In this document: one piece after another, positions 1 to 64,000 of the stretch
Position numbering within the stretch: position 1 is the first letter of the stretch
Layout of the letters: every line of letters begins with the position of its first letter
Assembly (NCBI GenBank): GCA_964387845.1
Contig: CAYLXA010000013.1
Span: 1 to 64,000 of the forward strand
Source of the DNA: an uncultured bacterium
GTDB lineage: Bacteria; Omnitrophota; Omnitrophia; Omnitrophales; Abzuiibacteriaceae
Reading direction: 5' to 3'
Length of the DNA stretch: 64,000 bases
Made by a program: the position numbers and the translations under genes
Notes under the pieces: generated by a model
The model's input: the letters and a program-made list of their open reading frames with translations, nothing else
What the model was told of the DNA's origin: nothing
Databases searched by the model: none

Positions 1-178
1 ACTTAATACCCGACTATTTTAACTCCAAGTGGTGCACTTGCTTATTGAACTTTTGGTCGTTAATAAACGGTTACTAATACTAATTAGTACTAAATTGTAT
101 ATTTTATACATAATTTACTACCTAATAGCTATAATTCGATGTAAAATTACCTACTTTTAATCTTGCTCAAAGGTTTCT

Positions 179-2479
179 ATGAATTCTTCTCTGAATTACA
201 AACCTTCAATCCAGAAGAGCGTCGCTTTTTTTGTGTTCTTGATATTCACACATACAAGCACAATCGCCGGCCCGGATGCATCATCACTAATTTCCAATTT
301 TAATCAAAACTCTATCTCGCATGCCCGTACCATTCCTATTACGAACGTTTATTCGCGTTCGGAGCTAAGGCAAATTCTTTCAGAGCAAAAAATTCTAGAG
401 GCAGACGGAAAAAATCCACCGACGATTTCGAATCAAGCCAAGCATCCTCCTCATTTTTTTAATAGTGCTGCGGCTAACCAAAATGATTTATTGGATGCGC
501 TCAGGCGGTTCGTGCTGCTTTTAGACAGAGGAGAAAAAAAGCAATTTTTTAATGCAGACTATCTTGCCCTGCATCGTCTTGGAAGAATTCAATCAGAGGC
601 GTCTATTTATCCCGGCGTTAAATTAACATTCATGGCAAAACCGCCGCCGCGTTTTTTAAAGAGAGTTATTGATAAACCGAAATCAAAGAAAGCGGGTTCT
701 TTAATCGTCCAAATTTATCACAAGAAAAATGCGACTACGAATCGCATGCCCGTCGGCATTATCGCCGGTAATTTACAAACGCGGTCCAAAGATCTTTTGC
801 ATATTTTCTTTCTTCAATTAAACAAAGAGTTGCAGGGGATGGGAATTGTGCGGAAAGCGTTTAAACGTATCGGGCATTCTTTGCCCAAAGAAGTTACCAA
901 GATAGAACTCAATATTCTGCATTTTGCGACCCTGACTCAACTGGCACATAGAGCTATTGGTGAGGATCCGGAGTGGGCAAAGGAATTTGATGTGTCTGAT
1001 CTTGTGGTAAAGCAGGACTTCGCGAATTTATACAATGCGCTTGTTGACTTTTTGAAAAGACGGTCAGCAAGACAGGAGCCGATCGCAGGGATTTTCCCAT
1101 CTGATTTTTTAGCAGAAACAGATGAAGGCGCTTTGCTCAGAGAATCCGGTTTTTCAGAGCCGCAATTGGGTTTTCGCGAGTATGAATCGCGTCAAGTGCC
1201 AGGTGAAATACGGGCCGATCTTCATATTATTGCGACCAAAGCAAAAGTGAAAAAGCCGCAAAAATCGGCGATGAAGAAAAAGCCGAATTTTTTCGAAAAT
1301 AGAAATTTTCTGAAAGCTTTTTCTAAATCACCGCTTTTGTTTTTAGACGATCGGCACCGGCGAGTGCTTGAACTTCATTACGGATTAAATGGAAATAAAC
1401 GGCATTCGCTTATAGAAATAGCGCCCTTGATCAATGTCACTACATCAGAACGTGTTCGGCAGCTCGAAGAAGATGCAATGGAAAAAGTAAAATTGTTTTA
1501 TGAAAGCAAATTATGGCATAAAGGTTCGCCAAAGTTTTTAAACACAAGAGGCAAATTGCAGCCAATAATTCTGCAATATATCCTTTCTTTATTACCCCAT
1601 CAATCGGCAAAGAAAGCAAATGATCTGGGCATTGATAACCTTAGAACTCTTTTGTATGCAATAAAACCCAAATCGCTTGTCGGGAGAAAATCGCGGCGCG
1701 ACCGGCGCGAACTGGTTGACGGAATTCTTAGAACCTTTCGGGACCATTTTGATTCAGCCGAAATCCCCGAAACAAAGCCAGATTCTGCCGGCGAAGATAC
1801 AATACGGTCTGAATTACGCAAGAATGCGTTTAATCAAATCCAGTTATCATACACTGACAAAACATTTCAATTCGAAAGCCTGGGCACATCCAACTCAATG
1901 GATGCTTTTATTTTTGACAATGTCGAATTAGCATTGGATCAAGTTGAAGATAATTTGCCGCCAGCGACAACGGACACTCGAAATTCTTTCGGCGGGGCGC
2001 TTGGCATTGATTTGGTTTCAGATCAAATAACAGCAAATCAATCGGATGTGATGCCTATTATCGGTTTGCTGCCGTCCTACGGAAACATTGCTGAAGTGGT
2101 TTTACAAGCGGCAAAGAACATTGACGGCAAATTTCCGTTTGTCGTATTTGTGGAAACACCGCTTCAAAGGCGGACGCTTGAAGCGAGGCTTCCCGACAAT
2201 CGTAACGTTTTGGTCGTGACGGAAGCTAATTTGGATCAACTGATGAATCAAATTCCGGGCCGCGCAGAGCTGCGCGTTGTCGGGAATCACAGTTTCGAAG
2301 ATCGGCGGTATTTTCAGCGGCTTGATATTCTATTGAAAACGCGATATCCGGGCAGAATTGAGCTTAATCCTAAGATGTTTAATCCCAATGAGTTAGATGG
2401 ATTATTGGGCATTGCTGAATTGGCTTCGAATTTAAGATCTAAATTAAGAAAAGCCTGGGCAGTTGCAAGTGCTGCTTAA
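179..2479 (+). CDS. hypothetical 766-aa protein with an N-terminal hydrophobic signal/anchor segment and an internal sigma-70 region-4-like HTH
   Basis: Long ORF with the same codon usage as its neighbours. N-terminal hydrophobic stretch VAFFVFLIFTHTSTIAG. Residues ~388-438 (LDDRHRRVLELHYGLNGNKRHSLIEIAPLINVTTSERVRQLEEDAMEKV) match the sigma-70 region 4.2 consensus. No region 2 recognisable. Confidence 0.6.
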   Translation: MNSSLNYKPSIQKSVAFFVFLIFTHTSTIAGPDASSLISNFNQNSISHARTIPITNVYSRSELRQILSEQKILEADGKNPPTISNQAKHPPHFFNSAAANQNDLLDALRRFVLLLDRGEKKQFFNADYLALHRLGRIQSEASIYPGVKLTFMAKPPPRFLKRVIDKPKSKKAGSLIVQIYHKKNATTNRMPVGIIAGNLQTRSKDLLHIFFLQLNKELQGMGIVRKAFKRIGHSLPKEVTKIELNILHFATLTQLAHRAIGEDPEWAKEFDVSDLVVKQDFANLYNALVDFLKRRSARQEPIAGIFPSDFLAETDEGALLRESGFSEPQLGFREYESRQVPGEIRADLHIIATKAKVKKPQKSAMKKKPNFFENRNFLKAFSKSPLLFLDDRHRRVLELHYGLNGNKRHSLIEIAPLINVTTSERVRQLEEDAMEKVKLFYESKLWHKGSPKFLNTRGKLQPIILQYILSLLPHQSAKKANDLGIDNLRTLLYAIKPKSLVGRKSRRDRRELVDGILRTFRDHFDSAEIPETKPDSAGEDTIRSELRKNAFNQIQLSYTDKTFQFESLGTSNSMDAFIFDNVELALDQVEDNLPPATTDTRNSFGGALGIDLVSDQITANQSDVMPIIGLLPSYGNIAEVVLQAAKNIDGKFPFVVFVETPLQRRTLEARLPDNRNVLVVTEANLDQLMNQIPGRAELRVVGNHSFEDRRYFQRLDILLKTRYPGRIELNPKMFNPNELDGLLGIAELASNLRSKLRKAWAVASAA

Positions 2480-2487
2480 AAAATGAC

Positions 2488-2515
2488 TTGCAATGCATTT
2501 GGCGTTATGTATACT
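2488..2515 (+). promoter_or_regulatory. sigma70-like promoter TTGCAA-16-TATACT upstream of polA
   Basis: -35 TTGCAA at 2488-2493, -10 TATACT at 2510-2515, 16-bp spacer, about 130 nt upstream of the polA start. Confidence 0.4.
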
Positions 2516-2644
2516 TTACCTAATTGCGATTGATCCACACGATCATCCCCACAATTGATAAATTCCCTGAGAAATAAAAATAAATAAGCAGTTGTACTTA
2601 ATAAATCCTAAGCACTAAATCCGAAATCGTTCAATCCTTAATTC

Positions 2645-5332
2645 GTGAAGAAAACCAAATCAGCCTCCGGCAAGCTGCTCTTAATCGATGGACAAGCGTT
2701 TTGTTATAGGGCTTTTTACGCCGTTCGTGACTTAACCAATTCAAAGGGCGAGCCCACAAACGCGATTTACGGATTTATCACGATGCTTAAAAAACTTGTG
2801 CACAAGGAAAAGCCGGATTATCTGGCGGTTTGTTTTGACCGGAAAGAGCCGACTTTTCGGCATACGAAATACGAAAATTACAAGGCGCACCGCAAGCCGA
2901 TGCCGGAACCTTTGGTTGAACAGATTCCGCACATTAAGGAATATGTGCATGCGTCGCATATCGCGACATTTGAGCTGGCCGGTTACGAAGCGGATGACAT
3001 CATCGGCACTCTCGCGCATAAAGCAAAAAAAGAAGGCTGCGACGTTTTAATTGCCACGAACGACAAAGACGCTTATCAATTGATCGAAGATCAGATTTAC
3101 GTGCTGAATCCCGTCACGGAAGAAGTTTTTGACGAAGGAAAAGTAAAAGAAAAATTCGGCGGCCTTGGGCCCCGGCAGATCATCGATTATTTGGGTCTGA
3201 TGGGGGATGCTTCAGACAATATTCCAGGCGTTCCCGGAATCGGCGAAAAAACGGCGCTCACATTGATTCAAGAGCATGGTTCCGTCGAATTGCTTTACAA
3301 GAATTTAGATGATGTGAAAGGAAAAACACAGAAAGTGCTGAAAGAAAACGAAAACCTGGCTACTTTATCGAAAGATTTGGCAACGATTGATTGCCAAGTG
3401 CCTTTGGATTTTGATCTGAGTAAATTAAAAGTTCGCGCTCCGGATGAAGAAAAGCTTTCCGAGTTTTTTAAGCGCTTCGAATTCCGAAGTTTATTGAAGG
3501 ATTTAAAACCGACGGATGAAACCGGTGATGAAAAGCGTCATTATCATACGGTGGATGATGAAAGTAAGCTTGAAAAGTTAATCGAGAAGCTTGAAAAATC
3601 AAAAGCATTCGCAGTCGATACCGAAACCACTTCTGCGGAGCCGATGCTCGCGCATTTGGTGGGTGTGAGTGTTTCTGTAAAACCCTTCGAAGCATATTAC
3701 ATTCCCGTTTCAAGCAAGCATCACAAAGGCGAAGGCTTGAAATCCGAATCGGTCCTTAAAAAATTAAAACCGGTCCTTGAAAATCCAAAAATCGATAAGT
3801 ACGGCCAAAACATCAAATATGATTTGATTGTTTTCGCGCGGCATGGGGTTGATTTGAAAGGCATCGAATTTGACACCATGATTGCTTCTTATTTAATCAA
3901 TCCGGTGAAGCTTAATCACAACATTGATGACATTGCGTTCGATTATTTGGGCGTACGCAAAATCCAGACTACGGAACTTCTGGGAAGCGGCAAAAATCAA
4001 ATCACGATGGACCTGGTTCCGCTTGAGAAAATTACGCAGTATGCCTGCGAAGACGCGGATGTTGTGATGCGGCTTGTGGAACCTTTAAGAAAACTGCTCG
4101 GTGTGCATAAAATCGAGAAAGTATTTCACGAAATCGAAATGCCGCTCATGACCGTGCTTGCCAAAATGGAAATGAGCGGTGTTGCGCTTGATCTCAAATT
4201 TTTGAAAGGGTTGTCGGACACGGCCGAGAAGGATTTGAGCGGATTAACGAAGAAAATTTATAAAGAAGCCGGCGAAGAATTTAATATCAACTCTACGAAA
4301 CAGCTGGCCGATATTTTGTTTACGAAGTTAAAGCTGCCCGTGATCAAGAAAACCAAAACGGGTTATTCGACGGATACCAGCGTACTTGAAAAACTCGCGC
4401 AAAGTTACGATCTTCCGAAACTGCTCTTAGAATACCGGGAAAAATCGAAATTAAAATCAACCTATTTAGATGCATTTCCTGAGCTGATACATCCCGAAAC
4501 GAAATTAATTCACACATCGTTTAACCAAACCGTGACGTCAACGGGGCGGCTTTCGAGCTCAGATCCGAATTTGCAGAATATTCCGATCCGGACGGAAACC
4601 GGAAGGCAGATCAGGCGCGCATTTGTTCCGCGTTCAAAGAATCACAAGATTTTGTCGGCGGATTATTCACAGGTTGAACTCCGGATCTTGGCGCATTTAT
4701 CGGAAGACCCGAATTTAATTAAGGCGTTTAAAGAAGATCTGGACATTCACAACTTCACGGCGACTTTGCTTTATGGCGTAAAAGAAGCGGATGTGTCGCG
4801 CGAGATGCGCGATGCCGCGAAAACCATTAATTTCAGTATCGTGTACGGTGTGAGCGCTTTTGGCCTTGCGGGAAGCCTCAAAGTCTCGTTTCCCGAAGCA
4901 CAGGCATTTATTGATTCGTACTTTGCCCGATACCCGAAAGTTAAAGAATATTTGGAATCCGAAAAAGCGGAAGCACGCGAAAAAGGGTTTTTGACCACGA
5001 TGTACGGCCGCAGGTCTTATTTTCCTGAAATTCGTTCGTCAAACCAAACGTTGCGTCAATTTGCGGAGCGCGCGGCGATTAATGCGCCGATCCAGGGCAC
5101 GGCGGCTGATTTGATTAAATTGGCGATGATCGAAATTCAAAACGAGCTTGAGAAATCAAAATCTGAAAGTTTGATGATTATCCAGGTGCATGACGAACTT
5201 GTGTTCGATGTTCCGAATTCGGAATTAAAGGACACCGAGAAACTTGTCCGGGAGCGCATGGAAGGCGTTTCGAAAATGCATGTTCCGTTAAAAGTCGACG
5301 TGACAACCGGTGAAAGCTGGTTTAAGGAATAA
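2645..5332 (+). CDS. polA: DNA polymerase I
   Basis: 895 aa with a 5'-3' exonuclease N-terminal domain, a 3'-5' exonuclease domain and a family A polymerase domain (DYSQVELRILAHLS, QVHDELVFD). GTG start. Confidence 0.95.
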   Translation: MKKTKSASGKLLLIDGQAFCYRAFYAVRDLTNSKGEPTNAIYGFITMLKKLVHKEKPDYLAVCFDRKEPTFRHTKYENYKAHRKPMPEPLVEQIPHIKEYVHASHIATFELAGYEADDIIGTLAHKAKKEGCDVLIATNDKDAYQLIEDQIYVLNPVTEEVFDEGKVKEKFGGLGPRQIIDYLGLMGDASDNIPGVPGIGEKTALTLIQEHGSVELLYKNLDDVKGKTQKVLKENENLATLSKDLATIDCQVPLDFDLSKLKVRAPDEEKLSEFFKRFEFRSLLKDLKPTDETGDEKRHYHTVDDESKLEKLIEKLEKSKAFAVDTETTSAEPMLAHLVGVSVSVKPFEAYYIPVSSKHHKGEGLKSESVLKKLKPVLENPKIDKYGQNIKYDLIVFARHGVDLKGIEFDTMIASYLINPVKLNHNIDDIAFDYLGVRKIQTTELLGSGKNQITMDLVPLEKITQYACEDADVVMRLVEPLRKLLGVHKIEKVFHEIEMPLMTVLAKMEMSGVALDLKFLKGLSDTAEKDLSGLTKKIYKEAGEEFNINSTKQLADILFTKLKLPVIKKTKTGYSTDTSVLEKLAQSYDLPKLLLEYREKSKLKSTYLDAFPELIHPETKLIHTSFNQTVTSTGRLSSSDPNLQNIPIRTETGRQIRRAFVPRSKNHKILSADYSQVELRILAHLSEDPNLIKAFKEDLDIHNFTATLLYGVKEADVSREMRDAAKTINFSIVYGVSAFGLAGSLKVSFPEAQAFIDSYFARYPKVKEYLESEKAEAREKGFLTTMYGRRSYFPEIRSSNQTLRQFAERAAINAPIQGTAADLIKLAMIEIQNELEKSKSESLMIIQVHDELVFDVPNSELKDTEKLVRERMEGVSKMHVPLKVDVTTGESWFKE

Positions 5333-5922
5333 TGGCGAAGCGTATTTTGCTGGGCTTGACCGGGACTTTCGGAAGCGGAAAAAGTACGGTTGCGAAGATT
5401 TTAAATTCGAAAGGCGCAAAAGTAATCGATTGTGACCGGTTGGCGCACGAAGTTTTTGACAGGCGGAAAGCGCCCAAGATTTATAGAAAACTTCAAAGGC
5501 TCTTTGATTTAGAAAAACTCGACCGGCGCGAAGTTGCAAAAGTGGTTTTTAAAAACCGTTCGAAGCGTAAGAAGCTTGAATCAATCGTTCATCCGTATGT
5601 GAAAAAACGGATTTTTGATTCATTAAAGCGCATGATGCGCGGCTTGGTCGTCATTGAAGTGCCGCTATTATTTGAAAGCGGATTTAACAAGTGGATGGAT
5701 TTTACGGCCACGGTTTCGGCATCAGAAAAAGTGATGCTGAAAAGGTTTAAAAAGCGCGGTATTCCGGCATCGGCTGTGAAGCCAAGATGGAAATCGCAGC
5801 TGCCGCTTAAAGAAAAAGAAAAGCGTTCTGATTTTATTATTGTTAATTCAGGAAACATCAAGCAGTTAAGAAAACAAGCAGTTTCGCTTTATCAGAAGTT
5901 GCAATTAAAACTGGAATCATAA
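5332..5922 (+). CDS. coaE: dephospho-CoA kinase
   Basis: P-loop LGLTGTFGSGKST at the N-terminus and a CoaE-like length (196 aa). The start overlaps the polA stop (TAATG). Confidence 0.85.
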   Translation: MAKRILLGLTGTFGSGKSTVAKILNSKGAKVIDCDRLAHEVFDRRKAPKIYRKLQRLFDLEKLDRREVAKVVFKNRSKRKKLESIVHPYVKKRIFDSLKRMMRGLVVIEVPLLFESGFNKWMDFTATVSASEKVMLKRFKKRGIPASAVKPRWKSQLPLKEKEKRSDFIIVNSGNIKQLRKQAVSLYQKLQLKLES

Positions 5923-5946
5923 TGATTCAAAAGGAGAATTAAGAAA

Positions 5947-7389
<1,443 letters not shown>

Positions 7390-7408
7390 AATTAAAAAGG
7401 AAACTATC

Positions 7409-7693
7409 ATGAAGAAAGATATTCATCCCAAATACGGAGCCGCCGTTATTCGCTGTGCGTGCGGTAACGTTATCGAAACCAAAAGCACGAAACCCGAAAT
7501 TCGCGTGGATATTTGTTCGGCATGCCATCCGTTTTTCACCGGCCAGCAAAAGTTGGTCGATACGGCAGGCAGAATCGATAAGTTCCAGAAGAAATATGCT
7601 GGCAAAGTAGTTTCCAAAGGCACTTCAAAGCCTGTGAAGGTCAAGAAGTCCAAGGAAGAACGCAAGGCCGCTAAAGCCGAAACGAAAAAGTAA
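7409..7693 (+). CDS. rpmE: 50S ribosomal protein L31 (Zn-ribbon type) with a K-rich C-terminal tail
   Basis: MKKDIHPKY ... CACGNV ... [13 protein letters not shown] motif. Confidence 0.9.
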
Positions 7694-7710
7694 ATACGCC
7701 AGACAAACGC

Positions 7711-7744
7711 CGAAATCCGGAACCGAAATGGTTTCGGATTTCGT
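7711..7744 (+). terminator. hairpin downstream of rpmE (no strong U-tract)
   Basis: cgaaatccggaacc / ggtttcggatttcg inverted repeat, about 14 bp with one mismatch. Confidence 0.35.
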
Positions 7745-7769
7745 GCTTTGTGGCACTTAATGAATCACC

Positions 7770-8852
7770 ATGCTTCCGATTGACCGTCTCGAAAAAATAA
7801 AATCCCGCGTGAGCGAGATCCATGCGCTCTTAAGCGATCCGAATGTCTCAAAAGACCGCAATCAAATCCAGTCTTTGGGCAAAGAACTTTCCAAAATTGA
7901 GCCGACCGTCAAACTTTTTGAAAATTATCAGCTGCTCGCGAAGGATCTTTCGGAAGCCGAGCATCAAATCAAATCCGCAAAAGACGAAGAAACGGTCAAA
8001 TTCTACGATGAAGAAAAAAAGTCTCTTTTAGAAAAACAGAAAACGCTTGAAGCCGAAATCGAATCAAAGCTGCTCGGCAGCGACGCCGATAGCGCGGTGA
8101 AAAGCATCATCGTGGAAATCAGGGCCGGAACGGGCGGAGAGGAGGCATCGCTTTTCGCAAAAGACCTCTTCCGGATGTATTCGCGTTATTGCCAAGAGCA
8201 TGGCCTCGCCGTTGAAGTCATGAACACAACCATCAGCGGAAAAGGCGGTTTTAAAGAAATTATTTTTGGTGTTTCAGGCGGCGGCGCTTATTCAGCGCTG
8301 AAATACGAAAGCGGCATTCACCGCGTTCAGCGAGTCCCCGAAACGGAAGCAAGCGGACGCGTGCATACCTCCGCATCCACCGTTGCAGTTCTTCCGGAAG
8401 TTGATGAAGTGGAGATCGAAATTAAACCCGAAGACTTGCGGATTGAAGTGTGCCGTGCAGGCGGCCCCGGCGGACAAGGCGTCAATACGACAGACTCTGC
8501 AGTTCAGATTTGGCACTTGCCGACAGGCCTCATGGTTCGCTGCCAGGATGAACGGTCACAGCTTAAAAACAAAGCAAAAGGCATGCGCGTGCTTCGTGCC
8601 CGGCTTCATCAATTAAAGCAGGACGAACAAAACAAACAAATTTCGGAGGCACGCAAAAGCCAGGTTGGTTCAGGCGACCGGTCGGGGAAAATCCGTACTT
8701 ATAACTTTCCGGACGGCCGTGTGACGGACCATAGAATCGGTTTGACTTTGCACAACTTGCATGATATTTTGGACGGCCATTTGGACGATTTAGTCATATC
8801 GATGCAGCAGGCCGAGAGGGAAGAAAAGCTGAAAAGCGGCGGCGAGGCATGA
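7770..8852 (+). CDS. prfA: peptide chain release factor 1
   Basis: GGQ motif (GGQGVNTTDSAVQIWHLPTG) and an RF1-type PxT tripeptide (RVPETE). Confidence 0.92.
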   Translation: MLPIDRLEKIKSRVSEIHALLSDPNVSKDRNQIQSLGKELSKIEPTVKLFENYQLLAKDLSEAEHQIKSAKDEETVKFYDEEKKSLLEKQKTLEAEIESKLLGSDADSAVKSIIVEIRAGTGGEEASLFAKDLFRMYSRYCQEHGLAVEVMNTTISGKGGFKEIIFGVSGGGAYSALKYESGIHRVQRVPETEASGRVHTSASTVAVLPEVDEVEIEIKPEDLRIEVCRAGGPGGQGVNTTDSAVQIWHLPTGLMVRCQDERSQLKNKAKGMRVLRARLHQLKQDEQNKQISEARKSQVGSGDRSGKIRTYNFPDGRVTDHRIGLTLHNLHDILDGHLDDLVISMQQAEREEKLKSGGEA

Positions 8853-9700
8853 ATTCGAGCGTTCTTGAAGTTCTCCATAAGGGTACGGATTACCTAAAAT
8901 CACGCCATCTTATTAATGAAGAGGCAATCGCTTCTTCACAGCATTTGTTGGCACATATTTTACGTAAACCTAAATCAGATCTATACTTAGAGTCAAATCA
9001 GAGTGTTTCTGACCAGAAAGTTAAGCAGTTCTTTGATTTATTAAAACGAAGAGCCAAGCGCTATCCGGTGCAATATTTAACCAAAGAGACAGGGTTTCGC
9101 TTTTTGGGCTTAGAAGTGCGACCCGGTACTTTGATTCCGCGCCCTGAAACCGAAATTTTAGTAGATATTGTTCTCAAGCGTTTGGCGATTGATGACCCAA
9201 CGATCTTGGATATCGGAACGGGAAGCGGCAATATTGCGATCAGCCTAGCCAGAGAAGTGTCGGGCTCGAAAGTAATCGCCACTGATTTGTCTGCAAATTC
9301 CATTAAGCTTGCTAAGAAAAATGCCGCAAGAAACGGGGTTTTGAAACGTATTAATTTTGTCCGAACAAATTTATGGAAAGGTATCCGGAAGAAGTTTGAT
9401 GCGGTTGTTTCCAATCCGCCATATTTATCGGATCGTGATTTTAAAAATCTGCAGCCGGAAGTCCGTTACGAACCCAAGCTTGCATTGAGCGGCGGGCCGG
9501 ACGGTTTAAAAATGTATCGAGCGATCATTCGTTCGGCGAAAAATATTTTAAAGCCCGAAGCTTTGATCGCATTTGAAGTCGGAATTGATCAAGCTGAAAT
9601 TGTTGCAAAGTTGCTTGAATCGAATCAATTTCATAAAATTGAAATTGCAAAAGACCTTGCCGGAATTGATCGAATTGTTTCGGCGTATTCAAAATCATAA
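8849..9700 (+). CDS. prmC: release factor glutamine N5-methyltransferase
   Basis: NPPY motif (VVSNPPYLSD) and a SAM-binding DIGTGSG motif. ATGA overlap with the prfA stop. Confidence 0.85.
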   Translation: MNSSVLEVLHKGTDYLKSRHLINEEAIASSQHLLAHILRKPKSDLYLESNQSVSDQKVKQFFDLLKRRAKRYPVQYLTKETGFRFLGLEVRPGTLIPRPETEILVDIVLKRLAIDDPTILDIGTGSGNIAISLAREVSGSKVIATDLSANSIKLAKKNAARNGVLKRINFVRTNLWKGIRKKFDAVVSNPPYLSDRDFKNLQPEVRYEPKLALSGGPDGLKMYRAIIRSAKNILKPEALIAFEVGIDQAEIVAKLLESNQFHKIEIAKDLAGIDRIVSAYSKS

Positions 9701-10965
9701 TGGATAAAATTGTTATTCGCGGCGGTGACAAATTAAAGGGCACCGTTAAGATTTCAGGAGCCAAAAATTCGGCACTGCCGATTATGGCTGCTGCTCTTTT
9801 GACAGACGAACCATCGATTTTGTTGGACGTGCCTAATCTGCGGGACGTTTCGACGATGATCAAGCTGCTCAAATTTTTGGGCACTCGTATTACTTATGAA
9901 GACGGCCGGCTCGAAATTAAGCCGATTCGTAAATTAAATCCGATGGCGCCCTACAATTTGGTAAGCACGATGCGCGCTTCGGTTTGCGTATTAGGGCCTC
10001 TTTTGACACGGCTCGGTTATGCGCAGGTTTCGATCCCTGGCGGATGCGTGATTGGCGCTCGGCCCATTGATCTTCATTTAAAGGGGCTTGAAGCGTTAGG
10101 CGCCAAAATTCGGATTGAACACGGTTATGTGCACGCGACCACGAAAAATGGATTGCGGGGCGCCGAAGTTTACTTGGGCGGTGCTTACGGCTCTTCGGTT
10201 CTTGCGACCGGAAACGTGATGATGGCCGCAACGCTAGCAAAAGGTTTGACGCTGATTGAAAACGCGGCTTGCGAGCCGGAAGTTGTCGATTTGGCAAACT
10301 TTTTGATCAAAATGGGCGCCAAAATCGAAGGCCACGGGTCGCATTTAATTAAGATTCAAGGCGTCAAAAAATTGCATGGTGTAACACATACCGTTATTCC
10401 GGACCGGATTGAAGCCGGAACATTTATGGTTGCAGCGGCAATGACGGGCGGTGATTTGACGATTCAAAATTGTTATTACGAGCACAACACGGCTTTAATT
10501 GATAAATTGAGACAAGCCGGCGTTAAAGTCGAACGTTTGAAAAATGCACTTCGCGTGAGCCGCCGGAGCGCTTTGAAGCCGATTGATGTGACGACTCATC
10601 CTTATCCGGGTTTTCCGACGGATCTGCAGGCTCAGATGATGGCCTTGATGGTCACAACGCCCGGGATCAGCGTTATCACGGAAAAAATTTATCCGGACCG
10701 GTTTATGCACGTGAGCGAACTTAATCGCATGGGTTCACGCGTATTTTTGGAAGGTTCCAGCGCGATTGTAAACGGCGTCAAGAGATTGAGCGGTGCACCT
10801 GTGATGGCTTCGGATTTAAGAGCTAGTGCGGCGTTGGTGTTGGCAGGGCTTGTCGCGGACGGCGAAACGCATGTGCATCGCGTTTACCATTTAGACCGCG
10901 GCTATGAGCGAATTGAAGAGAAATTATCTAAATTAGGCGCCATTATTCGAAGAGAGAAAGAATAA
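9700..10965 (+). CDS. murA: UDP-N-acetylglucosamine 1-carboxyvinyltransferase
   Basis: MDKIVIRGGDKLKGTVKISGAKNSALPIMAAALL N-terminus and a typical length (421 aa). Confidence 0.93.
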   Translation: MDKIVIRGGDKLKGTVKISGAKNSALPIMAAALLTDEPSILLDVPNLRDVSTMIKLLKFLGTRITYEDGRLEIKPIRKLNPMAPYNLVSTMRASVCVLGPLLTRLGYAQVSIPGGCVIGARPIDLHLKGLEALGAKIRIEHGYVHATTKNGLRGAEVYLGGAYGSSVLATGNVMMAATLAKGLTLIENAACEPEVVDLANFLIKMGAKIEGHGSHLIKIQGVKKLHGVTHTVIPDRIEAGTFMVAAAMTGGDLTIQNCYYEHNTALIDKLRQAGVKVERLKNALRVSRRSALKPIDVTTHPYPGFPTDLQAQMMALMVTTPGISVITEKIYPDRFMHVSELNRMGSRVFLEGSSAIVNGVKRLSGAPVMASDLRASAALVLAGLVADGETHVHRVYHLDRGYERIEEKLSKLGAIIRREKE

Positions 10966-10967
10966 AG

Positions 10968-11044
10968 GTTTAAATTCAAATATTAAATTTCAAATATCAA
11001 AACGTTGTTGTTTTAGATTTTGAAATTTGAATTTTAGATTTAAG
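10968..11044. repeat. AT-rich palindromic element (CAAATATCAAA family), copy 1
   Basis: Imperfect inverted arms taaattcaaatattaaatttcaaatatcaaaac / gttttagattttgaaatttgaattttagattta. About 85% identical to the arm at 15239. Confidence 0.6.
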
Positions 11045-11061
11045 TACAAGGAGGTTTAAAA

Positions 11062-11313
11062 GTGGCAGTTAGAATCAGACTTAAAAGATTAGGAACAAAA
11101 AACAAACCATTTTGGCGTATTGTGGTGACCGACGGAAAAATGCCGCGTGACGGCAGGTTTATCGAAGAGATCGGCTATTACGATCCAAAAATGAATCCAA
11201 TCAAGCTTCACATTGATCAAGATCGTGCAAAGCATTGGATTTCGGTCGGTGCACAGCCTAGCGATATCGTTAAGCAGCTGATCAAGCGCAACGAAACGCA
11301 AGCTGCGAAGTAA
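11062..11313 (+). CDS. rpsP: 30S ribosomal protein S16
   Basis: MAVRIRLKRLGTKNKPFWRIVV. GTG start with an AAGGAGG RBS. Confidence 0.92.
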   Translation: MAVRIRLKRLGTKNKPFWRIVVTDGKMPRDGRFIEEIGYYDPKMNPIKLHIDQDRAKHWISVGAQPSDIVKQLIKRNETQAAK

Positions 11314-11332
11314 TTTTGCTCACGCAAAAAAT

Positions 11333-12013
11333 TTGGAGTTTGGTTTGAAGATCGATATTGTAACGCTCTTTCCTAAAACATTTGAAGGGCCGCTTCAGGA
11401 GTCGATGATCCGGCTGGCTCAGAAAAAAAAGCTTGTGGATTTCGAAGTCCGTAATTTACGCAACTGGACTCACGATGCCCACAAAACGTGCGACGACAAG
11501 CCGTTTGGCGGCGGTCCCGGCATGGTGATGAAAGTTGAGCCGATTGATGAATGCCTGAAGGAAATCCGTAAAAAAGGGCGCGTGATCATGCTCTCGCCGC
11601 GCGGTGAACCGTTTACGCAAAAAACGGCAAAACGGCTGTCCAAGCAGAAGCATTTGATTTTCTTATGCGGTCACTATGAAGGTGTGGACGAGCGAGTTCA
11701 TCAGCATTTAGCAGATGAAGAAATCTCAATCGGCGATTTCGTAACAACCGGCGGCGAATTTCCGGCGCTGTGCATAATCGATGCCGTTGTGCGGCTGCTA
11801 CCGGGCGTTCTGGGGAATGAAAATTCACTCGATTCGGAATCGTTTGAAAAAAATCTTTTGGAGTATCCGCAATATACGCGGCCTTCTGAGTATAAAGGCT
11901 GGAAAGTTCCGGAAGTTTTAAGATCTGGGAAGCATTCGGAAATAAAAAAATGGCGCGAAGCAGAAGCGCTGAAGATGACCAAGCGTCATCGGCCGGATTT
12001 GTTAAAAAGTTGA
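11333..12013 (+). CDS. trmD: tRNA (guanine37-N1)-methyltransferase
   Basis: IDIVTLFP N-terminus and a SPOUT-family length. TTG start at 11333, or at 11345 preceded by GGAG. Confidence 0.88.
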   Translation: MEFGLKIDIVTLFPKTFEGPLQESMIRLAQKKKLVDFEVRNLRNWTHDAHKTCDDKPFGGGPGMVMKVEPIDECLKEIRKKGRVIMLSPRGEPFTQKTAKRLSKQKHLIFLCGHYEGVDERVHQHLADEEISIGDFVTTGGEFPALCIIDAVVRLLPGVLGNENSLDSESFEKNLLEYPQYTRPSEYKGWKVPEVLRSGKHSEIKKWREAEALKMTKRHRPDLLKS

Positions 12014-12042
12014 AGTACATTGTTTAATTGGAGGAATGAAAC

Positions 12043-12369
12043 ATGAGTAAAATAGGGTTAATTGAAAAAAGTCATTTAAAGCAGGATCTCCCGAAATTCA
12101 GAGTCGGGGACCAGGTTCAGGTTCACGCCAAGGTGCAGGAAGGCGACAAGACCCGCACACAGCTTTTCGAAGGCGTTGTCATCAAGAAGCGAGGAACGGG
12201 GATCGGCTCTTCTTTTACCGTTCTTCGTGATGTGCGCGGCGAGATTGTGGAGAAAGTATTTCCTGTTCATTCACCGCATGTCGAGAAGGTGGTCGTGAAA
12301 AAGAAGGGCAAAGTAACGAAAGCGAAACTTTATTACCTTCGCCATAAAAAGGCCGGTTCCGTTTCCTAA
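12043..12369 (+). CDS. rplS: 50S ribosomal protein L19
   Basis: 108 aa with a conserved L19 sequence and a GGAGG RBS. Confidence 0.92.
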   Translation: MSKIGLIEKSHLKQDLPKFRVGDQVQVHAKVQEGDKTRTQLFEGVVIKKRGTGIGSSFTVLRDVRGEIVEKVFPVHSPHVEKVVVKKKGKVTKAKLYYLRHKKAGSVS

Positions 12370-12381
12370 GCTATTAGCCCT

Positions 12382-13014
12382 GTGAATATATCAAACCCGG
12401 ATTCAAATGAATCATTTGAAAAGATATTCCGGGAAAAAGGTTTTACGAAAATAGCCGGCATCGATGAAGTGGGCCGCGGTCCGTTGGCCGGGCCCGTGGT
12501 TGCAAGTTGTGTTGTGCTGCCCGTTGGTTTTTCCTCTCCGCGTATCCGGGATTCCAAGCAACTCAGCCCCAAGGCGCGCTTAGCAGCCTATTGGGAAATT
12601 CTGCAAGTTGCACGAGTCGGGATTGGTATTGTTAGCCAGGAAATAATCGATCAAATCAATATTTTAAGAGCTTCCTTGCTCGCGATGAAAAAGGCTGTGT
12701 TGTCGCTTGCGTTGACGCCAGACGTGCTATTAATTGATGGAACTTACAGAATCGAGAAAGTTCCGGTTGAACAGATGCCGATTGTTTCCGGAGATCGAAA
12801 GTCCATTTCAATATCTGCGGCATCGATTGTAGCGAAAGTGACGCGCGATAAGTTAATGGAAGTTTATGATGAAAAGTTTCCTGGTTATGGTTTTGCTAAG
12901 CATAAAGGTTATCCAAGTCCCGAGCATTTAGATTTATTACAGCGTTTTGGCCCCTCCCCAATTCACCGAATGAGCTTTGGCCCCGTTGTTAAAGCAAAAT
13001 ATTCGGCTTCGTAA
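12382..13014 (+). CDS. rnhB: ribonuclease HII
   Basis: IAGIDEVGRGPLAGPVV active-site region. Confidence 0.9.
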   Translation: MNISNPDSNESFEKIFREKGFTKIAGIDEVGRGPLAGPVVASCVVLPVGFSSPRIRDSKQLSPKARLAAYWEILQVARVGIGIVSQEIIDQINILRASLLAMKKAVLSLALTPDVLLIDGTYRIEKVPVEQMPIVSGDRKSISISAASIVAKVTRDKLMEVYDEKFPGYGFAKHKGYPSPEHLDLLQRFGPSPIHRMSFGPVVKAKYSAS

Positions 13015-13067
13015 TTAATACACTAAATACTTTAATTAAGTATTTATGACTAAAAAATCAATATTTT

Positions 13068-13439
13068 ATGAGTAAGCACTTCAACACAAAAATTGGAAAA
13101 TTAGGAGAAGAAATTGGTGTAACCTATTTAAATAAAATGGGTTACAAGATTATTGAAACCAACTATCGATGCCCGATTGGAGAAATTGACGTCATAACAA
13201 AGTATAAAGGTTTCATTGTCTTTGTCGAAATTAAATCGAGACTTCAGAATGCCTTTGGCCTGCCCGAGGAAGCAGTTGATTGGGCAAAGCAGCGGAAGAT
13301 AGTCAAAGTTGCTCAGTGGTTCCTGAAGCAAAAAGGGTTATCGGACGCACGATGCAGGTTTGATGTGCTGGCCGTTTCGATAGTTCAGGGCAAAGAGGCA
13401 GAGTTTCGGCTCATTGAGAATGCTTTTGAAGTCGAATAA
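13068..13439 (+). CDS. yraN: YraN/UPF0102 family endonuclease
   Basis: 123 aa with the conserved motif GE.....YL...GY.I...N.R...GEID.I. Confidence 0.75.
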   Translation: MSKHFNTKIGKLGEEIGVTYLNKMGYKIIETNYRCPIGEIDVITKYKGFIVFVEIKSRLQNAFGLPEEAVDWAKQRKIVKVAQWFLKQKGLSDARCRFDVLAVSIVQGKEAEFRLIENAFEVE

Positions 13440-13473
13440 GCAACAATTCGGAATGTTTTTTGACAAAATTGTT

Positions 13474-13501
13474 TTGATTCGGTCTTGTGGCGCAGTATAA
13501 T
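13474..13501 (+). promoter_or_regulatory. sigma70-like promoter TTGATT-16-TATAAT upstream of the porin gene
   Basis: -35 at 13474-13479, -10 at 13496-13501. The downstream gene has a GGGAGG RBS. Confidence 0.45.
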
Positions 13502-13686
13502 ACTGGCCATCTCGCCAAATTGATCAAAAATTTTTAAGTATCTTTTTACGCTTTTCTTTTTAAAGTCAAGACTTGGCATGAGAGTTGTAAAGATTATGTA
13601 ACTTTTAAGTGGCTTTATTATAAAAAATAAGAACAACAAACACCCGTTAGGTTTTATCAACCATAATTAAGGGAGGCTTAAACGCA

Positions 13687-15084
13687 ATGAAAACAAAACA
13701 TCTAATGAAAGTGATATCAGTATTTGTTTGTGCGCTCTTTTTAGCGTCAAATACAGTATTGGCTGATTCTATTGCAGTCGATAATTCCAAGCTTTTGGAC
13801 AAAATCGCTGCTCTGGAATCTAAAATAGCCCAGCTAGAATCAAAAGTGGCTATGCAGGGACATGTAACTCCAACCAAACAAACTCCGGAAATGGCTCCTA
13901 CCGGGTCCGGTTTATTGAAATCCAACGAGGATATCCATTTCGGCGGCTATGTTTCGACCGGTTATAACATTAACTGGTTGAGCCCGAACCCGGATGGTAA
14001 CTCAGGCGCTGTTCCGGCAGCTGGCGCAGCGAATGTCGCTGGCAACAACACCAATATCCGTGCTTTTGATCGCGACTCGAATACATTCCTCCAGAATGGA
14101 AAGATCACAATTGAAAAAGCAGCGACTGATGCAGGAACGGCCGGGTTTCGCGCCGATCTCATGTATGGCCGCGATGCGCAAATTTTAAACTCCGCAACAA
14201 TCGGTGATGCAACCGATAACTTCTTTGTCGAGCAAGCTTATGTCCAATATGTTGCCCCTATCGGCAATGGTATTGACATTAAGGCAGGCCGTTTTGTAAC
14301 GATTGCCGGCGCAGAAGTGATCGAGAGCAAGGACAACTGGAACACTTCCAGAAGCTTGCTTTTCAACAATGCTATTCCTTTTACTCACAATGGTGTCCTA
14401 GCCTCTTATACCATCAATGATATGGTTGATGTGAAGGCCGGTGTTGTGAATGGATGGGATTCTTCTATTGACAACAACAAAGGAAAGACAATTTTAGCCG
14501 CGGTTTCACTTCATCCGATGGCGGGATTGGACATCACCCAAAATTACATTATCGGTAAAGAGCAAGCCCGTACAGTTATGGGTGCGGGCGGAACTCCTAC
14601 TGCCGGTAATGCAGCCGAGCGTAATCTGCGCCACTTGCTTGATACTGTAGTTGCGTGGACACCGAATCCGGAGAATGATCGTTGGAAAGTGCTTGCCAAC
14701 TTTGACCTTGGTTGGGAAGAAAGAGGAACCAGCGTTGAAGGTGTTTCCGTATGGCATGGCGTTGCACTTGGCACTAAGTACGATGTGAATGATAAGCTCA
14801 CATTGGCTGCTCGTTGGGAATATTTCGCTGATAACGATGGCCATCGTATTGGCGCCCTCAACGGTTTAACCATGACAGAACGCACCAACTTTTATGAAAT
14901 GACTTACACGGCTGATTACAAGCTGGCCGCGAACCTCATTTCACGTCTCGAATGGCGCTATGATTGGGCAAACGATTCTGTCTTTGATTTGAGCAACAAC
15001 TTAGGCAACGGTGTAAACGCTACCAACGTTGGCGCAAGAAATTCCCAACATACGGTTGGCGCTGAGCTGATCTACGTTTTCTAA
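13687..15084 (+). CDS. putative outer-membrane porin (signal peptide, short coiled coil, beta-barrel; C-terminal Phe)
   Basis: Signal peptide, heptad segment LLDKIAALESKIAQLESKV, alternating hydrophobic beta-strand pattern, C-terminal ELIYVF. Confidence 0.5.
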   Translation: MKTKHLMKVISVFVCALFLASNTVLADSIAVDNSKLLDKIAALESKIAQLESKVAMQGHVTPTKQTPEMAPTGSGLLKSNEDIHFGGYVSTGYNINWLSPNPDGNSGAVPAAGAANVAGNNTNIRAFDRDSNTFLQNGKITIEKAATDAGTAGFRADLMYGRDAQILNSATIGDATDNFFVEQAYVQYVAPIGNGIDIKAGRFVTIAGAEVIESKDNWNTSRSLLFNNAIPFTHNGVLASYTINDMVDVKAGVVNGWDSSIDNNKGKTILAAVSLHPMAGLDITQNYIIGKEQARTVMGAGGTPTAGNAAERNLRHLLDTVVAWTPNPENDRWKVLANFDLGWEERGTSVEGVSVWHGVALGTKYDVNDKLTLAARWEYFADNDGHRIGALNGLTMTERTNFYEMTYTADYKLAANLISRLEWRYDWANDSVFDLSNNLGNGVNATNVGARNSQHTVGAELIYVF

Positions 15085-15160
15085 GTACTGAATTAAGTTT
15101 GTGCAGTACCGATTTTCTAATTAGAAAATCAGAAGTAAAAGCAACATGTTGTAAGTTTTA

Positions 15161-15220
15161 AGAAAGAACCTGTTCTCGGAAAAACGGACCTCCCCCGGGT
15201 TTTCCAGAACAGGTTCTTTC
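15161..15220. terminator. long hairpin between the convergent porin gene and nuoN1 (bidirectional terminator candidate)
   Basis: Perfect 16-bp inverted repeat agaaagaacctgttct / agaacaggttctttct with an inner GC-rich stem. Sits between a plus-strand and a minus-strand gene end. Confidence 0.55.
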
Positions 15221-15236
15221 TATTCCTGCCTCAGTC

Positions 15237-15357
15237 GATAAATTCAAATATCAAATTTCAAAACTCAAAACAAATTCTAATTTCAAATGTCCCAATAACC
15301 GTTTGGAATTTTGTATTTGATATTATTTTGGATTTTAATATTTGATATTTGAATTTA
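15237..15357. repeat. AT-rich palindromic element (CAAATATCAAA family), copy 2
   Basis: Arms ataaattcaaatatcaaatttcaaaactcaaaac and its near-reverse-complement ~50 bp away. Abuts the nuoN1 stop. Confidence 0.6.
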
Positions 15358-15358
15358 T

Positions 15359-16786
15359 TTAAACGATCTGTGAGATCAAATCAAGAAGCGGCTGCTGGAA
15401 TACGCCAAGTAGTACAATTGCGGTCAGAATGCTAATTAAGCAAAACCGGATACCGGTTGGGACATGGATCAAATCCGGCGTCTCGGGCCGCTCGACGTAG
15501 ATTTGACGGATGACGGAGAGATAATAAAAAAGGGATATGACAACACCCAAAACGCCAACCAAGGCAAGCCACATCATGTTTTCTTGAATCACTGCCTGAA
15601 GCAGCATAAATTTAGCAAAAAAGCCGGCTAACGGTGGAATTCCGGCAAGTGACAACAGGGCAATAAACATAGATGCCGCTAAAAGAGGTGAGCGCGCTGC
15701 CAAACCACGCAACCCCGGAATCGATTCATTTTTAAGTGTTTTAGATACCAAAACGAGCGACATAAAAATCGCCAAATTCGCCAGAGCGTAAACCGGCAAG
15801 TAATACAAAACTGCTTGAACGCCCAATTTCGACCCTGCCGCGATTCCCATTAATAGGTAACCTGCATGGCTGATGCTGGAATATCCCAGTAAGCGTTTGA
15901 GACTGCCTTCAAGCTGAAGGAGGGCTCCCAAATTACCGTATAAAAGTGTTGCAGCAGACAGAAGAGCCATTAAAGGCATCCAGATCGGATTTAAATTGTC
16001 GGTGACGGCAAATAAAAATCGGAGCAATGCAGCAAATCCAATTCCTTTCGAAATCGTTGACAAGAACGCTACCGAAGGTGTCGGCGCTCCTTCATAAACA
16101 TCCGGCGCCCAGAGCTGAAACGGAAACGCGGCAATCTTAAACCCGATTCCTGCGATAACCAGGAAAAACCCAAGGAACAAAAAAGAACTTAAATGTGATG
16201 TGGTCTGTAAGTAAATCCGCAGGCTGTCGAATGAAAAACTCTCAGTAATTCCATAAATAAAACTGATTCCATAAATCATCAAAGCCGACGAAAAAAGGCC
16301 CATCAGAAGATACTTAGTTCCGGCTTCAACAGATCTGGTGTCGGTTCTGAGGAATGAGGTTAAAACATATAAGGAAAGCGTCGCCAGTTCGATGGTGATG
16401 AAAAGAGTGAGAAATCCGTTTGCGGAAGAAACGAATAAAGCGCCCAATAATGCTACCAGCAGAATTAAATAAAATTCACCGGCTCGGCTTTTAAAATAAA
16501 TATCGTATTCACGGCTCATGACCACGATGAGAAATGCACATAATATGAAAAATCCTTTCATGAAAATCGAAAAGCTGTCGATTAAAAAAGCGCCGCCAAG
16601 AATTGCCGTTGCTGTTGTTGGAATTTGGGTGGTGGTGATGAATAAAATTGCCAGGCCGAGCAATGTAAGTCTTGAAAGGGCGCCGCCGCCGGTTCTTCGT
16701 CCGCCGAAGCTCTCGATTAAAGTTAAGGCAGTTAATAGAATCAAAGTTCCAATTTCAACGGATAGCGGATGAAAAACAAAGGACAT
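15359..16786 (-). CDS. nuoN: NADH-quinone oxidoreductase subunit N (orphan cluster, copy 1)
   Basis: About 14 TM helices and a NuoN-type WAPDVYEGAPTP motif. Confidence 0.85.
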   Translation of the reverse strand: MSFVFHPLSVEIGTLILLTALTLIESFGGRRTGGGALSRLTLLGLAILFITTTQIPTTATAILGGAFLIDSFSIFMKGFFILCAFLIVVMSREYDIYFKSRAGEFYLILLVALLGALFVSSANGFLTLFITIELATLSLYVLTSFLRTDTRSVEAGTKYLLMGLFSSALMIYGISFIYGITESFSFDSLRIYLQTTSHLSSFLFLGFFLVIAGIGFKIAAFPFQLWAPDVYEGAPTPSVAFLSTISKGIGFAALLRFLFAVTDNLNPIWMPLMALLSAATLLYGNLGALLQLEGSLKRLLGYSSISHAGYLLMGIAAGSKLGVQAVLYYLPVYALANLAIFMSLVLVSKTLKNESIPGLRGLAARSPLLAASMFIALLSLAGIPPLAGFFAKFMLLQAVIQENMMWLALVGVLGVVISLFYYLSVIRQIYVERPETPDLIHVPTGIRFCLISILTAIVLLGVFQQPLLDLISQIV

Positions 16787-18309
16787 TAAAATTCCCCCTG
16801 ATGTGTTAGATCAACGCTTTTTTTAGCTTGGCTGATAATCGATTCAACTGTTGGCCGGATTGAATCCAGCAGAATCATCGGTTGTGTTCCGAAAAGAAGC
16901 AGCCAAATAAGCAAGAAACCGAACGGAAGCCGCGCCCAAAGCGTTTTTGCATCTTTCAAATTCGACCATTTTGGGTCCAATTTTCCGAAAAAGACATTCT
17001 TAACAAGGCGGAGCATGTAAACTGCCGTAATCACAATTCCAAAAATGGCGCCGATTGTTTGCCACCGGTAAGTTTCGAAACTGCCGAAAAAAATCAGAAT
17101 TTCTGAAGCAAAGTTGGCGAAACCGGGAAGTCCGCTCGATGCCAAAGCAGCCATGACAAAACATGTCGCAACAAACGGCATGATTTTGGCCAGTCCGCCA
17201 AGGTTTTCGATCTGTCGTGTATGGGTTTGATCATAAATGAAACCGATTAAAGCGAAACAAAGCGCTGCCATAACGCCGTGTGCAAACATAAAGAAGACCG
17301 TTCCGGTTAACGCTGTTTCGGTCATAGCGCTAAGGCCCAAAAGGGCGTAGCCCATGTGACTGACGCTCGCAAACCCAACCACAAACTTCAAATCCTTTTG
17401 GGCCATGGCCGCCCAGGCGCCATACAAAATATTGATCACGGCCAAAATTGAAATATAGGGAAGCCAAATCCGGGCACCTTCCGGCATGAGGCCCAGCAGA
17501 ATCCGGATGAGGGCGTAAATACCGATTTTTTTCAGAACGCCCGCATGGAGCATGCTGATGGGAGAAGGTGCTGCCGCATAACCGATCGGCGACCAGCTAT
17601 GGAACGGCCAGAGAGATGCGATAACACCAAATCCGAAAATAAAAAATGGCGCGCAGTACTTCTGGAATAAGACGGGAAGCGGTTGGATCGCAAGATAGTT
17701 CTGAATTTCGATCAAATCAAATGTGTAAAGCCCGGTCATTTGATAAAGTGCAAGCAGCCCAATCAAAGACATGACTGCGCCTGCCGTGATGTAAAGCGTG
17801 AGCTTCATTGCACCGTATTCTTTATTCGTGCTTCCCCAGATGGCGATTAAGGGGTACATCGGAATGACTGCCATTTCGTAAAAAAGGTATAAAAAGAAAA
17901 GATCGACGGCGGTAAATACACCAAAAAGACTTGCAATTAAAACCATCAGGAAAACAAAATACTCCTTCACTCTGGTTTCGATCGAAAAAGAAACCATGAC
18001 GGCTGCGAATGAGCAAATGGCGTTCAAAAGAATCATCACGCATCCGATTCCATCAATTCCGGCGTGATAAGAAATGCCGAAAGAGGGCAGCCATTCGGCT
18101 TTGAATAAAAATTGATATCCGGCGGTTTTGGCATCGTAAATCGAAAAGAGGTAAGCCGAAACCGCAAGCGTTGAAAGCGTAATCAGTGTTGCGATCCAGC
18201 GAATCAGCCGCTTGTTTTCCTTAGGCGTGAATCCGATCAAAAATGCGCCCAAAAGAGGCAGCCATGTTAAAGATGGGACAAGTAATTTGGTTGAGTTTAT
18301 GATTTCCAT
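16786..18309 (-). CDS. nuoM: NADH-quinone oxidoreductase subunit M-like (divergent, copy 1)
   Basis: Antiporter-like membrane subunit in the NuoM position. The usual WLPDAH..AP.P motif reads WSPIGYAAAPSP. Confidence 0.7.
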   Translation of the reverse strand: MEIINSTKLLVPSLTWLPLLGAFLIGFTPKENKRLIRWIATLITLSTLAVSAYLFSIYDAKTAGYQFLFKAEWLPSFGISYHAGIDGIGCVMILLNAICSFAAVMVSFSIETRVKEYFVFLMVLIASLFGVFTAVDLFFLYLFYEMAVIPMYPLIAIWGSTNKEYGAMKLTLYITAGAVMSLIGLLALYQMTGLYTFDLIEIQNYLAIQPLPVLFQKYCAPFFIFGFGVIASLWPFHSWSPIGYAAAPSPISMLHAGVLKKIGIYALIRILLGLMPEGARIWLPYISILAVINILYGAWAAMAQKDLKFVVGFASVSHMGYALLGLSAMTETALTGTVFFMFAHGVMAALCFALIGFIYDQTHTRQIENLGGLAKIMPFVATCFVMAALASSGLPGFANFASEILIFFGSFETYRWQTIGAIFGIVITAVYMLRLVKNVFFGKLDPKWSNLKDAKTLWARLPFGFLLIWLLLFGTQPMILLDSIRPTVESIISQAKKSVDLTHQGEF

Positions 18310-18312
18310 AAG

Positions 18313-20151
18313 CTATTGAATTAAAAACAAGTAAATGATAATGACAACACCACCCAAAAAGACAGTCAGGTAGTTTTGAATTTTTCCGGTCTGCAATTTT
18401 CGGGCCCAGCCGCCGAGCCTTGTAAAATTACGTGCAGTGCCGTTCACAAATCCTTCCACAATGGTTTCTTGCTCAAACCGGTTTAAAAAATGAGAGAAAG
18501 GCTTTTGGACGGATTCCAAAATCCAGTCATAAATTGAGTCGATATAGTACTTTTGTGTCAACAACCCGTAAGTATTTTTAAGTTTCTTCTTTATTTTTTG
18601 TGCGGTCCCTGGTTTTCTTAAATATACGTAAGTTGCTGAAAATAAACCACTTACAGAAATTAAAAAGGCCAATACAGGGATAACTTTATTGTGATGAACA
18701 TGAATATCATTCGGATGATGCAAGACCGATTCAATGCCAAAAAAGCCGGCTGTAATCGACAATACCGCAAGCAAAATCATCGGAAGCAGCATCCATTGTG
18801 CGGGTTCGTGGATTTTCTTCCGGCTGTGTGGCTTTCCAAAAAAAGTCATCACAACAGCGCGCGCGATGTAAAACGACGTCAAAAACGCGGTGAACAAGCT
18901 TACCCAAAAAAGGAGAGTGTTTCGTTCGAAAGCAAGCATCAGAATCTCGTCTTTGCTGAAAAATCCGCTCATCGGATAAATGCCGGCAAGTGCAAGCGAA
19001 CCGATCACGAACAGCCACGTCGTAACCGGCATTGATTTTGAAAGCCCGCCCATATTTTTCATGTCTTGCTCATGTGTAGCGTGCAGTACGCTGCCGGCCG
19101 CTAAAAAAAGGAGCGCTTTGAAAAAAGCATGCGTCGTTAAATGATACATGCCGACTCCGACACTGCCGAGCCCGATCGCTATGACCATGTAACCCAGCTG
19201 GCTTAAAGTAGAATAAGCCAGGACGCGCTTTAAATCCGTTTGGACGAGCGCAATCGTTGCCGAAAAAATCGCGGTGAATCCGCCGACATAAGCGATGACA
19301 GAAAGCGCATCTTGCGACAGAGAGAAAAGAAAAAATGTCCGAGCAAGCAAATAAACGCCTGCGGCCACCATTGTTGCTGCGTGAATCAAAGCACTGACGG
19401 GTGTCGGGCCTTCCATCGCATCCGGCAGCCACACGTGAAGCGGAAATTGTGCGGACTTTCCAAGAACGCCGCAAAAAATAGAAACAGCTGCTAAGAAAAT
19501 GAGAGATTCGTTTCCAAGGACTGCTTGCCCAAGGATATGTTCGAGCTTCAGAAAATTAAGCGTCCGCTCTCCGCTACGTCCCGACAAAATCCAAACCAAC
19601 AAAATACCGATCAAAAATCCGAAATCACCGACACGGTTTGTTAGGAATGCTTTTTTGCCGGCATCAGCAGCCGAATCCTTTTCGTACCAAAACCCGATTA
19701 AAAGATAAGAGCTGAGGCCGACCAGCTCCCAAAAGATAAATAGCTGAAGCAAGTTGTTACTGAGCACAATGCCAAGCATTGAAAAGGCAAAAAGAGAAAG
19801 GTAGGCAAAATAACGCGCAAATCCTGGGTCATCTTCCATGTATTCGATTGAATAATAGAAAACAGCGCTTCCGACGCCAGTCACGATCAAAAGCATAATG
19901 AGTGATACAGCATTAATCAAAATACCGAATTCAAGCACAAGGCCCGGAAGTCTGATCCAGGGAACCGATATTTCCAGGAATCCATGGCCGCCTTGCGAGA
20001 AAAATTCATAGGCGAAACTGCAAGAAATCAAAAAGGAGGCAAAAATGCCGGCAAAAGCTAAGGCGGCACTTAATTTCGGCCGGTTGAGCGTGAAAAACGT
20101 AATCAAAACCGCAGAAGCAAGCGGTAAAAATAATATAAGCCAGGGGTTCAT
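18313..20151 (-). CDS. nuoL: NADH-quinone oxidoreductase subunit L (copy 1)
   Basis: HVWLPDAMEGPTPVSALIHAATMVAAGVY signature and a C-terminal extension with a long helix, as in NuoL. Confidence 0.9.
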   Translation of the reverse strand: MNPWLILFLPLASAVLITFFTLNRPKLSAALAFAGIFASFLISCSFAYEFFSQGGHGFLEISVPWIRLPGLVLEFGILINAVSLIMLLIVTGVGSAVFYYSIEYMEDDPGFARYFAYLSLFAFSMLGIVLSNNLLQLFIFWELVGLSSYLLIGFWYEKDSAADAGKKAFLTNRVGDFGFLIGILLVWILSGRSGERTLNFLKLEHILGQAVLGNESLIFLAAVSIFCGVLGKSAQFPLHVWLPDAMEGPTPVSALIHAATMVAAGVYLLARTFFLFSLSQDALSVIAYVGGFTAIFSATIALVQTDLKRVLAYSTLSQLGYMVIAIGLGSVGVGMYHLTTHAFFKALLFLAAGSVLHATHEQDMKNMGGLSKSMPVTTWLFVIGSLALAGIYPMSGFFSKDEILMLAFERNTLLFWVSLFTAFLTSFYIARAVVMTFFGKPHSRKKIHEPAQWMLLPMILLAVLSITAGFFGIESVLHHPNDIHVHHNKVIPVLAFLISVSGLFSATYVYLRKPGTAQKIKKKLKNTYGLLTQKYYIDSIYDWILESVQKPFSHFLNRFEQETIVEGFVNGTARNFTRLGGWARKLQTGKIQNYLTVFLGGVVIIIYLFLIQ

Positions 20152-20155
20152 GCAG

Positions 20156-20455
20156 TTACCATTTTAATGTTGTGAGCGTTCCGGTATCGATTTTACCTTT
20201 TTGACGGAACAAAAGTACGGCGATCGCAAGCCCGATTGCAACTTCACTTGCTGCAATCGCAATAATAAAAAGAGCAGCGACCTGGCCGCCCAAGTGATTG
20301 CCGAAGCTCGAGAATGCAATGAACGATAAATTGACGGCATTCAGCATGATTTCAGCGGAAAGCAGCATCATAATTAAATTCGTGCGGCGAATCATGCCTA
20401 ACGCGCCGATCGTGAACAAAACACCGCTCAAGATTAAATAATGATGGAGCGTCAT
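20156..20455 (-). CDS. nuoK: NADH-quinone oxidoreductase subunit K (copy 1, both conserved Glu present)
   Basis: 99 aa, 3 TM helices, LSAEIMLNAV and AASEVAIGLAI. Confidence 0.85.
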   Translation of the reverse strand: MTLHHYLILSGVLFTIGALGMIRRTNLIMMLLSAEIMLNAVNLSFIAFSSFGNHLGGQVAALFIIAIAASEVAIGLAIAVLLFRQKGKIDTGTLTTLKW

Positions 20456-20949
20456 ACCTCTTTCCTCGTGAGTGAAATAACGCCAAGGATACCGACCAAA
20501 AGAACTAGCGACACGAGTTCAAATTGCAAAAGGTATTGGGAAAACAGAGTGCGCCCGACGCTTTCGATAGTTCCCAAAACAGATACGGATTTTAATTCGG
20601 TATTTGCCGAAGCATGGACAACGATCCAGATTTCAAGAAAAAAAGCGGTAATGACCGCATAAATCGTCAACCGCTTGAAGGATGAAGCCGTTTTTTGTCC
20701 CTCTTCGGATGTATTAACACCCATCAGCATCAGCATGAATAGGAAAAGAACCAAAATGGCACCCGCGTAAATTAAAATTTGAATAATGGCTACAAAATAA
20801 GCTTCAAGCAGCACAAAAAGACCGGAAAGGGAAAACATCGTAATGACAAGTGCGAGAACGCCTTGGGTCGGGCGTTTTGTGAAGACAACATAAAGAGCGC
20901 TTAAAATGGCGGCGGCCGAGAATAGATAAAACCAAAAAATTTGGGTCAT
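20452..20949 (-). CDS. nuoJ: NADH-quinone oxidoreductase subunit J (copy 1)
   Basis: 165-aa membrane protein in the position and of the length of NuoJ, upstream of nuoK. Confidence 0.75.
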   Translation of the reverse strand: MTQIFWFYLFSAAAILSALYVVFTKRPTQGVLALVITMFSLSGLFVLLEAYFVAIIQILIYAGAILVLFLFMLMLMGVNTSEEGQKTASSFKRLTIYAVITAFFLEIWIVVHASANTELKSVSVLGTIESVGRTLFSQYLLQFELVSLVLLVGILGVISLTRKEV

Positions 20950-20985
20950 GGTGGATGCGCGTAAGTTGCTGATTTGAAAGGCTTT

Positions 20986-21013
20986 AGTATAGCAAACTGT
21001 CTTTAAAAATCAA
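20986..21013 (-). promoter_or_regulatory. sigma70-like promoter TTGATT-16-TATACT (minus strand) for nuoJKLMN copy 1
   Basis: On the minus strand: -35 TTGATT (plus 21008-21013), -10 TATACT (plus 20986-20991), about 30 nt upstream of the nuoJ1 ATG. Confidence 0.45.
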
Positions 21014-21042
21014 ACATTCAGATGCTTTTTGGAAAGCAGAGA

Positions 21043-21309
21043 CTAAGAGGAAGAGGAGGAGGAAACGAGAAAGGTGGCCTTATTTTTGTAGACTTCAAAA
21101 AAGCCATTGCCAACCTGATAGGCCAGTTCTTTTTGATTGGGTTCCCGGATTTTTAGTTTTCCGGGAACCGTTGTGGAAATGAGTCCTGCGTGATTGGCAA
21201 GAACGCCAAACGAACCCTTTTCGCCGGGCACAACAATGGATTCAACGGTGCCGGAATAAGCCCGGCCATCCTGCGTGATCAAATCCAATGTAAATGTAGG
21301 TACAGTCAT
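21043..21309 (-). CDS. atpC: F1 ATP synthase epsilon subunit, short form (beta-sandwich only) with a poly-Ser C-terminus
   Basis: 88 aa matching the epsilon N-terminal domain. No C-terminal helical hairpin. Ends SSSSSS. Confidence 0.8.
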   Translation of the reverse strand: MTVPTFTLDLITQDGRAYSGTVESIVVPGEKGSFGVLANHAGLISTTVPGKLKIREPNQKELAYQVGNGFFEVYKNKATFLVSSSSSS

Positions 21310-21320
21310 GATTTACAATT

Positions 21321-21393
21321 AGTTGTAAGTTTTAAGTTATAAGTGCTAAGTAAATCGAACTACTTACCACTTACAACTTATCACTTAACACTT
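21321..21393. repeat. GTAAGT-heptad hairpin R1 (atpD-atpC intergenic)
   Basis: Left arm of nnTAAGT heptads (21321-21352), right arm of inverted heptads (21361-21393). Confidence 0.7.
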
Positions 21394-21395
21394 GG

Positions 21396-22876
<1,481 letters not shown>

Positions 22877-22879
22877 CGG

Positions 22880-23749
22880 TTATTTAGCTTGCTGCGCTTT
22901 TGACCCGGATACAATTTCAATAAGTTCTTTTGTAATAGAAGCTTGCCTTGCTTTGTTGCGCTGCAAGGTAAGCGAATCGATCATTTCTTTGGCATTGTCG
23001 GTTGCTTGGCGCATGGCCATCATGCGCGAAAGCTGTTCGGACACCAACGCTTCTTTCAACGATTGTTCGACTTTTAATTCCAAAAAATGCGGAATCATGA
23101 CTTCCAAAATTCTTTCCGCTGCAGGCTCCAAGATGTAATCTTTGTCCGAATTTTTTTCGGATTTTTCAGACGGAATTTCCTGCAAAGGAAGCAGCTGTTC
23201 GACTTTTGGCTTATAAGACGACATCGAAATAAATTCCGTGTAAATCAGATATACTTGATCTACTTTTTTATTCAAAAATTCATTTTTCGCGGCATCTAAA
23301 ATTGCAGCCGCCGCTTTTTTGATTTCGGTCGGCCTCGGAATTCCGATTTCGCCCACAACATTGCGATTTTTACGCTTAAAATAACCAAGCCCCTGGCGGC
23401 CAATTGAGAAACAGGATACATTTTCTTTTCGGGAACCAAGAAAAGCCTCGGTTGTTTGAAGCAAATTGAAATTATAAGAGCCGCACAGCCCTGAATCCGA
23501 TGTCAGCAAAAAAACCAAGATATTCTCAGGTTCGCGCACATCAAAGAGCGGGTGATTAAACGACTTCACCTGCGTGCTGACTTTGCCCAAAATACGCCGC
23601 AGCTCACCGGCGTAAAGGCGCGTTTGCCCGAGGAGATCCTGATATTTCTTGAGCTTCGAAGCTGCCACCATTTCCATGGCTTTGGTGAGCTTTTTGGTGT
23701 TGTTGACACTTCGAATGCGCTGCTTAATCTGCCTTAAAGATTCAGCCAT
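22880..23749 (-). CDS. atpG: F1 ATP synthase gamma subunit
   Basis: 289 aa with conserved gamma N- and C-terminal helices (MAESLRQIKQRIRSV... and ...AQQAK). Confidence 0.9.
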   Translation of the reverse strand: MAESLRQIKQRIRSVNNTKKLTKAMEMVAASKLKKYQDLLGQTRLYAGELRRILGKVSTQVKSFNHPLFDVREPENILVFLLTSDSGLCGSYNFNLLQTTEAFLGSRKENVSCFSIGRQGLGYFKRKNRNVVGEIGIPRPTEIKKAAAAILDAAKNEFLNKKVDQVYLIYTEFISMSSYKPKVEQLLPLQEIPSEKSEKNSDKDYILEPAAERILEVMIPHFLELKVEQSLKEALVSEQLSRMMAMRQATDNAKEMIDSLTLQRNKARQASITKELIEIVSGSKAQQAK

Positions 23750-25255
23750 TTATTTTGCAAAATTCTGTTTGTGAGAAGTGATGGCTTGCGTGAGCTTTGA
23801 CTTCAACTCATCGTTCAGCACTTTCTCGGAATTAATTTTCATCGGAATGTCGGGATATTTTTGCTCGATAAATTCAACCAAACTGTTTACGAACGGCCCG
23901 ACCTTATCGATCGCTAGGTCATCCAAATGGCCTTCGGTGCCGGCAAAAATTGAAATAACCTGCCTGCTCAAAGGTTCCGGCGACAAAATATCCTGCTTTA
24001 AAATTTCAACCATCCGTTCGCCGTGCACGAGCTGCTGTTTGGTGGCTTTATCCAGGTCGGTCGAAAGCTGCGAAAATGCCGCAAGTTCGCGGTATTGCGC
24101 AAGACTCAAACGCAACATGCCGGCCACTTGTTTCATGGCTTTGGTTTGCGCGTTTCCGCCGACGCGTGAAACGGAAAGACCAACGTTAATCGCAGGACGA
24201 ATGCCGGAAAAAAAGAGGTCCGATTCCAGGTAAATCTGGCCGTCTGTAATCGAAATCACGTTTGTCGGAATATACGCCGAAACGTCACCAGCCTGTGTTT
24301 CGATAATTGGAAGCGCTGTGAGCGATCCGCCGCCCAACGATTGATGAACTTTTGATGCGCGCTCCAAAAGACGGGAGTGAAGATAAAAAACGTCTCCGGG
24401 ATACGCCTCGCGTCCGGGCGGGCGCTGCAGCAAGAGTGACAATTGGCGATATGCTTGCGCGTGTTTCGACAAATCGTCATAAATGCAAAGTGCGTGCTGC
24501 CCGCTGTACAAAAACTCTTCCGCCATAGCACAACCGCCGTAAGGCGCTAAATATTGCAACGGAGCAGGGTCTTCGGAAGCTGCGACAACGACTGTGGTGT
24601 ATTCCATCGCGCCGTATTTTTCGAGCGTGTTCACAATGCTCACAACACTCGACATTTTTTGGCCGATCGCGACATAAAAACAGAAAACGTTTTTACCTTT
24701 TTGATTAATGATGGTGTCGATCGCGATTGCAGTTTTTCCTGTCTGACGGTCACCGATGATGAGTTCGCGCTGGCCGCGTCCGATCGGAATCATGCCGTCG
24801 ATGGCCTTGATGCCCGTTTCGAGAGGTTCTTTCACAGGTTGGCGCTGAATAACGTTCGGCGGCATGAGTTCAATCGGCCGGAACTTATCCGTTACGATCG
24901 GCCCTTTGCCATCCAGGGGTTCTCCGAGAGGATTGACGACACGTCCCAAGAGGGCTTTGCCGGCCGGAACCTGTGCGATTTTGCCGGTCCGCTTAACCTG
25001 GCTGCCTTCTTTAATATTCTTGTCGGAACCCATAATCACGATACCGACGTTGTTCATTTCAAGGTTGAGAGCAAGGCCTTTCGTGCCGTCAGAAAACTCA
25101 ACAAGCTCAGAGGCCATGACGTCGTCAAGCCCGTAAGCGCGCGCAATGCCGTCGCCGACTTGAAGAACGTAACCCACCGAATCCATTTTGAGTTTGGATT
25201 CGAATTTCTCGATTTCTTTTTTAATTGCAAATGTGACTTCTTCTGGTTTTAACAT
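23750..25255 (-). CDS. atpA: F1 ATP synthase alpha subunit
   Basis: [19 protein letters not shown]-loop, 501 aa. Confidence 0.97.
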
Positions 25256-25270
25256 GACTTCTTTCCCGGG

Positions 25271-25816
25271 TTATGAATTTGATCCGATCATTTGTTGCTT
25301 TAATGAATCCAATTTAGCTCTGACAGAACCGTCAAACAACCGGTGACGGATTTGGACGTTGATGCCTCCCAAAATCGAAGGGTCTACCTTGATCTTCGAA
25401 ATTATTTTCTCGCCTATTTTCTTTTCTAAAATTTTTTCAAGCTGGCTTTTTAAATTTTCGCTTAAAGGTCTGGCAGTCGTAATTAAAACTTCTTCGAAAT
25501 GATTGCTCGCGTTTAAAAGCTCGTGATAACACTCTAAGATTTGATTTAAAATTTCAAACCGGCCCTTTTCCAAAAGGAGCGAGATGAATTCAATCGTGAG
25601 CGCGCTTAGTTTGCCGTGATTTGTTTTAGCAAGAAGCGATTTTTTTTCTTCAAACGAAATAATTGGATTTTTGAAGAATTGCGCAAATTGCTTATTGTTC
25701 TCGATGGCTCCCAGGAAGGCTTTCAGCTCTCCCTCAATCTTCAGCTCGGATTTGGATTGAGCTGCCAATTCAAACAACGCTTTGGCGTATCGGGAGGCAA
25801 GTGCGCGGTCTTTCAT
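25271..25816 (-). CDS. atpH: F1 ATP synthase delta subunit
   Basis: 181 aa in the OSCP/delta position between atpF and atpA. Confidence 0.8.
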   Translation of the reverse strand: MKDRALASRYAKALFELAAQSKSELKIEGELKAFLGAIENNKQFAQFFKNPIISFEEKKSLLAKTNHGKLSALTIEFISLLLEKGRFEILNQILECYHELLNASNHFEEVLITTARPLSENLKSQLEKILEKKIGEKIISKIKVDPSILGGINVQIRHRLFDGSVRAKLDSLKQQMIGSNS

Positions 25817-26331
25817 GACTCTACCAGCGGCCCTTTGGTTTCATCGAGTTCCTTGATGAAATCGATAATAAGCTGCTCATCCTTTTTGTCGGTGAGCTTG
25901 TCTTTAACGATCCGTTCAGTCGCGGAAAATGCAAGTCCCGCGATTTCCCGGCGCAAAGAAACATGCGCCTTGGCGGTTTCAAGCCGGATATCTTCCTTGG
26001 ATTTTTCAAGGATTTCCTTGGCTTGATTGCGCGCTTCATCCTGAAGCTGGCGCGATAGTTTTTTGCCTTCCTGGATTACTTGCTCCATTTTGGCGCGCGC
26101 TTCTTCTTCGATGTGGCGCAATTTGTCGTCGTAATCCGACTTCAATTTGGCCAGCTCTGCCTTGGTGGCATCAATTTCGCGAAATCCACCCTCAATTTTC
26201 TGTCTTCTGCCTTCGAGCATTGCCAAAACCGGTTTCCAGACTTTGGCTTTGAGAAACAGAAAAATGATGATGAATGCAAGAAGCTGAACAAAAACTTCTC
26301 TTAATTGAATATTCGCTGCGAAAAATTCCAT
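25813..26331 (-). CDS. atpF: Fo ATP synthase subunit b
   Basis: Single N-terminal TM helix followed by a long charged helix, 172 aa. Confidence 0.8.
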   Translation of the reverse strand: MEFFAANIQLREVFVQLLAFIIIFLFLKAKVWKPVLAMLEGRRQKIEGGFREIDATKAELAKLKSDYDDKLRHIEEEARAKMEQVIQEGKKLSRQLQDEARNQAKEILEKSKEDIRLETAKAHVSLRREIAGLAFSATERIVKDKLTDKKDEQLIIDFIKELDETKGPLVES

Positions 26332-26349
26332 GTCAAAGTTTCCGGCAGC

Positions 26350-26580
26350 TTAGATTTTTCCCATCAATGAAAAGCCAAACACGAGCGCATAAAGCGTCAA
26401 AGCTTCGATGAGTGCGCAGCCGGCCATCATGTTAACGAGAATCTTCGTAGAAGCTTCAGGCTGGCGTGCGGTCGCATCCATGGCGGCGGCAACGGCTTTT
26501 CCGAGCGCGAAAGCGGAAGCGAGCGCGGTAACGGCAAGCCCGAGGGGAAGTGCAAATGATAATGCAACTTGAGGTGTCAT
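26350..26580 (-). CDS. atpE: Fo ATP synthase subunit c
   Basis: 76-aa two-helix hairpin with the carboxylate Glu in CALIEALTLYAL. Confidence 0.85.
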   Translation of the reverse strand: MTPQVALSFALPLGLAVTALASAFALGKAVAAAMDATARQPEASTKILVNMMAGCALIEALTLYALVFGFSLMGKI

Positions 26581-26604
26581 GATTTTTATTCTCCTTTATT
26601 TTGG

Positions 26605-27465
26605 TTAATGAGCGTGCGCCGCTTCGGCAGCATGCCCGTGGTGATGATCTTCATGAGGTAAAACAAGTGAAATATACACCGTTGAAAGCAGCATAAACAC
26701 AAACGCCTGCACCATGCTGAACGCAATCGCAAGCACGTTGGCGAATATTTGCAGCAGGAACGGTATTCCCTTAAATAAAACGTTTAACTCCGCAAATTTA
26801 AAAAGCAGTTTGTCTTCGCTGGAAACGTTTGCAAATAAACGAAGCGACAAACTCAGGGGCACGGCAACAAACTCGACTGAAAGATTAATAACGAGCATGA
26901 GCGGAATTAAAATGTAGCCAAACAAATTAGAAGGATTTCCGGCCACATGCTTCAAATAATGCACCGGGCCTTGTGCGCGGATTCCGGTCCATTGAACGTA
27001 AGCGGTTGTGAATATTGCAAGCGCCGCGGTAGTTCCCCAAACCGCCGTTGAAGATTTCATCAGAGGCACTAAACCGCTCCAGTTCATGAGAAGAATGTAA
27101 ATAAAAACGGTCCCTAAAAAAGGCACATGCTCGCGGCCCCGGTCTCCGAGAATTCCGGTGACGAAGGTTTCGATGCCTTCAACGAATAATTCCACAAAAT
27201 TTTGGATGCCTTTCGGGATGAAGCTTGCTTTTCGGACTGCCGCAACGCCGACGAAAATAATCAATGCCGCCGCTGTCATCGAGAAAATAACGTTTTCCCA
27301 GCGGTGCAGGAAATGAACGATTTCAGAATCCGGGAAAGTGTTGTTGAGTACGGTAATTAGATTGGCAAGCTCATGATGCGCTTCACCGTGATGGGCGCCG
27401 GCCGCTGCGTGATGAACGGCTTCGGCTGCATGTTCGGCGTGACTTGCGACTTCGTGTTCCGTCAT
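26605..27465 (-). CDS. atpB: Fo ATP synthase subunit a with His-rich N- and C-terminal tails
   Basis: Conserved LSLRLFANV (essential Arg) and 5 TM helices. N-terminal HAEHAAEAVHHAAAGAHHGEAHHE and C-terminal HEDHHHGHAAEAAHAH. Confidence 0.85.
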   Translation of the reverse strand: MTEHEVASHAEHAAEAVHHAAAGAHHGEAHHELANLITVLNNTFPDSEIVHFLHRWENVIFSMTAAALIIFVGVAAVRKASFIPKGIQNFVELFVEGIETFVTGILGDRGREHVPFLGTVFIYILLMNWSGLVPLMKSSTAVWGTTAALAIFTTAYVQWTGIRAQGPVHYLKHVAGNPSNLFGYILIPLMLVINLSVEFVAVPLSLSLRLFANVSSEDKLLFKFAELNVLFKGIPFLLQIFANVLAIAFSMVQAFVFMLLSTVYISLVLPHEDHHHGHAAEAAHAH

Positions 27466-27905
27466 TTCGAATTCAGATTTTGCTTCAGTTGATGAATTAA
27501 TTTATATGATTGAAAACCGGATCCAACGAGGCCTAAAACCATCAAAATCGGTGTTGTTGGCTTAGGCAGTCCCATATATTTGACAAGCCAAAATTCGCCA
27601 AGCAAATATCCGGCCAAAGGACCGCTTAAAAGAATCATGGGGAGCGTTATCGCTAACCCCAACATCCACAATAACTTATAAGTATCTTTACTGTTAGTCA
27701 AAGGAGCCTTCAAGAAGGTTTTCAGACCGTCATGAAAGAAGGGTATTATAGTGAAAAAATCAGATAAAAGGAAGTAAAAAAGGAAAAAAGCGCTGATTTT
27801 TAAAACGTTTCCGGAGCGCCCGGCATTAAATGAAATTGGGCGTACAAAATAGTCATCGCAACGATGATTGTGATAGTTGATACGACAACACCCGGTTTTA
27901 TCCAA
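27462..27905 (-). CDS. AtpI/AtpZ-like small membrane protein preceding atpB (start uncertain)
   Basis: 3-4 TM helices directly upstream of atpB. The full ORF overlaps the upstream transporter gene by 106 nt, so the true start is probably internal. Confidence 0.45.
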   Translation of the reverse strand: MDKTGCCRINYHNHRCDDYFVRPISFNAGRSGNVLKISAFFLFYFLLSDFFTIIPFFHDGLKTFLKAPLTNSKDTYKLLWMLGLAITLPMILLSGPLAGYLLGEFWLVKYMGLPKPTTPILMVLGLVGSGFQSYKLIHQLKQNLNSK

Positions 27906-29206
27906 TCCATAAATTTAATACTTTGCCCGGTTTCTTTTTCAAGCATACCCATGGCCACAATGTTTGCCGTACTGCCGACCACCGTGAGGTTTCCGTACAT
28001 GGTGCCGCCGAACAGCATGGCCCACCAAAACGGAAAGATGTAAACGCCGATTTTTTCGATATCCGCCAGGATCGGGATAAATGTGGCAACCGCCAATACG
28101 TTATCCATAAATCCGGTCAATAAACAAATTGCAGCCGTAAAAATGTTAAGCAAAAACGTATGGCCGCCGCCGGCGACGCTGATCATGCCTTGCGCGATTT
28201 GTTCGGTAACGCCTACGTATTTTAAAGTTCCGACGGATGAGAAAAGCGCCAAAAAGAAGGTGAGTGTCCACCAATCTACGCGGCGCATAAAGAATTCACG
28301 CGCTTCTCCTGCTTTTAAGAAAATAGAAACGGCGCCAAAAAAGAGAGCGGTCCCAAGCAGCATCGAATTTTTTTCAAGATGGAGCAATTCCTCAATCGTG
28401 TGATGCAGCACAAGGCAGATGACGGTGCTCAAAAACAGGATCCAGCACTTCTGAATCCCTGCATTTGTGTAATGCACATGCTTTAATTCGTTCATTTCGC
28501 CGCGCTGTTTCTTCATGGCATCCTGGAGCTTTTGGATGTCCTTCTTAAAAATGAAGAGGGATAGTCCGATGGTGATCGTTAAAGTCACGACGGAAATAGG
28601 CGCTGCCCAGCGGAGAAAATCGGCAAACGTAAGGCCGGATCTCATCGCAATCATGACGCCGATCGGGTTGCCGACCGGAGTTGCGCTGGAGCCGATATTG
28701 GTTGCAAACACAATCATCAAAAGAAAGGGAATTGGGTTCACTTTATAGCGCTTGGTGATGTGAAACATGGTGGACATCATGAAAAGGATGGAAGTGACCT
28801 CATCCACCAGCGCGGCTGACGAAGCGCCTAAGACCATTAAAACCGCCATCATTAGGAATGCTTTTTCGCCGATCCGGTCCACGACTTTCGCAACAACGTA
28901 CTCAAAAAAGTGGTTTTCTTCCAAATAACCGATGATTGTCATCATGCCAACTAAAAACAGAATGATGTCTAATCCGGCAAATTCGATGATGTGCGGAGTA
29001 TCGAGGAGATTGGTGGCCAAAAGGATTGCAATTCCGGAAAATGCGAACGCAAGCCTGAACTTCCAGTAGAAAAGTGTACCGAGCAGGATTAATAAGAAAA
29101 TCAGCGTGGCGATGATTTGCTTTTGGGAAAAAGCAAAATGAGAGAGCGCCAAAGCGGTTCCGATTAAAATTCCGAGTATGATTAAAGGTGTTTTAAGCTT
29201 TTCCAT
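27800..29206 (-). CDS. ion transporter superfamily permease (ArsB/NhaD/citrate-transporter-like)
   Basis: 468 aa, about 12 TM helices, two-repeat architecture typical of the IT superfamily. Confidence 0.65.
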   Translation of the reverse strand: MEKLKTPLIILGILIGTALALSHFAFSQKQIIATLIFLLILLGTLFYWKFRLAFAFSGIAILLATNLLDTPHIIEFAGLDIILFLVGMMTIIGYLEENHFFEYVVAKVVDRIGEKAFLMMAVLMVLGASSAALVDEVTSILFMMSTMFHITKRYKVNPIPFLLMIVFATNIGSSATPVGNPIGVMIAMRSGLTFADFLRWAAPISVVTLTITIGLSLFIFKKDIQKLQDAMKKQRGEMNELKHVHYTNAGIQKCWILFLSTVICLVLHHTIEELLHLEKNSMLLGTALFFGAVSIFLKAGEAREFFMRRVDWWTLTFFLALFSSVGTLKYVGVTEQIAQGMISVAGGGHTFLLNIFTAAICLLTGFMDNVLAVATFIPILADIEKIGVYIFPFWWAMLFGGTMYGNLTVVGSTANIVAMGMLEKETGQSIKFMDWIKPGVVVSTITIIVAMTILYAQFHLMPGAPETF

Positions 29207-29300
29207 TTTTTATGCCCAAATTCAGAAAGTTAGATTATTACGCGAAAGCAATAAAACGTATCATACGAAAAACTTCTGGGAATGTGAAGAGCTAATTCTC

Positions 29301-31103
29301 TCAGGCCTGCGCGGATTTCGGGCGCAAGCAAATCAATTCGCTGCCGGCCGGCAGATTGTTATGCGGAATGAGCAACTGAATTCCGTCCGCAGACCATGCA
29401 AAAACAGGACAGTCCGGATTCAGCTTCGTCATTAAATCCTGTGTGATTTTCTGAGAGGATTCTACTTTTTTAACGTAAAGTTCATACTCCCCGCTTTGAA
29501 GCAGCCGATCCAAACTGAATTGAGTCGGCGCCCCTACCAAAAAGGGTTTTCCCCAAGATGAATCATAATTTTCAGAGGTAACGGCCTGCCAGGAGTCGGT
29601 TTTATCCCAAAGCCTGAAGACGGAATTTCGGTCTAAATATTTTGTAAACGTTTGGCAGCAGAGAACATTGACTTCATGGTTGGTCGTAACCGCAATCATT
29701 TTACCGATGCCTTTTAAGTCAAGAGACTCAAGAAAATCAATATCAAAGCCGCTGCCCTGATAGATTTCAAGATTTTCGGATCGGGCGCGCTCACAATTAA
29801 TGAAGCTGACGTCGATCATCTTGACGTTTACTTTTCGATTTTTGATTTCCCGCGCTAAAAGCAAGCCGGCAGCGGTAGCGCCGACAATCACAATTCCGTT
29901 TCGTTTGCCTTCTTTCAGGCCGAGAATATGCGCAATTAAAATAGAAATAATCGCATAAAAAATAATAGTTCCGGAAATCACAACAAAAGTCAGCGGAAGG
30001 AAATAACCTGTGCCGCTCAGCTCCCTGTGCTCAAATTCGATGGCAAAAAGGGAAGCCAGCGACGCGGAAACAATTCCGCGGGGCGCCATAAAGGACAGGA
30101 ACGTTTTTTCGCGCCAGTTTAAAGATTTGTCGGTGGCTGTGCTGATTAAAACAGAGGCCGGGCGAATTAAAAAGATTACAATCGCCGTCAACCAAAGCCC
30201 TTCCTGAAAAATATGCTTGGCTTCCCGGACGGGAACGTTGCTGGCAAGCAGCACGAAGAGAATGGATAAAGCAAACAAAACAACCTGATCTTTGAAATGG
30301 TCAATCTGGTCTTTTAGCGGAACTTTGGCTTGTCCAAAATAAATACCCGCAACCGTTACCGTCACGAGCCCGGATTCTGTCAGCATGAATTCCGAAAATC
30401 CATACGAGAGCAAAACCATCGAAAGCACAAACAAGCCGCCCAACTCTTCACCCTCGGCCCTCAGAAGCCACCGGTTTGTGAGGCCGTTGACCATGACAAA
30501 CCCTGTGATCCAGCCAAGAATCATGCCGAGCGTCAGACGGCCTCCGAGCGCAGCCAGAGAATGCCATATGGTCCCATGCTGCAGGACAAAGAACTCAAAG
30601 AGCACGACCGCGACGATGACACCAAGCGGGTCTATTAATATCGCTTCCCATTTTAGAATGTTGTGGATTTTCTCCTGTAATCTCAACCTCCGCAGGATGG
30701 GAATCACAACCGTGGGTCCTGTGACGACCATAATCGCGCCGAAAAGGACGGATTTATCCCACGACAAATGAGCGATGTAATGAGCGCCGGCGGCTGCGCC
30801 GACGAGTGTCACGAGCGCGCCAACAGTCAGCAGGTTCCGCAGAGTTTTCGAAATTTCTCGGAATTGCGAAATCTTCAGGGAAGAACCGCCTTCAAAAAGA
30901 ATCAAACCGACCAAGAGCGCAACATAGTCCGGAAAATTAGACTTAAAAACTTGTGGCTGGACCAAATTGGCAAATTCGGGCCCGAGGAGGATACCGAACA
31001 TGAGAAAGAAAAGAATGCTCGGGATCCGCATTTTGGAAGCCAAAATGAGCGACAAAATACCGCCGGCAACCGTGAAAATCAGGGTGGTTAAAGGCTGGAT
31101 CAT
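29301..31103 (-). CDS. monovalent cation:proton antiporter (CPA family) with a C-terminal RCK/TrkA-N domain
   Basis: Na+/H+ exchanger-type membrane domain plus a Rossmann GxGxxG motif (IVIVGATAAGLLLAREIKNRKVNVKMID). Confidence 0.8.
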   Translation of the reverse strand: MIQPLTTLIFTVAGGILSLILASKMRIPSILFFLMFGILLGPEFANLVQPQVFKSNFPDYVALLVGLILFEGGSSLKISQFREISKTLRNLLTVGALVTLVGAAAGAHYIAHLSWDKSVLFGAIMVVTGPTVVIPILRRLRLQEKIHNILKWEAILIDPLGVIVAVVLFEFFVLQHGTIWHSLAALGGRLTLGMILGWITGFVMVNGLTNRWLLRAEGEELGGLFVLSMVLLSYGFSEFMLTESGLVTVTVAGIYFGQAKVPLKDQIDHFKDQVVLFALSILFVLLASNVPVREAKHIFQEGLWLTAIVIFLIRPASVLISTATDKSLNWREKTFLSFMAPRGIVSASLASLFAIEFEHRELSGTGYFLPLTFVVISGTIIFYAIISILIAHILGLKEGKRNGIVIVGATAAGLLLAREIKNRKVNVKMIDVSFINCERARSENLEIYQGSGFDIDFLESLDLKGIGKMIAVTTNHEVNVLCCQTFTKYLDRNSVFRLWDKTDSWQAVTSENYDSSWGKPFLVGAPTQFSLDRLLQSGEYELYVKKVESSQKITQDLMTKLNPDCPVFAWSADGIQLLIPHNNLPAGSELICLRPKSAQA

Positions 31104-31109
31104 ATGGCC

Positions 31110-32330
31110 TTAAAGATGAATCAGGTCGCCTTCGTGAAAGAGGGAAAGGAATAGGAGTAAGTAATCACGGACGTGGCGAGTCAGAAGAAAATTCTGGCGG
31201 ACATGTTCACGGCCGTTTTCGCCTAATTTCTTGGCGTAATCCGGGTTCTGCAAAAGCTGCTTGATTGCATAAGCCGCACCTTCGATACTGTGGCACAGAA
31301 GTCCGGAATATTTGTGTGTGATTTGAAGCGTAATGCCGCCTACTGCCGATGCAACCATCGGGCAGCCCTTCCATAAAGCTTCCGAAATAGTCAGCCCGAA
31401 ACCTTCTTTCAAAGACTTTTGAAGCACCACGGCAGATGCGCGTTGAAGCGCATTAATTTCAAAATCGCTGCCCGAAGGAATTGCAAGAACGTGAATGTCA
31501 GGATTGTCCGCCGCCTTCTCACGGACTTTGGCGAGGACTTCCATGCCTTCCGGGTCGTCGGTGGCTTCGCCGCCCGCGAGAATCAATTGGCAATCCACAT
31601 TCCGTCGGACCATTTCGAATGCTTCGATGACGCCAACCGGGTCTTTGAGATAATCAAACCTGGAAATTTGTGTCACCATCGGTTTTTCAGGATCCAAATT
31701 GAACCGGCTCAAAACACCGTCAATCTCGTGCTGAGTAAGATCTCTATTTTTCTCACTCAGCGGATCAATGGATGGCGCGATTAAGAATTGATGAATCGGT
31801 AATTCCTGGCTGAAAGACGGCGCCGAAAATACGGAAGCATCGTATTGATTCACAAAAGGCCTTAAAAAATTCCAAACTTGCGGATCCGGATTTGAAACAT
31901 CAATATGACAGCGCCAAACCCACTTTCCTTTACGGTCCTTTTTTTGATTAATGAGCGTGATCGGCTGCGGGTCATGAATAAACAAAACATCGCTGTCCAT
32001 CGGCATGTTTTTGTTATTCATTTCGCCGGTTTCAAGAAATACGTCAAAGTCTTCTTTTGTAAAATCTTGCTCTTTTCCGTGAAGCGCGTTGTGGAATTTT
32101 TTGGTGACCTTGTAAAATTTCTCTCCGCCTTTAATCACGTCCCACTTTGCATTAATGCCCAATTCATGAAGCAGGGGAATCATACGGTTTAAAATTTCGG
32201 CAACGCCGCCGCCCACAGCCGTCGAGTTGACATTCTGCACCGTCATGCCCTTTGCTTTTTCGGCAATGACGCGAAGCTCTTCTAATGTTTCAGATCCTAC
32301 AATTGGTTCGTAGTCTTTCAAATTCGGCAT
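31110..32330 (-). CDS. GT4-family glycosyltransferase (possibly a TreT-like or compatible-solute synthase)
   Basis: C-terminal GT-B motif EGFGLTISEALWKGCPMVASAVGGI. Lies upstream of otsB/otsA. Confidence 0.65.
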   Translation of the reverse strand: MPNLKDYEPIVGSETLEELRVIAEKAKGMTVQNVNSTAVGGGVAEILNRMIPLLHELGINAKWDVIKGGEKFYKVTKKFHNALHGKEQDFTKEDFDVFLETGEMNNKNMPMDSDVLFIHDPQPITLINQKKDRKGKWVWRCHIDVSNPDPQVWNFLRPFVNQYDASVFSAPSFSQELPIHQFLIAPSIDPLSEKNRDLTQHEIDGVLSRFNLDPEKPMVTQISRFDYLKDPVGVIEAFEMVRRNVDCQLILAGGEATDDPEGMEVLAKVREKAADNPDIHVLAIPSGSDFEINALQRASAVVLQKSLKEGFGLTISEALWKGCPMVASAVGGITLQITHKYSGLLCHSIEGAAYAIKQLLQNPDYAKKLGENGREHVRQNFLLTRHVRDYLLLFLSLFHEGDLIHL

Positions 32331-32332
32331 CG

Positions 32333-33031
32333 TTATTTGTCCTTTGAATGAGCGGCTGATTTTTGCATGCTTTTCTCTATCAAATGAATAATTTTATCTC
32401 TTAAACGCTCAACCGTGTAAGTGTAAGGATCAAGTTTCGCGATTTTTTTGGCGAGCTCTTTTTCTCCGAGCGAAGTATCAAGCCAATACGAGAAATCGTT
32501 GACTCCTTTTTCCAAGCGAAGACGCGCTTCAAACATATGGAAATAAATAGAATGCACGGTCACTTTTCTTAGAAGCACCGTGAATTCTTCAAGTGAATTG
32601 GCGGTATAAGGCGTTTGAAGAATAAAGCTGACGGATTTAATAAAGTGAAAATCGCGGCCTTCCGGAACATCGTTTAATCGCCTCTTTGATTTTGACAGAT
32701 AAGTTTCGATGGTGGCGATGATTTTTTCCCGCAGCTCTCGAATGGTGTGGTATTCGATGGTGTTAATGCTGGCCAATTTTTCACCCAGCTCTTTGTCGTT
32801 TAAAACCTCGCTGACCCAATAAGCAAAATCATTCGGCGGTTCCGGGTTTAAAAACTGATGCTGTTTCAGAAAATGATGTGTGTGATGGTAAATCACCGAT
32901 CCAGGGACGGCCTTGATGTGTTCGAGGAGTTGAACGAGATTTTTTGCTTTCAAACCCGTCAATTCCGGCAGGTGAACACGCGTATAAAAAGAAAACGGCG
33001 CAAGTGCTTTATGCATTTCTGATTCTGACAT
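32333..33031 (-). CDS. hypothetical protein with an internal tandem duplication
   Basis: Two ~90-aa halves share NDF(A/S)YW...LG(E)KEL(G/A)KK(L/I)A...YT(I/V)(R/E)(E/R)LR(E/D)KII..IE. Confidence 0.55.
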   Translation of the reverse strand: MSESEMHKALAPFSFYTRVHLPELTGLKAKNLVQLLEHIKAVPGSVIYHHTHHFLKQHQFLNPEPPNDFAYWVSEVLNDKELGEKLASINTIEYHTIRELREKIIATIETYLSKSKRRLNDVPEGRDFHFIKSVSFILQTPYTANSLEEFTVLLRKVTVHSIYFHMFEARLRLEKGVNDFSYWLDTSLGEKELAKKIAKLDPYTYTVERLRDKIIHLIEKSMQKSAAHSKDK

Positions 33032-33854
33032 AGCTTTTTGTCCGGTTGTTTTTAAATTTTCTTAGGTCACGGATTAGTTTTAAAAAATCAGATACTTCAA
33101 CTGGTGTCGTCAAAAAATATTCAGCATGCGTTGATTCGTCTAACCGGTTTGTAACACGAATTCCCAACCCCATTTTGTTTTTTCCCAACACACTGAGCGC
33201 GTCTTCGTCGGTCCTGTCATCGCCAATATAAATCGGAAACGTTTTCATGCTTGTATGGGCCATCAATCTGGCGATAATCCATAATACCGCAGCACCTTTA
33301 TTCCATGCAAGCTCTGGCCGGATTTCCCAGACTTTTTTGCCTTCGGTCAGGACAACATGTTTTTCATTGACATAAGGCCGTACAACTTCCATGAAAATCT
33401 GTTTTGCTTTATCAATCTTGTCATGTGCGAGCAGCCGGTAATGAACGGCGATGCTGAACTTTTTATTTTCTACGATAACGCCCCGCATCTTTATTTTGTT
33501 TTTTAATTTCGCCGCAATTTCTAAAAAGAGCTTCTCTTTGATCACGGCATCCGGGTGGGTGTAAGTGATCCGCGGACCTTGGATTTCAAGGCCGTGATTC
33601 CCGACATAAATAATGTCTGGAACATTTACCAGTTTTTTAACATCATCAACGTGCCGGCCGCTGACGATCGAAACCCGGACGTTCTCGAGTTCGGTCAAAT
33701 CTTCGAGTACTTGTCGATTCGGCTTCAATAACTTTGCTTGCCAGGGCTTGTCTTTGATGGCGGTTAAAGTTCCGTCGTAGTCCAAGAAAAGCATCAAGTA
33801 ACAATTTTGGATTTGACCCGAAATTTCATTCCAATGTTTGAACAAATGCTTCAT
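33009..33854 (-). CDS. otsB: trehalose-6-phosphate phosphatase (HAD family)
   Basis: MLFLDYDGTLT motif I, a later GDDRTDEDA motif, 281 aa. Confidence 0.8.
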   Translation of the reverse strand: MKHLFKHWNEISGQIQNCYLMLFLDYDGTLTAIKDKPWQAKLLKPNRQVLEDLTELENVRVSIVSGRHVDDVKKLVNVPDIIYVGNHGLEIQGPRITYTHPDAVIKEKLFLEIAAKLKNKIKMRGVIVENKKFSIAVHYRLLAHDKIDKAKQIFMEVVRPYVNEKHVVLTEGKKVWEIRPELAWNKGAAVLWIIARLMAHTSMKTFPIYIGDDRTDEDALSVLGKNKMGLGIRVTNRLDESTHAEYFLTTPVEVSDFLKLIRDLRKFKNNRTKSYVRIRNA

Positions 33855-35336
33855 TTATACCTCCTGGAATTCAAATTTCAGGAGCTGTGATAAAATTTTC
33901 CCGGTCCAACGGTAAATATTGTTCTGGGCGACGATTTCGCGCATTTTACGCATGCGTTTCTCTTTTTCCTCCTGCGGCATCGCGAACGCTTGCTCAATCG
34001 CATCTGCAAATTGCTCCGAATCGTAAGGATTGATCAAAATCGCATCCGACAACTCTCTGGATGCGCCTGTGAATTTTGACAGGATCAGAGCACCGCCCAA
34101 ATCCTCGCGCGCCGCAACAAATTCCTTTGAAACCAAATTCATTCCGTCGTGAAGCGAGCTCACAACACAAACATCCGCCATCCGGTAAAGGGCTAGAATG
34201 TCGTCATAACTCACATAAGTACGCTTTAATACGATAGGTGCCCACGAATCAGTAGAATGTTTCCAGTTAATTTCCTCTACAAGCCCGTTAATTTCATCAT
34301 TCAGATGTTTATAGCGAGGAATGTGAATTCTTGAGATTTGGCCTATTTGAAGGAAAATAAATTTTTCTTTGTATTGAGGATATTTTTCAAGAAACCGGTC
34401 TATCGCGCGCAGTCTTTCGGGAATGCCCTTAGTGTAATCAATCCGGTCTACGCCGACGATTAATTTCAAATCACCGATTGAATACTCATCACGCAAGTTC
34501 TGAATCCGTGACCGGGTTTTGTCCGACGATGCTTGTTCCGAAATGGCTTCGAAATCAACCGAAATCGGAAATGCGCGTATCAGTGCTTCATGATTTTGAA
34601 ACGAAACCGAGTCACGTTCACGGTCAATCCGGCTTTCAACCTCGCGGTCAACCGTTGCGAAAAAATTATCCATGTGGTAACGAATCTGAAATCCGACAAG
34701 GTCGCACGATAAGAATCCTTCCAAAATTTCCTGTTTTTGCGGGCAAATCCTAAATACTTCCGGATTCGGCCACGGAATATGCCAGAAAATCGATGTGATG
34801 ATATTCAAACGCCCGGAATCACGTAGATATTTGGCAACGAGTGCGAGCTGAAAATCCTGGATCCAGACAAAAGCTTTTTCATTTCCGACTTCTGCTAAAA
34901 CCGCATCCGCGAACATTTTGTTTACCTTCTGATAGGATTTCCAGTCGGCGTCGTTAAATAACGGCCTCGTATAAGCCACATGGCACAATGGCCAAAGCCC
35001 CTCATTGGAAAAACCGTAATAGTATTTGTCACGGTCTTCTTTGCTGAGAAACATGCGTTTTAACTGGTAAGAAGGATTGTGCGGCGGGAGCATGACTTTT
35101 GAATTTGCATCGACCGCTTTTTTGTCGTGCTCACTTGAGGAGGCAGCAATCCAAGTTCCTTGGACGGCTTCCATGACGGGGCTAAGGGCGGTTACGAGGC
35201 CGCCCGGTTCGCGCTGACAGATTAATTTACCGCTTTGCAGAACATGCTTGAACGGCTGCCGATTGGAGACTACGATGAGTTTATAGTCGGACAAACGTTC
35301 TTGTATGGTTTTTTGAAGCGTTTCTTTGGTCCACAT
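33855..35336 (-). CDS. otsA: alpha,alpha-trehalose-phosphate synthase (GT20)
   Basis: LIVVSNRQP N-terminus and GT20-conserved regions (GGLVTAL, WIQDFQLALV). Confidence 0.88.
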   Translation of the reverse strand: MWTKETLQKTIQERLSDYKLIVVSNRQPFKHVLQSGKLICQREPGGLVTALSPVMEAVQGTWIAASSSEHDKKAVDANSKVMLPPHNPSYQLKRMFLSKEDRDKYYYGFSNEGLWPLCHVAYTRPLFNDADWKSYQKVNKMFADAVLAEVGNEKAFVWIQDFQLALVAKYLRDSGRLNIITSIFWHIPWPNPEVFRICPQKQEILEGFLSCDLVGFQIRYHMDNFFATVDREVESRIDRERDSVSFQNHEALIRAFPISVDFEAISEQASSDKTRSRIQNLRDEYSIGDLKLIVGVDRIDYTKGIPERLRAIDRFLEKYPQYKEKFIFLQIGQISRIHIPRYKHLNDEINGLVEEINWKHSTDSWAPIVLKRTYVSYDDILALYRMADVCVVSSLHDGMNLVSKEFVAAREDLGGALILSKFTGASRELSDAILINPYDSEQFADAIEQAFAMPQEEKEKRMRKMREIVAQNNIYRWTGKILSQLLKFEFQEV

Positions 35337-35342
35337 GATTTT

Positions 35343-35388
35343 GCCTTAAAATAGAAACCGCCACCTGAATTTTTCATTCAGATGGCGG
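35343..35388 (-). terminator. intrinsic terminator after nuoN2, only 22 nt upstream of the otsA start
   Basis: Stem ccgccacctgaat / attcagatggcgg (13 bp, one mismatch), loop ttttc, followed on the minus strand by TTTCTATTTT. Confidence 0.6.
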
Positions 35389-35540
35389 CCCGGCCATCAC
35401 TTCAAATTTAACCTCCGGAATATTTCCGGACCCTTTGGCGTAGAAAAGATTTTAAACCGTTTTTAAAATAAGGGCAAGGTTTTTATCCGAGTTTAGGAGA
35501 AATTTTCTACGAATTTTATTTTCGACGGGTGAAAAATATT

Positions 35541-36977
35541 TTAGATTGCGAAGAAATTGACGAGTGCGACCTGGACGAAGGAAATCACGCTGGAAGGAAA
35601 AAGGCCGATTGCGACGGTTCCAAAAAGCGCCACAACAACGCAGGCAATCGCCAAATTGGAAGCCGTAACCGGTGAATGTTTGTCGCTGTGCGTGAGGTAC
35701 ATCGCGCGGACAATTTTGAAATAATAAACCGCTGCGATGGCGCTGTTGATGGCGGCTGCAACTGCGAGCATGATGAAACTATGCTGAATCGCACTCGCAA
35801 ACACAAACCATTTTCCGATAAATCCCGCAAGCGGTGGAATTCCGGCCAAAGACAACATAAAAATCAGCATGCAGGCCGCTAAAAATGGATTTCGTTTAGA
35901 AAGGCCGTTTAACGCCTCAATGCGGCTTGAGCCCTCGCTCTCCTCAATGGCGGCAAGCGTCAAAAAAGCGCCCATATTGGTAAAGATGTAGGTGATGATA
36001 TAAATGAAAACTGCTTCAACGCCGGTTCCTGAGGCCGTGGCAAGTCCCATTAATATGTAGCCGGCTTGCGCAACGCTGGAATAGGCCAAAAGGCGTTTGG
36101 CACTGGCCTGAGAGACAGCCGTGATGTTGCCGATCGTCATAGTCAAAATGGAAAGCACAACCAAAATCGAGCTCCATTCGGCGTGGAAATTTTGAAAAGC
36201 GCTGAATAAAACACGGCAGATCACCAAAAAGCCAATGCCTTTCGGTGCGACGGTCAAAAACGCCGCAATCGGTGTCGGCGCACCTTCATAAACATCCGGC
36301 GCCCAGGCATGAAACGGCACGGATGAAATCTTGAATCCGAATCCGACCAACAGGAACACAAGCGCTACCTTTGCCGTGGCGATGATGGAAGGGCTTGCGG
36401 CTTTAAAAACGGCGTTCATTTGCGTGAGCTCTAACGTTCCCGTGAGGCCAAACAAAATCGACATGCCGAAAAGCATGCAGGCTGATGAAACGCCGCCGAA
36501 GAGAAGGTACTTGAGTGATGCTTCGCTCGAGCGTTTATCGAATTTACGGAAACCGGTCAATATATAGGAAGACAGCGAAACCGATTCGATCGCGAGGAAA
36601 ATCATCAGCAAATTGGTGGTAGAACCCATCAAAACGAGCAGGAATAGCAGAAAAGTGACCAAGAAATAGAATTCTCCCTTTTGCTTTTCCGGAATCAGTT
36701 TGGATTGAATCACGGAAGCGATGGCAAGGCTTGTCGCAATCGCAAGGCCGATCTGGAGAAAATAGCTGAACACATCGTAATAAAAGAGCCCCGAAAAAAG
36801 CGACATGGCTTTTTGCGGATAAGGCAAAAGCCAGAGGGAAACCGTAATGCCGATGAGCGCAATGAGGCCGTTCACTTTTTGTTCGAGGCCAAAAAGATCG
36901 AGCACCAAAACAAGCAGTGCAGCGCCAATTAAGACGGCGTGCGGAATAAAATACGGTAAGCTCGCGAGTGCGTCCAT
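35541..36977 (-). CDS. nuoN: NADH-quinone oxidoreductase subunit N (copy 2)
   Basis: HAWAPDVYEGAPTPIAAF motif, 478 aa. Confidence 0.88.
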   Translation of the reverse strand: MDALASLPYFIPHAVLIGAALLVLVLDLFGLEQKVNGLIALIGITVSLWLLPYPQKAMSLFSGLFYYDVFSYFLQIGLAIATSLAIASVIQSKLIPEKQKGEFYFLVTFLLFLLVLMGSTTNLLMIFLAIESVSLSSYILTGFRKFDKRSSEASLKYLLFGGVSSACMLFGMSILFGLTGTLELTQMNAVFKAASPSIIATAKVALVFLLVGFGFKISSVPFHAWAPDVYEGAPTPIAAFLTVAPKGIGFLVICRVLFSAFQNFHAEWSSILVVLSILTMTIGNITAVSQASAKRLLAYSSVAQAGYILMGLATASGTGVEAVFIYIITYIFTNMGAFLTLAAIEESEGSSRIEALNGLSKRNPFLAACMLIFMLSLAGIPPLAGFIGKWFVFASAIQHSFIMLAVAAAINSAIAAVYYFKIVRAMYLTHSDKHSPVTASNLAIACVVVALFGTVAIGLFPSSVISFVQVALVNFFAI

Positions 36978-36978
36978 A

Positions 36979-38448
36979 TTACATTAAACTTCCGATTTGG
37001 GCCAAAAGCGCGTTCATGCTCGGCGTCATCACATCAAGAATCAGTTTTGGATAAACGCCCAGGACTAAAATAATCACCATGAGCGGAATAATCGTAAAAA
37101 GCTCGCGCGCGTTGATATCCGTCAGTTTTTCCCACTTCTGGTTAAACGGCCCGAGCAATACTTTTTGAATCATGTAAAGCAGGTAGCAGGCAGCCAAGAG
37201 GATTCCGATGCAGGAAATTCCGGTGATCCAGGGATAAATTTTGAATGCGCCGAGCAATACCATAAATTCACTGACGAAACCGCTCAGGCCCGGCAAACCC
37301 ATCGAAGCGAACGTTACAAAAATCAAAACGCCCGAATAAACACTCATTTTCACACCCAAGCCGCCGAAGGCGTTCATGTCGCGTGTATGAGCGCGGTCAT
37401 ATAAAACACCAACCAGCAAGAAGAGCGCGCCGGTGATGGTTCCGTGGTTGAACATTTGAAGCATGGCGCCGTTTAAGCCGTTTTGCGTAAAAACCGCGAG
37501 GCCCAACAGCACAAAACCCATGTGGCTGACGCTGGAATAAGCGACCATTTTTTTGAAATCGGTTTGCGCAAACGCTACGAATCCGCCGTAAACGATTCCG
37601 ATTGCAGCCAAAATGCCCATCGCAAGCGAAAACCAATGTGCCCCAAGCGGCAAAATCGGATAGCTGATCCTGAAAAATCCGTAGGTCCCCATTTTAAGAA
37701 GCACGGCCGCCAGAATCACGCTGATCGGTGTCGGCGCTTCAACGTGCGCATCCGGAAGCCACGTGTGGAACGGGAAAACCGGGACTTTGATCGCAAACCC
37801 GAGGAAAAACGCGAGAAAAATGATTTTTTGGAATTCCAAGCTAAAGGAATTGTTGCGGAGCGCGATCATGTCAAACGTATGCGGCGTGCTCGAGAAAAAG
37901 AGCGCCAAAATACCCAGCAGCATGAACAAACTTCCGGCCAATGTGTAAATAAAAAACTTAATTGCCGCATATTCTTTGCGCGGTCCGCCCCAGATGCCGA
38001 TCAGGAAATACATCGGAACCAGCACCACTTCCCAAAAAACGTAAAAAAGGAAAAGATCGAGAGACAAAAATGTGCCGAACATACCGGTTTCAAGCAACAA
38101 ATAAAGCGCGAAGTATTCTTTTACGCGGTCTTTGATGCCGTAACTTGCGACACAAGCCAGAAGGGAAATCAAGCCGGTGAGGAAAATCATCGTTACGCTG
38201 ATGCCGTCGATTCCGAGTGAATAAAAAACGTTCAACGGCTCGATCCAGCTGATTTTTTCCGCAAATTGAATGCCGGTGTTGGCGGAGTCAAAGTTAAGCG
38301 TGACGTAAGTCGTGAGCAGAAACACGACTGCGCTAACCGACGTTGCGATGGTCCGGATTAATTTTGTGTTTTCCTTCGGCGCGAGCATCGTCAAAATCAT
38401 GCCGACGACCGGCAAAAATATAATGGAAGACAGAATTGGAAAATTCAT
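36979..38448 (-). CDS. nuoM: NADH-quinone oxidoreductase subunit M (copy 2)
   Basis: HTWLPDAHVEAPTPISVILAAVLLKMGTYG motif. Confidence 0.9.
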   Translation of the reverse strand: MNFPILSSIIFLPVVGMILTMLAPKENTKLIRTIATSVSAVVFLLTTYVTLNFDSANTGIQFAEKISWIEPLNVFYSLGIDGISVTMIFLTGLISLLACVASYGIKDRVKEYFALYLLLETGMFGTFLSLDLFLFYVFWEVVLVPMYFLIGIWGGPRKEYAAIKFFIYTLAGSLFMLLGILALFFSSTPHTFDMIALRNNSFSLEFQKIIFLAFFLGFAIKVPVFPFHTWLPDAHVEAPTPISVILAAVLLKMGTYGFFRISYPILPLGAHWFSLAMGILAAIGIVYGGFVAFAQTDFKKMVAYSSVSHMGFVLLGLAVFTQNGLNGAMLQMFNHGTITGALFLLVGVLYDRAHTRDMNAFGGLGVKMSVYSGVLIFVTFASMGLPGLSGFVSEFMVLLGAFKIYPWITGISCIGILLAACYLLYMIQKVLLGPFNQKWEKLTDINARELFTIIPLMVIILVLGVYPKLILDVMTPSMNALLAQIGSLM

Positions 38449-38462
38449 CGAGTAAATCTCCT

Positions 38463-40373
38463 TTATTTAAAAACTCCGTAAAGAATCCACAAAATTCCGA
38501 CAAAAACGAAAAATAGATAATGATGGATAAATCCGGTTTGGAAAAGCCGCAGCACGGAACTCAAAGTTTGCGTGATCCATCCCGTAAAGTTCACCAAGCC
38601 GTCAACGATATGCTGATCGATCCAAAATTTTACCCGAGCACTCCATTTGCCGAAGCGGCCCGTATCATTCACGATGCGGTCGACAACTTTTTGATCGAAT
38701 TGAAATAAGAAATCCGCCTTCCATTGAAATAAGCGGCCGAATGTGGCGCTATAAATTTCATCGAAATAAAGTTTGTTGAGAGAAACCGTGTAAAGCGGTT
38801 TCAGGCTTTGTGCGATTTTAGCCGGAATGTCGGTTCTCACCAGATAAAACACGTAAGCCATTACAGCACCTAGAGTTGCAACAACTATCGATAGAATCAT
38901 CAGCGTGTAATTTGGATGAATTTCCTCCGGATGGCCGCCGTGCAAAAAGGTTTGAAACCAATGATGCATGAAAGGCGAACCGGGAATACCGGCACCGACC
39001 GCAAACACAGCCAAAATCATCAAAGGAACCGTCATCGACGCAGGGGATTCGTGCGCGTGAATGTGGCCGCGTGTTTTTCCGAAGAAAGTCAAAAATGTGA
39101 GCCGGAACATGTAAAAGGAAGTTAAAAATGCAGTGATAACAAGCAGCGCCAAGATAACGTAATGCCCGGACTCGTAAGCGCTGAGCAGAATTTCATCTTT
39201 GCTCCAAAATCCGGCAAACGGCGGAATGCCTGCGATTGCGATTGTCGCGATTAAAAATGTCCACGCCGTTTTCGGCATATGCTTGAACAGCCCGCCCATT
39301 TCACGAATGTCCTGCGTACCTGTGCCGTGAATCACGGAACCGGCGCCCAAAAAGAGCAGTGCTTTGAAAAACGCGTGCGTCATTAAATGAAAAGAGCCGG
39401 CGCTGAATCCTCCGCAGCCCAAAGCTGCGATCATATAACCAAGCTGAGAAATCGTTGAATAGGCGAGCACTTTTTTAATATCCGTTTGCGTCAGTGCAAT
39501 AAAAGCACCGATGCAAGCGGTTGTGGTTCCGATAACAGCCACAACGTCAGCGGAATTTGGAAACGCTTCATAAAGCGGCGTGAGGCGCGCAACCATGTAA
39601 ACGCCTGCGGCCACCATTGTCGCGGCGTGAATCAAAGCACTGACGGGTGTCGGGCCTTCCATCGCATCCGGAAGCCATACGTGAAGCGGAAACTGCGCCG
39701 ATTTTCCGATGGCACCGCAAAAGAGGAAAATTCCGGCAATTCCGACAATCCAGGCATTGTGATGATGGAAGAAGTCGTGATTGAAATCCGCGAAAAGTAC
39801 GGTCCCGGTGGAATAAAAAAGAAGTGCAATGCCGATGAAAAATCCGACGTCGCCGATCCGGTTTGTGATAAACGCTTTCTTGCTGGCGTCAGAAGCGGAT
39901 TTCTTTTCAAACCAGAATCCGATCAAAAAGTAAGAGCAAAGGCCGACAAGCTCCCAGAAAATATACATTTGGACAAGATTGGTTGCGAGCACAAGGCCGA
40001 GCATCGAAAATAAAAAGAGCGCCAAGTAAGCGAAAAAGCGCGAATACCGCGCATCTTCATGCATGTAGCCTGTCGAGTAAATCACGATGAGTGAGCCGAT
40101 GAATGTGACGACAAAAAGCATCATCGCGGTCAAAGGATCCACCATAAATCCGAATTGAAGCGCTTTAGCGCCGAAGGGAAGCCAGTCAAAATTGATGAGA
40201 ATCGTCTCGCCTTTCAGAACCGGCTGAATGACGATCATCGACAAAATAAAAGAACCGACGCTGGCTGCGATGGTGACGAGCGAGGCTTTGTGCTTCAGCG
40301 TTTTTCCGAAGAAAATATTAATCGTAAACGCCGCGAGCGGAAGTAATGGAATTAAAGCGAGTTGAGTTACCAT
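38463..40373 (-). CDS. nuoL: NADH-quinone oxidoreductase subunit L (copy 2)
   Basis: HVWLPDAMEGPTPVSALIHAATMVAAGVY motif, 636 aa. Confidence 0.92.
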   Translation of the reverse strand: MVTQLALIPLLPLAAFTINIFFGKTLKHKASLVTIAASVGSFILSMIVIQPVLKGETILINFDWLPFGAKALQFGFMVDPLTAMMLFVVTFIGSLIVIYSTGYMHEDARYSRFFAYLALFLFSMLGLVLATNLVQMYIFWELVGLCSYFLIGFWFEKKSASDASKKAFITNRIGDVGFFIGIALLFYSTGTVLFADFNHDFFHHHNAWIVGIAGIFLFCGAIGKSAQFPLHVWLPDAMEGPTPVSALIHAATMVAAGVYMVARLTPLYEAFPNSADVVAVIGTTTACIGAFIALTQTDIKKVLAYSTISQLGYMIAALGCGGFSAGSFHLMTHAFFKALLFLGAGSVIHGTGTQDIREMGGLFKHMPKTAWTFLIATIAIAGIPPFAGFWSKDEILLSAYESGHYVILALLVITAFLTSFYMFRLTFLTFFGKTRGHIHAHESPASMTVPLMILAVFAVGAGIPGSPFMHHWFQTFLHGGHPEEIHPNYTLMILSIVVATLGAVMAYVFYLVRTDIPAKIAQSLKPLYTVSLNKLYFDEIYSATFGRLFQWKADFLFQFDQKVVDRIVNDTGRFGKWSARVKFWIDQHIVDGLVNFTGWITQTLSSVLRLFQTGFIHHYLFFVFVGILWILYGVFK

Positions 40374-40675
40374 TTTAAAAGGTCGATTTCGTCTGTGTAA
40401 ATGGTGTCCTGGTTTCTATAGATAGAAAGTACGATCGCAAGGCCGACGCCGGCTGCTGCGGCCGCCATCACAATGATAAAGACCGCAAAAATCTGCCCCA
40501 CTTCCGGGCTTGTATTGGTGTAGCGCGAGAAGGCGACCAAATTAACATTGACGGAATTAATCATGATTTCGATCGCGATTAAAATTCCGACAATATGGCG
40601 GCGCGTCAAAACGCCGTAAAGCCCGATGCAAAAAAGAATCGAGGTAAACACCAAAATATGCTGAAGCGGTACCAT
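40367..40675 (-). CDS. nuoK: NADH-quinone oxidoreductase subunit K (copy 2; TM3 Glu replaced by Ala)
   Basis: 102 aa with IAIEIMINSV present, but TM3 reads VMAAAAAGVGLAI instead of ...AAAEA.... Confidence 0.85.
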   Translation of the reverse strand: MVPLQHILVFTSILFCIGLYGVLTRRHIVGILIAIEIMINSVNVNLVAFSRYTNTSPEVGQIFAVFIIVMAAAAAGVGLAIVLSIYRNQDTIYTDEIDLLKW

Positions 40676-41178
40676 TATTGGTCTCCCCGTGCAATCACAA
40701 TTGCGCCGATCAAAGCCACGACCAAAACAATCGAAATAATTTCAAACGGAAGCACATAATTTCCCATAAACGCTTTTCCGATTGCGACGGCGTCCACGGT
40801 GGTCAAGTTGTCTTTCACCGGCCACGCCGTGTGAGTCATTACTCGGACTAGAAACCCGATTAAAATCGCAATACCGATCGCGACCGGAATTTTTTGCCGG
40901 TTCGATGTCGGAATGGAGGTGTCGCCCATTTTTGAAGTCATCATAACGGCGAAAATAACGAGCGTGACGATGGCGCCCACATACAGCAAAATTTGAATGG
41001 CGCCCAGAAATTCGGCGTGCATGACAAAATAGGTTCCAGCAACACCCAAAAGTGCAAATACGAGCCCGAGCGCGGCGTGGAAAATATTCCGTACGGTCAC
41101 CGCAAGAAGCGCTGACAGTAACGTGATGCCAAAAATGGCATAGATTCCGTATTTGGTAATCGCTGCTAGTACGTCCAT
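40675..41178 (-). CDS. nuoJ: NADH-quinone oxidoreductase subunit J (copy 2)
   Basis: 167-aa membrane protein in the NuoJ position. Confidence 0.78.
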   Translation of the reverse strand: MDVLAAITKYGIYAIFGITLLSALLAVTVRNIFHAALGLVFALLGVAGTYFVMHAEFLGAIQILLYVGAIVTLVIFAVMMTSKMGDTSIPTSNRQKIPVAIGIAILIGFLVRVMTHTAWPVKDNLTTVDAVAIGKAFMGNYVLPFEIISIVLVVALIGAIVIARGDQ

Positions 41179-41189
41179 AAATTCCTTAT

Positions 41190-42329
41190 TTATTCTGCGT
41201 ATCGATAAACCCGCTTCTTGGGAAGCATCGGTTTATTGATTGCCAGTAAAATAAAAACACTGAAAGCCAAAACAACACCTGTCGTGACAAAGTTCATCGG
41301 GAATGCCGAGCTTTTCCAGAGACAAGCGACAAAAATATTGACTAATGATAACGGAAGCAAAAATTTCCACGCAAAACCCATCAGCTGATCGACGCGCAGG
41401 CGCGGAAATGTGCCGCGGAACCACATCATCGTGAAAATAAGTGCGTATGTTTTAATCAAAAACCAAACCCAGCTGGGGAGAAGAGGGCCTTGCCAGCCGC
41501 CCAGATAAACGGTTGCGACCAGGGCTGAAACCGTAAACACATTCATAAATTCGGCCATATAAAAGAGCGCGAACTTCATGCCGCTGTATTCCGTGTGAAA
41601 CCCGGCGATGATTTCGGATTCGGCTTCCGGAAGGTCAAACGGCGTGCGGTTGACTTCGGCAACGGCACAGAGAAAGAAAATAAAAAATCCGACAATTCCC
41701 CAAGGCGAAAATACGAACCAATTCATTCCGGTTTGAGCTTCCACGATTTTTACTGTCGAAAAGGAGCCGACCATTAAAAGAACGGGAACCACGGAAAGAA
41801 TAAACGGAATTTCATACGAAATCATTTGTGCGACGGAACGCATTCCGCCTAAAAGTGAAAACTTATTCCGGGAACCCCACGCAGCCGTGAAAATAAAAAC
41901 GGTTGTGGTGCCTGAAATCGCGAGGAAAAACAAAACGCCGATATTAAGATCGGCCGCGATCATGTTGCGGCCGAAGGGAAGCACGGCAAACACCAAAAGC
42001 GCCGGAATCACAATCGCGATCGGCGCCAGCGTGTGCGCAAATTTGTCGGCACCGGTCGGCACGACGTCTTCTTTTGTCATCATTTTAACGCCGTCCGCCA
42101 AAGGCTGCAGAAGACCGAACGTTCCGACACGGTTTGGGCCGTAACGATTTTGAACACGAGCTAAAATTTTGCGTTCAAACCATGTGAGGTACATCATCGT
42201 AAGTGGCCCGAAAATAGCGACGCCCACAATCGGAATTAAAATCGCGACAATGACCACAAGCCAATCAGGCAGAATGGGCGTTACGATACTCACAATCCCT
42301 GCTTTTAAATTGACGAATAATTGATCCAT
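41190..42329 (-). CDS. nuoH: NADH-quinone oxidoreductase subunit H
   Basis: NuoH-conserved regions (YLTWFERKILARVQNRYGPNRVG). The start is taken at the internal ATG two nt after the nuoI stop; the K/R-rich upstream extension in the ORF track is probably untranslated. Confidence 0.9.
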   Translation of the reverse strand: MDQLFVNLKAGIVSIVTPILPDWLVVIVAILIPIVGVAIFGPLTMMYLTWFERKILARVQNRYGPNRVGTFGLLQPLADGVKMMTKEDVVPTGADKFAHTLAPIAIVIPALLVFAVLPFGRNMIAADLNIGVLFFLAISGTTTVFIFTAAWGSRNKFSLLGGMRSVAQMISYEIPFILSVVPVLLMVGSFSTVKIVEAQTGMNWFVFSPWGIVGFFIFFLCAVAEVNRTPFDLPEAESEIIAGFHTEYSGMKFALFYMAEFMNVFTVSALVATVYLGGWQGPLLPSWVWFLIKTYALIFTMMWFRGTFPRLRVDQLMGFAWKFLLPLSLVNIFVACLWKSSAFPMNFVTTGVVLAFSVFILLAINKPMLPKKRVYRYAE

Positions 42330-42330
42330 G

Positions 42331-42927
42331 TTATGAATTTGCCGGCGGAGTTGGTGGTGTTTGTGGAGCAGCTGCAGCCGCTTTCGCTTGGGCCAATTTC
42401 GCCGCAGCTTCCTGTGCCTTTTTGGCCTCTTCTTTTTTACGGCGGTCTTCAGCGATGCGCGTTGCATCGGTCGGCCGTATCTTCATAAAATATTCCGCCG
42501 GTTTCAGGAGCCTGTCTTTCGTGTAATTCAAATCATTGAAACGGCCGTATTCTCCGAGCTCAAACGTGTGGTCCATGTAAATCGCGTCAAACGGGCAAAC
42601 TTCTTCGCAAATACCGCAGTTCATGCAGATGGAGTAATCGATATTGAATACTTTCGGGCGCTTCAGCGGTTTGTTTTGCTCATCGGCGTCTTTGACGATG
42701 TGAATGCATTTGGGCGGGCATTCTTTCGCGCAAATATCGCACGCCACACAGCGAAGATTATCCGGCGTTGCATCATAAATTAAAAAAGGAAAATTGCGAA
42801 AACGCTCTTTTTCCGGCAAACGCTCTTCCGGAAACTGAACTGTCGTCAAATGATCTTTTGAAAAATAGCTGGCCACAAAGTTTTTAAGCGTGACCGCCAT
42901 TCCTTTTAATACACCTAACCCAAACAT
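42331..42927 (-). CDS. nuoI: NADH-quinone oxidoreductase subunit I (2x[4Fe-4S]) with an A/K/E/P-rich C-terminal tail
   Basis: CVACDICAKECP and CMNCGICEEVCP ferredoxin motifs, plus a ~40-aa low-complexity tail. Confidence 0.9.
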   Translation of the reverse strand: MFGLGVLKGMAVTLKNFVASYFSKDHLTTVQFPEERLPEKERFRNFPFLIYDATPDNLRCVACDICAKECPPKCIHIVKDADEQNKPLKRPKVFNIDYSICMNCGICEEVCPFDAIYMDHTFELGEYGRFNDLNYTKDRLLKPAEYFMKIRPTDATRIAEDRRKKEEAKKAQEAAAKLAQAKAAAAAPQTPPTPPANS

Positions 42928-42936
42928 CTAAACTCC

Positions 42937-43016
42937 TAGTTGTAAGTTGTAAGTGGTAAGAGATAAGTAAAAAGCTTTTAACTTAACACTTATCACTTAC
43001 CACTTATGCCTTATCT
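42937..43016. repeat. GTAAGT-heptad hairpin R3 at the nuoD/nuoI junction
   Basis: Left arm tagttgtaagttgtaagtggtaagagataagta, right arm aacttaacacttatcacttaccacttatgccttatct. Confidence 0.7.
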
Positions 43017-44174
43017 ATCAACTTCCCCTAAAACGATATCAACACTTCCAAGAATAATGACAGCATCCGCCACTTTGTGGCCGAGGCACATATCTTCTAA
43101 AATCGTCAAATTAACAAAGCTGGGCGCACGGACGTGATAACGATATGGTTTGTTCGTGCCGTCGGAAACCAGATAAAATCCAAGCTCGCCCTTAGGCGCT
43201 TCGATGCGGCTGTAAACATCGCCTTTCGGCGGCTTGAAGTTACGCGGCGTTTTTCCGATTGTGGCACCTTGCTTTGAAATATGCTCACCGGCCGGAATTT
43301 CTTTTACGGCCTGCTCCAGAATCTTGATACTTTCACGCATTTCCAAAATACGGACATAATAACGGTCATACACATCGCCATGGTCGCCTAGCGGCACGCG
43401 GAACTTGAAACGATTATAAATTCCGTAACCATCAACTTTGCGAATGTCGTAATCAACACCGGCCGCGCGAAGCATGGGGCCTGTGACACCTGCATTAATT
43501 GCCAAATCTTTGGGTAAAACACCGACGCCTTGCGTGCGGGACATTAAAATTTCGTTTTCGGAAAGCAATTTTTCGAATTCATCGAGAAACTTCGGATATT
43601 TTTGGATAACTTCTTTCACGCGAGGCAAAAAATCCTCCGTCACATCCAGTTTTTGTCCGCCGAAGCGGAAATAATTACACATCATGCGTGAGCCGGCAAC
43701 GCTTTCGAATAAATCGAGAATTTTTTCGCGCTCGCGGAATGCATAAAGCACGGGCGTAAAGAATGCGCCCAAGTCATTCAGCAAAAATCCGACGAGGAGC
43801 GTGTGATTCACAAGCCGCGTGAGTTCCGCCATGATGATTCGAATATACTGTGCGCGCTCTGAAACCTCGATTTTGGCGAGTTTTTCAACCGCCATTGCGT
43901 AAGAAAAATTGTTGGTCATCGAGCAGAGATAATCCAAGCGGTCCGTAAAGGGCATCGAGGCCAAGTAAGTCATATTTTCGGCGAGTTTTTCGTGATTGCG
44001 GTGCAGATAGCCCATGAAAGGCTTCAGCTGAACAATGTTTTCGCCGTCGAGTTTAATATCCATCCGGAACACGCCGTGCGTGGAAGGGTGCTGCGGCCCG
44101 AGGCTGACTTCGAGCGTTTGCGTGTCGAGCGTTTTATCGAGTAAATTATGTTCCATATTTATTTTCGTCGTCAT
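43011..44174 (-). CDS. nuoD: NADH-quinone oxidoreductase subunit D (49 kDa)
   Basis: 387 aa with the NiFe-hydrogenase-large-subunit-like fold signature and the conserved C-terminus [12 protein letters not shown]. Confidence 0.93.
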
Positions 44175-44232
44175 TCTGAGGCGCAGCCGAAGAATCTAGA
44201 TCCTTCGCTTCGCTCAGGATGACGATTAATTC

Positions 44233-44700
44233 TTATCCTGTCGCCTTCTGGATGACTTCGCTTTGATCATCCGACACATAGTCTTTGCGCATCGGATAAA
44301 ACTGAAAACCTTCCCACATCAAAATTCTGCGTAAGTCCGGATGTCCTTCGAATTGAATCCCGAACAAATCGTACGCTTCGCGCTCTTGAAACTCGGCACT
44401 CCGCCAAACAGGTGTCACGGACGGAATTTTCCCCGTTTCGCGGTCGGTACGGACTTTGATGGCGAGCGGGCCATGTTTTTTTGTCATGGAATACAAATGA
44501 TAAACCGCTTCAAGATGCGTGGTGTAGTCAACGCCCGAAACGCTTGAAAGGAAATTAAGCTCATAATCGGGATTTCCCTTAAGAAACATGGCCACTTCAA
44601 GCCATTTTTCTTTGGGAACTATCAAACTATCCGCTTCAATCGTAATTTGCGAAGACGTACGTGATTCGATGTCTTTTTTAATTTCTTCTAGGGATTTCAC
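44233..44700 (-). CDS. nuoC: NADH-quinone oxidoreductase subunit C (30 kDa)
   Basis: NuoC conserved core (LKVRTD...[11 protein letters not shown]). The start is placed at the GTG overlapping the nuoB TGA stop (GTGA). Confidence 0.85.
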
Positions 44701-45344
44701 GAATACACCGTAATGTCTTTGCGGGAATTGGCCTGCGGATTCCAAATTTCAGGATTGTACTTCGGGATTAAACCGTTCGGCCCGTATTCCGGAACCGGAA
44801 ATTCACGTTTCAGGCCTTTTTGATACCACTCGGTTTTTTCAATTTCTTGCGAATCGATTTTCTCTTGAAGCTTCATTAAACCATGCAAGAGCGCTTCCGG
44901 GCGCGGCGGGCAACCGGGCAGGTGAACATCGACCGGAATGTAACGATCAATTCCTTTTAACACATTGTATCCGTCGATAAACGGGCCGCCCGAAATGGAA
45001 CAAGCGCCCATCGTGATGCAATATTTCGGCTCCGGCATTTGATTGTAGAGACGAACCACATTCGGCGCCATTTTTTTGGTGACTGTGCCGGCGATGATGA
45101 TGAGGTCAGCTTGACGCGGCGAAGCGCGGAAAAGTCCCGCGCCGAATCGATCGATGTCGTAGCGTGCGCAGGCCGTGGCGATCATTTCAATCGCGCAGCA
45201 AGCAAGTCCGAACTGGAGCGGCCAAATAGAAGAGCGGCGGCCCCAATTGTAAAGCGCTTCAAGGGGCGTAATGTAAACGCCCTTTTTTGATAGTTCGTTT
45301 TTTAAACCGTCTTCAACTTGATTAACATTCGGTGTGAAAGCCAT
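44697..45344 (-). CDS. nuoB: NADH-quinone oxidoreductase subunit B (20 kDa) with a ~55-aa C-terminal extension
   Basis: GLACCAIEM and the cysteines ligating cluster N2. The start is taken at the ATG overlapping the nuoA TAA stop. Confidence 0.88.
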
Positions 45345-45718
45345 TATTTCCATTCCAGCGCGTGTTTGCGCCATGCGTAGGCAAGCCCGAGAGCAAGAAT
45401 TGCGATGAAAATTAACATTTCAATAAAAGCAAAAAGCCCGAGCTGGTTGTAAGCAACCGCCCAAGGGTAGATAAAGACGGTTTCGACATCGAAAATCACG
45501 AAAATCAGCGCGAAGATGTAATACTGGACCTTAAATTGAATCCATGCGTCACCCTTGGCTTCAAGGCCGCATTCGTAAGAGGCATTTTTTATCTGATTGG
45601 GTTTCTTGGGTGCGACGATTTTGGCTAGTATTATAGGAAGCGCTGGGAAAACAATGGCGACCAGAAGAAACACACCCAGAAACCAATAATTGTATAAATA
45701 CGAATCGATATTGTTCAT
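45344..45718 (-). CDS. nuoA: NADH-quinone oxidoreductase subunit A
   Basis: 3-TM protein with a conserved ECG motif (YECGLEA). The ATG at 45718 is preferred over the TTG at 45739 because a promoter -10 lies at 45752-45757. Confidence 0.8.
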
Positions 45719-45751
45719 CTGAAATAGGGAATTGGACAACGATATCCGTTG

Positions 45752-45779
45752 ATTATAGTTAATCTGTAAGAAGTGTCAA
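45752..45779 (-). promoter_or_regulatory. consensus sigma70 promoter TTGACA-16-TATAAT (minus strand) for the nuoA-N operon
   Basis: On the minus strand: TTGACA (plus 45774-45779) and TATAAT (plus 45752-45757) with a 16-bp spacer, immediately upstream of nuoA. Confidence 0.6.
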
Positions 45780-45890
45780 CACTGTGCTACTTATATAACG
45801 TTGGGAACATTTTCAAAGAAAGCGCAGGGTAGTCATGACTTCAACTAATTTAACGATTGAAAAATAAAAGGGAAGTCATGGCAACAACAC

Positions 45891-48800
45891 TTAAACCGAG
45901 AGAGAAATTGTGGTTGGTGCTTTCTCGACTAAAATTTCAAAAAGGATTTCGAAAAATGTTTTCACCGGATTTCCGGAAGGTTTTGGGCCGCCGCGCAAAC
46001 GGATCATTTCGCCGTTGAATTTGTCCAATTGCTGTAATGACGCAACGCCGATTTGCAGAGGGGCGACACGGGTTGAGCTTTGGATTAAAGACTTGGCAGT
46101 TGAAATCGGTTCATTCTGAACTACCGCAGATTCATCAAGCGTTTCCAAACCTCCGGTTATTGTAGCAATTGCACCGGAAACATTTGCTTTTGTATTGGAG
46201 GCAGCCTGTCGCGGAACATTGCCGCTGCCGGATGCTGCCGCAGGCTGTGTTCCAGGGCTTGGGTTATTATAGGGCACAATCACGCCGACAATTCCCGGCG
46301 TATAATATCCGCCTGTGTTTTGAGGATTTGCCGTCTCTTGCGGTGAACCGTTTTCCGGCCCGCCTTCGTCCGGATTGGAATCCGGAGGATTCTGGGTTTC
46401 ACCGTTGGTAGCGGGGCTTTCCGGGATAACTGCAAATGTTGCTTCTATCGTATGATCAGAAGTGACGTTATTAAATGTATAACTCGAAACCGCGCCGACG
46501 GAGGTTGAATTCACAAGTACATCTTGGATTTCGTAGCGCGAATCGGGCGTAATTGTAAAAGTCGCATTGTCACCTTCGTTGACCACAACATCTCCAACCG
46601 GTGAAATTTGGCCGCCTTCCGAAGCGCTTGCGGTAATTGTGAAGGCTAGTGGATTACATGGAGCGCCTTCCGGGCAAATACACATATCGTTTGCTTCATC
46701 GCATTCTTCACCGGTGTCACAGGCAGAAGTTCCGGATTGGCATCCTGCTGTTGCATTACAAGTCTCGCTTCCGTTGCAGAATAATCCATCCGAACAAATC
46801 GAATCATCCGGCGTATTGGCGCAGCCGTTTACGGAATCGCAGGAATCATTTGTGCAGGAGACGCCATCATCACACACAAGCGGTGCGCTCGCCTGACAAC
46901 CTAAGCCGGGGTCACAGGTCTCCGTACCGTTACACACATTGGCGTCATCGCACACAAGCGGTGTTCCGGCCTGACAGGTATTATTTACACAAGCTTCAGC
47001 GCCGTTACATAAATTTCCGTCGCCACACTCCGAATCACTGATACAAGCAAAACACTGATCATTCGGTTCATCACAATGGTCCGGATCCGAGCAAGGCTCG
47101 GTTCCGTTTTGGCAAATTCCGGCAATACAAATTTCGGCTCCTGTGCAGAATAACCCGTCAGAACAGCTCATACCATCCACAACCGGGGTTGATTCGCAGC
47201 CCGTTGCAGGATCACAAGCTTCCGCGGTGCATGGATTGCCGTCATCACAGACAAGCGGCGCGCCTGTTTGACAACCCAGCGTTGAGTCGCAACTTTCAGG
47301 GCCGTTACAGACATTTCCGTCATCACATGTTAGCGGTATCCCGGATTGGCAACCCAAGGCAGAATCGCAGGTTTCTGTTCCGTTGCAGATGTTGCCATCA
47401 TCGCAAACGAGAGAAGTTCCGGCTGTACAGATGCCTGCCTGGCAAGTTTCCGTTCCATTACAAGCGTTGCTGTCATCACAGTCGGAGTCATTAAGGCATC
47501 CTGTGCATTGATCGTTTGTTTCGTCGCAGATCAGGTTTGGTCCTGAGCAAGGTGCCGGATTTGATTGGCAACCCAGAGCGGCGTTGCAGATTTCAGCTCC
47601 CGTGCAAAATAATCCGTCCGAGCAAACCGAATTGTCTGTTGTATGCACACATCCGCTCAAAGAATCGCAGGAATCATTCGTACAAGCAATTCCATCATCA
47701 CAATTAAGAGGAACACCCGATAAACAACCCAAAGTTGGATCGCAAGATTCAATACCGTTACACGCATCGGCGTCTCCGCAGTTTAATGGCGCACCCAACT
47801 GACAGCCAAGGACAGAATCACAGGTTTCTGTTCCGTTGCAGAGGTTGCCGTCATCGCAAGCAAGCGGAGTTCCTGGCTGGCATGAACCCGAGACGCAGGT
47901 TTCTGTGCCATTACAGGTATTGTTGTCTGAGCAATTTGCATCGGTTAAACATGCTTGCACTACGATAGTGATTGCCGGTGAAAATCCGCTGCCGAAACCG
48001 CCATCCTGAGGCGGCTGGGACCAAGCCTGTACACGGGCGTAGTAAGTTCCGGTTTGTGAAATTACAAACGGTTCAAAAATTCCCGATGGCCAGCGTTCAT
48101 CGATATTCTGTACAAAATTTGGATCCGGCGACAATTGTACTTGATAGATCGCAGCGCCCGGAACCGCGTCCCATTCCAAATTGAATGCTCCTAAATTCGG
48201 CGAAGGCGGATTTGCGCTCACGCCGGGCGGCGCCGAGAAATTCACGGAAATCATAATATCGTCGGAACCTGTGAGCATCGAGTCATCTGCGGTCAACCGT
48301 AATTGATAAGAACCCGGATGCGAAAATGTAACGGACGTGCTGGTATTGTTCGGCGGATTGAATGTGGCGATACCGCCGGAGCTGGTTACTTGCGACCAGC
48401 TGACCGTCACCGCACCGGGCGGATTCGGCAGACCATCATCCGTCACGCCGCCGTTAATGATTGCCGAAGTGCCGAAAGCGACGGTTTGATCATTTCCAAG
48501 GTCAACGGTTGGATTTTCATTCTGTAAAGTCGATTGGTACTCATACGGACCGATGTCGGTTTGCGCATCGCGCGGGCGGTCTCTGACGTCGGTATGCAAA
48601 TTCGGCATCGGAAATCCCGCGTCAATGGCGGCTGATTCGCTGTGCAAATCGTAATCGTTGACCGAAGGAGCTTCTGAAAAATTAACCATCAACACATCCG
48701 TTGCGGTTTGCAGGCTCGAATATGTGTCGACGCCGTTGAGAAATGACCGCCAGTTGTTGAAATTGGTTATGGGATCTGGTGACGACCACTCGATCCCGCC

Positions 48801-51800
48801 GGCTGCGAAATACTGACAGTCGATATAGATATTGTTGTTGTGCTGAATCGCCGCAAAATCTGTGTAGTTGAAGTAAGCTGCGCAATAAGCCGGCGCCGCT
48901 TCTTTTTTGTAAACGATGTTGTTTAAGAACTGAATGTTGGGGGCGCTTGACGGACTTGCCTCTGCGCCGATGAGGACCACGTAACTATCGTATCCGTTGC
49001 CGATCAGTAAATTGTTATAGAATCGGCCGTTTTCTTGGACGTTGTCCAAAGACAAAGCTTTTCCGATCGATGCGTCTACCACGTTATTAAAGAATTCAAT
49101 GTTGGAACCTATGCCGCCGACCGTGCCGTTGATGTAATTGTTGTAATAGCGGCTGTTACGGTTGAGTTGAAGTGCGCCCGAAAGGCCGGCGTTGATCGTT
49201 ATGTTGTTCGAAAATAAATTGCCAGCAGCATGTCCATAAATCACATGGCCGTATCGGTCATAGGTGTATTGCCAAGGATCTGATATTTCTGAAAGGCATA
49301 TCTCAACAGGATAGCTGGAGTCGTCGGCAATGACGAGAGGCCCGATATTTTCAAATCGGTTGTTCTGATAAGTAAAATAGTTATCAATTGTCGGGTGGGG
49401 CGTTAGATCCGCGATACCCATGCTATTAAGGCTTCTGAGAGTACTGTCATAAACTTCGATATATTGACCGGGATTTCCGCCGGGCAGCGGGTTCATTTTA
49501 ATACCTTCCTCGCCATGCTGAATGGTTAAGCCGATGAAACGGATGTAGGATGCTGACGTGTAAAACCGGTTTTGTCCGGGAAAGTAAAACGAATGTTCTG
49601 ACGGGTTGGTCCCGGACGGGAGGCGAATGTATAAGCGCCCACTTGTGCAATCGATAAAATAAGCGTTGAATGAAGTATTGGAATTCGGGATTGTTAATAC
49701 ATCAAGCATATCTTGATGACGGAGCATGCGGCTGAAGGGCCGTTCAAGATCCATGATTATGCCTCTCGGATAATTTCCTTCACCGCCGTTTGCGTTAGGA
49801 TCGTATGTTCCAAGCGATGTATCAGTCCACCAGATTGAATAATTGCCCGCGTTTTCTGAAAATGTCCAGTTTGAAGGAATGCTTGCTCCCGAATCAATGA
49901 CCGGTGTTTCGCCGGGATAGTTTCGAATGGTTACCCACTGATTCGGCGCTCCGCCGCGATCCATAAGGTTGTAGGATCCAAACGGCTGTGTTCCACCGCG
50001 GATGTAAACCGTATCTCCAGGATTGAGCTGATCAAACGTTGCGCTTACATTGCAAATCGGCTGGGCAAGAGATCCGGGGCCGCTGTTGCTGCACGCCGGA
50101 TTATTTGCATCAACTACGTAGTAATTTCCCGCGCAATCGTTTGAACAATCAAAATGGCTTTCACGCCGGAGATCACAGTAACCGTCACCGCAAGTCCCGG
50201 CGCAATCCTGCGAGCAGGTTTGAACCGTCTCTGGCGCTTCACAAATACCGTCGCCGCAAAGTGCGGTAGTGGTAACCGAAAAAGACGCTTCAATGGTGTG
50301 GGTTGTTTGTACGTTGTTAAACGTATAACTGGAAATAGCGCCTTGCGAAACGCTGTCGACGAGCACATCCGTAATTTCGTAACCGATATTGGGCGTGATT
50401 GTAAATATTTGATCGCTGCCTTCGGCAACATTGACCGTGCCGTTCGGTACAATGTAGCCGCCGTTATTTGCTGTTGCATTAATTGAATGTGAAGGGCCTT
50501 CTACTTGGCAGATTGAGCTGCAGCCGTCGCCGCTTGCCGTATTGCCGTCGTCGCAAGTTTCATTGCCGACGACTAAACCGTCACCGCAAATTGGATTACA
50601 TTCTGGGTTGCTGCCGGGATTTACAGTGTCAACGGAACAGGTCCAACCGGCCTCGTAATAAATCGTGTCTTGCATAATGGCCGAAATGTTTCCAACACTA
50701 TCAATCAATCTGGCAAACACTGTCCGTTCACCGCTCGGCCCGCTGGCAAGTTTCCAGCGCATGACGTTTTCATACGGAGTCGGGTCACTCCAAATTGTTC
50801 CGTTATTAGAAAATATTACGGATGTGATCGAGGATCCGCCTGAGTCAGAAACCGTTAAGTAGATATGCGAGTCTAACGAATAAGTAACCGCCGCGTCATT
50901 CTCAATCAGTATTGTTCCGCTCGGCGGTTCAAGATCAACGACAAACTGAACCACATTGGAATATTCGGTTGGGTTCCGCCCAAGTTGAAACGGCGGCACG
51001 GGCGGTGATTCCCATCCGCGCACGCGGGCGTGATAAGTATTTGAGGTGCTCAACGAAACAGGAACAAACGTATCGTTTGACCAAAGAGTCGTAACATTGG
51101 AAGCAAAATTAGGGTCGGTTGAAATTTTGATTTCGTAAGCATTTGAGCCCAGCGACGGAGTCCAAGCGAGATTAAAATCGCCGTCATTGGGCGTTGCGGG
51201 TTGCGCCAGAACAGGCTGGACGGCGGCTTGTGACGCAAAAGCCCCAATGTGGCAGCCTGTGCTTCCGGTTGGCGTGACGGAAACATTAAAACCGTTTTCG
51301 ATGACATTAAGGCACATGCCCGAGTGGCTTGCAGGACTGCCCGGTTGAAGATTGAAATCAGCGTTTGCGAGATCCACAAATTGCGGATCTGCTTGAATAT
51401 TTGAATCTGCCAGATTGAAGTTATTAAAATCAGCTACTGAGTAAAGCCCGCTCACCACGATTTGCCCGTTTCCGCCGCCATCTTTTAAAGCTCTAATAAC
51501 CGAAGTTTCGTGGGCCGGATTAGACGAGTAAATCAAATTATTTCGAATGTCATCGCCGTATCCGCCAAAATTCGTATCAACATATTCCAGCGGATCGTAA
51601 TGAAGCATTAGTAGCTCAGCATTGAAAGTATTGCCGAAAGAGACTGGTGAAACATAATCATGGTTGGCATCCATCAAAATATTGTTCCAGATGCGGACAT
51701 TATATATAGCATTCAGGGCGTCCGGAGGATTCCAGTTGAAATTGGCAGTATAAATTCCACGCGGCCCCGGACTGTGAATGGTATTGTTAAAGATGTATAC

Positions 51801-54800
51801 GTCCTGAATTAAATTTTGGTCAGCAACATTTGCAACGAGCGTGATTCCGGTAGAATCGTTAAATCCGTCATAAATAACGTTATTGTAAATGTAAAGTCGT
51901 TCTGTTTTTCCGGGCCCGATTTGAATTGCGCCGCCGCGGTGATTTGATTCTGAAGGGAATTGGTTGGTTCCAAAAAACGTGTTATTTCGAATAATCGTAT
52001 TTTGTGAAATGCCGGGATTTCCGTCAATTGAACCGATGCCGAATGAAGTGTGAAACCGATTTCGGAATGTATTATTCTCTATTAAAACATTTTCAGAATT
52101 CCGGAAACCGACAGTTCCATGTCCGCAATCACCGAACCAGCTGTTTTTAATAGTCGTATTTCTTGCATCATCGCCAACAATTCCGTCAACGCCGCCGCCG
52201 TTCATCAGAAGCAAGCTCGGGCTTGCCGTGCAATTTAAATTTAAATTGTCAATCTCTACTCCATCGGTATCGAGAACTTTAATTCCGTTTGCCCAAGGTT
52301 CCGCGTAACTTTGCTCCGGCGGCCAGCGGTGGCCAATGCCGATATCATCATTTCCGGTGAATGAAGTGACTGATATATTTTTGAGCTTGACGCCATTTGA
52401 CCGTTGAATGCCAAGCACGTAGGGTGCATACAATCTTCCGCCTGCGGTATCGATATGCCCAATGAAATTTAATGAATCAAAAGTAATGTCGTTTGCCAAA
52501 TAAGTTGTCAGCATATATATGCCGATATTGCTGCCTTGAGCCGTCATACTGCTGCCGTGTAAATTCACGGTTTCATTCGGATAGCCGCGAATCGTAATCG
52601 GGTTTGCCTCAGTTCCCGAACTTCGGATGACAATAAAATTGTTTGCATCAATGTAGGGGAGGAAGTAATCGCCGCCCCGAATGTAAACCGTATCGCCGAT
52701 ATTTAATTTTTCATAAGGAGACGTTTCACGAAGCGCTCTCGGCGTGCACCACGGCGTATTGGGATCGAGTGCTTGAGTTCTTGAGTAACTGTCCGAACAG
52801 TCACAATTATTTTGATCAATGAAAAGCATATTAGTTCCGTTCGCAAGCTCTTGCGGGTCGGAACTGCCGACCGTGCATCCGCCTTCGGATTGGCTTGTAT
52901 ATTCAAATGCGCCGGGCGCGCAACTTCCGCTTTCAGGACGCGGATTTCCGTCAAAATCCACCGCAACTTCCGGAAGACAAGGGACCGAGCCGATCGCAGG
53001 GCTGTCCTGCTGTAAATGAAAATCGCCGATACCAGCGTTTACGAAAAGCGGGTTGCCGTCTACGTTGTCTTCGGCGAATGACAGTGCATTAAATTCGTCG
53101 ATGGTGTAGTGATAACGCTGCGTGTTCCGATTGTTGGTGCTTTGGACCGGGTCTTCGGCAGGATTGAGTTCTTTGACCCAGTTATTTTCAAACACATTTC
53201 CATAGCCATTTTGGCCTTCAAAATCCCAGCCGCCCAGCCGGATTTCGCCGTGAATTTGTTCTCCTTCGCCCGTATAAGTTTGAATTCCGTAGAAAATATT
53301 ATTTTTGATTTGATTATTATTGGCCCAATTATTTTGGCCGAAAACGCCGTTATTGCCGACGCTCATGTTGGCGTAGCCTGTGTTGTAAACCGTGTTGTGA
53401 AAGATTTTATTGTTGTTGGCTTCAAAGAATCCGGTGCCGGGCCCGTTTTGATCCTGAGAATTGGCAATCGAAATTCCGTTTCCATTTAATGCGCCGTTGT
53501 AAATCACATTGTTATAAATCAGGTTGTCACTGGCCCCCAAAATCTGAATGCTGTTTGCGCGAAGCGTGGTCTCCGAAGGAATTGAATTGTAAGTATGAAA
53601 CGTGTTATTCCGGATGATGTTATCGTGAGAACCGACACCAACGGCGATATTGGTATGGAGCGTATTTGAAAAATCATTATTTTGCACCAAAACGTCATGC
53701 GTATTAAAACGAAGCACAAGTAGAATGTGGCCGCAGTCACGGAATGTATTGTTTTCGATTAAGCCGCCCGAGACATAATCCATCATGATGCCATCGCCGG
53801 AATAGCGGTTGTCCGGGTTAATTTGATCGTTAACTTGCATGCATCGGAAAAAACTATTCTTCACTGTGATGTTGCTTGCATTATCAAATTCGATGCCGTT
53901 GCCATAAGGTGCATTAGGAGCGCGATCGTCGTAGCCGATGTCATCGGTGCCTTTGAAGTCAACAACCGAAATGCTGTCAAATACAATATCGCTGCTTCCG
54001 CTGACAACCTCAATGACTCGCGGGCCATACAATTTTCCGTTTGGGTTACCAACATCCACGTTGCCGACAAAATGAAGATTTTCAAATGTGATGAAATGAA
54101 CGTCATTCAGAACAAATGTGCGTTCGAACGCTGTGTGCGCACCGCGGATGACTGCCGTTTCGCCGGGATATGAAGTGAATGTAATTCGGTTGCTATCGCT
54201 TGTGCCCGATGAATTGATTCTGACTGTGGTATCGACGATCGGATATTCACCGCCGCGAATATAAACGGTGTCGCCTGCGTTTAATTTGTGATTGGGCCGG
54301 TTTTCATGAAAGCCAAGAGGCGAACACCAGGGTGTATAAGGATCGCGTGCCGCATACCGGTCTCCAGCGTCGCTGCAGTTGCAATTATTTTTATCCACAA
54401 AGAGAACATTGGCGCCGTTGGCAAGCCCTTGCGGGTCAGAGCTTCCGGCTATGCAGCCTCCGAGCTCTGATGGGTGATTGTTGGGATCGTTGGGATTAAA
54501 TCCGCCTGCAAATTCTTCACCGTCTGAGTAGCCGTCACCGTCTGTGTCCGGATTATTAGGATCCGTGCCGTTTTGAAATTCCTGCAGATTGATAAATTGA
54601 TCATTGTCCGGGTCATCCGTGCCGTTTTGATTGAGATTGCCGAAGTGCAGCATTTCCCAAACGTCCGGCAAACCGTCTTGATCTGTATCTGAAGTGTCGT
54701 TGTAAACATACTCGAATGGACCGATGTCGCAGGCAGCGCCTTGCGGCCGGATATGGTTGTCAAAATCAAAATCTACTTCAGGAACACAGATTCCGGCATC

Positions 54801-56777
54801 CACTGCCGAGCTTTGCTCGGTTGGGTGAAAATCGTGATTCTGCGGATCGACAAATAAAGGCACGGTTCCGAGATTATCTACGATTGTTCCAGTCCCAAAA
54901 AGGTTATCCAGATTTTGAAGTGTGTAATCAAAGTGTATATACGGAGGATTGGAAGTTCCAAAATTTCGCGTAGACATCACAAATCCGCCCGGGTTGTCAG
55001 TCACCAGCAAATTATTTTTGATTTCATTTCCGTAACCCTGATTGGGTTCGAAGCCATAAATATCAAAGAAAATAGGACGGTTGAGATAATACGCATATGT
55101 CTGAGAGTAAGGTCCGTCGGCAGCTCCGCCGGTTTTAAGCTGGATGATATTGTTTTGCACTTTGTTGTCATGCACATAATTGGTATTTGGCAACAGGACG
55201 TCATTTATATCCGGACGATTATTAAACTCAATCGCTTTTACCATAGAGTTGTGCGTGGTTGCTGTCGGGTCGTCCATATAAATTAAATTATGATAAACCT
55301 GGTTCCGGTCGGAATTCGAATCGCCGTTTCCGATAAAAGTAATGCCGTGCAAGGAACGCCGCCTCGGCTCGTCAGCGTCGTAGTAAATGATGTTGTTGTG
55401 GATTTGGCTGTCGGAAGCCGAGAGCATTTCAATGGCATGGCCGCCTTGGTTTCCCGTGGTCGGGTACACATTCCAGTTGTAAATCAAATTATTTTTAATA
55501 GTCATTTGACTGCCGCCGAATGCAAAGCAGGTATGAAGTTCGTTATTACAGGAATTATTTTCAACCGTTATGTTGTCAGACCATCTAACCGTTAAGCTGA
55601 TATGTCCGCAATTTCCAAAAGTACTATTTTTTACGCTGCCACCGGATACGCGATTAAATTGAATCCCGTCGCCCGAGAAGCGAAAATCTTCGGTCGGGCG
55701 CTCAGAGTATTCAGAGCAGCTGACAGATGCATTCTCGATTTTAATATTAGAAACGTCATCAAATTGTATTGCACTCCCCCAAGTTTCATAGTCTTCCCCG
55801 GTTTTCCGCCACCTAAAGCCGTAACCGATGTCATTGAGGCTTTGAAAATTAAGAACGCTTGTATCTAAAATTTGAATATCTTGGGCTGGATTTCCAACAG
55901 TCCCGCTAATTCTCAACGGATTCGGCATGTAAAGTCTGCCTTCCGGCGTATCTTCATAGGCAATAAAATTAAGCCCCTTTAACGTAATGTAGCTGGCGTT
56001 ATTCAAGATCAGAATCCACGAATAATTATAAGAGCCGCCGCGTATGGTAACCGGCTCATAACCACTCGGTTCAGTTTGAGAGGGATATGCTTGGATCGTG
56101 ATCCGCTGCGCAGGCCCGGCGCCGGACGTATTAACGCTCGCATTATGTTCCGTATAGTCGCCGCGGCGAATGAAGACTGTATCGCCCGGATTCAATTTAT
56201 GGTTTGGCCTGTATTCGGTTAACCCGCGCAAACTACACCACGGTGTTGCGGGATTTAAGGCTTCCGGGCGTTCACGGTTATCGCGGCAATTACAATTGCT
56301 CTGATCGACAAACAGAACATTCAGCCCATTTGCCAAATTCAAAGGATCTGTATTGTTGTCACACTGACGAAGTGGAATACTGCTTGCGTTGGTCGGGCTA
56401 CTGCCTAATCTGATCTCGTCGTCATCATTGACGCCATCTCCGTCTGTGTCATATCCGATGTTTCCGTTGCCCACAGTTGGATTGGTATTAAAAGCAACTT
56501 CCCGAAAGTTGGGCACTCCGTCTCTATCCGGATCGTCGTATTGATCATAACTTGTGATATCGCCAAAGTATTGAATTTCCCAATCATCTGAAAGGCCATC
56601 AAAATCAGTGTCAATTTCACCGGCGGCAATTTGGGGAAGGGGAATGCCCATGAAGACGAGCGTGAAAATAATGATCAAAGAAACAAAATCAGAAAGAAAT
56701 TTGGAAACAACTTTCTTGAACTGCCGGGATTTTATTTTTTTTTTGTGTGATTTATCTGATTCGGAGCTTCGTCCCAT
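45891..56777 (-). CDS. giant (3628 aa) secreted/surface protein of repeated modules
   Basis: Uninterrupted 10.9-kb ORF with an N-terminal K-rich/hydrophobic signal. Four modules each begin ...LANG.N.LF.D..NC.C...PWC... GDTVYIRGG, followed by NN.I..N beta-helix-like turns. Modules: calcium-binding (thrombospondin type-3-like) DxDxDG repeats, four ~550-aa right-handed beta-helix (pectate-lyase-fold-like) domains, fibronectin-III-like stretches, two InlB B-repeat-like segments (YTFNNV..HTIEA.F), and about a dozen tandem ~38-aa Cys-rich repeats (CDDGN.CNGTETC). Confidence 0.85.
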   Translation of the reverse strand: MGRSSESDKSHKKKIKSRQFKKVVSKFLSDFVSLIIIFTLVFMGIPLPQIAAGEIDTDFDGLSDDWEIQYFGDITSYDQYDDPDRDGVPNFREVAFNTNPTVGNGNIGYDTDGDGVNDDDEIRLGSSPTNASSIPLRQCDNNTDPLNLANGLNVLFVDQSNCNCRDNRERPEALNPATPWCSLRGLTEYRPNHKLNPGDTVFIRRGDYTEHNASVNTSGAGPAQRITIQAYPSQTEPSGYEPVTIRGGSYNYSWILILNNASYITLKGLNFIAYEDTPEGRLYMPNPLRISGTVGNPAQDIQILDTSVLNFQSLNDIGYGFRWRKTGEDYETWGSAIQFDDVSNIKIENASVSCSEYSERPTEDFRFSGDGIQFNRVSGGSVKNSTFGNCGHISLTVRWSDNITVENNSCNNELHTCFAFGGSQMTIKNNLIYNWNVYPTTGNQGGHAIEMLSASDSQIHNNIIYYDADEPRRRSLHGITFIGNGDSNSDRNQVYHNLIYMDDPTATTHNSMVKAIEFNNRPDINDVLLPNTNYVHDNKVQNNIIQLKTGGAADGPYSQTYAYYLNRPIFFDIYGFEPNQGYGNEIKNNLLVTDNPGGFVMSTRNFGTSNPPYIHFDYTLQNLDNLFGTGTIVDNLGTVPLFVDPQNHDFHPTEQSSAVDAGICVPEVDFDFDNHIRPQGAACDIGPFEYVYNDTSDTDQDGLPDVWEMLHFGNLNQNGTDDPDNDQFINLQEFQNGTDPNNPDTDGDGYSDGEEFAGGFNPNDPNNHPSELGGCIAGSSDPQGLANGANVLFVDKNNCNCSDAGDRYAARDPYTPWCSPLGFHENRPNHKLNAGDTVYIRGGEYPIVDTTVRINSSGTSDSNRITFTSYPGETAVIRGAHTAFERTFVLNDVHFITFENLHFVGNVDVGNPNGKLYGPRVIEVVSGSSDIVFDSISVVDFKGTDDIGYDDRAPNAPYGNGIEFDNASNITVKNSFFRCMQVNDQINPDNRYSGDGIMMDYVSGGLIENNTFRDCGHILLVLRFNTHDVLVQNNDFSNTLHTNIAVGVGSHDNIIRNNTFHTYNSIPSETTLRANSIQILGASDNLIYNNVIYNGALNGNGISIANSQDQNGPGTGFFEANNNKIFHNTVYNTGYANMSVGNNGVFGQNNWANNNQIKNNIFYGIQTYTGEGEQIHGEIRLGGWDFEGQNGYGNVFENNWVKELNPAEDPVQSTNNRNTQRYHYTIDEFNALSFAEDNVDGNPLFVNAGIGDFHLQQDSPAIGSVPCLPEVAVDFDGNPRPESGSCAPGAFEYTSQSEGGCTVGSSDPQELANGTNMLFIDQNNCDCSDSYSRTQALDPNTPWCTPRALRETSPYEKLNIGDTVYIRGGDYFLPYIDANNFIVIRSSGTEANPITIRGYPNETVNLHGSSMTAQGSNIGIYMLTTYLANDITFDSLNFIGHIDTAGGRLYAPYVLGIQRSNGVKLKNISVTSFTGNDDIGIGHRWPPEQSYAEPWANGIKVLDTDGVEIDNLNLNCTASPSLLLMNGGGVDGIVGDDARNTTIKNSWFGDCGHGTVGFRNSENVLIENNTFRNRFHTSFGIGSIDGNPGISQNTIIRNNTFFGTNQFPSESNHRGGAIQIGPGKTERLYIYNNVIYDGFNDSTGITLVANVADQNLIQDVYIFNNTIHSPGPRGIYTANFNWNPPDALNAIYNVRIWNNILMDANHDYVSPVSFGNTFNAELLMLHYDPLEYVDTNFGGYGDDIRNNLIYSSNPAHETSVIRALKDGGGNGQIVVSGLYSVADFNNFNLADSNIQADPQFVDLANADFNLQPGSPASHSGMCLNVIENGFNVSVTPTGSTGCHIGAFASQAAVQPVLAQPATPNDGDFNLAWTPSLGSNAYEIKISTDPNFASNVTTLWSNDTFVPVSLSTSNTYHARVRGWESPPVPPFQLGRNPTEYSNVVQFVVDLEPPSGTILIENDAAVTYSLDSHIYLTVSDSGGSSITSVIFSNNGTIWSDPTPYENVMRWKLASGPSGERTVFARLIDSVGNISAIMQDTIYYEAGWTCSVDTVNPGSNPECNPICGDGLVVGNETCDDGNTASGDGCSSICQVEGPSHSINATANNGGYIVPNGTVNVAEGSDQIFTITPNIGYEITDVLVDSVSQGAISSYTFNNVQTTHTIEASFSVTTTALCGDGICEAPETVQTCSQDCAGTCGDGYCDLRRESHFDCSNDCAGNYYVVDANNPACSNSGPGSLAQPICNVSATFDQLNPGDTVYIRGGTQPFGSYNLMDRGGAPNQWVTIRNYPGETPVIDSGASIPSNWTFSENAGNYSIWWTDTSLGTYDPNANGGEGNYPRGIIMDLERPFSRMLRHQDMLDVLTIPNSNTSFNAYFIDCTSGRLYIRLPSGTNPSEHSFYFPGQNRFYTSASYIRFIGLTIQHGEEGIKMNPLPGGNPGQYIEVYDSTLRSLNSMGIADLTPHPTIDNYFTYQNNRFENIGPLVIADDSSYPVEICLSEISDPWQYTYDRYGHVIYGHAAGNLFSNNITINAGLSGALQLNRNSRYYNNYINGTVGGIGSNIEFFNNVVDASIGKALSLDNVQENGRFYNNLLIGNGYDSYVVLIGAEASPSSAPNIQFLNNIVYKKEAAPAYCAAYFNYTDFAAIQHNNNIYIDCQYFAAGGIEWSSPDPITNFNNWRSFLNGVDTYSSLQTATDVLMVNFSEAPSVNDYDLHSESAAIDAGFPMPNLHTDVRDRPRDAQTDIGPYEYQSTLQNENPTVDLGNDQTVAFGTSAIINGGVTDDGLPNPPGAVTVSWSQVTSSGGIATFNPPNNTSTSVTFSHPGSYQLRLTADDSMLTGSDDIMISVNFSAPPGVSANPPSPNLGAFNLEWDAVPGAAIYQVQLSPDPNFVQNIDERWPSGIFEPFVISQTGTYYARVQAWSQPPQDGGFGSGFSPAITIVVQACLTDANCSDNNTCNGTETCVSGSCQPGTPLACDDGNLCNGTETCDSVLGCQLGAPLNCGDADACNGIESCDPTLGCLSGVPLNCDDGIACTNDSCDSLSGCVHTTDNSVCSDGLFCTGAEICNAALGCQSNPAPCSGPNLICDETNDQCTGCLNDSDCDDSNACNGTETCQAGICTAGTSLVCDDGNICNGTETCDSALGCQSGIPLTCDDGNVCNGPESCDSTLGCQTGAPLVCDDGNPCTAEACDPATGCESTPVVDGMSCSDGLFCTGAEICIAGICQNGTEPCSDPDHCDEPNDQCFACISDSECGDGNLCNGAEACVNNTCQAGTPLVCDDANVCNGTETCDPGLGCQASAPLVCDDGVSCTNDSCDSVNGCANTPDDSICSDGLFCNGSETCNATAGCQSGTSACDTGEECDEANDMCICPEGAPCNPLAFTITASASEGGQISPVGDVVVNEGDNATFTITPDSRYEIQDVLVNSTSVGAVSSYTFNNVTSDHTIEATFAVIPESPATNGETQNPPDSNPDEGGPENGSPQETANPQNTGGYYTPGIVGVIVPYNNPSPGTQPAAASGSGNVPRQAASNTKANVSGAIATITGGLETLDESAVVQNEPISTAKSLIQSSTRVAPLQIGVASLQQLDKFNGEMIRLRGGPKPSGNPVKTFFEILFEILVEKAPTTISLSV

Positions 56778-57005
56778 TTTAGCTGTTCTGCTTTCTTCTT
56801 AACTGATAAAAGTTTATCATCTTATTAAAGCATTTACAAAAGATTACAAAACTATTTTAAAAATAATTAGTATATCCGGATATTAAGGAAATATAAGCGG
56901 TTTTGAATTTTGAATTAGCCGTCGTGGGCGCTAAAAATTAGACGACAGGGTACTATTCCATAGGCTTGAAAATGCCAAATTCTATGCTAAATTTTGCCTT
57001 CTAAA

Positions 57006-57032
57006 TTGACACAAAACGCGTGCTGTGATAAT
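57006..57032 (+). promoter_or_regulatory. promoter TTGACA-15-(TGt)GATAAT upstream of the peroxiredoxin gene
   Basis: -35 at 57006-57011, extended -10 tgtGATAAT at 57024-57032. Confidence 0.4.
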
Positions 57033-57096
57033 TTCAATGGCTCCAAAGCAATTTTAACTGGATATTAATAGCAGTTTGAGTCATCAGGAGGTTGTT

Positions 57097-57621
57097 ATGT
57101 CAGTACAAGTAGGTTCACCCGCGCCCGATTTTAAAATGCAGGCCGTTGTGGATGGCGGAAAGTTCCAAGATGTAAAGTTGAGCGATTACAAAGGAAAATG
57201 GGTGGTGCTGTATTTTTATCCGCTCGATTTTACCTTTGTTTGCCCGACGGAAATCACGGCTTTTCGTGAAAAATTGGAAGAGTTTAAAAAGTTAAATACT
57301 GTCATTGTTGGAGCCAGTATTGACAGCGTTTATTCGCACAAAGCTTGGATCGAGCAGCAGCTCAAGGATTTACACTATCCTTTGGCAAGCGATCTTTCAA
57401 AGGATGTTTCACGTCGCTATGGAATTCTCTTGGAAGAAAAGGGAATTACACTTCGCGGAACTTTCATCATCGATCCGAACGGTATTTTGAAATGGCAGCT
57501 TGTCAACGATCTCGGAATCGGACGCAATGTGGATGAGGTTTTGAGAGTGCTCCAAGCGCTTCAGACCGGCGAGCTTTGCCAGGCCAACTGGAAGCCGGGC
57601 CAAAAGACCTTAGGCAAATAA
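57097..57621 (+). CDS. 2-Cys peroxiredoxin (AhpC/Prx1 family)
   Basis: FTFVCPTEI peroxidatic-Cys motif and a resolving Cys near the C-terminus. The internal ATG with an AGGAGG RBS is preferred over the ORF-track start. Confidence 0.88.
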   Translation: MSVQVGSPAPDFKMQAVVDGGKFQDVKLSDYKGKWVVLYFYPLDFTFVCPTEITAFREKLEEFKKLNTVIVGASIDSVYSHKAWIEQQLKDLHYPLASDLSKDVSRRYGILLEEKGITLRGTFIIDPNGILKWQLVNDLGIGRNVDEVLRVLQALQTGELCQANWKPGQKTLGK

Positions 57622-57646
57622 ACTAGTTCAGATTTTAAAAAAATAG

Positions 57647-57680
57647 CCCACGCAAAGAAAAAGCGTGGGTTATTTTTTTG
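57647..57680 (+). terminator. rho-independent terminator after the peroxiredoxin gene
   Basis: cccacgc / gcgtggg stem followed by TTATTTTTTT. Confidence 0.7.
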
Positions 57681-57766
57681 TGTCCTTTTGCTACATTTTT
57701 AGGTGTAGTTTAAGGAAAAACCAGATCAAAATTCGCCGTAAAAATCTTTTATTCACTTGCCAATTT

Positions 57767-57794
57767 AGGCGCGGTCGGTATAATAACCGCCCTT
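57767..57794 (+). promoter_or_regulatory. promoter TTGCCA-16-TATAAT upstream of the NUDIX gene
   Basis: -35 at 57767-57772, -10 at 57789-57794. Lies very close to the RBS/ATG at 57806, so the transcription start is uncertain. Confidence 0.35.
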
Positions 57795-57805
57795 TTGAGG
57801 AAACC

Positions 57806-58249
57806 ATGATTAAAGTAGCCAGAACAAGAAAACCAAAGAAACAGCACGTCGAAGCGGTTGCGGCGTTAATCCGCAACGAAAAGGACGGTTCTTTCTTTAT
57901 TACCCAGCGGCACTTGGATGATTTTTTAGGGGGGCTTTGGGAATTTCCGGGCGGAAAGCGCCGCCGCGGTGAAAGCTTTGAGCAAGCACTTCGCCGGGAA
58001 GTCAAAGAAGAAACTGACTTGATCATTGAAGTGGGCGCCCGTCACCGCGCGTCGTCATTCGAATATCCTGACCGTGTTGTAAATCTTTATTTCTATTGGG
58101 CTCGTGTTTTAAAGGGAAAGCCCAGAGCGATTGGCTGCCGCGATTTTAAGTGGGTCCAGCCTGCCGAACTTCTCAATTATACGTTCCCGCCGGCAGATGC
58201 CGAGTTGATTTTGGAACTTTCCAAGCCGACTGAGCTATTCTGCAACTAA
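57806..58249 (+). CDS. NUDIX hydrolase (MutT-like)
   Basis: Nudix box GG.WEFPGGKRRRGESFEQALRREVKEETDL. Internal start with a GAGGAAACC RBS is preferred. Confidence 0.8.
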   Translation: MIKVARTRKPKKQHVEAVAALIRNEKDGSFFITQRHLDDFLGGLWEFPGGKRRRGESFEQALRREVKEETDLIIEVGARHRASSFEYPDRVVNLYFYWARVLKGKPRAIGCRDFKWVQPAELLNYTFPPADAELILELSKPTELFCN

Positions 58250-58258
58250 GCTAGTACT

Positions 58259-58342
58259 GTCATTGCGAGATACGTTATTTGGTATCGAAGCAATCTCGGT
58301 ACTTAGATTGCTTCGGCACTGCACAACGCGCCTCGCAATGAC
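58259..58342. repeat. 85-bp palindromic element with ATTGCGAG terminal inverted repeats, copy A (5' of the membrane-protein gene)
   Basis: tGTCATTGCGAG ... CTCGCAATGAC terminal inverted repeats and an internal 12-bp hairpin cgaagcaatctc / gagattgcttcg. Confidence 0.65.
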
Positions 58343-58412
58343 GACTTGACCTTCCTTAGCAATTTGACGATAATCAATTCATCGATTTTTTGATAACCAG
58401 GAGGAGGAAAAT

Positions 58413-59042
58413 ATGGCGTTGTCCGATCTTTATAGCAATTTTCATTTGTTTTTCAGATGGCTTCACGTATTTGTCGGTATTATTTGGATCGGCCATCTGT
58501 ATTTTTTCAATTTTGTGAACGTCCCGCTTCAAGCCTCACTAGATGATGCCGGCAAGAAAGTCGTCAACCCAAAACTGATGCCGCGCGCACTTTGGTGGTT
58601 CCGCTGGGGCGCCATGCTCACGTTTATTTCCGGGTTGATTCTTTATACGATGATTTACATGTATACGCCGGGAGCCGGATTTGGCCCTTCATCCGCGTTT
58701 CGTGATCTTTTCGGTAATATTACGGGTAGATCAATTTGGATTTTAATCGGAATGTTATTTGGCACGATTATGTGGTTCAACGTGTGGTTTATTATTTGGC
58801 CTGCTCAGAAAGCTCTTTTATCCGGAAAAGTTCCGGCCGATCAAGCCGCCGGCGTTCGCCGCAGAGCCTATTTGGCGTCACGTACAAATACCTATCTGTC
58901 GGGCCCCATGCTTTATGGTATGTTGGCTCCGGGGCATTACGGCGCGTTTAGCTGGGTGACGTTTTTGGTGTTTGGTTTGGTGGCGGTGGCCTTGATTTTC
59001 CACGCCATTCAGAAATCCCCCAAAGTCGGTACGTCAGTTTGA
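58413..59042 (+). CDS. conserved polytopic membrane protein of unknown function (weak resemblance to the COG3748 / PuuD N-terminal membrane domain)
   Basis: 209 aa with 4-5 TM helices and the motif RWLHVFVGIIWIGHLYFFNF. AGGAGG RBS. Confidence 0.55.
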   Translation: MALSDLYSNFHLFFRWLHVFVGIIWIGHLYFFNFVNVPLQASLDDAGKKVVNPKLMPRALWWFRWGAMLTFISGLILYTMIYMYTPGAGFGPSSAFRDLFGNITGRSIWILIGMLFGTIMWFNVWFIIWPAQKALLSGKVPADQAAGVRRRAYLASRTNTYLSGPMLYGMLAPGHYGAFSWVTFLVFGLVAVALIFHAIQKSPKVGTSV

Positions 59043-59048
59043 TCTAAT

Positions 59049-59133
59049 CGTTATTGCGAGGCGCCTTAATCAGCGTCGCGGCAATCCCTGTTCTGAGATT
59101 GCTTCGGCGTTAATCAACGCGCCTCGCAATGAC
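59049..59133. repeat. 85-bp palindromic element with ATTGCGAG terminal inverted repeats, copy B (3' of the membrane-protein gene)
   Basis: ATTGCGAGGCGC ... GCGCCTCGCAATGAC. The 3' half is nearly identical to copy A (gattgcttcggc...caacgcgcctcgcaatgac). Confidence 0.65.
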
Positions 59134-59154
59134 AGTTCAATTTATACTTTAAAA

Positions 59155-59412
59155 TTATTCTAATTCCTGCAAAAACGAATTCCGGCTTTTCAAATCGACA
59201 AACACAACCTGGTCTGGATAATTTAACCCCGCTTCACTGACAAATACTGTGGTGCCGTTGATCTGAAACGCCATTACCTCGCAACCCTCGATGGGAAGTT
59301 TGTTCCCGCCCCCTATGATTTTATCGACAATTTCCTGGCTTACGGCTTTGGCTTTTTGGCCGCGCGCGTCGAGGTAATTCACCAGGATTGTCTTTAGGTC
59401 TTGGATTGTCAT
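59155..59412 (-). CDS. hypothetical 85-aa protein (candidate target of the adjacent LacI-family regulator)
   Basis: ORF with a GGAGAAAAGAGG RBS. A LacI-type palindrome lies 29 bp upstream of its ATG. Confidence 0.5.
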   Translation of the reverse strand: MTIQDLKTILVNYLDARGQKAKAVSQEIVDKIIGGGNKLPIEGCEVMAFQINGTTVFVSEAGLNYPDQVVFVDLKSRNSFLQELE

Positions 59413-59440
59413 TGTTATTTCCTCTTTTCTCCGGTTTTAT

Positions 59441-59454
59441 TGTAACCGGTTACA
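59441..59454. promoter_or_regulatory. LacI-family operator palindrome TGTAACCGGTTACA (site 1, upstream of the 85-aa ORF)
   Basis: Perfect 14-bp palindrome fitting the LacI/CcpA-type TG.AA.CG.TT.CA pattern. Overlaps a TACAAT -10-like hexamer on the minus strand. Confidence 0.6.
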
Positions 59455-59472
59455 TAAAAATTAAAAAAAATA

Positions 59473-60489
59473 TCAATCCGATTTTCTTATAACCAATTCC
59501 GGATCAAATTTGGTTTGAACAGGAGCTTTTACCTTATTTGTCACTAAGTTAATTAGAGTTTCGCATGCAGTGCGTCCCATGGTTTCGAGTGGTTGGCGCA
59601 CGGAAGTAAGCGGCGGCGTGAACGTTTCGTTTTTAGGCGAGTCATCAAAGCCGGCGATGGCTACATCATCCGGGATGCGAAGCCTCGCTTCTTTGATAGC
59701 ACGGACAGCTCCCCGTGCCAAATCATCATTGGCGCAGAAAATCGCGCGCGGCAGTTTCTTATTTTTAATCCAATTTGCAGTTACGACAAAACCATCTTGT
59801 TCGTCAAACCGGGCCGCTTGCGGTAAAAATTCATCACGAAGCTTAAATTTTAGATTTCTTGAAGCGGATTTAAATGCTTTGAATCGGGCTCTTGCGTCCA
59901 GGGAAATATACTCCGGCCCTCTGAGCATCCCGATGGTTCGGTAACCCCGCCTGATGAATCGTGAACAGATGGCTTCGACTCCGCTTTGATTACTGCAGTA
60001 AACGATACTGGATTTAACGCTAGGCTCATAGTCATTAATGAGCACGACGGGAAGTTTTGAATGAGTTTCGATTTCCCGGATTAATTTTGGGAAGAGGCGC
60101 CAGGTCAAAAAAATGATGCCATCAACAGCGTGTTTCTGCAGAAGGTCTTTGAGGTTGCATTGTTCAATTTCAGCATCGCGGATCATGATCCATTTCAAAT
60201 CATATGTGCAAGCGTACATTCCTGTGATGATTCCCGAAATAAGGCCTTCATAGTAATTGCTTTTCACAAGATCGGTTGAAAATGGCGTCACCATGCCGAC
60301 CGTGTTGGTGGTTTGCTTGCTCAGCGCGCGCGCAGATTGACTGGGAATGTAATTGAGTTTACGAATTACTTTTTCAATTTGTTTTTGCGTTTCGGAGTGC
60401 ACAAGGTGCTTTTTGTCGGGATCCATGTAGCGGGATATGCTTGCTACCGAAACTCCCGCTTGCTTTGCCACATCTCTGATTGTTGCCAT
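59473..60489 (-). CDS. LacI-family transcriptional regulator
   Basis: N-terminal HTH MATIRDVAKQAGVSVASISRY and a periplasmic-binding-protein-like effector domain. Internal start with an AAAGGAG RBS is preferred. Confidence 0.85.
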   Translation of the reverse strand: MATIRDVAKQAGVSVASISRYMDPDKKHLVHSETQKQIEKVIRKLNYIPSQSARALSKQTTNTVGMVTPFSTDLVKSNYYEGLISGIITGMYACTYDLKWIMIRDAEIEQCNLKDLLQKHAVDGIIFLTWRLFPKLIREIETHSKLPVVLINDYEPSVKSSIVYCSNQSGVEAICSRFIRRGYRTIGMLRGPEYISLDARARFKAFKSASRNLKFKLRDEFLPQAARFDEQDGFVVTANWIKNKKLPRAIFCANDDLARGAVRAIKEARLRIPDDVAIAGFDDSPKNETFTPPLTSVRQPLETMGRTACETLINLVTNKVKAPVQTKFDPELVIRKSD

Positions 60490-60502
60490 AAAGCTCCTTT
60501 TT

Positions 60503-60516
60503 TGTAACCGGTTACA
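60503..60516. promoter_or_regulatory. LacI-family operator palindrome TGTAACCGGTTACA (site 2, upstream of the regulator gene itself)
   Basis: Identical 14-bp palindrome 14-27 nt upstream of the lacI-family ATG, implying autoregulation. Confidence 0.6.
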
Positions 60517-60692
60517 TTGGAAAGGTAGCACAGCTTTGCCCTTTGTCAAGGTGCCGATTTATGAGTGCGCCGCGTTTTTGAAAAACAGGTTGGCCGGTCG
60601 ATATATTCGGCCGGATTGTCGGATATGCGGGAGATGTATTTTTTAAGTTTATCGAGATAAGCCTATAACTGACTATATTAGTCGGAATTTGG

Positions 60693-60721
60693 TTTGACAG
60701 TTCCGCCGAAGTGGACTATGA
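60693..60721 (+). promoter_or_regulatory. sigma70-like promoter TTGACA-17-TATGAT upstream of the sulfite/nitrite reductase gene
   Basis: -35 at 60693-60698, -10 at 60716-60721. Downstream AAGGTGAAAA RBS and ATG at 60776. Confidence 0.5.
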
Positions 60722-60775
60722 TAGGCGTCACTTTCAGCAAGATTCCAAGCCGAGAGTCCCCAAATAAGGTGAAAA

Positions 60776-62503
60776 ATGCTCGATAAATTGGTATTGCCTT
60801 CAGAAATTAAGAAGTTTGAGGAGATGGTGATTAAGCTCGAAAAGGGCGAAATCTCATCCGATGAATTCAAAAAATTCCGCCTCAATAATGGTGTCTACGG
60901 AATCCGCAATTCTGACGACACCCACATGATCCGCATTAAAATCCCGTTCGGCGCTTTGAGTTCCGAACAGCTGGAAGCCATTGCAGATGCGACCGAGAAA
61001 TACGCGCCGCTGAAGATGGGGCACGTCACGACCCGTCAATGTATTCAGGTTCACAAGATCAAGCGCGAAGATGTTGCTAAATATTTGGATATCATCGGAA
61101 AAGCCGGTGTCACGAGCCGTGAAGCGTGCGGCAACACAGTTCGAAATGTGACCGCATGTCCCTACGCAGGTGTTTCAAAATCCGAAGCTTTTGACGTGAG
61201 GCCCTACGCTGAAGTCATAGTCGAATATTTTCTGCGCAATCCGCTCAATCAAAATTTACCGCGGAAATTCAAAATCGCACTCGAAGGATGCCCGGAAGAT
61301 CACGCACGCACGCCGATTCATGATTTGGGGCTTGTGGCTGCGATTCGCAAGGTGAACGGAAAAGAAGAGCGCGGCTTTAAAATTTATGCGGGCGGCGGCT
61401 TGGGAAGCCACCCGGTCAGCGCCGTGCTGCTCGAACCTTTCACGCCGATGGAACTCGTTTTGCCGACGTGCGATGCGACGGTCCGCATTTTTGAGCGCCA
61501 CGGAGACCGCAAGAACCGTTCACGTGCTCGGATTAAGTTTTTGCTTGAAGATTGGGGCGAAGAAAAATTCCGCAAAGCGATTTTAGATGAGCGGGCTGCT
61601 GTTCTTTTCACACGATCGGGCCTAGCGTATCCTAAATTTGATATTCAGGACGAAAAACCGCCGGTTGTAAAAGAAAAGGCTGAAAAAGTGACATCGCCTG
61701 CGTTCGAAAAGTGGCGAAAGACCAACGCGGTTGAACAAAAACAAAAAGGTTTTTACTCGGTCGCAATCCGCTGCCCGCTGGGTGATGTGACGGTTTCCCA
61801 GATGCGCGATATCGCAAAAATCGCGCGCAAATTCTGCGGAGGCAGAATTGTAACTACTATCACACAAAATTTCATATTCGCGTGGGTGCACGAAAATTAT
61901 CTGGGGTCTGTTTATAAAGAGCTCGAAAAAATTAATCTCGCATTTGATGGCGCCGAGCGCTTCATTGATGTGACGCGCTGCCCGGGAGCTGACACTTGTA
62001 ATCTCGCGATTACAAAATCGCGCGGGCTTGCGCAGGCAGTCGATCAGCTTTTCAATAACGGATTGAGCCCGCTTTCAGATCTCGAGGGAATCGACATTAA
62101 AATTTCAGGCTGCCCGAATTCTTGCGGCCAGCACCATATTGCTTCGATGGGTTTTTACGGAACTGCCCGGAATGTAAACGGAAAACTCGTGCCGCACTAT
62201 GAATTAATGATCGGCGGCGGAACGGTAGAGGGAAAAGCCACGTTTGGCGTTGCCACGATCCGGATCCCTGCGCGCAAGACGCCGGATGCCGTCAAACACT
62301 TGGCCGGCATTTATCAAAAGGAAAAAAAGTCGGACGAGACATTTAATCAATTCGCTGCCCGCATCGGAAACGAGCGGATCAAGAAAGAGCTCGAACCGTT
62401 TACGCATTTGGAAGCGTATGATACCGATCCCGAAAACTATCAGGATTGGACCGACGAAGCACCGTTTAAACTTCAGGTCGGCAAGGGCGAATGTGCAGCT
62501 TAA
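60776..62503 (+). CDS. ferredoxin-dependent sulfite/nitrite reductase hemoprotein (siroheme-[4Fe-4S])
   Basis: Two NIR/SIR repeats and cluster-binding Cys motifs C-x5-C (CPGADTC) and C-x3-C (CPNSC). Confidence 0.85.
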   Translation: MLDKLVLPSEIKKFEEMVIKLEKGEISSDEFKKFRLNNGVYGIRNSDDTHMIRIKIPFGALSSEQLEAIADATEKYAPLKMGHVTTRQCIQVHKIKREDVAKYLDIIGKAGVTSREACGNTVRNVTACPYAGVSKSEAFDVRPYAEVIVEYFLRNPLNQNLPRKFKIALEGCPEDHARTPIHDLGLVAAIRKVNGKEERGFKIYAGGGLGSHPVSAVLLEPFTPMELVLPTCDATVRIFERHGDRKNRSRARIKFLLEDWGEEKFRKAILDERAAVLFTRSGLAYPKFDIQDEKPPVVKEKAEKVTSPAFEKWRKTNAVEQKQKGFYSVAIRCPLGDVTVSQMRDIAKIARKFCGGRIVTTITQNFIFAWVHENYLGSVYKELEKINLAFDGAERFIDVTRCPGADTCNLAITKSRGLAQAVDQLFNNGLSPLSDLEGIDIKISGCPNSCGQHHIASMGFYGTARNVNGKLVPHYELMIGGGTVEGKATFGVATIRIPARKTPDAVKHLAGIYQKEKKSDETFNQFAARIGNERIKKELEPFTHLEAYDTDPENYQDWTDEAPFKLQVGKGECAA

Positions 62504-62505
62504 TT

Positions 62506-62539
62506 TAGTGATAAGTTGTAAGTGGTAAGTGCTAAGTTA
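62506..62539. repeat. GTAAGT-heptad repeat arm R4
   Basis: tagtgataagttgtaagtggtaagtgctaagtta. A single arm between convergent gene ends. Confidence 0.6.
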
Positions 62540-63068
62540 ACTGCCAAGCAAGTTCCAAAAAATCTTTCTTCGTAGAATCCCAGCCGAATAATTTCGCACC
62601 GCGGGCTTTACCCCTGACTCGAACGGAGTCAGGGACTGCGTCGGCCGCGAAGCGATCGGCTTCGCTGTCCGCGCTGTCTTTTGTAACGTCGACTACTAAA
62701 TAATTCACATCAGGCATCAGAGGGCTGCCATCAAACGTCGCTTGTTTTTTATCTTCGTCCGAAAAATAAGAACCGACATCAACGTGAGAATGATAAATAA
62801 TCCGGATGACCTCGTCTTTTGTACGGGCGACTTTTTCGATATTCAAAAGGTCTTTGGGATCTAAAAAGTAGGCAGTTTTGCTTGTTCGCGGAAACTTTTG
62901 AGGGTCGCTTGCGTGCATTTCATCCTGCAAATTCCGGCAGGGAAACGAGTTTTCAAGACTTGCGGGAATCCCTTTTTTGCCGGTAATGATACCGCAACAT
63001 TCGGAAGGATAGGCTGAAATAGCATGGCGATAAACCGCGTCTATGATTCGTTTTTTGATTGTAACCAT
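62532..63068 (-). CDS. JAB/MPN (JAMM) metalloprotease, Mec+-like
   Basis: JAMM motif E...HSHVDVGSYFSDED (H-S-H-x7-S-x2-D). Confidence 0.75.
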   Translation of the reverse strand: MVTIKKRIIDAVYRHAISAYPSECCGIITGKKGIPASLENSFPCRNLQDEMHASDPQKFPRTSKTAYFLDPKDLLNIEKVARTKDEVIRIIYHSHVDVGSYFSDEDKKQATFDGSPLMPDVNYLVVDVTKDSADSEADRFAADAVPDSVRVRGKARGAKLFGWDSTKKDFLELAWQLT

Positions 63069-63100
63069 AGTTGTAAGTGGTAAGCGCTAAGTGTTAAGTA
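63068..63100. repeat. GTAAGT-heptad repeat arm R5
   Basis: tagttgtaagtggtaagcgctaagtgttaagta. Contains the JAB start codon and the last 4 codons of the four-helix-bundle gene. Confidence 0.6.
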
Positions 63101-63455
63101 AAAGGGATTTTTGAAAACCGCAAAGCATTCTTCCGACCTCATCACAATTTTCTGAAATTAGTTCAAACTTTTCATGACTAATATAAGCCAAATCAAAGCC
63201 TAATAACAGATGATATTTAGTTTCTTCTAGAGAGCTATCAGCTAAGTTTAGAAAATGCAGAAATTCTTTCCTGCTTTTTCTCTTTTGTCCTTCTACGATG
63301 TTTGTAGAAATGGAAGCGGCAGCTCTGCGTAATTGACTAGATAATCCGAATTTTTCGTCTGACGGGAAGCTTTTAGTAATTTTATAAACTTCCAAAACCA
63401 ATCGATGAGCTTTTTGCCAGACTTTTAAATCACGAAATGTACTAATTTTATTCAT
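63087..63455 (-). CDS. four-helix-bundle protein of the 23S rRNA intervening-sequence protein / Avd-like family
   Basis: 122 aa with the family-typical DLKVWQKAH...EKFGL.SQLRRAA.SI..NI.EG pattern. Confidence 0.7.
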   Translation of the reverse strand: MNKISTFRDLKVWQKAHRLVLEVYKITKSFPSDEKFGLSSQLRRAAASISTNIVEGQKRKSRKEFLHFLNLADSSLEETKYHLLLGFDLAYISHEKFELISENCDEVGRMLCGFQKSLLLNT

Positions 63456-63500
63456 AAACCCTCCTTGAATTAATATGATTATTTAATTCGTGGAGGGAAA

Positions 63501-63537
63501 AACTTATCACTTACAACTTACCACTTAAAACTTAGTA
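63501..63537. repeat. GTAAGT-heptad repeat arm R6 (inverted relative to R5)
   Basis: aacttatcacttacaacttaccacttaaaacttagta is the reverse-complement type of R4/R5. Confidence 0.6.
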
Positions 63538-64000
63538 CCTTGCCATGCTCGGATCAACGCGCTCAGCCCACACATCGATTCCGCCGGTCAGGTTTTTCAA
63601 CTTCTTAAACCCGCGCGATTGAAGGATTTGCAGCGCTTTCATGCTGCGCCCTCCGTGATGGCATTGCAGCACAATCTCTTTTGAGGGATCAAGCTCTCCG
63701 GTTCGATTTTGAATTTCACCCAGCGGAATGAGTTTTGAACCTTCAATGTGGCAAATGTCGTATTCAAACGGCTCGCGAACATCAATCAAAACCACTTCTT
63801 TCCTGTCGAGTCTCTTTTTGAGTTCTTCAACCGTGATTTCAATCGAATCGCCTTTTCCTTTTGCTGCATCTTCACCGACAGATTCCTGGCCGATCCGCAG
63901 GCCGCAAAATTGTTCGTAATCGATTAATTTTTTAATCGTCGGATTTTTTCCGCAGATGGGGCACTCCGGATCTTTTCTTAGTTTCAATTCGTGAAAGCGC
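63532..64000 (-). CDS. MoeZ/MoeB-type E1-like adenylyltransferase fused to a rhodanese domain (C-terminal part; the gene runs off the window)
   Basis: CPICGK (C-terminal Zn CxxC of the ThiF/MoeB fold) followed by a rhodanese domain with active-site CHHGGR. The N-terminus lies beyond 64000. Confidence 0.75.
   Translation of the reverse strand, partial: RFHELKLRKDPECPICGKNPTIKKLIDYEQFCGLRIGQESVGEDAAKGKGDSIEITVEELKKRLDRKEVVLIDVREPFEYDICHIEGSKLIPLGEIQNRTGELDPSKEIVLQCHHGGRSMKALQILQSRGFKKLKNLTGGIDVWAERVDPSMARY

What the first reader, a model, noticed from the sequence alone, without database searches (positions are those of the whole stretch)
45891..56777. Giant 3628-aa secreted protein built from four beta-helix modules plus Ca-binding, FN3-like, InlB-B-like and Cys-rich repeat arrays
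One 10.9-kb ORF (17% of the window) lies immediately upstream of the complex I operon. Architecture, from the N-terminus:
- A K-rich/hydrophobic signal.
- A DxDxDG calcium-binding linker.
- Four ~550-aa modules (approximately nt 54693-56366, 52880-54460, 51215-52880 and 48380-50105). Each opens with a conserved Cys-containing header and GDTV(Y/F)IRGG and is rich in NN.I..N turns typical of right-handed parallel beta-helix carbohydrate-binding or lyase domains.
- FN3-like segments and two InlB B-repeat-like segments.
- About a dozen ~38-aa Cys-rich repeats (CDDGN.CNGTETC).
- A 178-aa Pro/Gly-rich C-terminal tail.

This is a modular adhesin or polysaccharide-processing surface protein of a kind not assignable to a named family. 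No recognisable T9SS, LPXTG or autotransporter sorting domain was seen.
Basis: partly seen in the sequence, partly recalled or inferred. Interest (0 to 1): 0.6.

Follow-up and report, generated by a model that had tools for sequence, protein, structure and literature searches.

The report
Large beta-helix surface protein, Omnitrophota
This is a real 3,628-residue exported protein of an uncultured Omnitrophota bacterium, built from sugar-binding/cutting "beta-helix" modules on a stalk of spacer domains; it is an uncharacterised but fairly ordinary example of the big surface proteins this phylum is known for.

Summary
The ORF (45891-56777, minus strand, 3,628 aa) is real, and most of the described architecture checks out.

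- There are three well-conserved beta-helix modules and one degenerate fourth.
- The Cys-rich repeat unit is about 26 aa, not 38. About 17 units form three ~151-aa super-repeats.
- The last ~68 aa are a conserved element, not a Pro/Gly tail.

**Origin and assembly**
- The genome is Candidatus Omnitrophota.
- A related genome (NuoD 93% identical) has a 3,181-aa orthologue at the same position upstream of nuoA.
- There are no long DNA repeats, so mis-assembly is unlikely.

**What the modules are**
- Module 2 models confidently (pLDDT 84) as a right-handed parallel beta-helix.
- It resembles alginate epimerases and lyases, GH136 and phage tailspikes by fold only (8-20% identity). It belongs to no characterised enzyme family.
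- Modules 1-3 keep an Asp/Arg/Asp/His/His/Arg set conserved across 29 family modules. Module 4 has lost it.

**Most likely function (inferred)**
A Sec-exported, disulfide- and calcium-stabilised protein that binds, and probably cleaves, a polysaccharide on other cells or in their matrix.

**Other points**
- The complex I adjacency looks incidental, because nuoA has its own consensus promoter.
- Verdict: a new member of a known kind, of modest interest.

The parts
56619..56777 (-). N-terminal export signal, aa 1-53. A Lys/Arg-rich n-region is followed by the hydrophobic core FVSLIIIFTLVFMGIPLPQIAAG. There is no lipobox Cys.
   Evidence: This is the only hydrophobic segment of the protein. P0152 and P0153 have the same layout. 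The cleavage site was not predicted with a dedicated tool.
56376..56618 (-). Calcium-binding linker 1, aa 54-134, made of DxDxDG-type bacterial TSP3 repeats.
   Evidence: TSP3_bac 33 bits, cut-off 25, two stretches.
54693..56375 (-). Beta-helix module M1, aa 135-695. It has a 4-Cys N-terminal cap, the motif PGDTVFIRRG, the beta-helix, and a choice-of-anchor Q C-terminal cap.
   Evidence: Beta_helix 30.6 bits. choice_anch_Q 32.9 bits. It is 30-47% identical to M2. It keeps D316, R322, D370, H392, H415, K428.
54471..54692 (-). Calcium-binding linker 2, aa 696-769.
   Evidence: TSP3_bac 36 bits and Binary_toxB Ca-binding domain 28.4 bits.
52884..54470 (-). Beta-helix module M2, aa 770-1298. This is the module that was modelled.
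51228..52883 (-). Beta-helix module M3, aa 1299-1850.
   Evidence: Beta_helix 28.2 bits and Disaggr_assoc 22.5 bits, just under its cut-off of 22.6. It is 33-49% identical to M2. It keeps D1478, R1484, D1531, H1553, H1576, R1597. No choice_anch_Q hit.
50943..51227 (-). FN3-like domain 1, aa 1851-1945.
   Evidence: It is 42% identical to aa 2853-2923. A profile gives weak hits to FN3-type PDB chains, E 0.001-0.02. No Pfam fn3 hit.
50640..50942 (-). Unassigned ~100-aa segment, aa 1946-2046. It always follows the FN3-like domain in the orthologue and is presumed to be a beta-sandwich.
   Evidence: No Pfam, NCBIfam or PDB sequence match. The FN3-like plus this segment occurs twice in P0152. The fold was not tested.
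50496..50639 (-). Cys-rich acidic repeat (DUF4215 / myxo_disulf_rpt), aa 2047-2094.
   Evidence: DUF4215 43.7 bits. TIGR02232 48 bits.
50262..50495 (-). InlB B-repeat-like domain 1, aa 2095-2172.
   Evidence: It is 54% identical to copy 2. Flg_new_2 15.1 bits, below the cut-off.
50130..50261 (-). Two short CGDGxC...C..DC Cys knots, aa 2173-2216.
   Evidence: Read directly from the sequence. No model hit.
48513..50129 (-). Divergent beta-helix module M4, aa 2217-2755. It keeps PGDTVYIRGG and the choice-of-anchor Q cap but lacks the conserved central polar residues.
   Evidence: The family HMM matches only positions 22-131 and 305-525. choice_anch_Q 27.6 bits. AF2 pLDDT 58, pTM 0.62. Foldseek finds the same beta-helix structures. 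No Pfam hit. No close relative in JGI metagenome contigs.
48240..48512 (-). PKD-type Ig-like domain, aa 2756-2846.
   Evidence: K319L-like_PKD 27.8 bits, cut-off 27.
47955..48239 (-). FN3-like domain 2, aa 2847-2941.
46650..47954 (-). Cys-rich array, aa 2942-3376. About 17 units of ~26 aa with 4 Cys each (CDDGN.CNGTETCD...GCQ.G.PL) form three ~151-aa super-repeats.
   Evidence: Dicty_CTDC 45.4 bits. Super-repeats are 55-61% identical. Cys positions are listed. DNA repeat spacing is 75-78 nt. The array is absent from the orthologue.
46386..46649 (-). InlB B-repeat-like domain 2, aa 3377-3464.
   Evidence: Flg_new_2 23.8-24.2 bits, cut-off 23.6.
46098..46385 (-). Low-complexity Gly/Pro/Asn/Ala/Ser/Thr linker, aa 3465-3560.
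   Evidence: Composition.
45894..46097 (-). Conserved C-terminal element, aa 3561-3628: ...STRVAPLQIG.ASL.QL.KFN...IR.RGGP..SGNP..TFF.IL.EI...KA.T.ISLSV. It is a candidate tether or sorting element of unknown kind.
   Evidence: It is conserved in P0152 and more loosely in P0153. No TM segment. No family hit. No relatives found.
45752..45779 (-). Sigma-70 consensus promoter (TTGACA-16-TATAAT) between the gene's stop codon and nuoA. It is not part of the gene but bears on the operon question.
   Evidence: 12 of 12 matches. Sequence shown.

Best explanation
An intact gene of a Candidatus Omnitrophota bacterium encodes a 3,628-aa protein. The protein is exported through the Sec pathway by an N-terminal signal and folds outside the cytoplasm with many disulfides (116 Cys) and bound calcium (TSP3 linkers).

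**Working parts**
- Three paralogous right-handed parallel beta-helix modules (M1-M3) belong to a small uncharacterised subfamily.
- Each module has a 4-Cys N-terminal cap, the motif PGDTVYIRGG, a pectin-lyase-fold helix and a choice-of-anchor Q C-terminal cap.
- Each helix carries a conserved Asp...Arg...Asp...His...His...Arg/Lys set.
- D995, H1017, H1041 and N1064 are one rung (22-24 residues) apart and would stack along one face of the helix.
- A fourth module (M4) has lost those residues.

**Spacers**
FN3-like, PKD and InlB-B domains and a ~430-aa Cys-rich array separate the modules and probably hold them away from the cell. A lineage-specific conserved C-terminal element probably tethers or sorts the protein.

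**Most likely function**
The protein binds a polysaccharide on another cell's envelope or in its matrix. M1-M3 probably cleave or modify it. This would serve attachment and feeding, in line with the host-dependent or predatory lifestyle proposed for this phylum.

**Shown:** ORF integrity, domain content, beta-helix fold, conservation pattern, orthologue, fast divergence.

**Inferred:** export route, final location, disulfides, calcium binding, carbohydrate substrate, catalysis, role of the tail.
For: **ORF and architecture:**

**Organism**
- NuoD is 100% identical to P0032, and named relatives are Candidatus Omnitrophica/Omnitrophota.
- A BBP2 porin in the window indicates an outer membrane.

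**Real gene, not an assembly artefact**
- There are no tandem repeats, and DNA direct repeats are at most 49 nt at 60-93% identity.
- An independently assembled JGI contig has a 3,181-aa orthologue directly upstream of nuoA, with 65% identity over 1,455 aa spanning M2-M3.

**Fold**
- The M2 model has pLDDT 83.9 and pTM 0.89.
- The Foldseek top hits are GH136 lacto-N-biosidases (TM 0.58) and PL6 lyases.

**Functional constraint**
- D946, R952, D995, H1017, H1041 and R1056 are present in 24-28 of 29 family modules. The family includes members from Nomurabacteria and other lineages.
- All six positions are kept in M1-M3.
- They are missing from M4.

**Surface-protein behaviour**
- Neighbouring housekeeping proteins are 80-95% identical between the two genomes.
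- The shared parts of this protein are only 56-65% identical.
- The C-terminal half has different domains: M4 plus the Cys array in the window, against roughly ten InlB-B-type repeats in the orthologue.

**Phylum context**
Against: - No characterised enzyme family is matched by sequence. Pfam gives only generic Beta_helix, and the PDB sequence search gives only an unnamed 'parallel beta-helix repeat protein', 9rx2, at E 1e-10.
- The loop with the conserved DDIGYG..R motif is modelled with low confidence (M2 segment residues 175-187).
- I could not map the conserved residues onto coordinates.
- No route across the outer membrane and no known anchor was identified.
- No neighbouring gene suggests a substrate.
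- The particular Omnitrophota lineage has complex I and may be free-living, so a host or prey target is conjecture.
Confidence: 0.6

Rival explanations
1. The protein is a purely structural or adhesive surface protein, such as a coat, fibre or adhesin. The beta-helices act only as rigid binding rods and have no catalytic activity.
For: - Much of the protein is spacer or adhesion-type domains: InlB-B, PKD, FN3-like and Cys repeats.
- M4 lacks the conserved polar set but is retained.
- No CAZy-type Pfam family reaches significance.
Against: Charged and His residues are conserved at the same positions in 24-28 of 29 modules at about 30% overall identity. That fits a ligand or catalytic site better than a scaffold. 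Most structural neighbours are enzymes.
Confidence: 0.3
2. The ORF is an assembly chimera of several smaller repeat-containing genes.
For: The sequence comes from a metagenome-type assembly. The exact protein is absent from the public protein collection. M4 and the Cys array have no counterpart in the orthologue and no close relative in JGI contigs.
Against: - The internal repeats are only 25-69% identical at protein level.
- There are no long DNA repeats or tandem arrays that could mislead an assembler.
- One frame stays open for 10,884 nt.
- The N-terminal signal, the M1-M2-M3 order and the C-terminal element are all reproduced in an independent assembly at the same genomic position.
- GC content is in the range of the rest of the window.
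Confidence: 0.03
3. The gene is functionally tied to the complex I operon that follows it, for example by co-transcription as an accessory factor.
For: It has the same strand and immediate adjacency (151-nt gap), and the arrangement is conserved in a related genome.
Against: - A perfect TTGACA-16-TATAAT promoter lies in the gap in front of nuoA.
- The two genomes are close relatives, so synteny says little.
- An exported, Cys-rich beta-helix protein has no known role in NADH dehydrogenase.
- Single-module relatives sit in unrelated neighbourhoods.
Confidence: 0.02

Closest known systems
Right-handed parallel beta-helix carbohydrate-active enzymes: AlgE4/AlgG mannuronan C5-epimerases, PL6 and PL9 lyases, GH136 lacto-N-biosidase, GH87, GH28
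   Different: Sequence identity is only 8-20%. None of their Pfam families is hit. Their catalytic motifs were not found by any test here. The 4-Cys N-terminal cap and the choice-of-anchor Q C-terminal cap are specific to this subfamily.
Phage tailspike and capsule depolymerases
   Different: Tailspikes are trimeric virion proteins with one helix per chain. This protein is chromosomal, carries a signal, and has four helices in tandem plus stalk domains. Oligomeric state is unknown.
Single-module homologues such as MCC6290841.1 (Candidatus Nomurabacteria, P0003) and P0001, P0002, P0004, P0005
   Same: They carry the same module subfamily (38-52% identity over 97% of M2), the same Cys cap and conserved residues, and are followed by DUF4215-like Cys repeats.
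   Different: They are 740-900 aa with one module, a Big_7 domain and a hydrophobic C-terminal segment that reads as a membrane anchor (my reading of the alignment; no TM predictor was run). They lack the tail seen here. All are uncharacterised.
Omnitrophota giant proteins (Archaeovorin-type and Dockerin-type; West-Roberts et al. 2023, 10.1101/2023.11.21.568195)
   Same: Same phylum. They are also predicted to be extracellular, contain TSP3 calcium-binding repeats, and have proposed roles in attachment and carbohydrate degradation.
   Different: Those proteins are 10,000 to more than 100,000 aa, carry many transmembrane helices and mostly have SecA-DEAD, peptidase C39 or dockerin domains. This one is 3,628 aa with a single N-terminal hydrophobic segment and none of those domains.
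PfbA of Streptococcus pneumoniae (beta-helix adhesin)
   Different: PfbA is LPXTG-anchored with a single helix in a Gram-positive organism. No LPXTG motif or model hit is present here.

Membership tests
Pfam Beta_helix (PF13229), right-handed beta-helix region | Score above the gathering cut-off of 25.9 bits | tested here: met
   M1 30.6, M2 35.9 and M3 28.2 bits; whole protein 77.3 bits. M4 has no hit.
Right-handed parallel beta-helix fold (pectin-lyase-like) | The three-dimensional model superposes on solved beta-helix proteins | tested here: met
NCBIfam choice-of-anchor Q domain (NF041518) | Score above the cut-off of 25 bits | tested here: met
   M1 32.9, M2 25.1 and M4 27.6 bits; M3 none.
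Characterised beta-helix CAZy families (PL1, PL3, PL6, PL9, GH28, GH136 and others) | Sequence-level match to the family model or to a solved member | tested here: not met
   No such Pfam family at E <= 0.1 for any module. In the PDB profile search, Jun a 1 (PL1) scores E 0.006, GH120 0.14 and GH28 0.62, and GH136 is absent.
Characterised beta-helix CAZy families | Presence of the family's catalytic residues in the right geometry | not testable with these tools
Only the linear conservation pattern is known.
Methanosarcina disaggregatase-related (PF08480) | Score above the cut-off of 22.6 bits | tested here: inconclusive
   M3 scores 22.5 bits, E 1.2e-4, just under the cut-off. Precomputed weak hits exist for P0005 and P0007.
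Bacterial TSP3 calcium-binding repeat (PF18884) | Score above 25 bits and the DxDxDG-type motif | tested here: met
   33 and 36 bits. The motifs DTDFDG, DPDRDG and DTDGDG are visible. Calcium binding itself was not tested.
InlB B-repeat / Flg_new_2 (PF18998) | Score above 23.6 bits | tested here: met
   Copy 2 scores 23.8-24.2 bits. Copy 1 scores 15.1 bits but is 54% identical to copy 2.
Dicty_CTDC Cys-rich repeat (PF00526) | Score above 27 bits, with ~24-aa 4-Cys units | tested here: met
   45.4 bits with 3 stretches. The ~26-aa unit spacing comes from Cys positions.
Fibronectin type III | Match to an fn3 model or to solved FN3 domains | tested here: inconclusive
   - No Pfam hit at E <= 0.1.
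- A 7-sequence profile gives E 0.001-0.02 to the N-terminal domains of oligo-alginate lyase and heparinase II/III-like proteins, to Fn3-named chains (7jgt, 3mpc) and to cytokine-receptor chains.
- hhalign against human FN3-10 shows no match.
Known C-terminal sorting signals (T9SS CTD, LPXTG, PEP-CTERM, autotransporter barrel) | Model hit, or a terminal TM segment plus basic tail | tested here: not met
   No Pfam or NCBIfam hit in the last 694 aa apart from repeats. No C-terminal hydrophobic segment.
Type I secretion (RTX-type) substrate | No N-terminal signal, few Cys, GGxGxD repeats and a C-terminal signal | tested here: not met
   An N-terminal hydrophobic signal is present and the protein has 116 Cys. 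No RTX/HemolysinCabind hit.
Omnitrophota giant proteins as defined in the literature | Length of at least 10,000-30,000 aa, many TM helices, SecA-DEAD, C39 or dockerin domains | tested here: not met
   3,628 aa, one hydrophobic segment and none of those domains.

The most novel reading that the evidence does not exclude
The module subfamily (Cys cap, beta-helix with the D/R/D/H/H/R line, choice-of-anchor Q cap) could be a new family of polysaccharide-cleaving or polysaccharide-modifying enzymes. Ultra-small, host-dependent lineages (Omnitrophota, Nomurabacteria/CPR, possibly an archaeon) would use it to attack the envelope of partner cells. The conserved ~68-aa C-terminal element would then be a new lineage-specific surface-tethering or sorting signal.
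Probability: 0.15. Interest if true: 0.6.

Novelty: new member of a known kind. Interest (0 to 1): 0.3.

Why it matters
Omnitrophota are uncultured, mostly ultra-small bacteria. Their proposed predatory or symbiotic lifestyles are inferred largely from big surface proteins that nobody has characterised.

- **Tractable size.** At 3.6 kaa this protein is far smaller than the 10-150 kaa giants of the phylum. Its modules fold confidently in silico, and one module (~530 aa) could be expressed and assayed.
- **Testable residues.** The module carries a clear set of conserved candidate active-site residues.
- **Possible specificity determinant.** Its shared parts have diverged much further (56-65% identity) than the neighbouring proteins (80-95%), and its C-terminal half carries different domains in the two related genomes. 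It may therefore determine target specificity.

It nonetheless remains one more uncharacterised modular beta-helix surface protein. The representative library holds 369 relatives at E <= 1e-30 and more than 11,000 at E <= 1e-10.

Tried and rejected
- **Whole-protein homology search.** It timed out, so I used modules instead.
- **Exact look-up of the protein and of NuoD.** Neither is on record. The organism was identified through NuoD homologues instead.
- **Scan of GTDB representative genomes.** The only usable pattern was the generic PGDTVYIRGG motif, which brought in distant beta-helix proteins from many phyla (24-28% identity over the module). It found neither the source genome nor close relatives.
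- **C-terminal tail search in the 5.8-billion protein collection.** No hits. tblastn of the tail against all fetched loci found only the orthologue.
- **Search for independent assemblies of the M4 region.** An exact 36-mer search and a protein-pattern search of JGI metagenome contigs both found nothing.
- **PDB sequence searches.** The FN3-like plus unassigned segment and the Cys array gave no hits.
- **hhalign of the FN3-like profile against human FN3-10.** No match.
- **Gene neighbourhoods of single-module homologues.** They contain housekeeping or unrelated genes and give no hint of a substrate.
- **Literature search for PDB entry 9rx2.** This is the best sequence match in the PDB, but no paper mentions it.
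- **Rejected readings.**
  - T1SS substrate: the protein has a signal and many Cys.
  - Lipoprotein: there is no lipobox Cys.
  - Link to the complex I operon: nuoA has its own promoter.
  - Recent horizontal transfer: GC is 0.46-0.51 against 0.41-0.49 elsewhere in the window.
Full report
**1. The observation**

The window has a single open frame on the minus strand from 56777 (ATG) to 45891, 3,628 codons plus a stop. It is 17% of the window. Downstream on the same strand lie nuoA, B, C, D, (I), H and further complex I genes. Upstream and divergent is an AhpC/TSA peroxiredoxin. The amino-acid composition is rich in Asn, Gly, Ser, Asp and Thr, with 116 Cys. Only one segment is hydrophobic enough for a membrane helix: aa ~22-55, after a Lys/Arg-rich start.

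**2. Anatomy**

Self-comparison of 200-aa pieces and HMM scans give this order:

| aa | element |
|---|---|
| 1-53 | export signal |
| 54-134 | TSP3 calcium-type repeats |
| 135-695 | module M1 |
| 696-769 | TSP3 / Binary_toxB Ca-binding linker |
| 770-1298 | module M2 |
| 1299-1850 | module M3 |
| 1851-1945 | FN3-like domain |
| 1946-2046 | unassigned ~100-aa segment |
| 2047-2094 | DUF4215 / TIGR02232 Cys repeat |
| 2095-2172 | InlB-B (Flg_new_2)-like domain |
| 2173-2216 | two short Cys knots |
| 2217-2755 | module M4 |
| 2756-2846 | PKD domain |
| 2847-2941 | second FN3-like domain |
| 2942-3376 | Cys-rich array |
| 3377-3464 | second InlB-B domain |
| 3465-3560 | low-complexity linker |
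| 3561-3628 | distinct C-terminal element |

- M1-M3 are 25-48% identical to each other. Each hits Pfam Beta_helix above the cut-off.
- M1, M2 and M4 hit NCBIfam choice-of-anchor Q at their C-terminal ends.

- M4 is much more divergent than described (section 5).
- The Cys array is built from ~26-aa, 4-Cys units. About 17 units form three ~151-aa super-repeats that are 55-61% identical, and the array scores as Dicty_CTDC at 45.4 bits. The period is not 38 aa.
- The 'FN3-like' label is only weakly supported. There is no Pfam hit, and a profile of seven such segments gives E 0.001-0.02 to FN3-type chains in the PDB.
- The tail is Pro/Gly-rich only in its first ~96 residues.

**3. Is the ORF an assembly artefact?**

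- At the DNA level there are no tandem repeats, and the longest direct repeats are 26-49 nt at 60-93% identity. An assembler has nothing to collapse or mis-join.
- GC content is in line with the rest of the window.
- A NuoD search identified the organism as Candidatus Omnitrophota. It also found a relative with 93% identical NuoD on a 525-kb JGI contig.
- That contig has a 3,181-aa gene at the same position directly upstream of nuoA. Its product (P0152) has the same signal, TSP3 linker, M1, M2 and M3 (65% identity over 1,455 aa across the M2-M3 junction) and the same C-terminal element.

The exact protein is not in the public protein collection. I could not find an independent assembly of the M4 plus Cys-array part. 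That part therefore rests on this assembly alone.

**4. Fold of the modules**

M2 was modelled from a 12-sequence alignment with mean pLDDT 83.9 and pTM 0.89. The model is a stack of short strands typical of a parallel beta-helix.

- Foldseek ranks GH136 lacto-N-biosidases first (TM 0.58), then PL6 lyases.
- Sequence identities are 8-20%.
- By sequence, the best PDB match is an entry described only as 'parallel beta-helix repeat protein' (9rx2, E 1e-10). No characterised family reaches significance.

The fold is therefore certain, but membership of a characterised enzyme family is not supported.

**5. The module subfamily and its conserved residues**

A word-indexed search with M2 found only 31 relatives. 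Eight are close: 30-52% identity over more than 95% of the module. All are single-module proteins of 616-909 aa, and one is annotated from Candidatus Nomurabacteria.

An exhaustive profile search of 1.84 billion representatives found:
- 369 proteins at E <= 1e-30 and 11,391 at E <= 1e-10;
- about 35 that match the whole module;
- many 4,000-7,700-aa proteins with 5-16 partial matches.

Tandem beta-helix modules in very long proteins are therefore common.

In an alignment of 29 full modules, these positions are kept in at least 80% of modules (M2 numbering):
- the Cys of the N-terminal cap;
- the motif PGDTVYIRGG;
- an Asn ladder;
- the polar residues D946, R952, D995, H1017, H1041, R1056 and N1064.

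D995, H1017, H1041 and N1064 are 22-24 residues apart, which is one rung. They would therefore stack along one face of the helix. This stacking is inferred from spacing only, because I could not read model coordinates. M1, M2 and M3 keep all of these residues, with R to K in M1.

M4 aligns to the family HMM only at its cap (positions 22-131) and its C-terminal third (305-525), and lacks the central set. Its model is poor (pLDDT 58) but still retrieves the same beta-helix structures. My reading is three potentially active modules and one degenerate, perhaps binding-only, module.

**6. Export and location**

- The window encodes an OmpL-like beta-barrel porin, so the cell has an outer membrane.
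- The N-terminal segment looks like a Sec signal with a long basic n-region and no lipobox. P0152 and P0153 have the same layout.
- The many Cys (about eight conserved per module, and 70 in the array) and the TSP3 repeats point to folding outside the cytoplasm. This is inference.
- No T9SS, LPXTG, PEP-CTERM or autotransporter signal is present, and there is no C-terminal TM segment.
- The last ~68 residues (…STRVAPLQIG…DKFN…RGGP…NP.KTFFEILFEILVEKAPTTISLSV) are conserved in the orthologue. They are recognisably similar in a third protein, P0153 (2,432 aa, two modules).
- This element has no family hit, and no relatives were found in a 5.8-billion protein collection.

Whether the element tethers, sorts or docks the protein is unresolved. 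So is how the protein crosses the outer membrane, if it does.

**7. Evolutionary behaviour**

Between the window and the related genome, eleven complex I proteins and the next gene are 80-95% identical. The shared parts of the big protein are only 56-65% identical, and the domain content differs:
- The orthologue inserts an FN3-like pair and one Dicty_CTDC unit between M1 and M2.
- It lacks M4, the PKD domain and the Cys array.
- It carries roughly ten InlB-B/Flg_new repeats instead.

Fast divergence and domain swapping are what one expects of an exposed protein that interacts with variable targets.

**8. Relation to complex I**

The 151-nt gap before nuoA contains a perfect TTGACA-16-TATAAT promoter. 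The adjacency is conserved only between close relatives. Single-module homologues sit in unrelated neighbourhoods. I regard the adjacency as incidental.

**9. Most likely function**

The protein is probably exported and held at or released from the cell surface. Its beta-helix modules bind a polysaccharide, and M1-M3 probably cleave or modify it. The other domains act as spacers, stalk and extra adhesion sites.

This fits the literature on the phylum. Large extracellular proteins are proposed to mediate attachment to, and degradation of the surface polysaccharides of, host or prey cells (10.1101/2023.11.21.568195; PMC10066038). However, this protein is not one of the described giant classes. 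It is ten-fold shorter, has one hydrophobic segment, and has no SecA-DEAD, C39 or dockerin domain.

The main rival is a non-catalytic adhesin or coat protein. I put the carbohydrate-directed surface protein reading at about 0.6 overall, and catalysis as such at about even odds.

**10. Verdict**

This is a new, uncharacterised member of a known kind: a large modular beta-helix surface protein in a phylum noted for such proteins. Interest is modest. The most interesting open points are the conserved polar line in the module subfamily and the conserved C-terminal element.

Noticed in passing
window 35380-35433 (-): An nhaA-I RNA (Rfam RF03057, a riboswitch class; from memory it senses Na+) scores 44.1 bits against a gathering score of 37. 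It lies between nuoN and ORF 33855-35336. The 86%-identical counterpart of that ORF in L082 is annotated Glyco_transf_20 (trehalose-6-phosphate synthase, from memory) and is followed by a trehalose phosphatase gene. This looks like a sodium-sensing leader in front of osmoprotectant genes.
   Followed up: partly
window 45752-45779 (-): A perfect sigma-70 consensus promoter (TTGACA, 16-nt spacer, TATAAT; 12 of 12 matches) lies directly in front of nuoA.
   Followed up: partly
window 13687-15084 (+): An OmpL-like beta-barrel porin (Pfam BBP2, E 7e-71) indicates a diderm envelope.
   Followed up: no
L082:1-8250 (JGI 3300028648, Ga0268299_1000036) versus window 45891-56777: The orthologue (P0152, 3,181 aa) shares the N-terminal half at 56-65% identity. 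It replaces M4, the PKD domain and the Cys array by roughly ten InlB-B/Flg_new repeats. Neighbouring housekeeping proteins are 80-95% identical.
   Followed up: yes
L084 and L085 (GCA_013328915.1); L083 and L086: The single-module relatives P0004 and P0005 come from one assembly whose neighbouring genes look archaeal (DUF7504, Helicase_dom4_arc, SepF). P0001 and P0003 sit in a conserved SecG-GroES-GroEL ... LemA-peptidase M48 neighbourhood in Nomurabacteria-type genomes. The subfamily may be enriched in ultra-small, host-dependent lineages.
   Followed up: partly
P0159 (1,133 aa), residues ~560-1000: One family module is fused to a second region that begins AFPGAVGYGAKATGGRGGDVYVVTNL. From memory this resembles the start of PL1 pectate lyases, but Pfam gave no hit. 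This is a lead only.
   Followed up: no
P0153 (2,432 aa), residues ~130-800: A two-module relative with the same type of C-terminal element carries an extra ~700-aa N-terminal region with no Pfam match.
   Followed up: no
window 179-2479 (+): A 766-aa ORF has as its only Pfam match a sigma-70 region 4 segment (aa 389-438, E 8e-7). It is otherwise unassigned.
   Followed up: no

What the first reader, a model, noticed from the sequence alone, without database searches (positions are those of the whole stretch)
58259..59133. Membrane-protein gene bracketed by two copies of an 85-bp element with ATTGCGAG terminal inverted repeats
Copy A (58259-58342) lies in the 5' leader and copy B (59049-59133) starts 6 nt after the stop of the 209-aa membrane-protein gene. 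They are in direct orientation relative to each other. Each has GTCATTGCGAG...CTCGCAATGAC terminal inverted repeats and a shared 3' half (GATTGCTTCGGC-n8-CAACGCGCCTCGCAATGAC). Copy A has an additional perfect 12-bp internal hairpin. This looks like a MITE or REP-type element inserted on both sides of one gene. Alternatively it is a pair of cis-acting RNA structures in the 5' and 3' UTRs of one mRNA (stability or circularisation), or the footprint of a mobilised gene cassette.
Basis: seen in the sequence. Interest (0 to 1): 0.5.

Follow-up and report, generated by a model that had tools for sequence, protein, structure and literature searches.

The report
REP-type palindromic repeats flanking a gene
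The two 84-nt hairpin elements are real but ordinary: each is a head-to-head pair of REP-type palindromic units from a very large family found in many bacterial phyla, placed just after stop codons, and they are not a gene-specific regulatory pair or a gene cassette.

Summary
Both elements exist as described (58259-58342 and 59050-59133). Each is a near-complete hairpin, and they are the only copies in the 64-kb window.

They are not specific to this gene. The genomes include Alpha-, Gamma- and Deltaproteobacteria, Bacteroidota, Chloroflexi, Planctomycetota, Cyanobacteria and Patescibacteria.

Each element is a dimer of two inverted units: (C/T)GTC head, 5-bp ATTGC/GCAAT stem, purine internal loop, variable distal hairpin, short tail. 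This matches the published "CGTC-tagged REP" superfamily in head, basal stem (as in CGTC-3), CCA tail, tags-outside dimers, position next to ORF 3' ends, and lack of an associated transposase. It differs in stem and loop dimensions. There is no target-site duplication, so it is not a classical MITE.

Copy A lies upstream of a conserved promoter, so it follows the NUDIX gene and is not in the membrane gene's leader. Orthologous loci show presence/absence. Copy B is shared with a relative and is better conserved (84.5%) than synonymous sites (53-59%).

Most likely these are dispersed REP dimers that now act as 3'-end hairpins. Interest is low to moderate.

The parts
58259..58342 (.). Copy A: head-to-head dimer of two REP-type units, 9 nt after the NUDIX stop codon and 3 nt before the -35 box of the next gene
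   Evidence: Flanking bases are T (58258) and G (58343), so the tags read TGTC and CGTC.
58259..58296 (+). Unit A5: GTC head, ATTGC/GCAAT basal stem, GA/GAA internal loop, GATAC/GTATC distal stem, 8-nt loop
   Evidence: same fold with RNA and DNA parameters; HMM E 7e-5
58297..58304 (.). Central spacer of copy A (CGGTACTT)
   Evidence: inverted repeat I2
58305..58342 (-). Unit A3, read on the minus strand: same architecture, distal stem GGCGC/GTGCC. It is the unit most similar to B3 (33 of 38).
   Evidence: (E 3e-8)
59050..59133 (.). Copy B: head-to-head dimer between the convergent membrane-protein gene and the 85-aa ORF. It starts 7 nt after the first stop codon and ends 21 nt from the second.
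   Evidence: The orthologous copy in L128 is 71 of 84 identical with no indel.
59050..59086 (+). Unit B5 (head GTT, one mismatch): distal stem GGCGC/GCGTC, 8-nt loop
   Evidence: (E 5.7e-5)
59097..59133 (-). Unit B3, read on the minus strand: distal stem GGCG/CGCC, 10-nt loop
   Evidence: (E 2.2e-8)
57806..58249 (+). NUDIX hydrolase gene. Copy A follows its stop codon.
   Evidence: PF00293, 1.4e-19; gene call
58346..58374 (+). Promoter-like site TTGACC-17-GATAAT of the membrane-protein gene, downstream of copy A and conserved in all orthologous loci
   Evidence: 10 of 12 matches; alignable TTGAC(G/C)-17-(G)ATAAT in L123, L125, L128, L250, L252; a weaker TTGCGT version in L127
58413..59042 (+). 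209-aa membrane protein with a Urate_ox_N (PuuD-like) domain. It is the bracketed gene and is not part of the element.
   Evidence: PF06181, 1.8e-22; 7864 homologues, one named urate hydroxylase PuuD from Candidatus Omnitrophica
59155..59412 (-). Conserved 85-aa ORF convergent on copy B
   Evidence: Identity to L128 by codon position is 92%, 96% and 59%. No Pfam family.

Best explanation
Each element is a head-to-head (tags outside) dimer of two REP-type palindromic units. It belongs to a very widespread family that fits the published "CGTC-tagged REP" superfamily and is closest to CGTC-3.

**Unit anatomy.** A unit is (C/T)GTC, then ATTGC, GA, a variable distal hairpin, GAA, GCAAT, and a 3-nt tail. 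In the family at large the distal hairpin is usually the DNA mini-hairpin GC-GNA-GC.

**Shown:**
- The family is dispersed across many phyla.
- It inserts without target-site duplication.
- It prefers the space just after stop codons in co-directional and convergent intergenic regions.
- It has no polarity relative to transcription and no recurrent neighbouring gene.
- The unit hairpin is maintained by compensatory changes, and mismatch types point to folding of the unit strand as a single strand.

**Inferred:**
- Spread occurs through a single-stranded-DNA hairpin intermediate handled in trans by an unidentified enzyme, by analogy with REP/RAYT and IS200/IS605.
- At this locus the elements were acquired before the split from the L128 lineage.
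- They now serve, if anything, as stable 3'-end hairpins. Copy A closes the NUDIX transcript ahead of the next promoter. Copy B sits between two convergent genes that have no canonical terminator.
- Copy B is under purifying selection. Copy A is decaying in the relative.
For: **Breadth**
- A sub-pattern also reaches the limit in metagenomes.

**Anatomy**
- 471 units were parsed from 259 distinct elements. The tail is CCA in 251.
- The base before GTC is C in 64% and T in 31%.
- GNA triloops occur in 206 of 471 units.
- There are 64 different distal stems with at least 3 Watson-Crick pairs.
- G.T plus A.G mismatches outnumber A.C plus C.T by 26 to 7, p=0.0013.
- All four window units fold to the same shape.

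**Match to the literature (PMC3733652)**
- CGTC or TGTC tag, stems starting AT, CCA tails, mostly tags-outside dimers, close to ORF 3' ends, no transposase.
- Published CGTC-3 encodes VIAGLDPAIH. By my back-translation this is GTCATTGCCGGGCTTGACCCGGCAATCCAT, which has the same head, basal stem and tail.
- CGTC-1- and CGTC-3-type units co-occur in the same loci.

**Context**
- Family members fall 113 co-directional, 40 convergent and 15 divergent, against 700, 195 and 223 for background intergenic regions, p=0.0013.

**Mobility and age**
- Neither site holds an ATTGCGAG-type element in L123, L125, L127, L250, L251 or L252. L128 has a half copy A and a full copy B.

**Constraint**
- Copy B is 71 of 84 identical to L128, against 53-59% at third codon positions and 58-68% in other intergenic regions.
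- No hairpin-plus-T-run terminator is predicted beside either element.
Against: - The published definition (continuous 8-9-bp stem, 4-5-nt loop) is not met. I could not see the paper's Figure 2, so I cannot say whether this exact sequence type was catalogued.
- The window copies have 8-10-nt distal loops, not GNA triloops, and their tails are CTC, CTA, CCC and CTC rather than CCA.
- No mobilising enzyme is known or found, so the single-stranded-DNA mechanism is an analogy.
- No transcript data exist, so the 3'-end hairpin role is inferred from position and conservation only.
- Part of copy B's conservation could come from family-level homogenisation of the boxes. Outside the boxes identity is 33 of 44, p=0.03.
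- The gene-context statistics rest on crude ORF calling. 71 apparent "intragenic" cases are probably mostly ORF over-extension.
Confidence: 0.75

Rival explanations
1. The elements are selfish or neutral relics only. They are REP-type insertions with no role at this locus, and their position after stop codons simply marks where insertions are tolerated.
For: - Copy A has lost its 5' unit in L128, and what remains is only 65% identical, near the intergenic baseline.
- Close relatives function without either element.
- In other lineages the same intergenic regions hold unrelated palindromes.
Against: - Copy B is 84.5% identical to its orthologue with no indel, while flanking intergenic DNA and synonymous sites are at 53-68%.
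- The four differences that fall at paired positions of copy B's distal stems are all transitions that keep a Watson-Crick or G.T pair. This is my reading of the alignment against the folds.
- Neither convergent gene has another terminator.
Confidence: 0.3
2. They are classical MITEs: deletion derivatives of a DDE-type insertion sequence, moved by cut-and-paste through their 11-bp terminal inverted repeats.
For: Perfect 11-bp terminal inverted repeats, small size, many copies, and presence/absence among relatives.
Against: - Direct repeats flanking 259 elements are at the chance level for k=3-8, and the two window copies have none.
- The conserved parts are internal hairpin units with an unpaired tag, not just the termini.
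- No transposase recurs within 2.5 kb in 120 genome loci.
- Single units occur alone (L127, L250).
Confidence: 0.04
3. They are a matched pair of cis-acting RNA structures in the 5' and 3' UTRs of the membrane-protein mRNA, acting in stability, circularisation or regulation.
For: Both are strong hairpins on the sense strand and bracket one gene. Two elements in adjacent intergenic regions of a 64-kb window is mildly unexpected.
Against: - Copy A lies upstream of the conserved -35/-10 promoter.
- Orthologues at 80-93% protein identity lack the ATTGCGAG-type element at both sites.
- The same element flanks unrelated genes in many phyla and shows no orientation bias to transcription.
- No Rfam family matches.
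Confidence: 0.04
4. They are the footprint of a mobilised gene cassette, with integron attC-like or composite boundaries around the membrane-protein gene.
For: Imperfect palindromes of attC-like length lie on both sides of a single gene.
Against: - The termini do not carry the attC core sites RYYYAAC/GTTRRRY (direct reading).
- No integrase or cassette array is seen in the ORFs and Pfam-scanned genes around the elements.
- The gene keeps the same neighbours in relatives without the elements.
- The two elements have different evolutionary fates.
Confidence: 0.02

Closest known systems
CGTC-tagged REPs, especially family CGTC-3 of Rhodopseudomonas/Bradyrhizobium (Di Nocera, De Gregorio & Rocco 2013, BMC Genomics 14:522; PMC3733652)
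   Same: - Unpaired (C/T)GTC tag.
- Stem beginning AT. CGTC-3 has the identical ATTGC...GCAAT base of the stem. This is back-translated from the published peptide VIAGLDPAIH and also seen directly in L147, L121 and L070.
- CCA tail in 251 of 471 units.
- Predominantly tags-outside (HH) dimers.
- Location within tens of nt of ORF 3' ends in co-directional and convergent spacers.
- No associated transposase.
   Different: - The stem is not a continuous 8-9 bp with a 4-5-nt loop. It is a 5-bp basal stem, a GA/GAA purine internal loop, and a variable distal hairpin. The distal hairpin is usually GC-GNA-GC; in the window copies it is 4-5 bp with an 8-10-nt loop.
- The host range seen here (Omnitrophota-like, Patescibacteria, Chloroflexi, Planctomycetota, Cyanobacteria) goes beyond the five phyla listed for CGTC repeats in the paper.
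- I could not verify whether this sequence type appears in the paper's figures.
REPINs, the inverted REP doublets mobilised by RAYT (TnpA_REP) tyrosine HUH transposases in Pseudomonas and E. coli
   Same: Two inverted REP units form one long hairpin. They are non-autonomous, lack target duplication, are extragenic, show presence/absence between relatives, and the single-strand hairpin plus a short unpaired tag is the conserved module.
   Different: The tag is CGTC, not GT[AG]G. No RAYT or other Y1 gene was found flanked by these units, and the literature reports none for CGTC repeats. The termini are nearly identical across phyla, whereas REPINs are usually lineage-specific.
Neisseria dRS3 and Rickettsia RPE-6/RPE-4 (CGTC-1 and CGTC-4 in the 2013 classification)
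   Same: GTCATT head, AAT-CC end, short hairpin unit, dispersed in intergenic DNA. CGTC-1-type units (TGTCATTCCCGCGAAAGCGGGAATCCA) occur in the same loci as the present family.
   Different: The basal stem is ATTCC/GGAAT instead of ATTGC/GCAAT, and the stem is fully Watson-Crick. Rickettsial copies are often inside genes.
E. coli REP/BIME elements as 3'-UTR hairpins (established knowledge, cited from memory: mRNA protection from 3' exonucleases, partial termination, and reduced translation when within about 15 nt of a stop codon)
   Same: Stable hairpins sit 7-9 nt after stop codons, between co-directional or convergent genes, without a U-tract.
   Different: The sequences are unrelated. No functional data exist for the present family or host.

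Membership tests
CGTC-tagged REP superfamily (PMC3733652) | Unpaired terminal tag CGTC (TGTC or CCTC allowed) at one end of the unit | tested here: met
   The window units read TGTC (A5), CGTC (A3), CGTT (B5, one mismatch) and TGTC (B3). Across 259 family members the base before GTC is C in 64% and T in 31%.
CGTC-tagged REP superfamily (PMC3733652) | Stem whose first two positions are complementary A/T residues | tested here: met
   The basal stem is ATTGC/GCAAT in all four window units, identical to the base of the CGTC-3 stem.
CGTC-tagged REP superfamily (PMC3733652) | Continuous stem of 8-9 bp and loop of 4-5 nt | tested here: not met
   Units have a 5-bp basal stem, a 2x3 purine internal loop, and a 4-5-bp distal stem with an 8-10-nt loop in the window. 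In the wider family the distal part is a 2-bp stem with a GNA triloop.
CGTC-tagged REP superfamily (PMC3733652) | Short unpaired 3-nt tail, consensus CCA | tested here: inconclusive
   The family tail is CCA in 251 of 471 units and CTC in 106. The window units have CTC, CTA, CCC and CTC.
CGTC-tagged REP superfamily (PMC3733652) | Predominantly HH dimers (tags outside) able to fold into one large stem-loop | tested here: met
   Both window elements have tags outside, with spacers of 8 and 10 nt and long-hairpin folds. Most family elements are heterodimers: arms are identical in only 26 of 222.
CGTC-tagged REP superfamily (PMC3733652) | Located mainly between co-directional or convergent ORFs, close to the 3' end of the upstream ORF | tested here: met
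   In the window, copy A is 9 nt after the NUDIX stop and copy B is 7 nt and 21 nt from two convergent stops. In the family, divergent spacers are depleted (15 of 168 against 223 of 1118, p=0.0013). The median distance is 32 nt to the upstream stop and 75 nt to the downstream start.
CGTC-tagged REP superfamily (PMC3733652) | No dedicated transposase gene flanked by the repeats | tested here: met
   No protein family recurs near the elements in 120 genome loci. The largest clusters are ABC transporter, SDR, acyl-CoA dehydrogenase and CarA.
REPIN/RAYT system | GT[AG]G tetranucleotide at the foot of the REP hairpin | tested here: not met
   The tag is (C/T)GTC.
REPIN/RAYT system | A cognate RAYT (Y1 HUH) gene flanked by the same REPs in the same genome | not testable with these tools
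   Only 64 kb of the source genome is available. No such gene appeared near family members elsewhere, but a single-copy gene would rarely be sampled.
MITE (DDE-transposon derivative) | Target-site duplication flanking the terminal inverted repeats | tested here: not met
   Direct repeats of 3-8 nt at the flanks are at chance: 3 against 2.9 for k=3 and 1 against 0.9 for k=4. The window flanks are ...GTACT|A|GACTT... and ...TAATC|B|AGTTC....
MITE (DDE-transposon derivative) | A full-length IS with the same termini | tested here: inconclusive
   None was seen in about 2 Mb of fetched loci, but no dedicated long-range search was possible.
Intrinsic (Rho-independent) terminator | G+C-rich hairpin immediately followed by a T/U run | tested here: not met
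   The scan finds no terminator-like site at or beside either element. The sequence after A is GACTTGACC and after B is AGTTCAATTTATAC. Orthologues without the element do carry hairpin-plus-T-run terminators (L125, L127, L250).
Integron attC site / gene cassette | Core sites RYYYAAC ... GTTRRRY, cassette arrays, nearby integrase | tested here: not met
   The termini are GTCATTGC...GCAATGAC. The gene is syntenic in relatives that lack the elements. No integrase is seen in the ORFs and Pfam-scanned genes around the elements.
Any curated RNA family (Rfam 15) | Covariance-model match | tested here: not met
   At E up to 10 the only overlaps with the elements are chance miRNA hits of about 18 bits. 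There are no gathering-level hits in 14 loci carrying family members.

The most novel reading that the evidence does not exclude
The ATTGC-type CGTC elements may form one still-active mobile family shared by more than ten bacterial phyla, including Patescibacteria and Omnitrophota. They would move as folded single-stranded DNA and be recognised through the CGTC tag, the ATTGC stem and the GNA mini-hairpin. The mobiliser would be an enzyme nobody has identified: either an unlinked HUH/Y1 class or a universal host replication or repair activity. Individual copies such as copy B would then be exapted as conserved 3'-end structures.
Probability: 0.2. Interest if true: 0.6.

Novelty: new member of a known kind. 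Interest (0 to 1): 0.3.

Why it matters
For this locus, it means the bracketing of the membrane-protein gene should not be read as a regulatory pair or a mobile cassette. Annotators should mask these elements as repeats. One short-read contig (L002) ends inside copy B, as expected at a repeat.

For the field, the survey adds three points:
- A sequence type with near-invariant termini in many phyla belongs with the CGTC-tagged REPs.
- Its units carry a DNA-specific signature, the extraordinarily stable GCGNAGC mini-hairpin, together with strand-asymmetric mismatches.
- It still has no visible mobilising gene.

These points sharpen, but do not solve, the open question raised in 2013 of how CGTC repeats spread.

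Tried and rejected
- **Literature string searches.** Searches for the termini and internal boxes returned only chance primer matches. The RepRanger paper does not mention this sequence.
- **Supplements of PMC3733652.** They list no peptide that this family would encode (EAKQS, SLAMT, LRGA, HCE). I therefore could not show that the exact type had been catalogued.
- **Rfam.** Nothing relevant. The STnc240, Thr-leader and rli22 hits at 57.6 kb are just a bidirectional terminator.
- **Search for an associated gene.** Clustering all ORFs within 2.5 kb of elements gave big clusters in IMG/VR. These reflect related prophage or GTA-like contigs, not an association. In genome loci only housekeeping families appeared.
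- **Polarity test.** For unequal-armed dimers, orientation versus transcription was 30 to 35, so there is no bias.
- **Exact empty site.** Comparing orthologues gave none, because the intergenic DNA has turned over. Insertion junctions could not be defined.
- **P0002.** The contig for this 86%-identical protein could not be fetched.
- **Covariance model.** I considered building one but judged it unnecessary after the unit HMM scan and the explicit list of covarying distal stems.
- **NUDIX codon comparison.** The comparison with L128 was out of register and is not used.
Full report
**1. The observation**

The region contains two 84-nt elements, A (58259-58342) and B (59050-59133). They are 75% identical in direct register and 72% in inverted register.

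Each is an imperfect palindrome:
- A has 38-nt arms, 76% complementary, around an 8-nt centre.
- B has 37-nt arms, 78% complementary, around a 10-nt centre.

As single strands they fold into long hairpins. The + strand gives -41 and -49 kcal/mol as RNA, the - strand gives -47.7 and -49.1, z is about -7 to -9, and no shuffle folds as well.

The pattern TTGCGAG-N40-70-CTCGCAA occurs twice in the window against 0.03 expected. The 11-mer terminus with at most one mismatch occurs only at these four ends. A profile of single units built exclusively from other genomes finds exactly four units in the 64 kb, and they are these two elements.

Minor corrections:
- B's left end is GTTATTGCGAG.
- The variable stretch of the shared right half is 6 nt.
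- Orientation is defined mainly by the right-hand units, which match at 33 of 38 positions.

**2. Surroundings**

| Feature | Coordinates | Strand | Source |
|---|---|---|---|
| AhpC-type peroxiredoxin | 57076-57621 | + | |
| NUDIX hydrolase | 57806-58249 | + | |
| Copy A | 58259-58342 | | |
| 209-aa Urate_ox_N/PuuD-like membrane protein | 58413-59042 | + | |
| Copy B | 59050-59133 | | |
| Conserved 85-aa ORF | 59155-59412 | - | |
| LacI-type regulator | 59473-60549 | - | |

Homologues of the membrane protein are numerous. One is named from Candidatus Omnitrophica, so the source is probably an Omnitrophota-like bacterium from a metagenome.

A sigma-70-like promoter, TTGACC (58346-58351), 17 nt, GATAAT (58369-58374), lies immediately downstream of copy A. 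An alignable TTGAC(G/C)-17-(G)ATAAT is present at the corresponding place in L123, L125, L128, L250 and L252, with a weaker TTGCGT version in L127. In all of these it lies downstream of whatever repeat fills the spacer.

Copy A is therefore not in the membrane gene's leader. It lies 9 nt after the NUDIX stop codon. Copy B lies 7 nt after the membrane gene's stop and 21 nt from the stop of the convergent ORF. No hairpin-plus-T-run terminator is predicted beside either element.

**3. Orthologous loci**

| Locus | Protein identity | Site A (NUDIX to membrane gene) | Site B (downstream of membrane gene) |
|---|---|---|---|
| L128 | 79%, same synteny | Only the right-hand unit remains | Full orthologous copy |
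| L125, L127 | 83%, 80% | Spacer of 57-61 nt, with the -35 box (TTGACG in L125, weaker TTGCGT in L127) starting within about 10 nt of the stop | Ordinary hairpin-plus-T-run terminators |
| L250 | 80% | 107-nt spacer, -35 box 5 nt after the stop, no element | Ordinary hairpin-plus-T-run terminator |
| L123 | 93% | No element | No element |
| L251, L252 | 80%, 78% | Other palindromic repeats; L251 has a CGTC-1-like one | No ATTGCGAG element |

The elements are thus insertions that are variably present, old enough to be shared by the window and L128, and located in spacers that attract palindromic repeats in several lineages.

Between the window and L128:
- Copy B is 71 of 84 identical with no indel.
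- Third codon positions of four flanking genes are 53-59% identical.
- Other intergenic regions are 58-68% identical.
- P is 1e-6 against 60% and 5e-4 against 68%.
- Outside the family-wide boxes identity is 33 of 44 (p=0.03).
- The remnant of copy A is at 65%, near baseline.

The four differences that fall at paired positions of copy B's distal stems are all transitions that keep a Watson-Crick or G.T pair. This is my reading of the alignment against the folds.

**4. The family**

The exact termini GTCATTGCGAG ... The reference hits are titled Bradyrhizobium, Sphingomonas, Micavibrio, Rickettsiales, Gamma- and Deltaproteobacteria, Mucilaginibacter, Pedobacter, Flavobacterium, Chloroflexi/Anaerolineae/Dehalococcoidia, Planctomycetota, Microcoleus, Patescibacteria/Berkelbacteria and others. 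By my estimate, chance expectation for 22 fixed bases in 596 Gb is about one. A narrower unit pattern also hit the limit in metagenomes.

*Unit anatomy*

From 259 distinct elements I parsed 471 units:
- The base before GTC is C in 64% and T in 31%.
- The unit begins ATTGC and ends GCAAT.
- The 3-nt tail is CCA in 251 units and CTC in 106.
- The stretch between is most often GA-GCGNAGC-GAA with N any base: GAGCGAAGCGAA 53 times, GAGCGCAGCGAA 45, GAGCGTAGCGAA 19, GAGCGGAGCGAA 12. An 18-nt version, GAG-GA-GC-loop-GC-GAC-GAA, is also common.
- GNA triloops account for 206 of 471 units.

*Evidence that the unit hairpin is selected*

- Where the distal part is longer it is a hairpin of arbitrary sequence. 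There are 64 different stems with at least 3 contiguous Watson-Crick pairs, such as GGGAC/GTCCC, GCCAGTG/CACTGGC, GCCAATT/AATTGGC and GATAC/GTATC.
- At least 2 closing pairs occur in 277 of 471 units, against about 41 in shuffles. The unit-level hairpin is therefore maintained by compensatory change.
- Isolated mismatches in these stems are G.T (14) and A.G (12) far more often than their opposite-strand equivalents A.C (5) and C.T (2). The total is 26 against 7, p=0.0013. This indicates that the strand reading GTCATTGC... is the one that folds as a single strand.
- d(GCGNAGC) is the "mini-hairpin DNA", Tm 76.5 C as DNA. The RNA versions are much less stable; r(GCGAAAGC) has Tm 39 C. SSB binds it poorly, and it is found at single-strand replication initiation sites (PMC13037366). 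This points to single-stranded DNA rather than RNA as the selected form. That is an inference.

*Dimer organisation and dispersal*

- Most elements are heterodimers. Arms are identical in 26 of 222, and the commonest combination is a 12-nt arm with an 18-nt arm.
- The orientation of the longer unit shows no bias relative to flanking gene direction: 30 against 35.
- There is no target-site duplication. Instead the flanks often extend the palindrome.
- Elements are depleted in divergent spacers and lie nearer the upstream stop than the downstream start. The ORF calling was crude, and the 71 "intragenic" cases are mostly suspect.
- No protein family recurs next to the elements in 120 genome loci.

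*The window units*

All four fold alike with RNA or DNA parameters: 3-nt head, ATTGC/GCAAT, GA/GAA internal loop, 4-5-bp distal stem (GATAC/GTATC, GGCGC/GTGCC, GGCGC/GCGTC, GGCG/CGCC) and an 8-10-nt loop. This is a lineage variant. Other Omnitrophota-like loci carry GAA-triloop versions, such as GACCC-GAA-GGGTC in L127. A related unit, GGCG-CTTTGATTTT-CGCC, sits on another contig of the L128 metagenome.

**5. Comparison with what is known**

Di Nocera et al. 2013 (PMC3733652) defined "CGTC-tagged REPs":
- an unpaired CGTC tag (often TGTC);
- stems of 8-9 bp starting with A/T;
- loops of 4-5 nt;
- tails of consensus CCA;
- mostly HH dimers with tags outside;
- position close to ORF 3' ends in co-directional and convergent spacers;
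- no dedicated transposase.

Their supplement gives CGTC-3 peptides VIAGLDPAIH. By my back-translation this corresponds to GTCATTGCCGGGCTTGACCCGGCAATCCAT. That has the same head, the same ATTGC/GCAAT base of the stem and the same tail as the present family. Such units, and CGTC-1-type units, occur in the same loci as the present family.

The family therefore fits the superfamily in tag, stem base, tail, dimer type, genomic position and lack of a transposase. It differs in stem and loop architecture. I could not see the paper's Figure 2. The sequence strings are absent from the searchable literature and from the supplements. Whether this exact type was catalogued remains open.

It is not a GTAG/RAYT REPIN (wrong tag). 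It is not a MITE in the strict sense (no target duplication). It is not an intrinsic terminator (no T-run), not an attC site, and not in Rfam.

**6. Mechanism**

| Status | Statement |
|---|---|
| Shown | Dispersed, duplication-free, tag-plus-hairpin units whose own strand is under selection to fold. They are placed after stop codons and variably present among relatives. One copy (B) is under constraint. |
| Inferred | Spread goes through single-stranded-DNA hairpins processed in trans by an unknown enzyme, by analogy with REP/RAYT and IS200/IS605. |
| Inferred | Once fixed, the transcribed hairpins act at the 3' ends of the upstream genes. Copy A closes the NUDIX transcript just before the next promoter. 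Copy B serves both convergent genes, which have no other terminator. This parallels what is established for E. coli REPs (mRNA protection, partial termination, and translation effects when within about 15 nt of a stop; cited from memory). |

The main rival for the local part is that they are merely tolerated relics. Copy A's decay in L128 fits that. Copy B's conservation argues against it.

**7. Verdict**

The REP-type reading is supported. The MITE, UTR-pair and cassette readings are not. This is a new member, in an Omnitrophota-like genome, of a known kind of element. The family-level features are worth noting, namely the cross-phylum invariance, the mini-hairpin DNA signature and the missing mobiliser, but they were not the finding itself. 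Interest is 0.3.

Noticed in passing
window 45891-56777 (- strand): A giant 3628-aa ORF with repeated beta-helix/Pel9A-like domains, DUF4215 and long Cys-rich repeat stretches. A 3181-aa counterpart occupies the same position in L128.
   Followed up: no
window 57618-57701: The sub-threshold Rfam hits here (STnc240, Thr leader, rli22) on both strands are a single hairpin with A-run and T-run flanks (AATAGCCCACGC...GCGTGGGTTATTTTTTT). This looks like a bidirectional intrinsic terminator between AhpC and NUDIX, not an sRNA.
   Followed up: partly
window 59155-59412 (- strand); L128 10732-10989; L123 2611-2868: An 85-aa ORF without any Pfam family is strongly conserved. Identity between the window and L128 is 92% and 96% at codon positions 1 and 2, and 59% at position 3. 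It looks like a real gene of unknown function.
   Followed up: partly
L123 956-1149; L250 1315-1424; L127 10631-10741; L252 10631-10740: Other palindromic repeats fill the orthologous spacers. Examples are GGGGACAG...CTGTCCCC followed by a T-run, and TTGTAGGGGCG...CGTCCCTACA. These spacers appear to turn over between different hairpin repeats and terminators.
   Followed up: no
L251 3786-4000: The same NUDIX-to-membrane-gene spacer holds a different, CGTC-1-like palindrome in another lineage. Its ends are TGTCATCCCCGAA... and ...GCGGGAATGACA. This suggests the site is a hot spot for this superfamily.
   Followed up: partly
L325 11065-11217: A cluster of several GTCAT-headed units with different basal stems lies directly after a stop codon: GTCATCCTGA..., TGTCATCCTGAGCGTAGCGAAGGATC, the ATTGC type, and TGTCATTCCCGCG.... 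The GA-GCGNAGC-GAA module is shared between the ATCCT and ATTGC types, which hints at a wider superfamily.
   Followed up: partly
L002 (1068-nt Logan contig), end of contig: This short-read contig carrying the same gene stops 46 nt after the stop codon, inside copy B. An assembly break at that point is what a genomic repeat would produce.
   Followed up: no
L165 about 1908-3271; L166 about 5903-7124; L196: Family members lie directly next to carA (carbamoyl-phosphate synthase small chain) in a Planctomycetota and a Deltaproteobacteria genome. A homologous ORF also lies within about 2 kb of an element in a Sphingobacterium genome. This is probably coincidence.
   Followed up: no
L098 3052-3440; L118 5333-5517; L055 10722-10986: Some contigs carry tandem arrays of elements. 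L098 has three copies about 156 nt apart with repeated flanks, so clustered amplification occurs as well as dispersed single insertions.
   Followed up: no
IMG/VR loci such as L011, L012, L015, L025, L027, L032, L039: Many "viral" contigs carrying the element share homologous gene sets. They are probably related prophage or gene-transfer-agent-like regions of Alphaproteobacteria, with the element at recurring positions.
   Followed up: partly
L123 about 280-320, between the promoter and the start codon of the 93%-identical orthologue: The stretch GTTGCGAGGGTTTGTCTTGGGCTTGTCGAAGGATTATC resembles a degenerate single unit (ATTGCGAG...CGAAGCAATC) inside the 5' leader.
   Followed up: no

What the first reader, a model, noticed from the sequence alone, without database searches (positions are those of the whole stretch)
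59441..60516. LacI-family regulator with two identical 14-bp operators: one on itself, one on a tiny unknown gene
The perfect palindrome TGTAACCGGTTACA occurs twice in the window. One copy (60503-60516) lies just upstream of the regulator's RBS. The other (59441-59454) lies 29 bp upstream of the 85-aa ORF at 59155-59412, overlapping a TACAAT -10-like hexamer. The palindrome fits the LacI/CcpA operator pattern (TG.AA.CG.TT.CA). This defines a two-member mini-regulon: autoregulation plus repression of the 85-aa protein of unknown function. The regulon lies next to the sulfite-reductase locus.
Basis: partly seen in the sequence, partly recalled or inferred. Interest (0 to 1): 0.5.

Follow-up and report, generated by a model that had tools for sequence, protein, structure and literature searches.

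The report
Autoregulated LacI repressor with orphan small-protein target
A LacI-family repressor gene in an Omnitrophota genome is flanked by two identical, evolutionarily frozen 14-bp operators, so it most likely controls itself and the tiny gene downstream; the circuit is textbook, and only the 85-residue target protein is new.

Summary
TGTAACCGGTTACA occurs exactly twice in 64 kb, at 60503-60516 (O1) and 59441-59454 (O2). No other site has fewer than 3 mismatches.

Both genes lie on the minus strand in tandem:
- O1 overlaps the start site of a conserved TTGACA-16-TGnTAnnnT promoter.
- The 338-aa LacI-family gene follows.
- A 60-nt gap holds a conserved T-tract and O2.
- The 85-aa gene comes last.

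Seven independent Omnitrophota lineages (regulator identity down to 56%) keep this order. O2 is exact in all seven and O1 in six (L011 has one mismatch), while flanks and neighbours diverge. A 49% ortholog keeps O1 only.

In unrelated metagenome contigs, 27 of 120 sampled exact copies of the 14-mer lie 0-200 nt upstream of distant LacI-family genes. Most of those proteins share this regulator's recognition helix (VSVA[ST]xSR).

The small gene is probably co-transcribed and blocked at O2, or else has a weak own promoter.

The adjacency to sulfite reductase is not conserved. The small protein is real (third-codon-position variation, pLDDT 83, predicted two helices plus four strands) but has no known sequence or fold relative. 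It always follows a LacI-family gene.

Verdict: an ordinary circuit with an orphan target, of modest interest.

The parts
60544..60549 (-). -35 hexamer TTGACA of the regulator's promoter
   Evidence: Invariant CTTGACA in all 8 lineages aligned. The promoter scan flags the same element in L013 and L014. The mechanical 358-aa ORF's TTG start falls in this hexamer.
60522..60527 (-). -10 hexamer TACCTT, preceded by a TG (extended -10), 16-nt spacer
   Evidence: TG..TA columns are invariant in alignment A5. The orthologous hexamers are TACCTT, TATTCT, TACATT, TATAGT, TATTTT, TAGTAT and TATATT. 'TG_before_second: yes' in L013 and L014.
60503..60516 (.). Operator O1, TGTAACCGGTTACA. It starts 5 nt after the -10 hexamer, so it covers the expected transcription start, and it lies 13 nt before the regulator's ATG.
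   Evidence: Exact match. Conserved at 13-14 of 14 positions in 8 lineages, including a 49%-identical ortholog.
60494..60499 (-). Ribosome-binding site AAGGAG of the regulator gene
   Evidence: Read from the sequence. Purine-rich stretches at the same place in most orthologous loci.
59473..60489 (-). LacI/GalR-family regulator gene: 338 aa, recognition helix VSVASISR, hinge ARAL, no tetramerisation tail
   Evidence: Pfam LacI 9e-14 and Peripla_BP_3 2e-34. Best solved relatives are RbsR and PurR at E about 1e-36, with the hinge Leu aligned to the Leu of PurR's ARSL hinge motif (L54 by my numbering). The orthologous clade is 335-340 aa, and all named members are Omnitrophica.
59463..59470 (-). 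T-tract (T8 here, at least T5 in all lineages), 9-16 nt upstream of O2, directly after the regulator's stop codon
   Evidence: TTTTT is invariant in alignment A6 of 7 lineages. Its function is inferred: either a weak RNA:DNA hybrid for a polymerase stalled at O2, or part of a -35/UP region.
59441..59454 (.). Operator O2, TGTAACCGGTTACA, in the 60-nt gap between the regulator gene and the small gene, ending 28 nt before the small gene's ATG
   Evidence: Exact match. All 14 positions invariant in 7 lineages plus L010.
59419..59436 (-). Conserved leader AACCGGAGAAAAGAGGAA. It contains the small gene's ribosome-binding site, and an AACCGG that can pair with CCGGUU of O2 in RNA (-7.7 kcal/mol).
   Evidence: Conserved in the window, L001, L007, L010 and L011, and partly in L005 and L014. 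Fold.
59155..59412 (-). Gene for an 85-aa acidic (pI 4.8) soluble protein of an orphan family, predicted as two helices followed by four strands
   Evidence: Differences fall mainly on third codon positions (7/3/35 and 14/5/30). About 18 stand-alone relatives among 1.84 billion representative proteins. AlphaFold pLDDT 83. No match in Pfam, NCBIfam, PHROGs, PADLOC or PDB. It follows a LacI-family gene in every lineage examined.
59049..59134 (-). Long stable hairpin (-49 kcal/mol) between the small gene and the convergent Urate_ox_N-domain membrane-protein gene; probable end of the transcription unit
   Evidence: RNA fold of the minus-strand transcript. It has no U-tract, so the terminator role is inferred.

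Best explanation
This is a two-gene module of an uncultured Omnitrophota bacterium: a dimeric LacI/GalR-family repressor followed by an 85-aa protein, controlled by two identical high-affinity operators.

The repressor binds O1, which overlaps the transcription start of its own sigma-70-type promoter (TTGACA-16-TGnTACCTT). This limits its own synthesis, which is negative autoregulation.

It also binds O2, 18 nt after its own stop codon and 28 nt before the small gene. No intrinsic terminator and no good promoter are detectable between the two genes. The small gene is therefore most likely co-transcribed with the regulator gene. Repressor bound at O2 would then act as a roadblock that stops read-through. 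The conserved T-tract lies where the RNA:DNA hybrid of a stalled polymerase would sit, which would favour transcript release. This uncouples a low, homeostatic level of repressor from a tightly shut-off small gene.

An unidentified small-molecule effector, by family precedent probably a sugar or nucleoside derivative, would release the repressor from both sites and switch on the small protein.

Shown here: family membership, exact sites, their positions, their deep conservation, and the match between recognition helix and operator. Inferred: binding itself, repression, roadblock rather than promoter occlusion at O2, the effector, and the role of the small protein.
For: 1. Exact sites and chance expectation.
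2. LacI family: HTH and effector domains. The full length aligns to RbsR and PurR, with the hinge Leu conserved.
3. Phylogenetic footprint: seven independent lineages (window, L001, L005, L007, L011, L013, L014; regulator identity 56-82%, small-protein identity 36-92%) keep the order O1-lacI-O2-small gene. O2 is exact in all seven and O1 has a single mismatch in L011, while the flanks diverge. A 49% ortholog without the small gene keeps exact O1 behind TTGACA-16-TATATT and has no O2.
4. Promoter geometry: the -35, the TG and the -10 are invariant, and O1 starts 0-11 nt after the -10.
5. Independent link between operator and protein: of 120 metagenomic stretches holding the exact 14-mer, 36 encode a LacI-family protein (22-43% identical), and in 27 the site lies 0-200 nt upstream of that gene. 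Most of these proteins share the recognition helix VSVA[ST]xSR with this regulator.
6. No terminator-like or promoter-like site on the coding strand between lacI and the small gene in the window, L013 or L014. The O2 hairpin alone is weak.
7. The T-tract upstream of O2 is invariant. A pyrimidine-rich hybrid upstream of the gal OI operator favours pausing and backtracking at a GalR roadblock (PMC4693257).
8. Autoregulation is found in 72% of LacI-family regulators and a central CG in 1173 of 1303 motifs (PMC4052901).
Against: - No binding, transcript-mapping or expression data exist.
- A weak promoter overlapping O2 (about TTTTTA-17-TACAAT, 8 of 12 matches) cannot be excluded. TACAAT is present in 3 of 7 lineages, and the T-tract could be part of a -35/UP region.
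- In L011, O2 lies 90 nt from the ATG. This fits either model.
- There are no sugar-catabolic or transport genes nearby, unlike most local LacI regulons, so the effector is unknown.
- Only 64 kb of the genome was scanned, so other operators may exist.
- The stall position of a polymerase at a roadblock (about 10-15 nt upstream of the protein) is recalled from the literature, not measured here.
Confidence: 0.8

Rival explanations
1. Same repressor and same operators, but the small gene has its own promoter overlapping O2 (-10 TACAAT inside and next to the operator, T-rich -35/UP region). O2 then represses by blocking polymerase binding, and the two genes are separate transcription units.
For: TACAAT overlaps the right half of O2 in the window, L007 and L014, and TACATT in L005. 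TTGnnn hexamers 15-17 nt upstream in L001, L007, L011 and L014, plus an invariant T-tract. In the unrelated locus L130, the same 14-mer lies upstream of a LacI-family gene and twice more downstream of that gene, ahead of the next ORF.
Against: The consensus promoter scan finds nothing on the coding strand at O2 in the window, L013 or L014, although it finds the lacI promoter in L013 and L014. The last base of the putative -10 is T in only 4 of 7 lineages, against all 8 for the lacI promoter. No terminator separates the genes. The conserved AACCGG that pairs with the operator core in RNA only makes sense if the operator is transcribed.
Confidence: 0.35
2. The palindromes are bound not by the adjacent regulator but by another LacI-family protein of the cell, for example a global CcpA-like catabolite regulator recognising cre-like sites. 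The module would then be one target among many.
For: The sequence fits the cre-like pattern TGNAANCGNTTNCA. The same 14-mer is used by many different LacI-family proteins, so specificity is not unique to this protein.
Against: The sites travel with the gene through all rearrangements of the neighbourhood, and O1 persists in the 49% ortholog. There is no other LacI-family gene and no other site in the 64-kb window. The regulator's own recognition helix is the type found next to this 14-mer elsewhere. Its score against the CcpA model is far below the cut-off, 146 against 442 bits.
Confidence: 0.07
3. The repeats are not protein-binding operators but structural or recombination elements: RNA hairpins or terminators, or the ends of a mobile cassette that carries the lacI gene.
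For: The copies flank the lacI gene. The module occurs in different neighbourhoods. Several short-read contigs break at or near O2.
Against: The hairpin is weak (-1.3 kcal/mol for the O1 leader) and has no U-tail. O1 sits at a fixed place between the -10 and the ribosome-binding site. Downstream synteny (Urate_ox_N-domain gene, NUDIX, AhpC) is kept across most lineages, so the pair is not hopping. No transposase or integrase is nearby. There are no extra copies.
Confidence: 0.03

Closest known systems
E. coli GalR/GalS (LacI/GalR family) with the gal operators OE and OI
   Same: - Dimeric LacI-family repressor.
- The recognition helix of the same type, VSVATVSR, is recalled from memory for GalR.
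- The operator half-site is of the same TGTAA type: gal OE is GTGTAAACGATTCCAC (PMC2887952).
- Two operators per unit, one of them inside the transcribed region where bound GalR can act as a roadblock. There, a pyrimidine-rich hybrid just upstream promotes pausing (PMC4693257).
   Different: - Only about 25-30% identical; the NCBIfam GalR score is 123 bits against a cut-off of 557.
- The operators here are about 1060 bp apart with variable spacing and flank the regulator's own gene, whereas in gal they are 113 bp apart and loop with the help of HU.
- The target is an orphan 85-aa protein, not galactose enzymes.
- The effector is unknown.
Typical local, autoregulated LacI-family regulons (RegPrecise-type reconstructions, Ravcheev et al. 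2014, PMC4052901), for example locus L130 found here
   Same: An even palindrome with a central CG, a site in the regulator's own 5' region, and a further site in front of the adjacent downstream gene. L130 has the identical 14-mer at -48 and at +1064/+1116 relative to its LacI-family gene, the latter two ahead of the next ORF.
   Different: 96% of LacI-family groups with an assigned pathway control carbohydrate genes (PMC4052901). Here no sugar transporter, kinase or hydrolase is consistently linked. A PF10091 glycoamylase-like gene follows in only 2 of 7 lineages. The only conserved target is a small protein of unknown function.
CcpA with its small protein co-repressors HPr/Crh (Firmicutes)
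   Same: A LacI-family regulator, a cre-like operator pattern, roadblock repression at internal sites, and an approximately 85-aa protein associated with the regulator.
   Different: The CcpA equivalog score is far below the cut-off. The small protein has no PTS-HPr match in any of 22 family members. Its predicted fold starts with two helices, which as I recall it differs from the HPr fold. No interaction has been tested. In Firmicutes the HPr gene is not the regulator's downstream neighbour (own knowledge).

Membership tests
LacI/GalR family of transcription regulators | N-terminal LacI-type helix-turn-helix DNA-binding domain | tested here: met
   Pfam PF00356, E 9e-14, residues 3-50, covering the full 46-position profile.
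LacI/GalR family of transcription regulators | C-terminal effector domain with the type I periplasmic-binding-protein fold | tested here: met
   PF13377 at 1.7e-34 and PF00532 at 7e-13. End-to-end alignment with the RbsR (9ny7) and PurR (2pua) crystal-structure sequences, E about 1e-36.
LacI/GalR family of transcription regulators | Hinge helix with a leucine that inserts into the central CpG of the operator | tested here: met
   Met at the sequence level only. ARAL aligns with PurR ARSL, which contains Leu54. The operator has a central CG. Insertion itself is not testable here.
LacI/GalR family of transcription regulators | Even palindromic operator with a central CG in the 5' region of regulated genes, commonly including the regulator's own gene | tested here: met
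   Family statistics from PMC4052901.
LacI/GalR family of transcription regulators | Specific binding of the protein to the operator, released by a small-molecule effector | not testable with these tools
   Indirect support only: recognition helices of the VSVA[ST]xSR type co-occur with this exact 14-mer in 20-odd unrelated loci.
Tetrameric, loop-forming LacI (E. coli lac repressor type) | C-terminal tetramerisation helix, and operators kept in helical phase | tested here: not met
   The protein ends at residue 338. The alignment to the 360-aa LacI covers query 3-318 against LacI 5-310, leaving only 20 residues against 50. O1-O2 spacing is 1050, 1059, 1062, 1063, 1063, 1067 and 1238 bp across lineages, so it is neither constant nor in phase.
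CcpA / cre catabolite control | Orthology to CcpA, and an HPr/Crh-type partner protein | tested here: not met
   TIGR01481 scores 146.5 bits against a cut-off of 442. No family member of the small protein matches PTS-HPr or any other Pfam family at E of 0.01 or better.
Any described protein family or fold, for the 85-aa protein | Significant sequence-profile or structure match | tested here: not met

The most novel reading that the evidence does not exclude
The 85-aa protein may be more than a passive target. It could be a dedicated partner of this LacI-family clade: a small acidic protein that binds the basic repressor as anti-repressor or co-repressor and closes a feedback loop, or the sole output of a ligand-switched 'repressor plus small effector protein' module. 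This is suggested by the strict pairing of lacI with the small gene at a roughly 60-nt gap. The pairing holds down to 27% small-protein identity and across otherwise unrelated neighbourhoods. No other conserved target was seen.
Probability: 0.12. Interest if true: 0.6.

Novelty: new member of a known kind. Interest (0 to 1): 0.3.

Why it matters
This gives a clean, comparatively validated operator-regulator pair for Omnitrophota, a candidate phylum with no genetics. It also shows that sigma-70-type promoters with TTGACA and an extended -10 are used there.

It flags a rare orphan family of small proteins: about 18 representatives among 1.84 billion proteins. Its expression appears to be the only conserved output of a ligand-sensing repressor.

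If the conserved T-tract plus operator proves to be a repressor-dependent stop signal inside an operon, it would be a tidy natural example of how one operator sequence can give different degrees of repression for regulator and target.

Otherwise the circuit is standard and does not change current understanding of LacI-family regulation.

Tried and rejected

2. Giant-protein hits. The small-protein profile hit giant 1700-4200-aa proteins. These were rejected as repeat-driven: they are cadherin-repeat proteins with many short matched stretches.

3. Weak PDB hits. Matches to the HU N-terminus (E 0.63) and to MIF/tautomerase (E 0.2) are not significant, and the structure search does not support them.

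4. Genome-wide regulon. The GTDB genome scan with the small-protein alignment returned only the already known MAG contig, after a first attempt failed for lack of conserved columns. It returned only unrelated organisms, so it could not enumerate further sites in the relative's 525-kb contig. It was nevertheless useful as an independent test of the link between operator and LacI-family genes. L081, from the same metagenome as L014, turned out to be a high-GC unrelated organism.

5. Link to sulfite reductase and sulfur-carrier cysteine synthesis. Rejected, because the adjacency is not conserved. The sulfite reductase gene also has its own near-consensus promoter about 180 bp from O1.

6. DNA looping between O1 and O2. 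Rejected (see the membership test).

7. An intrinsic terminator between lacI and the small gene. None was found.

8. Literature. No paper contains the 14-mer, and none links the LacI family with Omnitrophota.

9. Source contig. The look-up of the window's own regulator (P0005) for its source contig found nothing on record.

Full report
**Observation**

The 14-bp perfect palindrome TGTAACCGGTTACA is present at 59441-59454 and 60503-60516, exactly as reported. Allowing up to three mismatches adds one site (17238, three mismatches), which lies inside a long ORF. A second exact copy of a given 14-mer in 64 kb is expected about 2e-4 times. The degenerate family pattern TGNAANCGNTTNCA gives three hits against 0.18 expected. 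The third (26820) lies inside a histidine-rich membrane-protein ORF and is taken as chance.

**Anatomy**

Both genes are on the minus strand and in tandem. Reading 5' to 3' on that strand:
- TTGACA (60549-60544), then a 16-nt spacer ending in TG, then TACCTT (60527-60522), then 5 nt.
- O1 (60516-60503), then AAGGAG, then ATG at 60489.
- A 338-aa LacI-family ORF ending in TGA (59475-59473).
- TA, T8, AATTTTTA, then O2 (59454-59441).
- AUAAAACCGGAGAAAAGAGGAAAUAACA, then ATG at 59412.
- The 85-aa ORF with its stop at 59155.
- A long hairpin (59134-59049, -49 kcal/mol) facing a convergent gene.

The mechanical 358-aa ORF begins at the TTG of the -35 hexamer. The true start is ATG 60489, because all orthologs are 335-340 aa.

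**The regulator**

It has the Pfam LacI HTH domain and the Peripla_BP_3/BP_1 effector domain. It aligns end to end with the RbsR and PurR sequences of solved structures (E about 1e-36), and its hinge leucine (ARAL) sits opposite the Leu of PurR's ARSL hinge motif. It reaches no NCBIfam equivalog cut-off, so its specific function is unassigned. It lacks the C-terminal tail that tetramerises E. coli LacI. A clade of orthologs (49-100% identity) exists, and every member that carries a name is from Candidatus Omnitrophica.

**Comparative test of the operators**

The small protein has only four 90%-identity clusters of close relatives among 5.8 billion proteins. Starting from these and from regulator orthologs, I fetched loci from independent lineages.

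In the window and in L001, L005, L007, L011, L013 and L014, the order O1-lacI-O2-small gene is kept. Across these lineages, regulator identity falls to 56% and small-protein identity to 36%. O2 is identical at all 14 positions in all seven. O1 is identical in six and has one mismatch in L011. The flanks diverge, with mean column identity about 52%.

The only other invariant non-coding columns are:
- upstream of O1: CTTGACA and TG..TA (the promoter);
- around O2: a TTTTT run 10 nt upstream, and the ribosome-binding site with the ATG.

A 49% ortholog (L017) lacks both the small gene and O2 but keeps exact O1 behind TTGACA-16-TATATT. A 54% ortholog (L018) has a V-to-I change in the recognition helix and variant sites: TGAAACCGGTTACA, and TGTTACCGGTATCA in front of its own downstream gene.

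The neighbours differ between lineages. Sulfite reductase is adjacent in the window, L001 and L011. It is separated by a 904-aa beta-helix gene in L007/L008, and it is absent in L005, L013 and L014. That adjacency is therefore incidental.

**Independent link between this 14-mer and LacI-family proteins**

Thirty-six of them encode a LacI-family protein 22-43% identical to this one. In 27, the site lies 0-200 nt upstream of that gene. In four (L040, L080, L113, L130) a copy lies just downstream of the gene's end. L130 reproduces the whole arrangement, with sites at -48, +1064 and +1116 and the next ORF starting about 55 nt after the last site.

Most of these proteins carry the recognition helix VSVA[ST]xSR, the same as VSVASISR here. 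From memory this is also the GalR type. The gal OE operator is GTGTAAACGATTCCAC (PMC2887952), which has the same TGTAA half-site. The palindrome is therefore a widely used LacI-family operator, and this regulator has the matching reading head.

**Mechanism**

O1 begins 0-11 nt after the -10 hexamer in all lineages, so it covers the transcription start. This is the classical position for repression of initiation, that is, negative autoregulation. Autoregulation is reported for 72% of LacI-family regulators (PMC4052901).

For O2 there are two readings.
- Roadblock. Consensus scans find no promoter-like and no terminator-like element on the coding strand between the two genes in the window, L013 or L014. 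The same scan does find the lacI promoter in L013 and L014. This favours co-transcription, with the repressor at O2 acting as a roadblock.
- Own promoter. A weak promoter overlapping O2 remains possible at about 35%: TACAAT in 3 of 7 lineages, with a T-rich -35 region.

The invariant T-tract 9-16 nt upstream of O2 lies where the RNA:DNA hybrid of a polymerase stalled against the bound repressor would be. That stall distance is recalled from the literature, not measured here. In the gal operon, a pyrimidine-rich hybrid upstream of OI favours pausing and backtracking at the GalR roadblock (PMC4693257).

Looping between O1 and O2 is unlikely. The protein has no tetramerisation tail, and the spacing varies: 1050, 1059, 1062, 1063, 1063, 1067 and 1238 bp.

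**The small protein**

It is a real gene.
- Differences from orthologs fall mainly on third codon positions: 7/3/35 and 14/5/30.
- A profile search of 1.84 billion representative proteins finds about 18 stand-alone relatives of 70-100 aa.
- A 20-sequence alignment gives an AlphaFold model with pLDDT 83 and the topology helix 3-15, helix 20-32, strands 47-51, 54-58, 68-73 and 78-83.
- It is acidic (pI 4.8) and soluble; the regulator has pI 9.5.

No family library, PDB sequence profile or structure search gives a significant match.

Even the most distant detectable member (P0151, 27% identity) lies 62 nt downstream of a 339-aa LacI-family gene in yet another neighbourhood. The pairing is therefore the defining context of the family. 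In two lineages a PF10091 glycoamylase-like gene follows on the same strand. This is the only hint of a carbohydrate link.

**Verdict**

The system is an ordinary, autoregulated, local LacI-family circuit.

New points are:
- the orphan small-protein target, and its strict pairing with the regulator;
- the complete freezing of O2 (and near-complete freezing of O1) across deep divergence;
- a conserved T-tract next to the internal operator that may aid repressor-dependent transcript release.

Binding, the effector and the function of the small protein remain untested.

Noticed in passing
P0038-P0085; example locus L019:6001-6852: About 48 protein clusters, where named from Omnitrophica or Verrucomicrobiae, are 37-56% identical to this regulator's effector domain. 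They are only about 275-329 aa long and lack the LacI HTH domain. In L019 the upstream 347 nt hold no HTH-coding frame but do hold a 12-bp-arm palindrome, ATTAAAATTGTG(N4)CACAATTTTAAT. They may be HTH-less LacI paralogs of unknown role.
   Followed up: partly
L010:1-14; L002 and L003:107-120; L004:112-125: Four short-read (Logan) contigs end at or about 110 nt from O2, and L010 begins exactly with the palindrome. This may be an assembly break caused by the repeated palindrome.
   Followed up: no
L001:7761-7959: In the closest long relative (525-kb JGI contig), about 176 extra bases with a called 63-aa ORF sit between the regulator gene and O2. O1-O2 spacing is therefore 1238 bp instead of about 1060. 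O2 and the leader are unchanged.
   Followed up: no
window 59049-59134: A very stable long inverted repeat (-49 kcal/mol as RNA) lies between the small gene and the convergent Urate_ox_N-domain membrane-protein gene. It has no U-tract. It may be a bidirectional terminator or a stabilising element.
   Followed up: partly
window 60694-60722 and 60776-63987: The sulfite reductase gene has its own near-consensus promoter (TTGACA-17-TATGAT), about 180 bp from O1. Downstream lie a JAB/MPN-domain gene (62532-63068, Prok-JAB by Pfam), an unassigned 122-aa ORF (63087-63455) and a 151-aa ORF at the window edge (63532-63987). In relatives L001 and L011 the sulfite reductase sits beside JAB, ThiF-rhodanese, ThiS and PALP genes, which suggests a sulfur-carrier cysteine-synthesis locus.
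   Followed up: partly
window 45891-56777 (minus strand): A giant 3628-aa ORF. In relatives the corresponding gene carries beta-helix and pectate-lyase-like (Pel9A-like) Pfam hits, and in L007/L008 a 904-aa Pel9A-like gene lies directly upstream of the regulator. No operator lies near it.
   Followed up: no
L013:7418-9259; L014:8150-9406: PF10091 ('Glycoamylase') genes follow the small gene on the same strand in two lineages, with no operator copy in front of them. They may be co-transcribed, and this is the only carbohydrate-related hint for the effector.
   Followed up: partly
L130:2363-2376, 3474-3487, 3526-3539: An unrelated low-GC organism uses the identical 14-mer three times: once upstream of its LacI-family gene and twice downstream of that gene, ahead of a 213-aa ORF that from its N-terminus (MGIEHMIDHTMLKA) looks like a deoxyribose-phosphate aldolase. 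The architecture matches the one studied here.
   Followed up: partly
L018:5851-5864 and 7131-7144: A 54% ortholog with VSIATVSR instead of VSVASISR has altered sites: TGAAACCGGTTACA, and TGTTACCGGTATCA in front of a pseudopilin-like (N_methyl/SBP_bac_10) gene. It sits next to a divergent second LacI-family gene and a GH2-like gene.
   Followed up: partly
P0133, P0137, P0140 and others: The small-protein profile (positions about 21-61, the beta-hairpin) matches many repeats in giant cadherin-repeat proteins of 1700-4200 aa. I judged this repeat-driven rather than homologous.
   Followed up: partly
window 26820-26833: A third match to the cre-like pattern (TGGAAACGTTTGCA) lies inside a histidine-rich membrane-protein ORF (26605-27465, minus strand). 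I took it as chance.
   Followed up: yes
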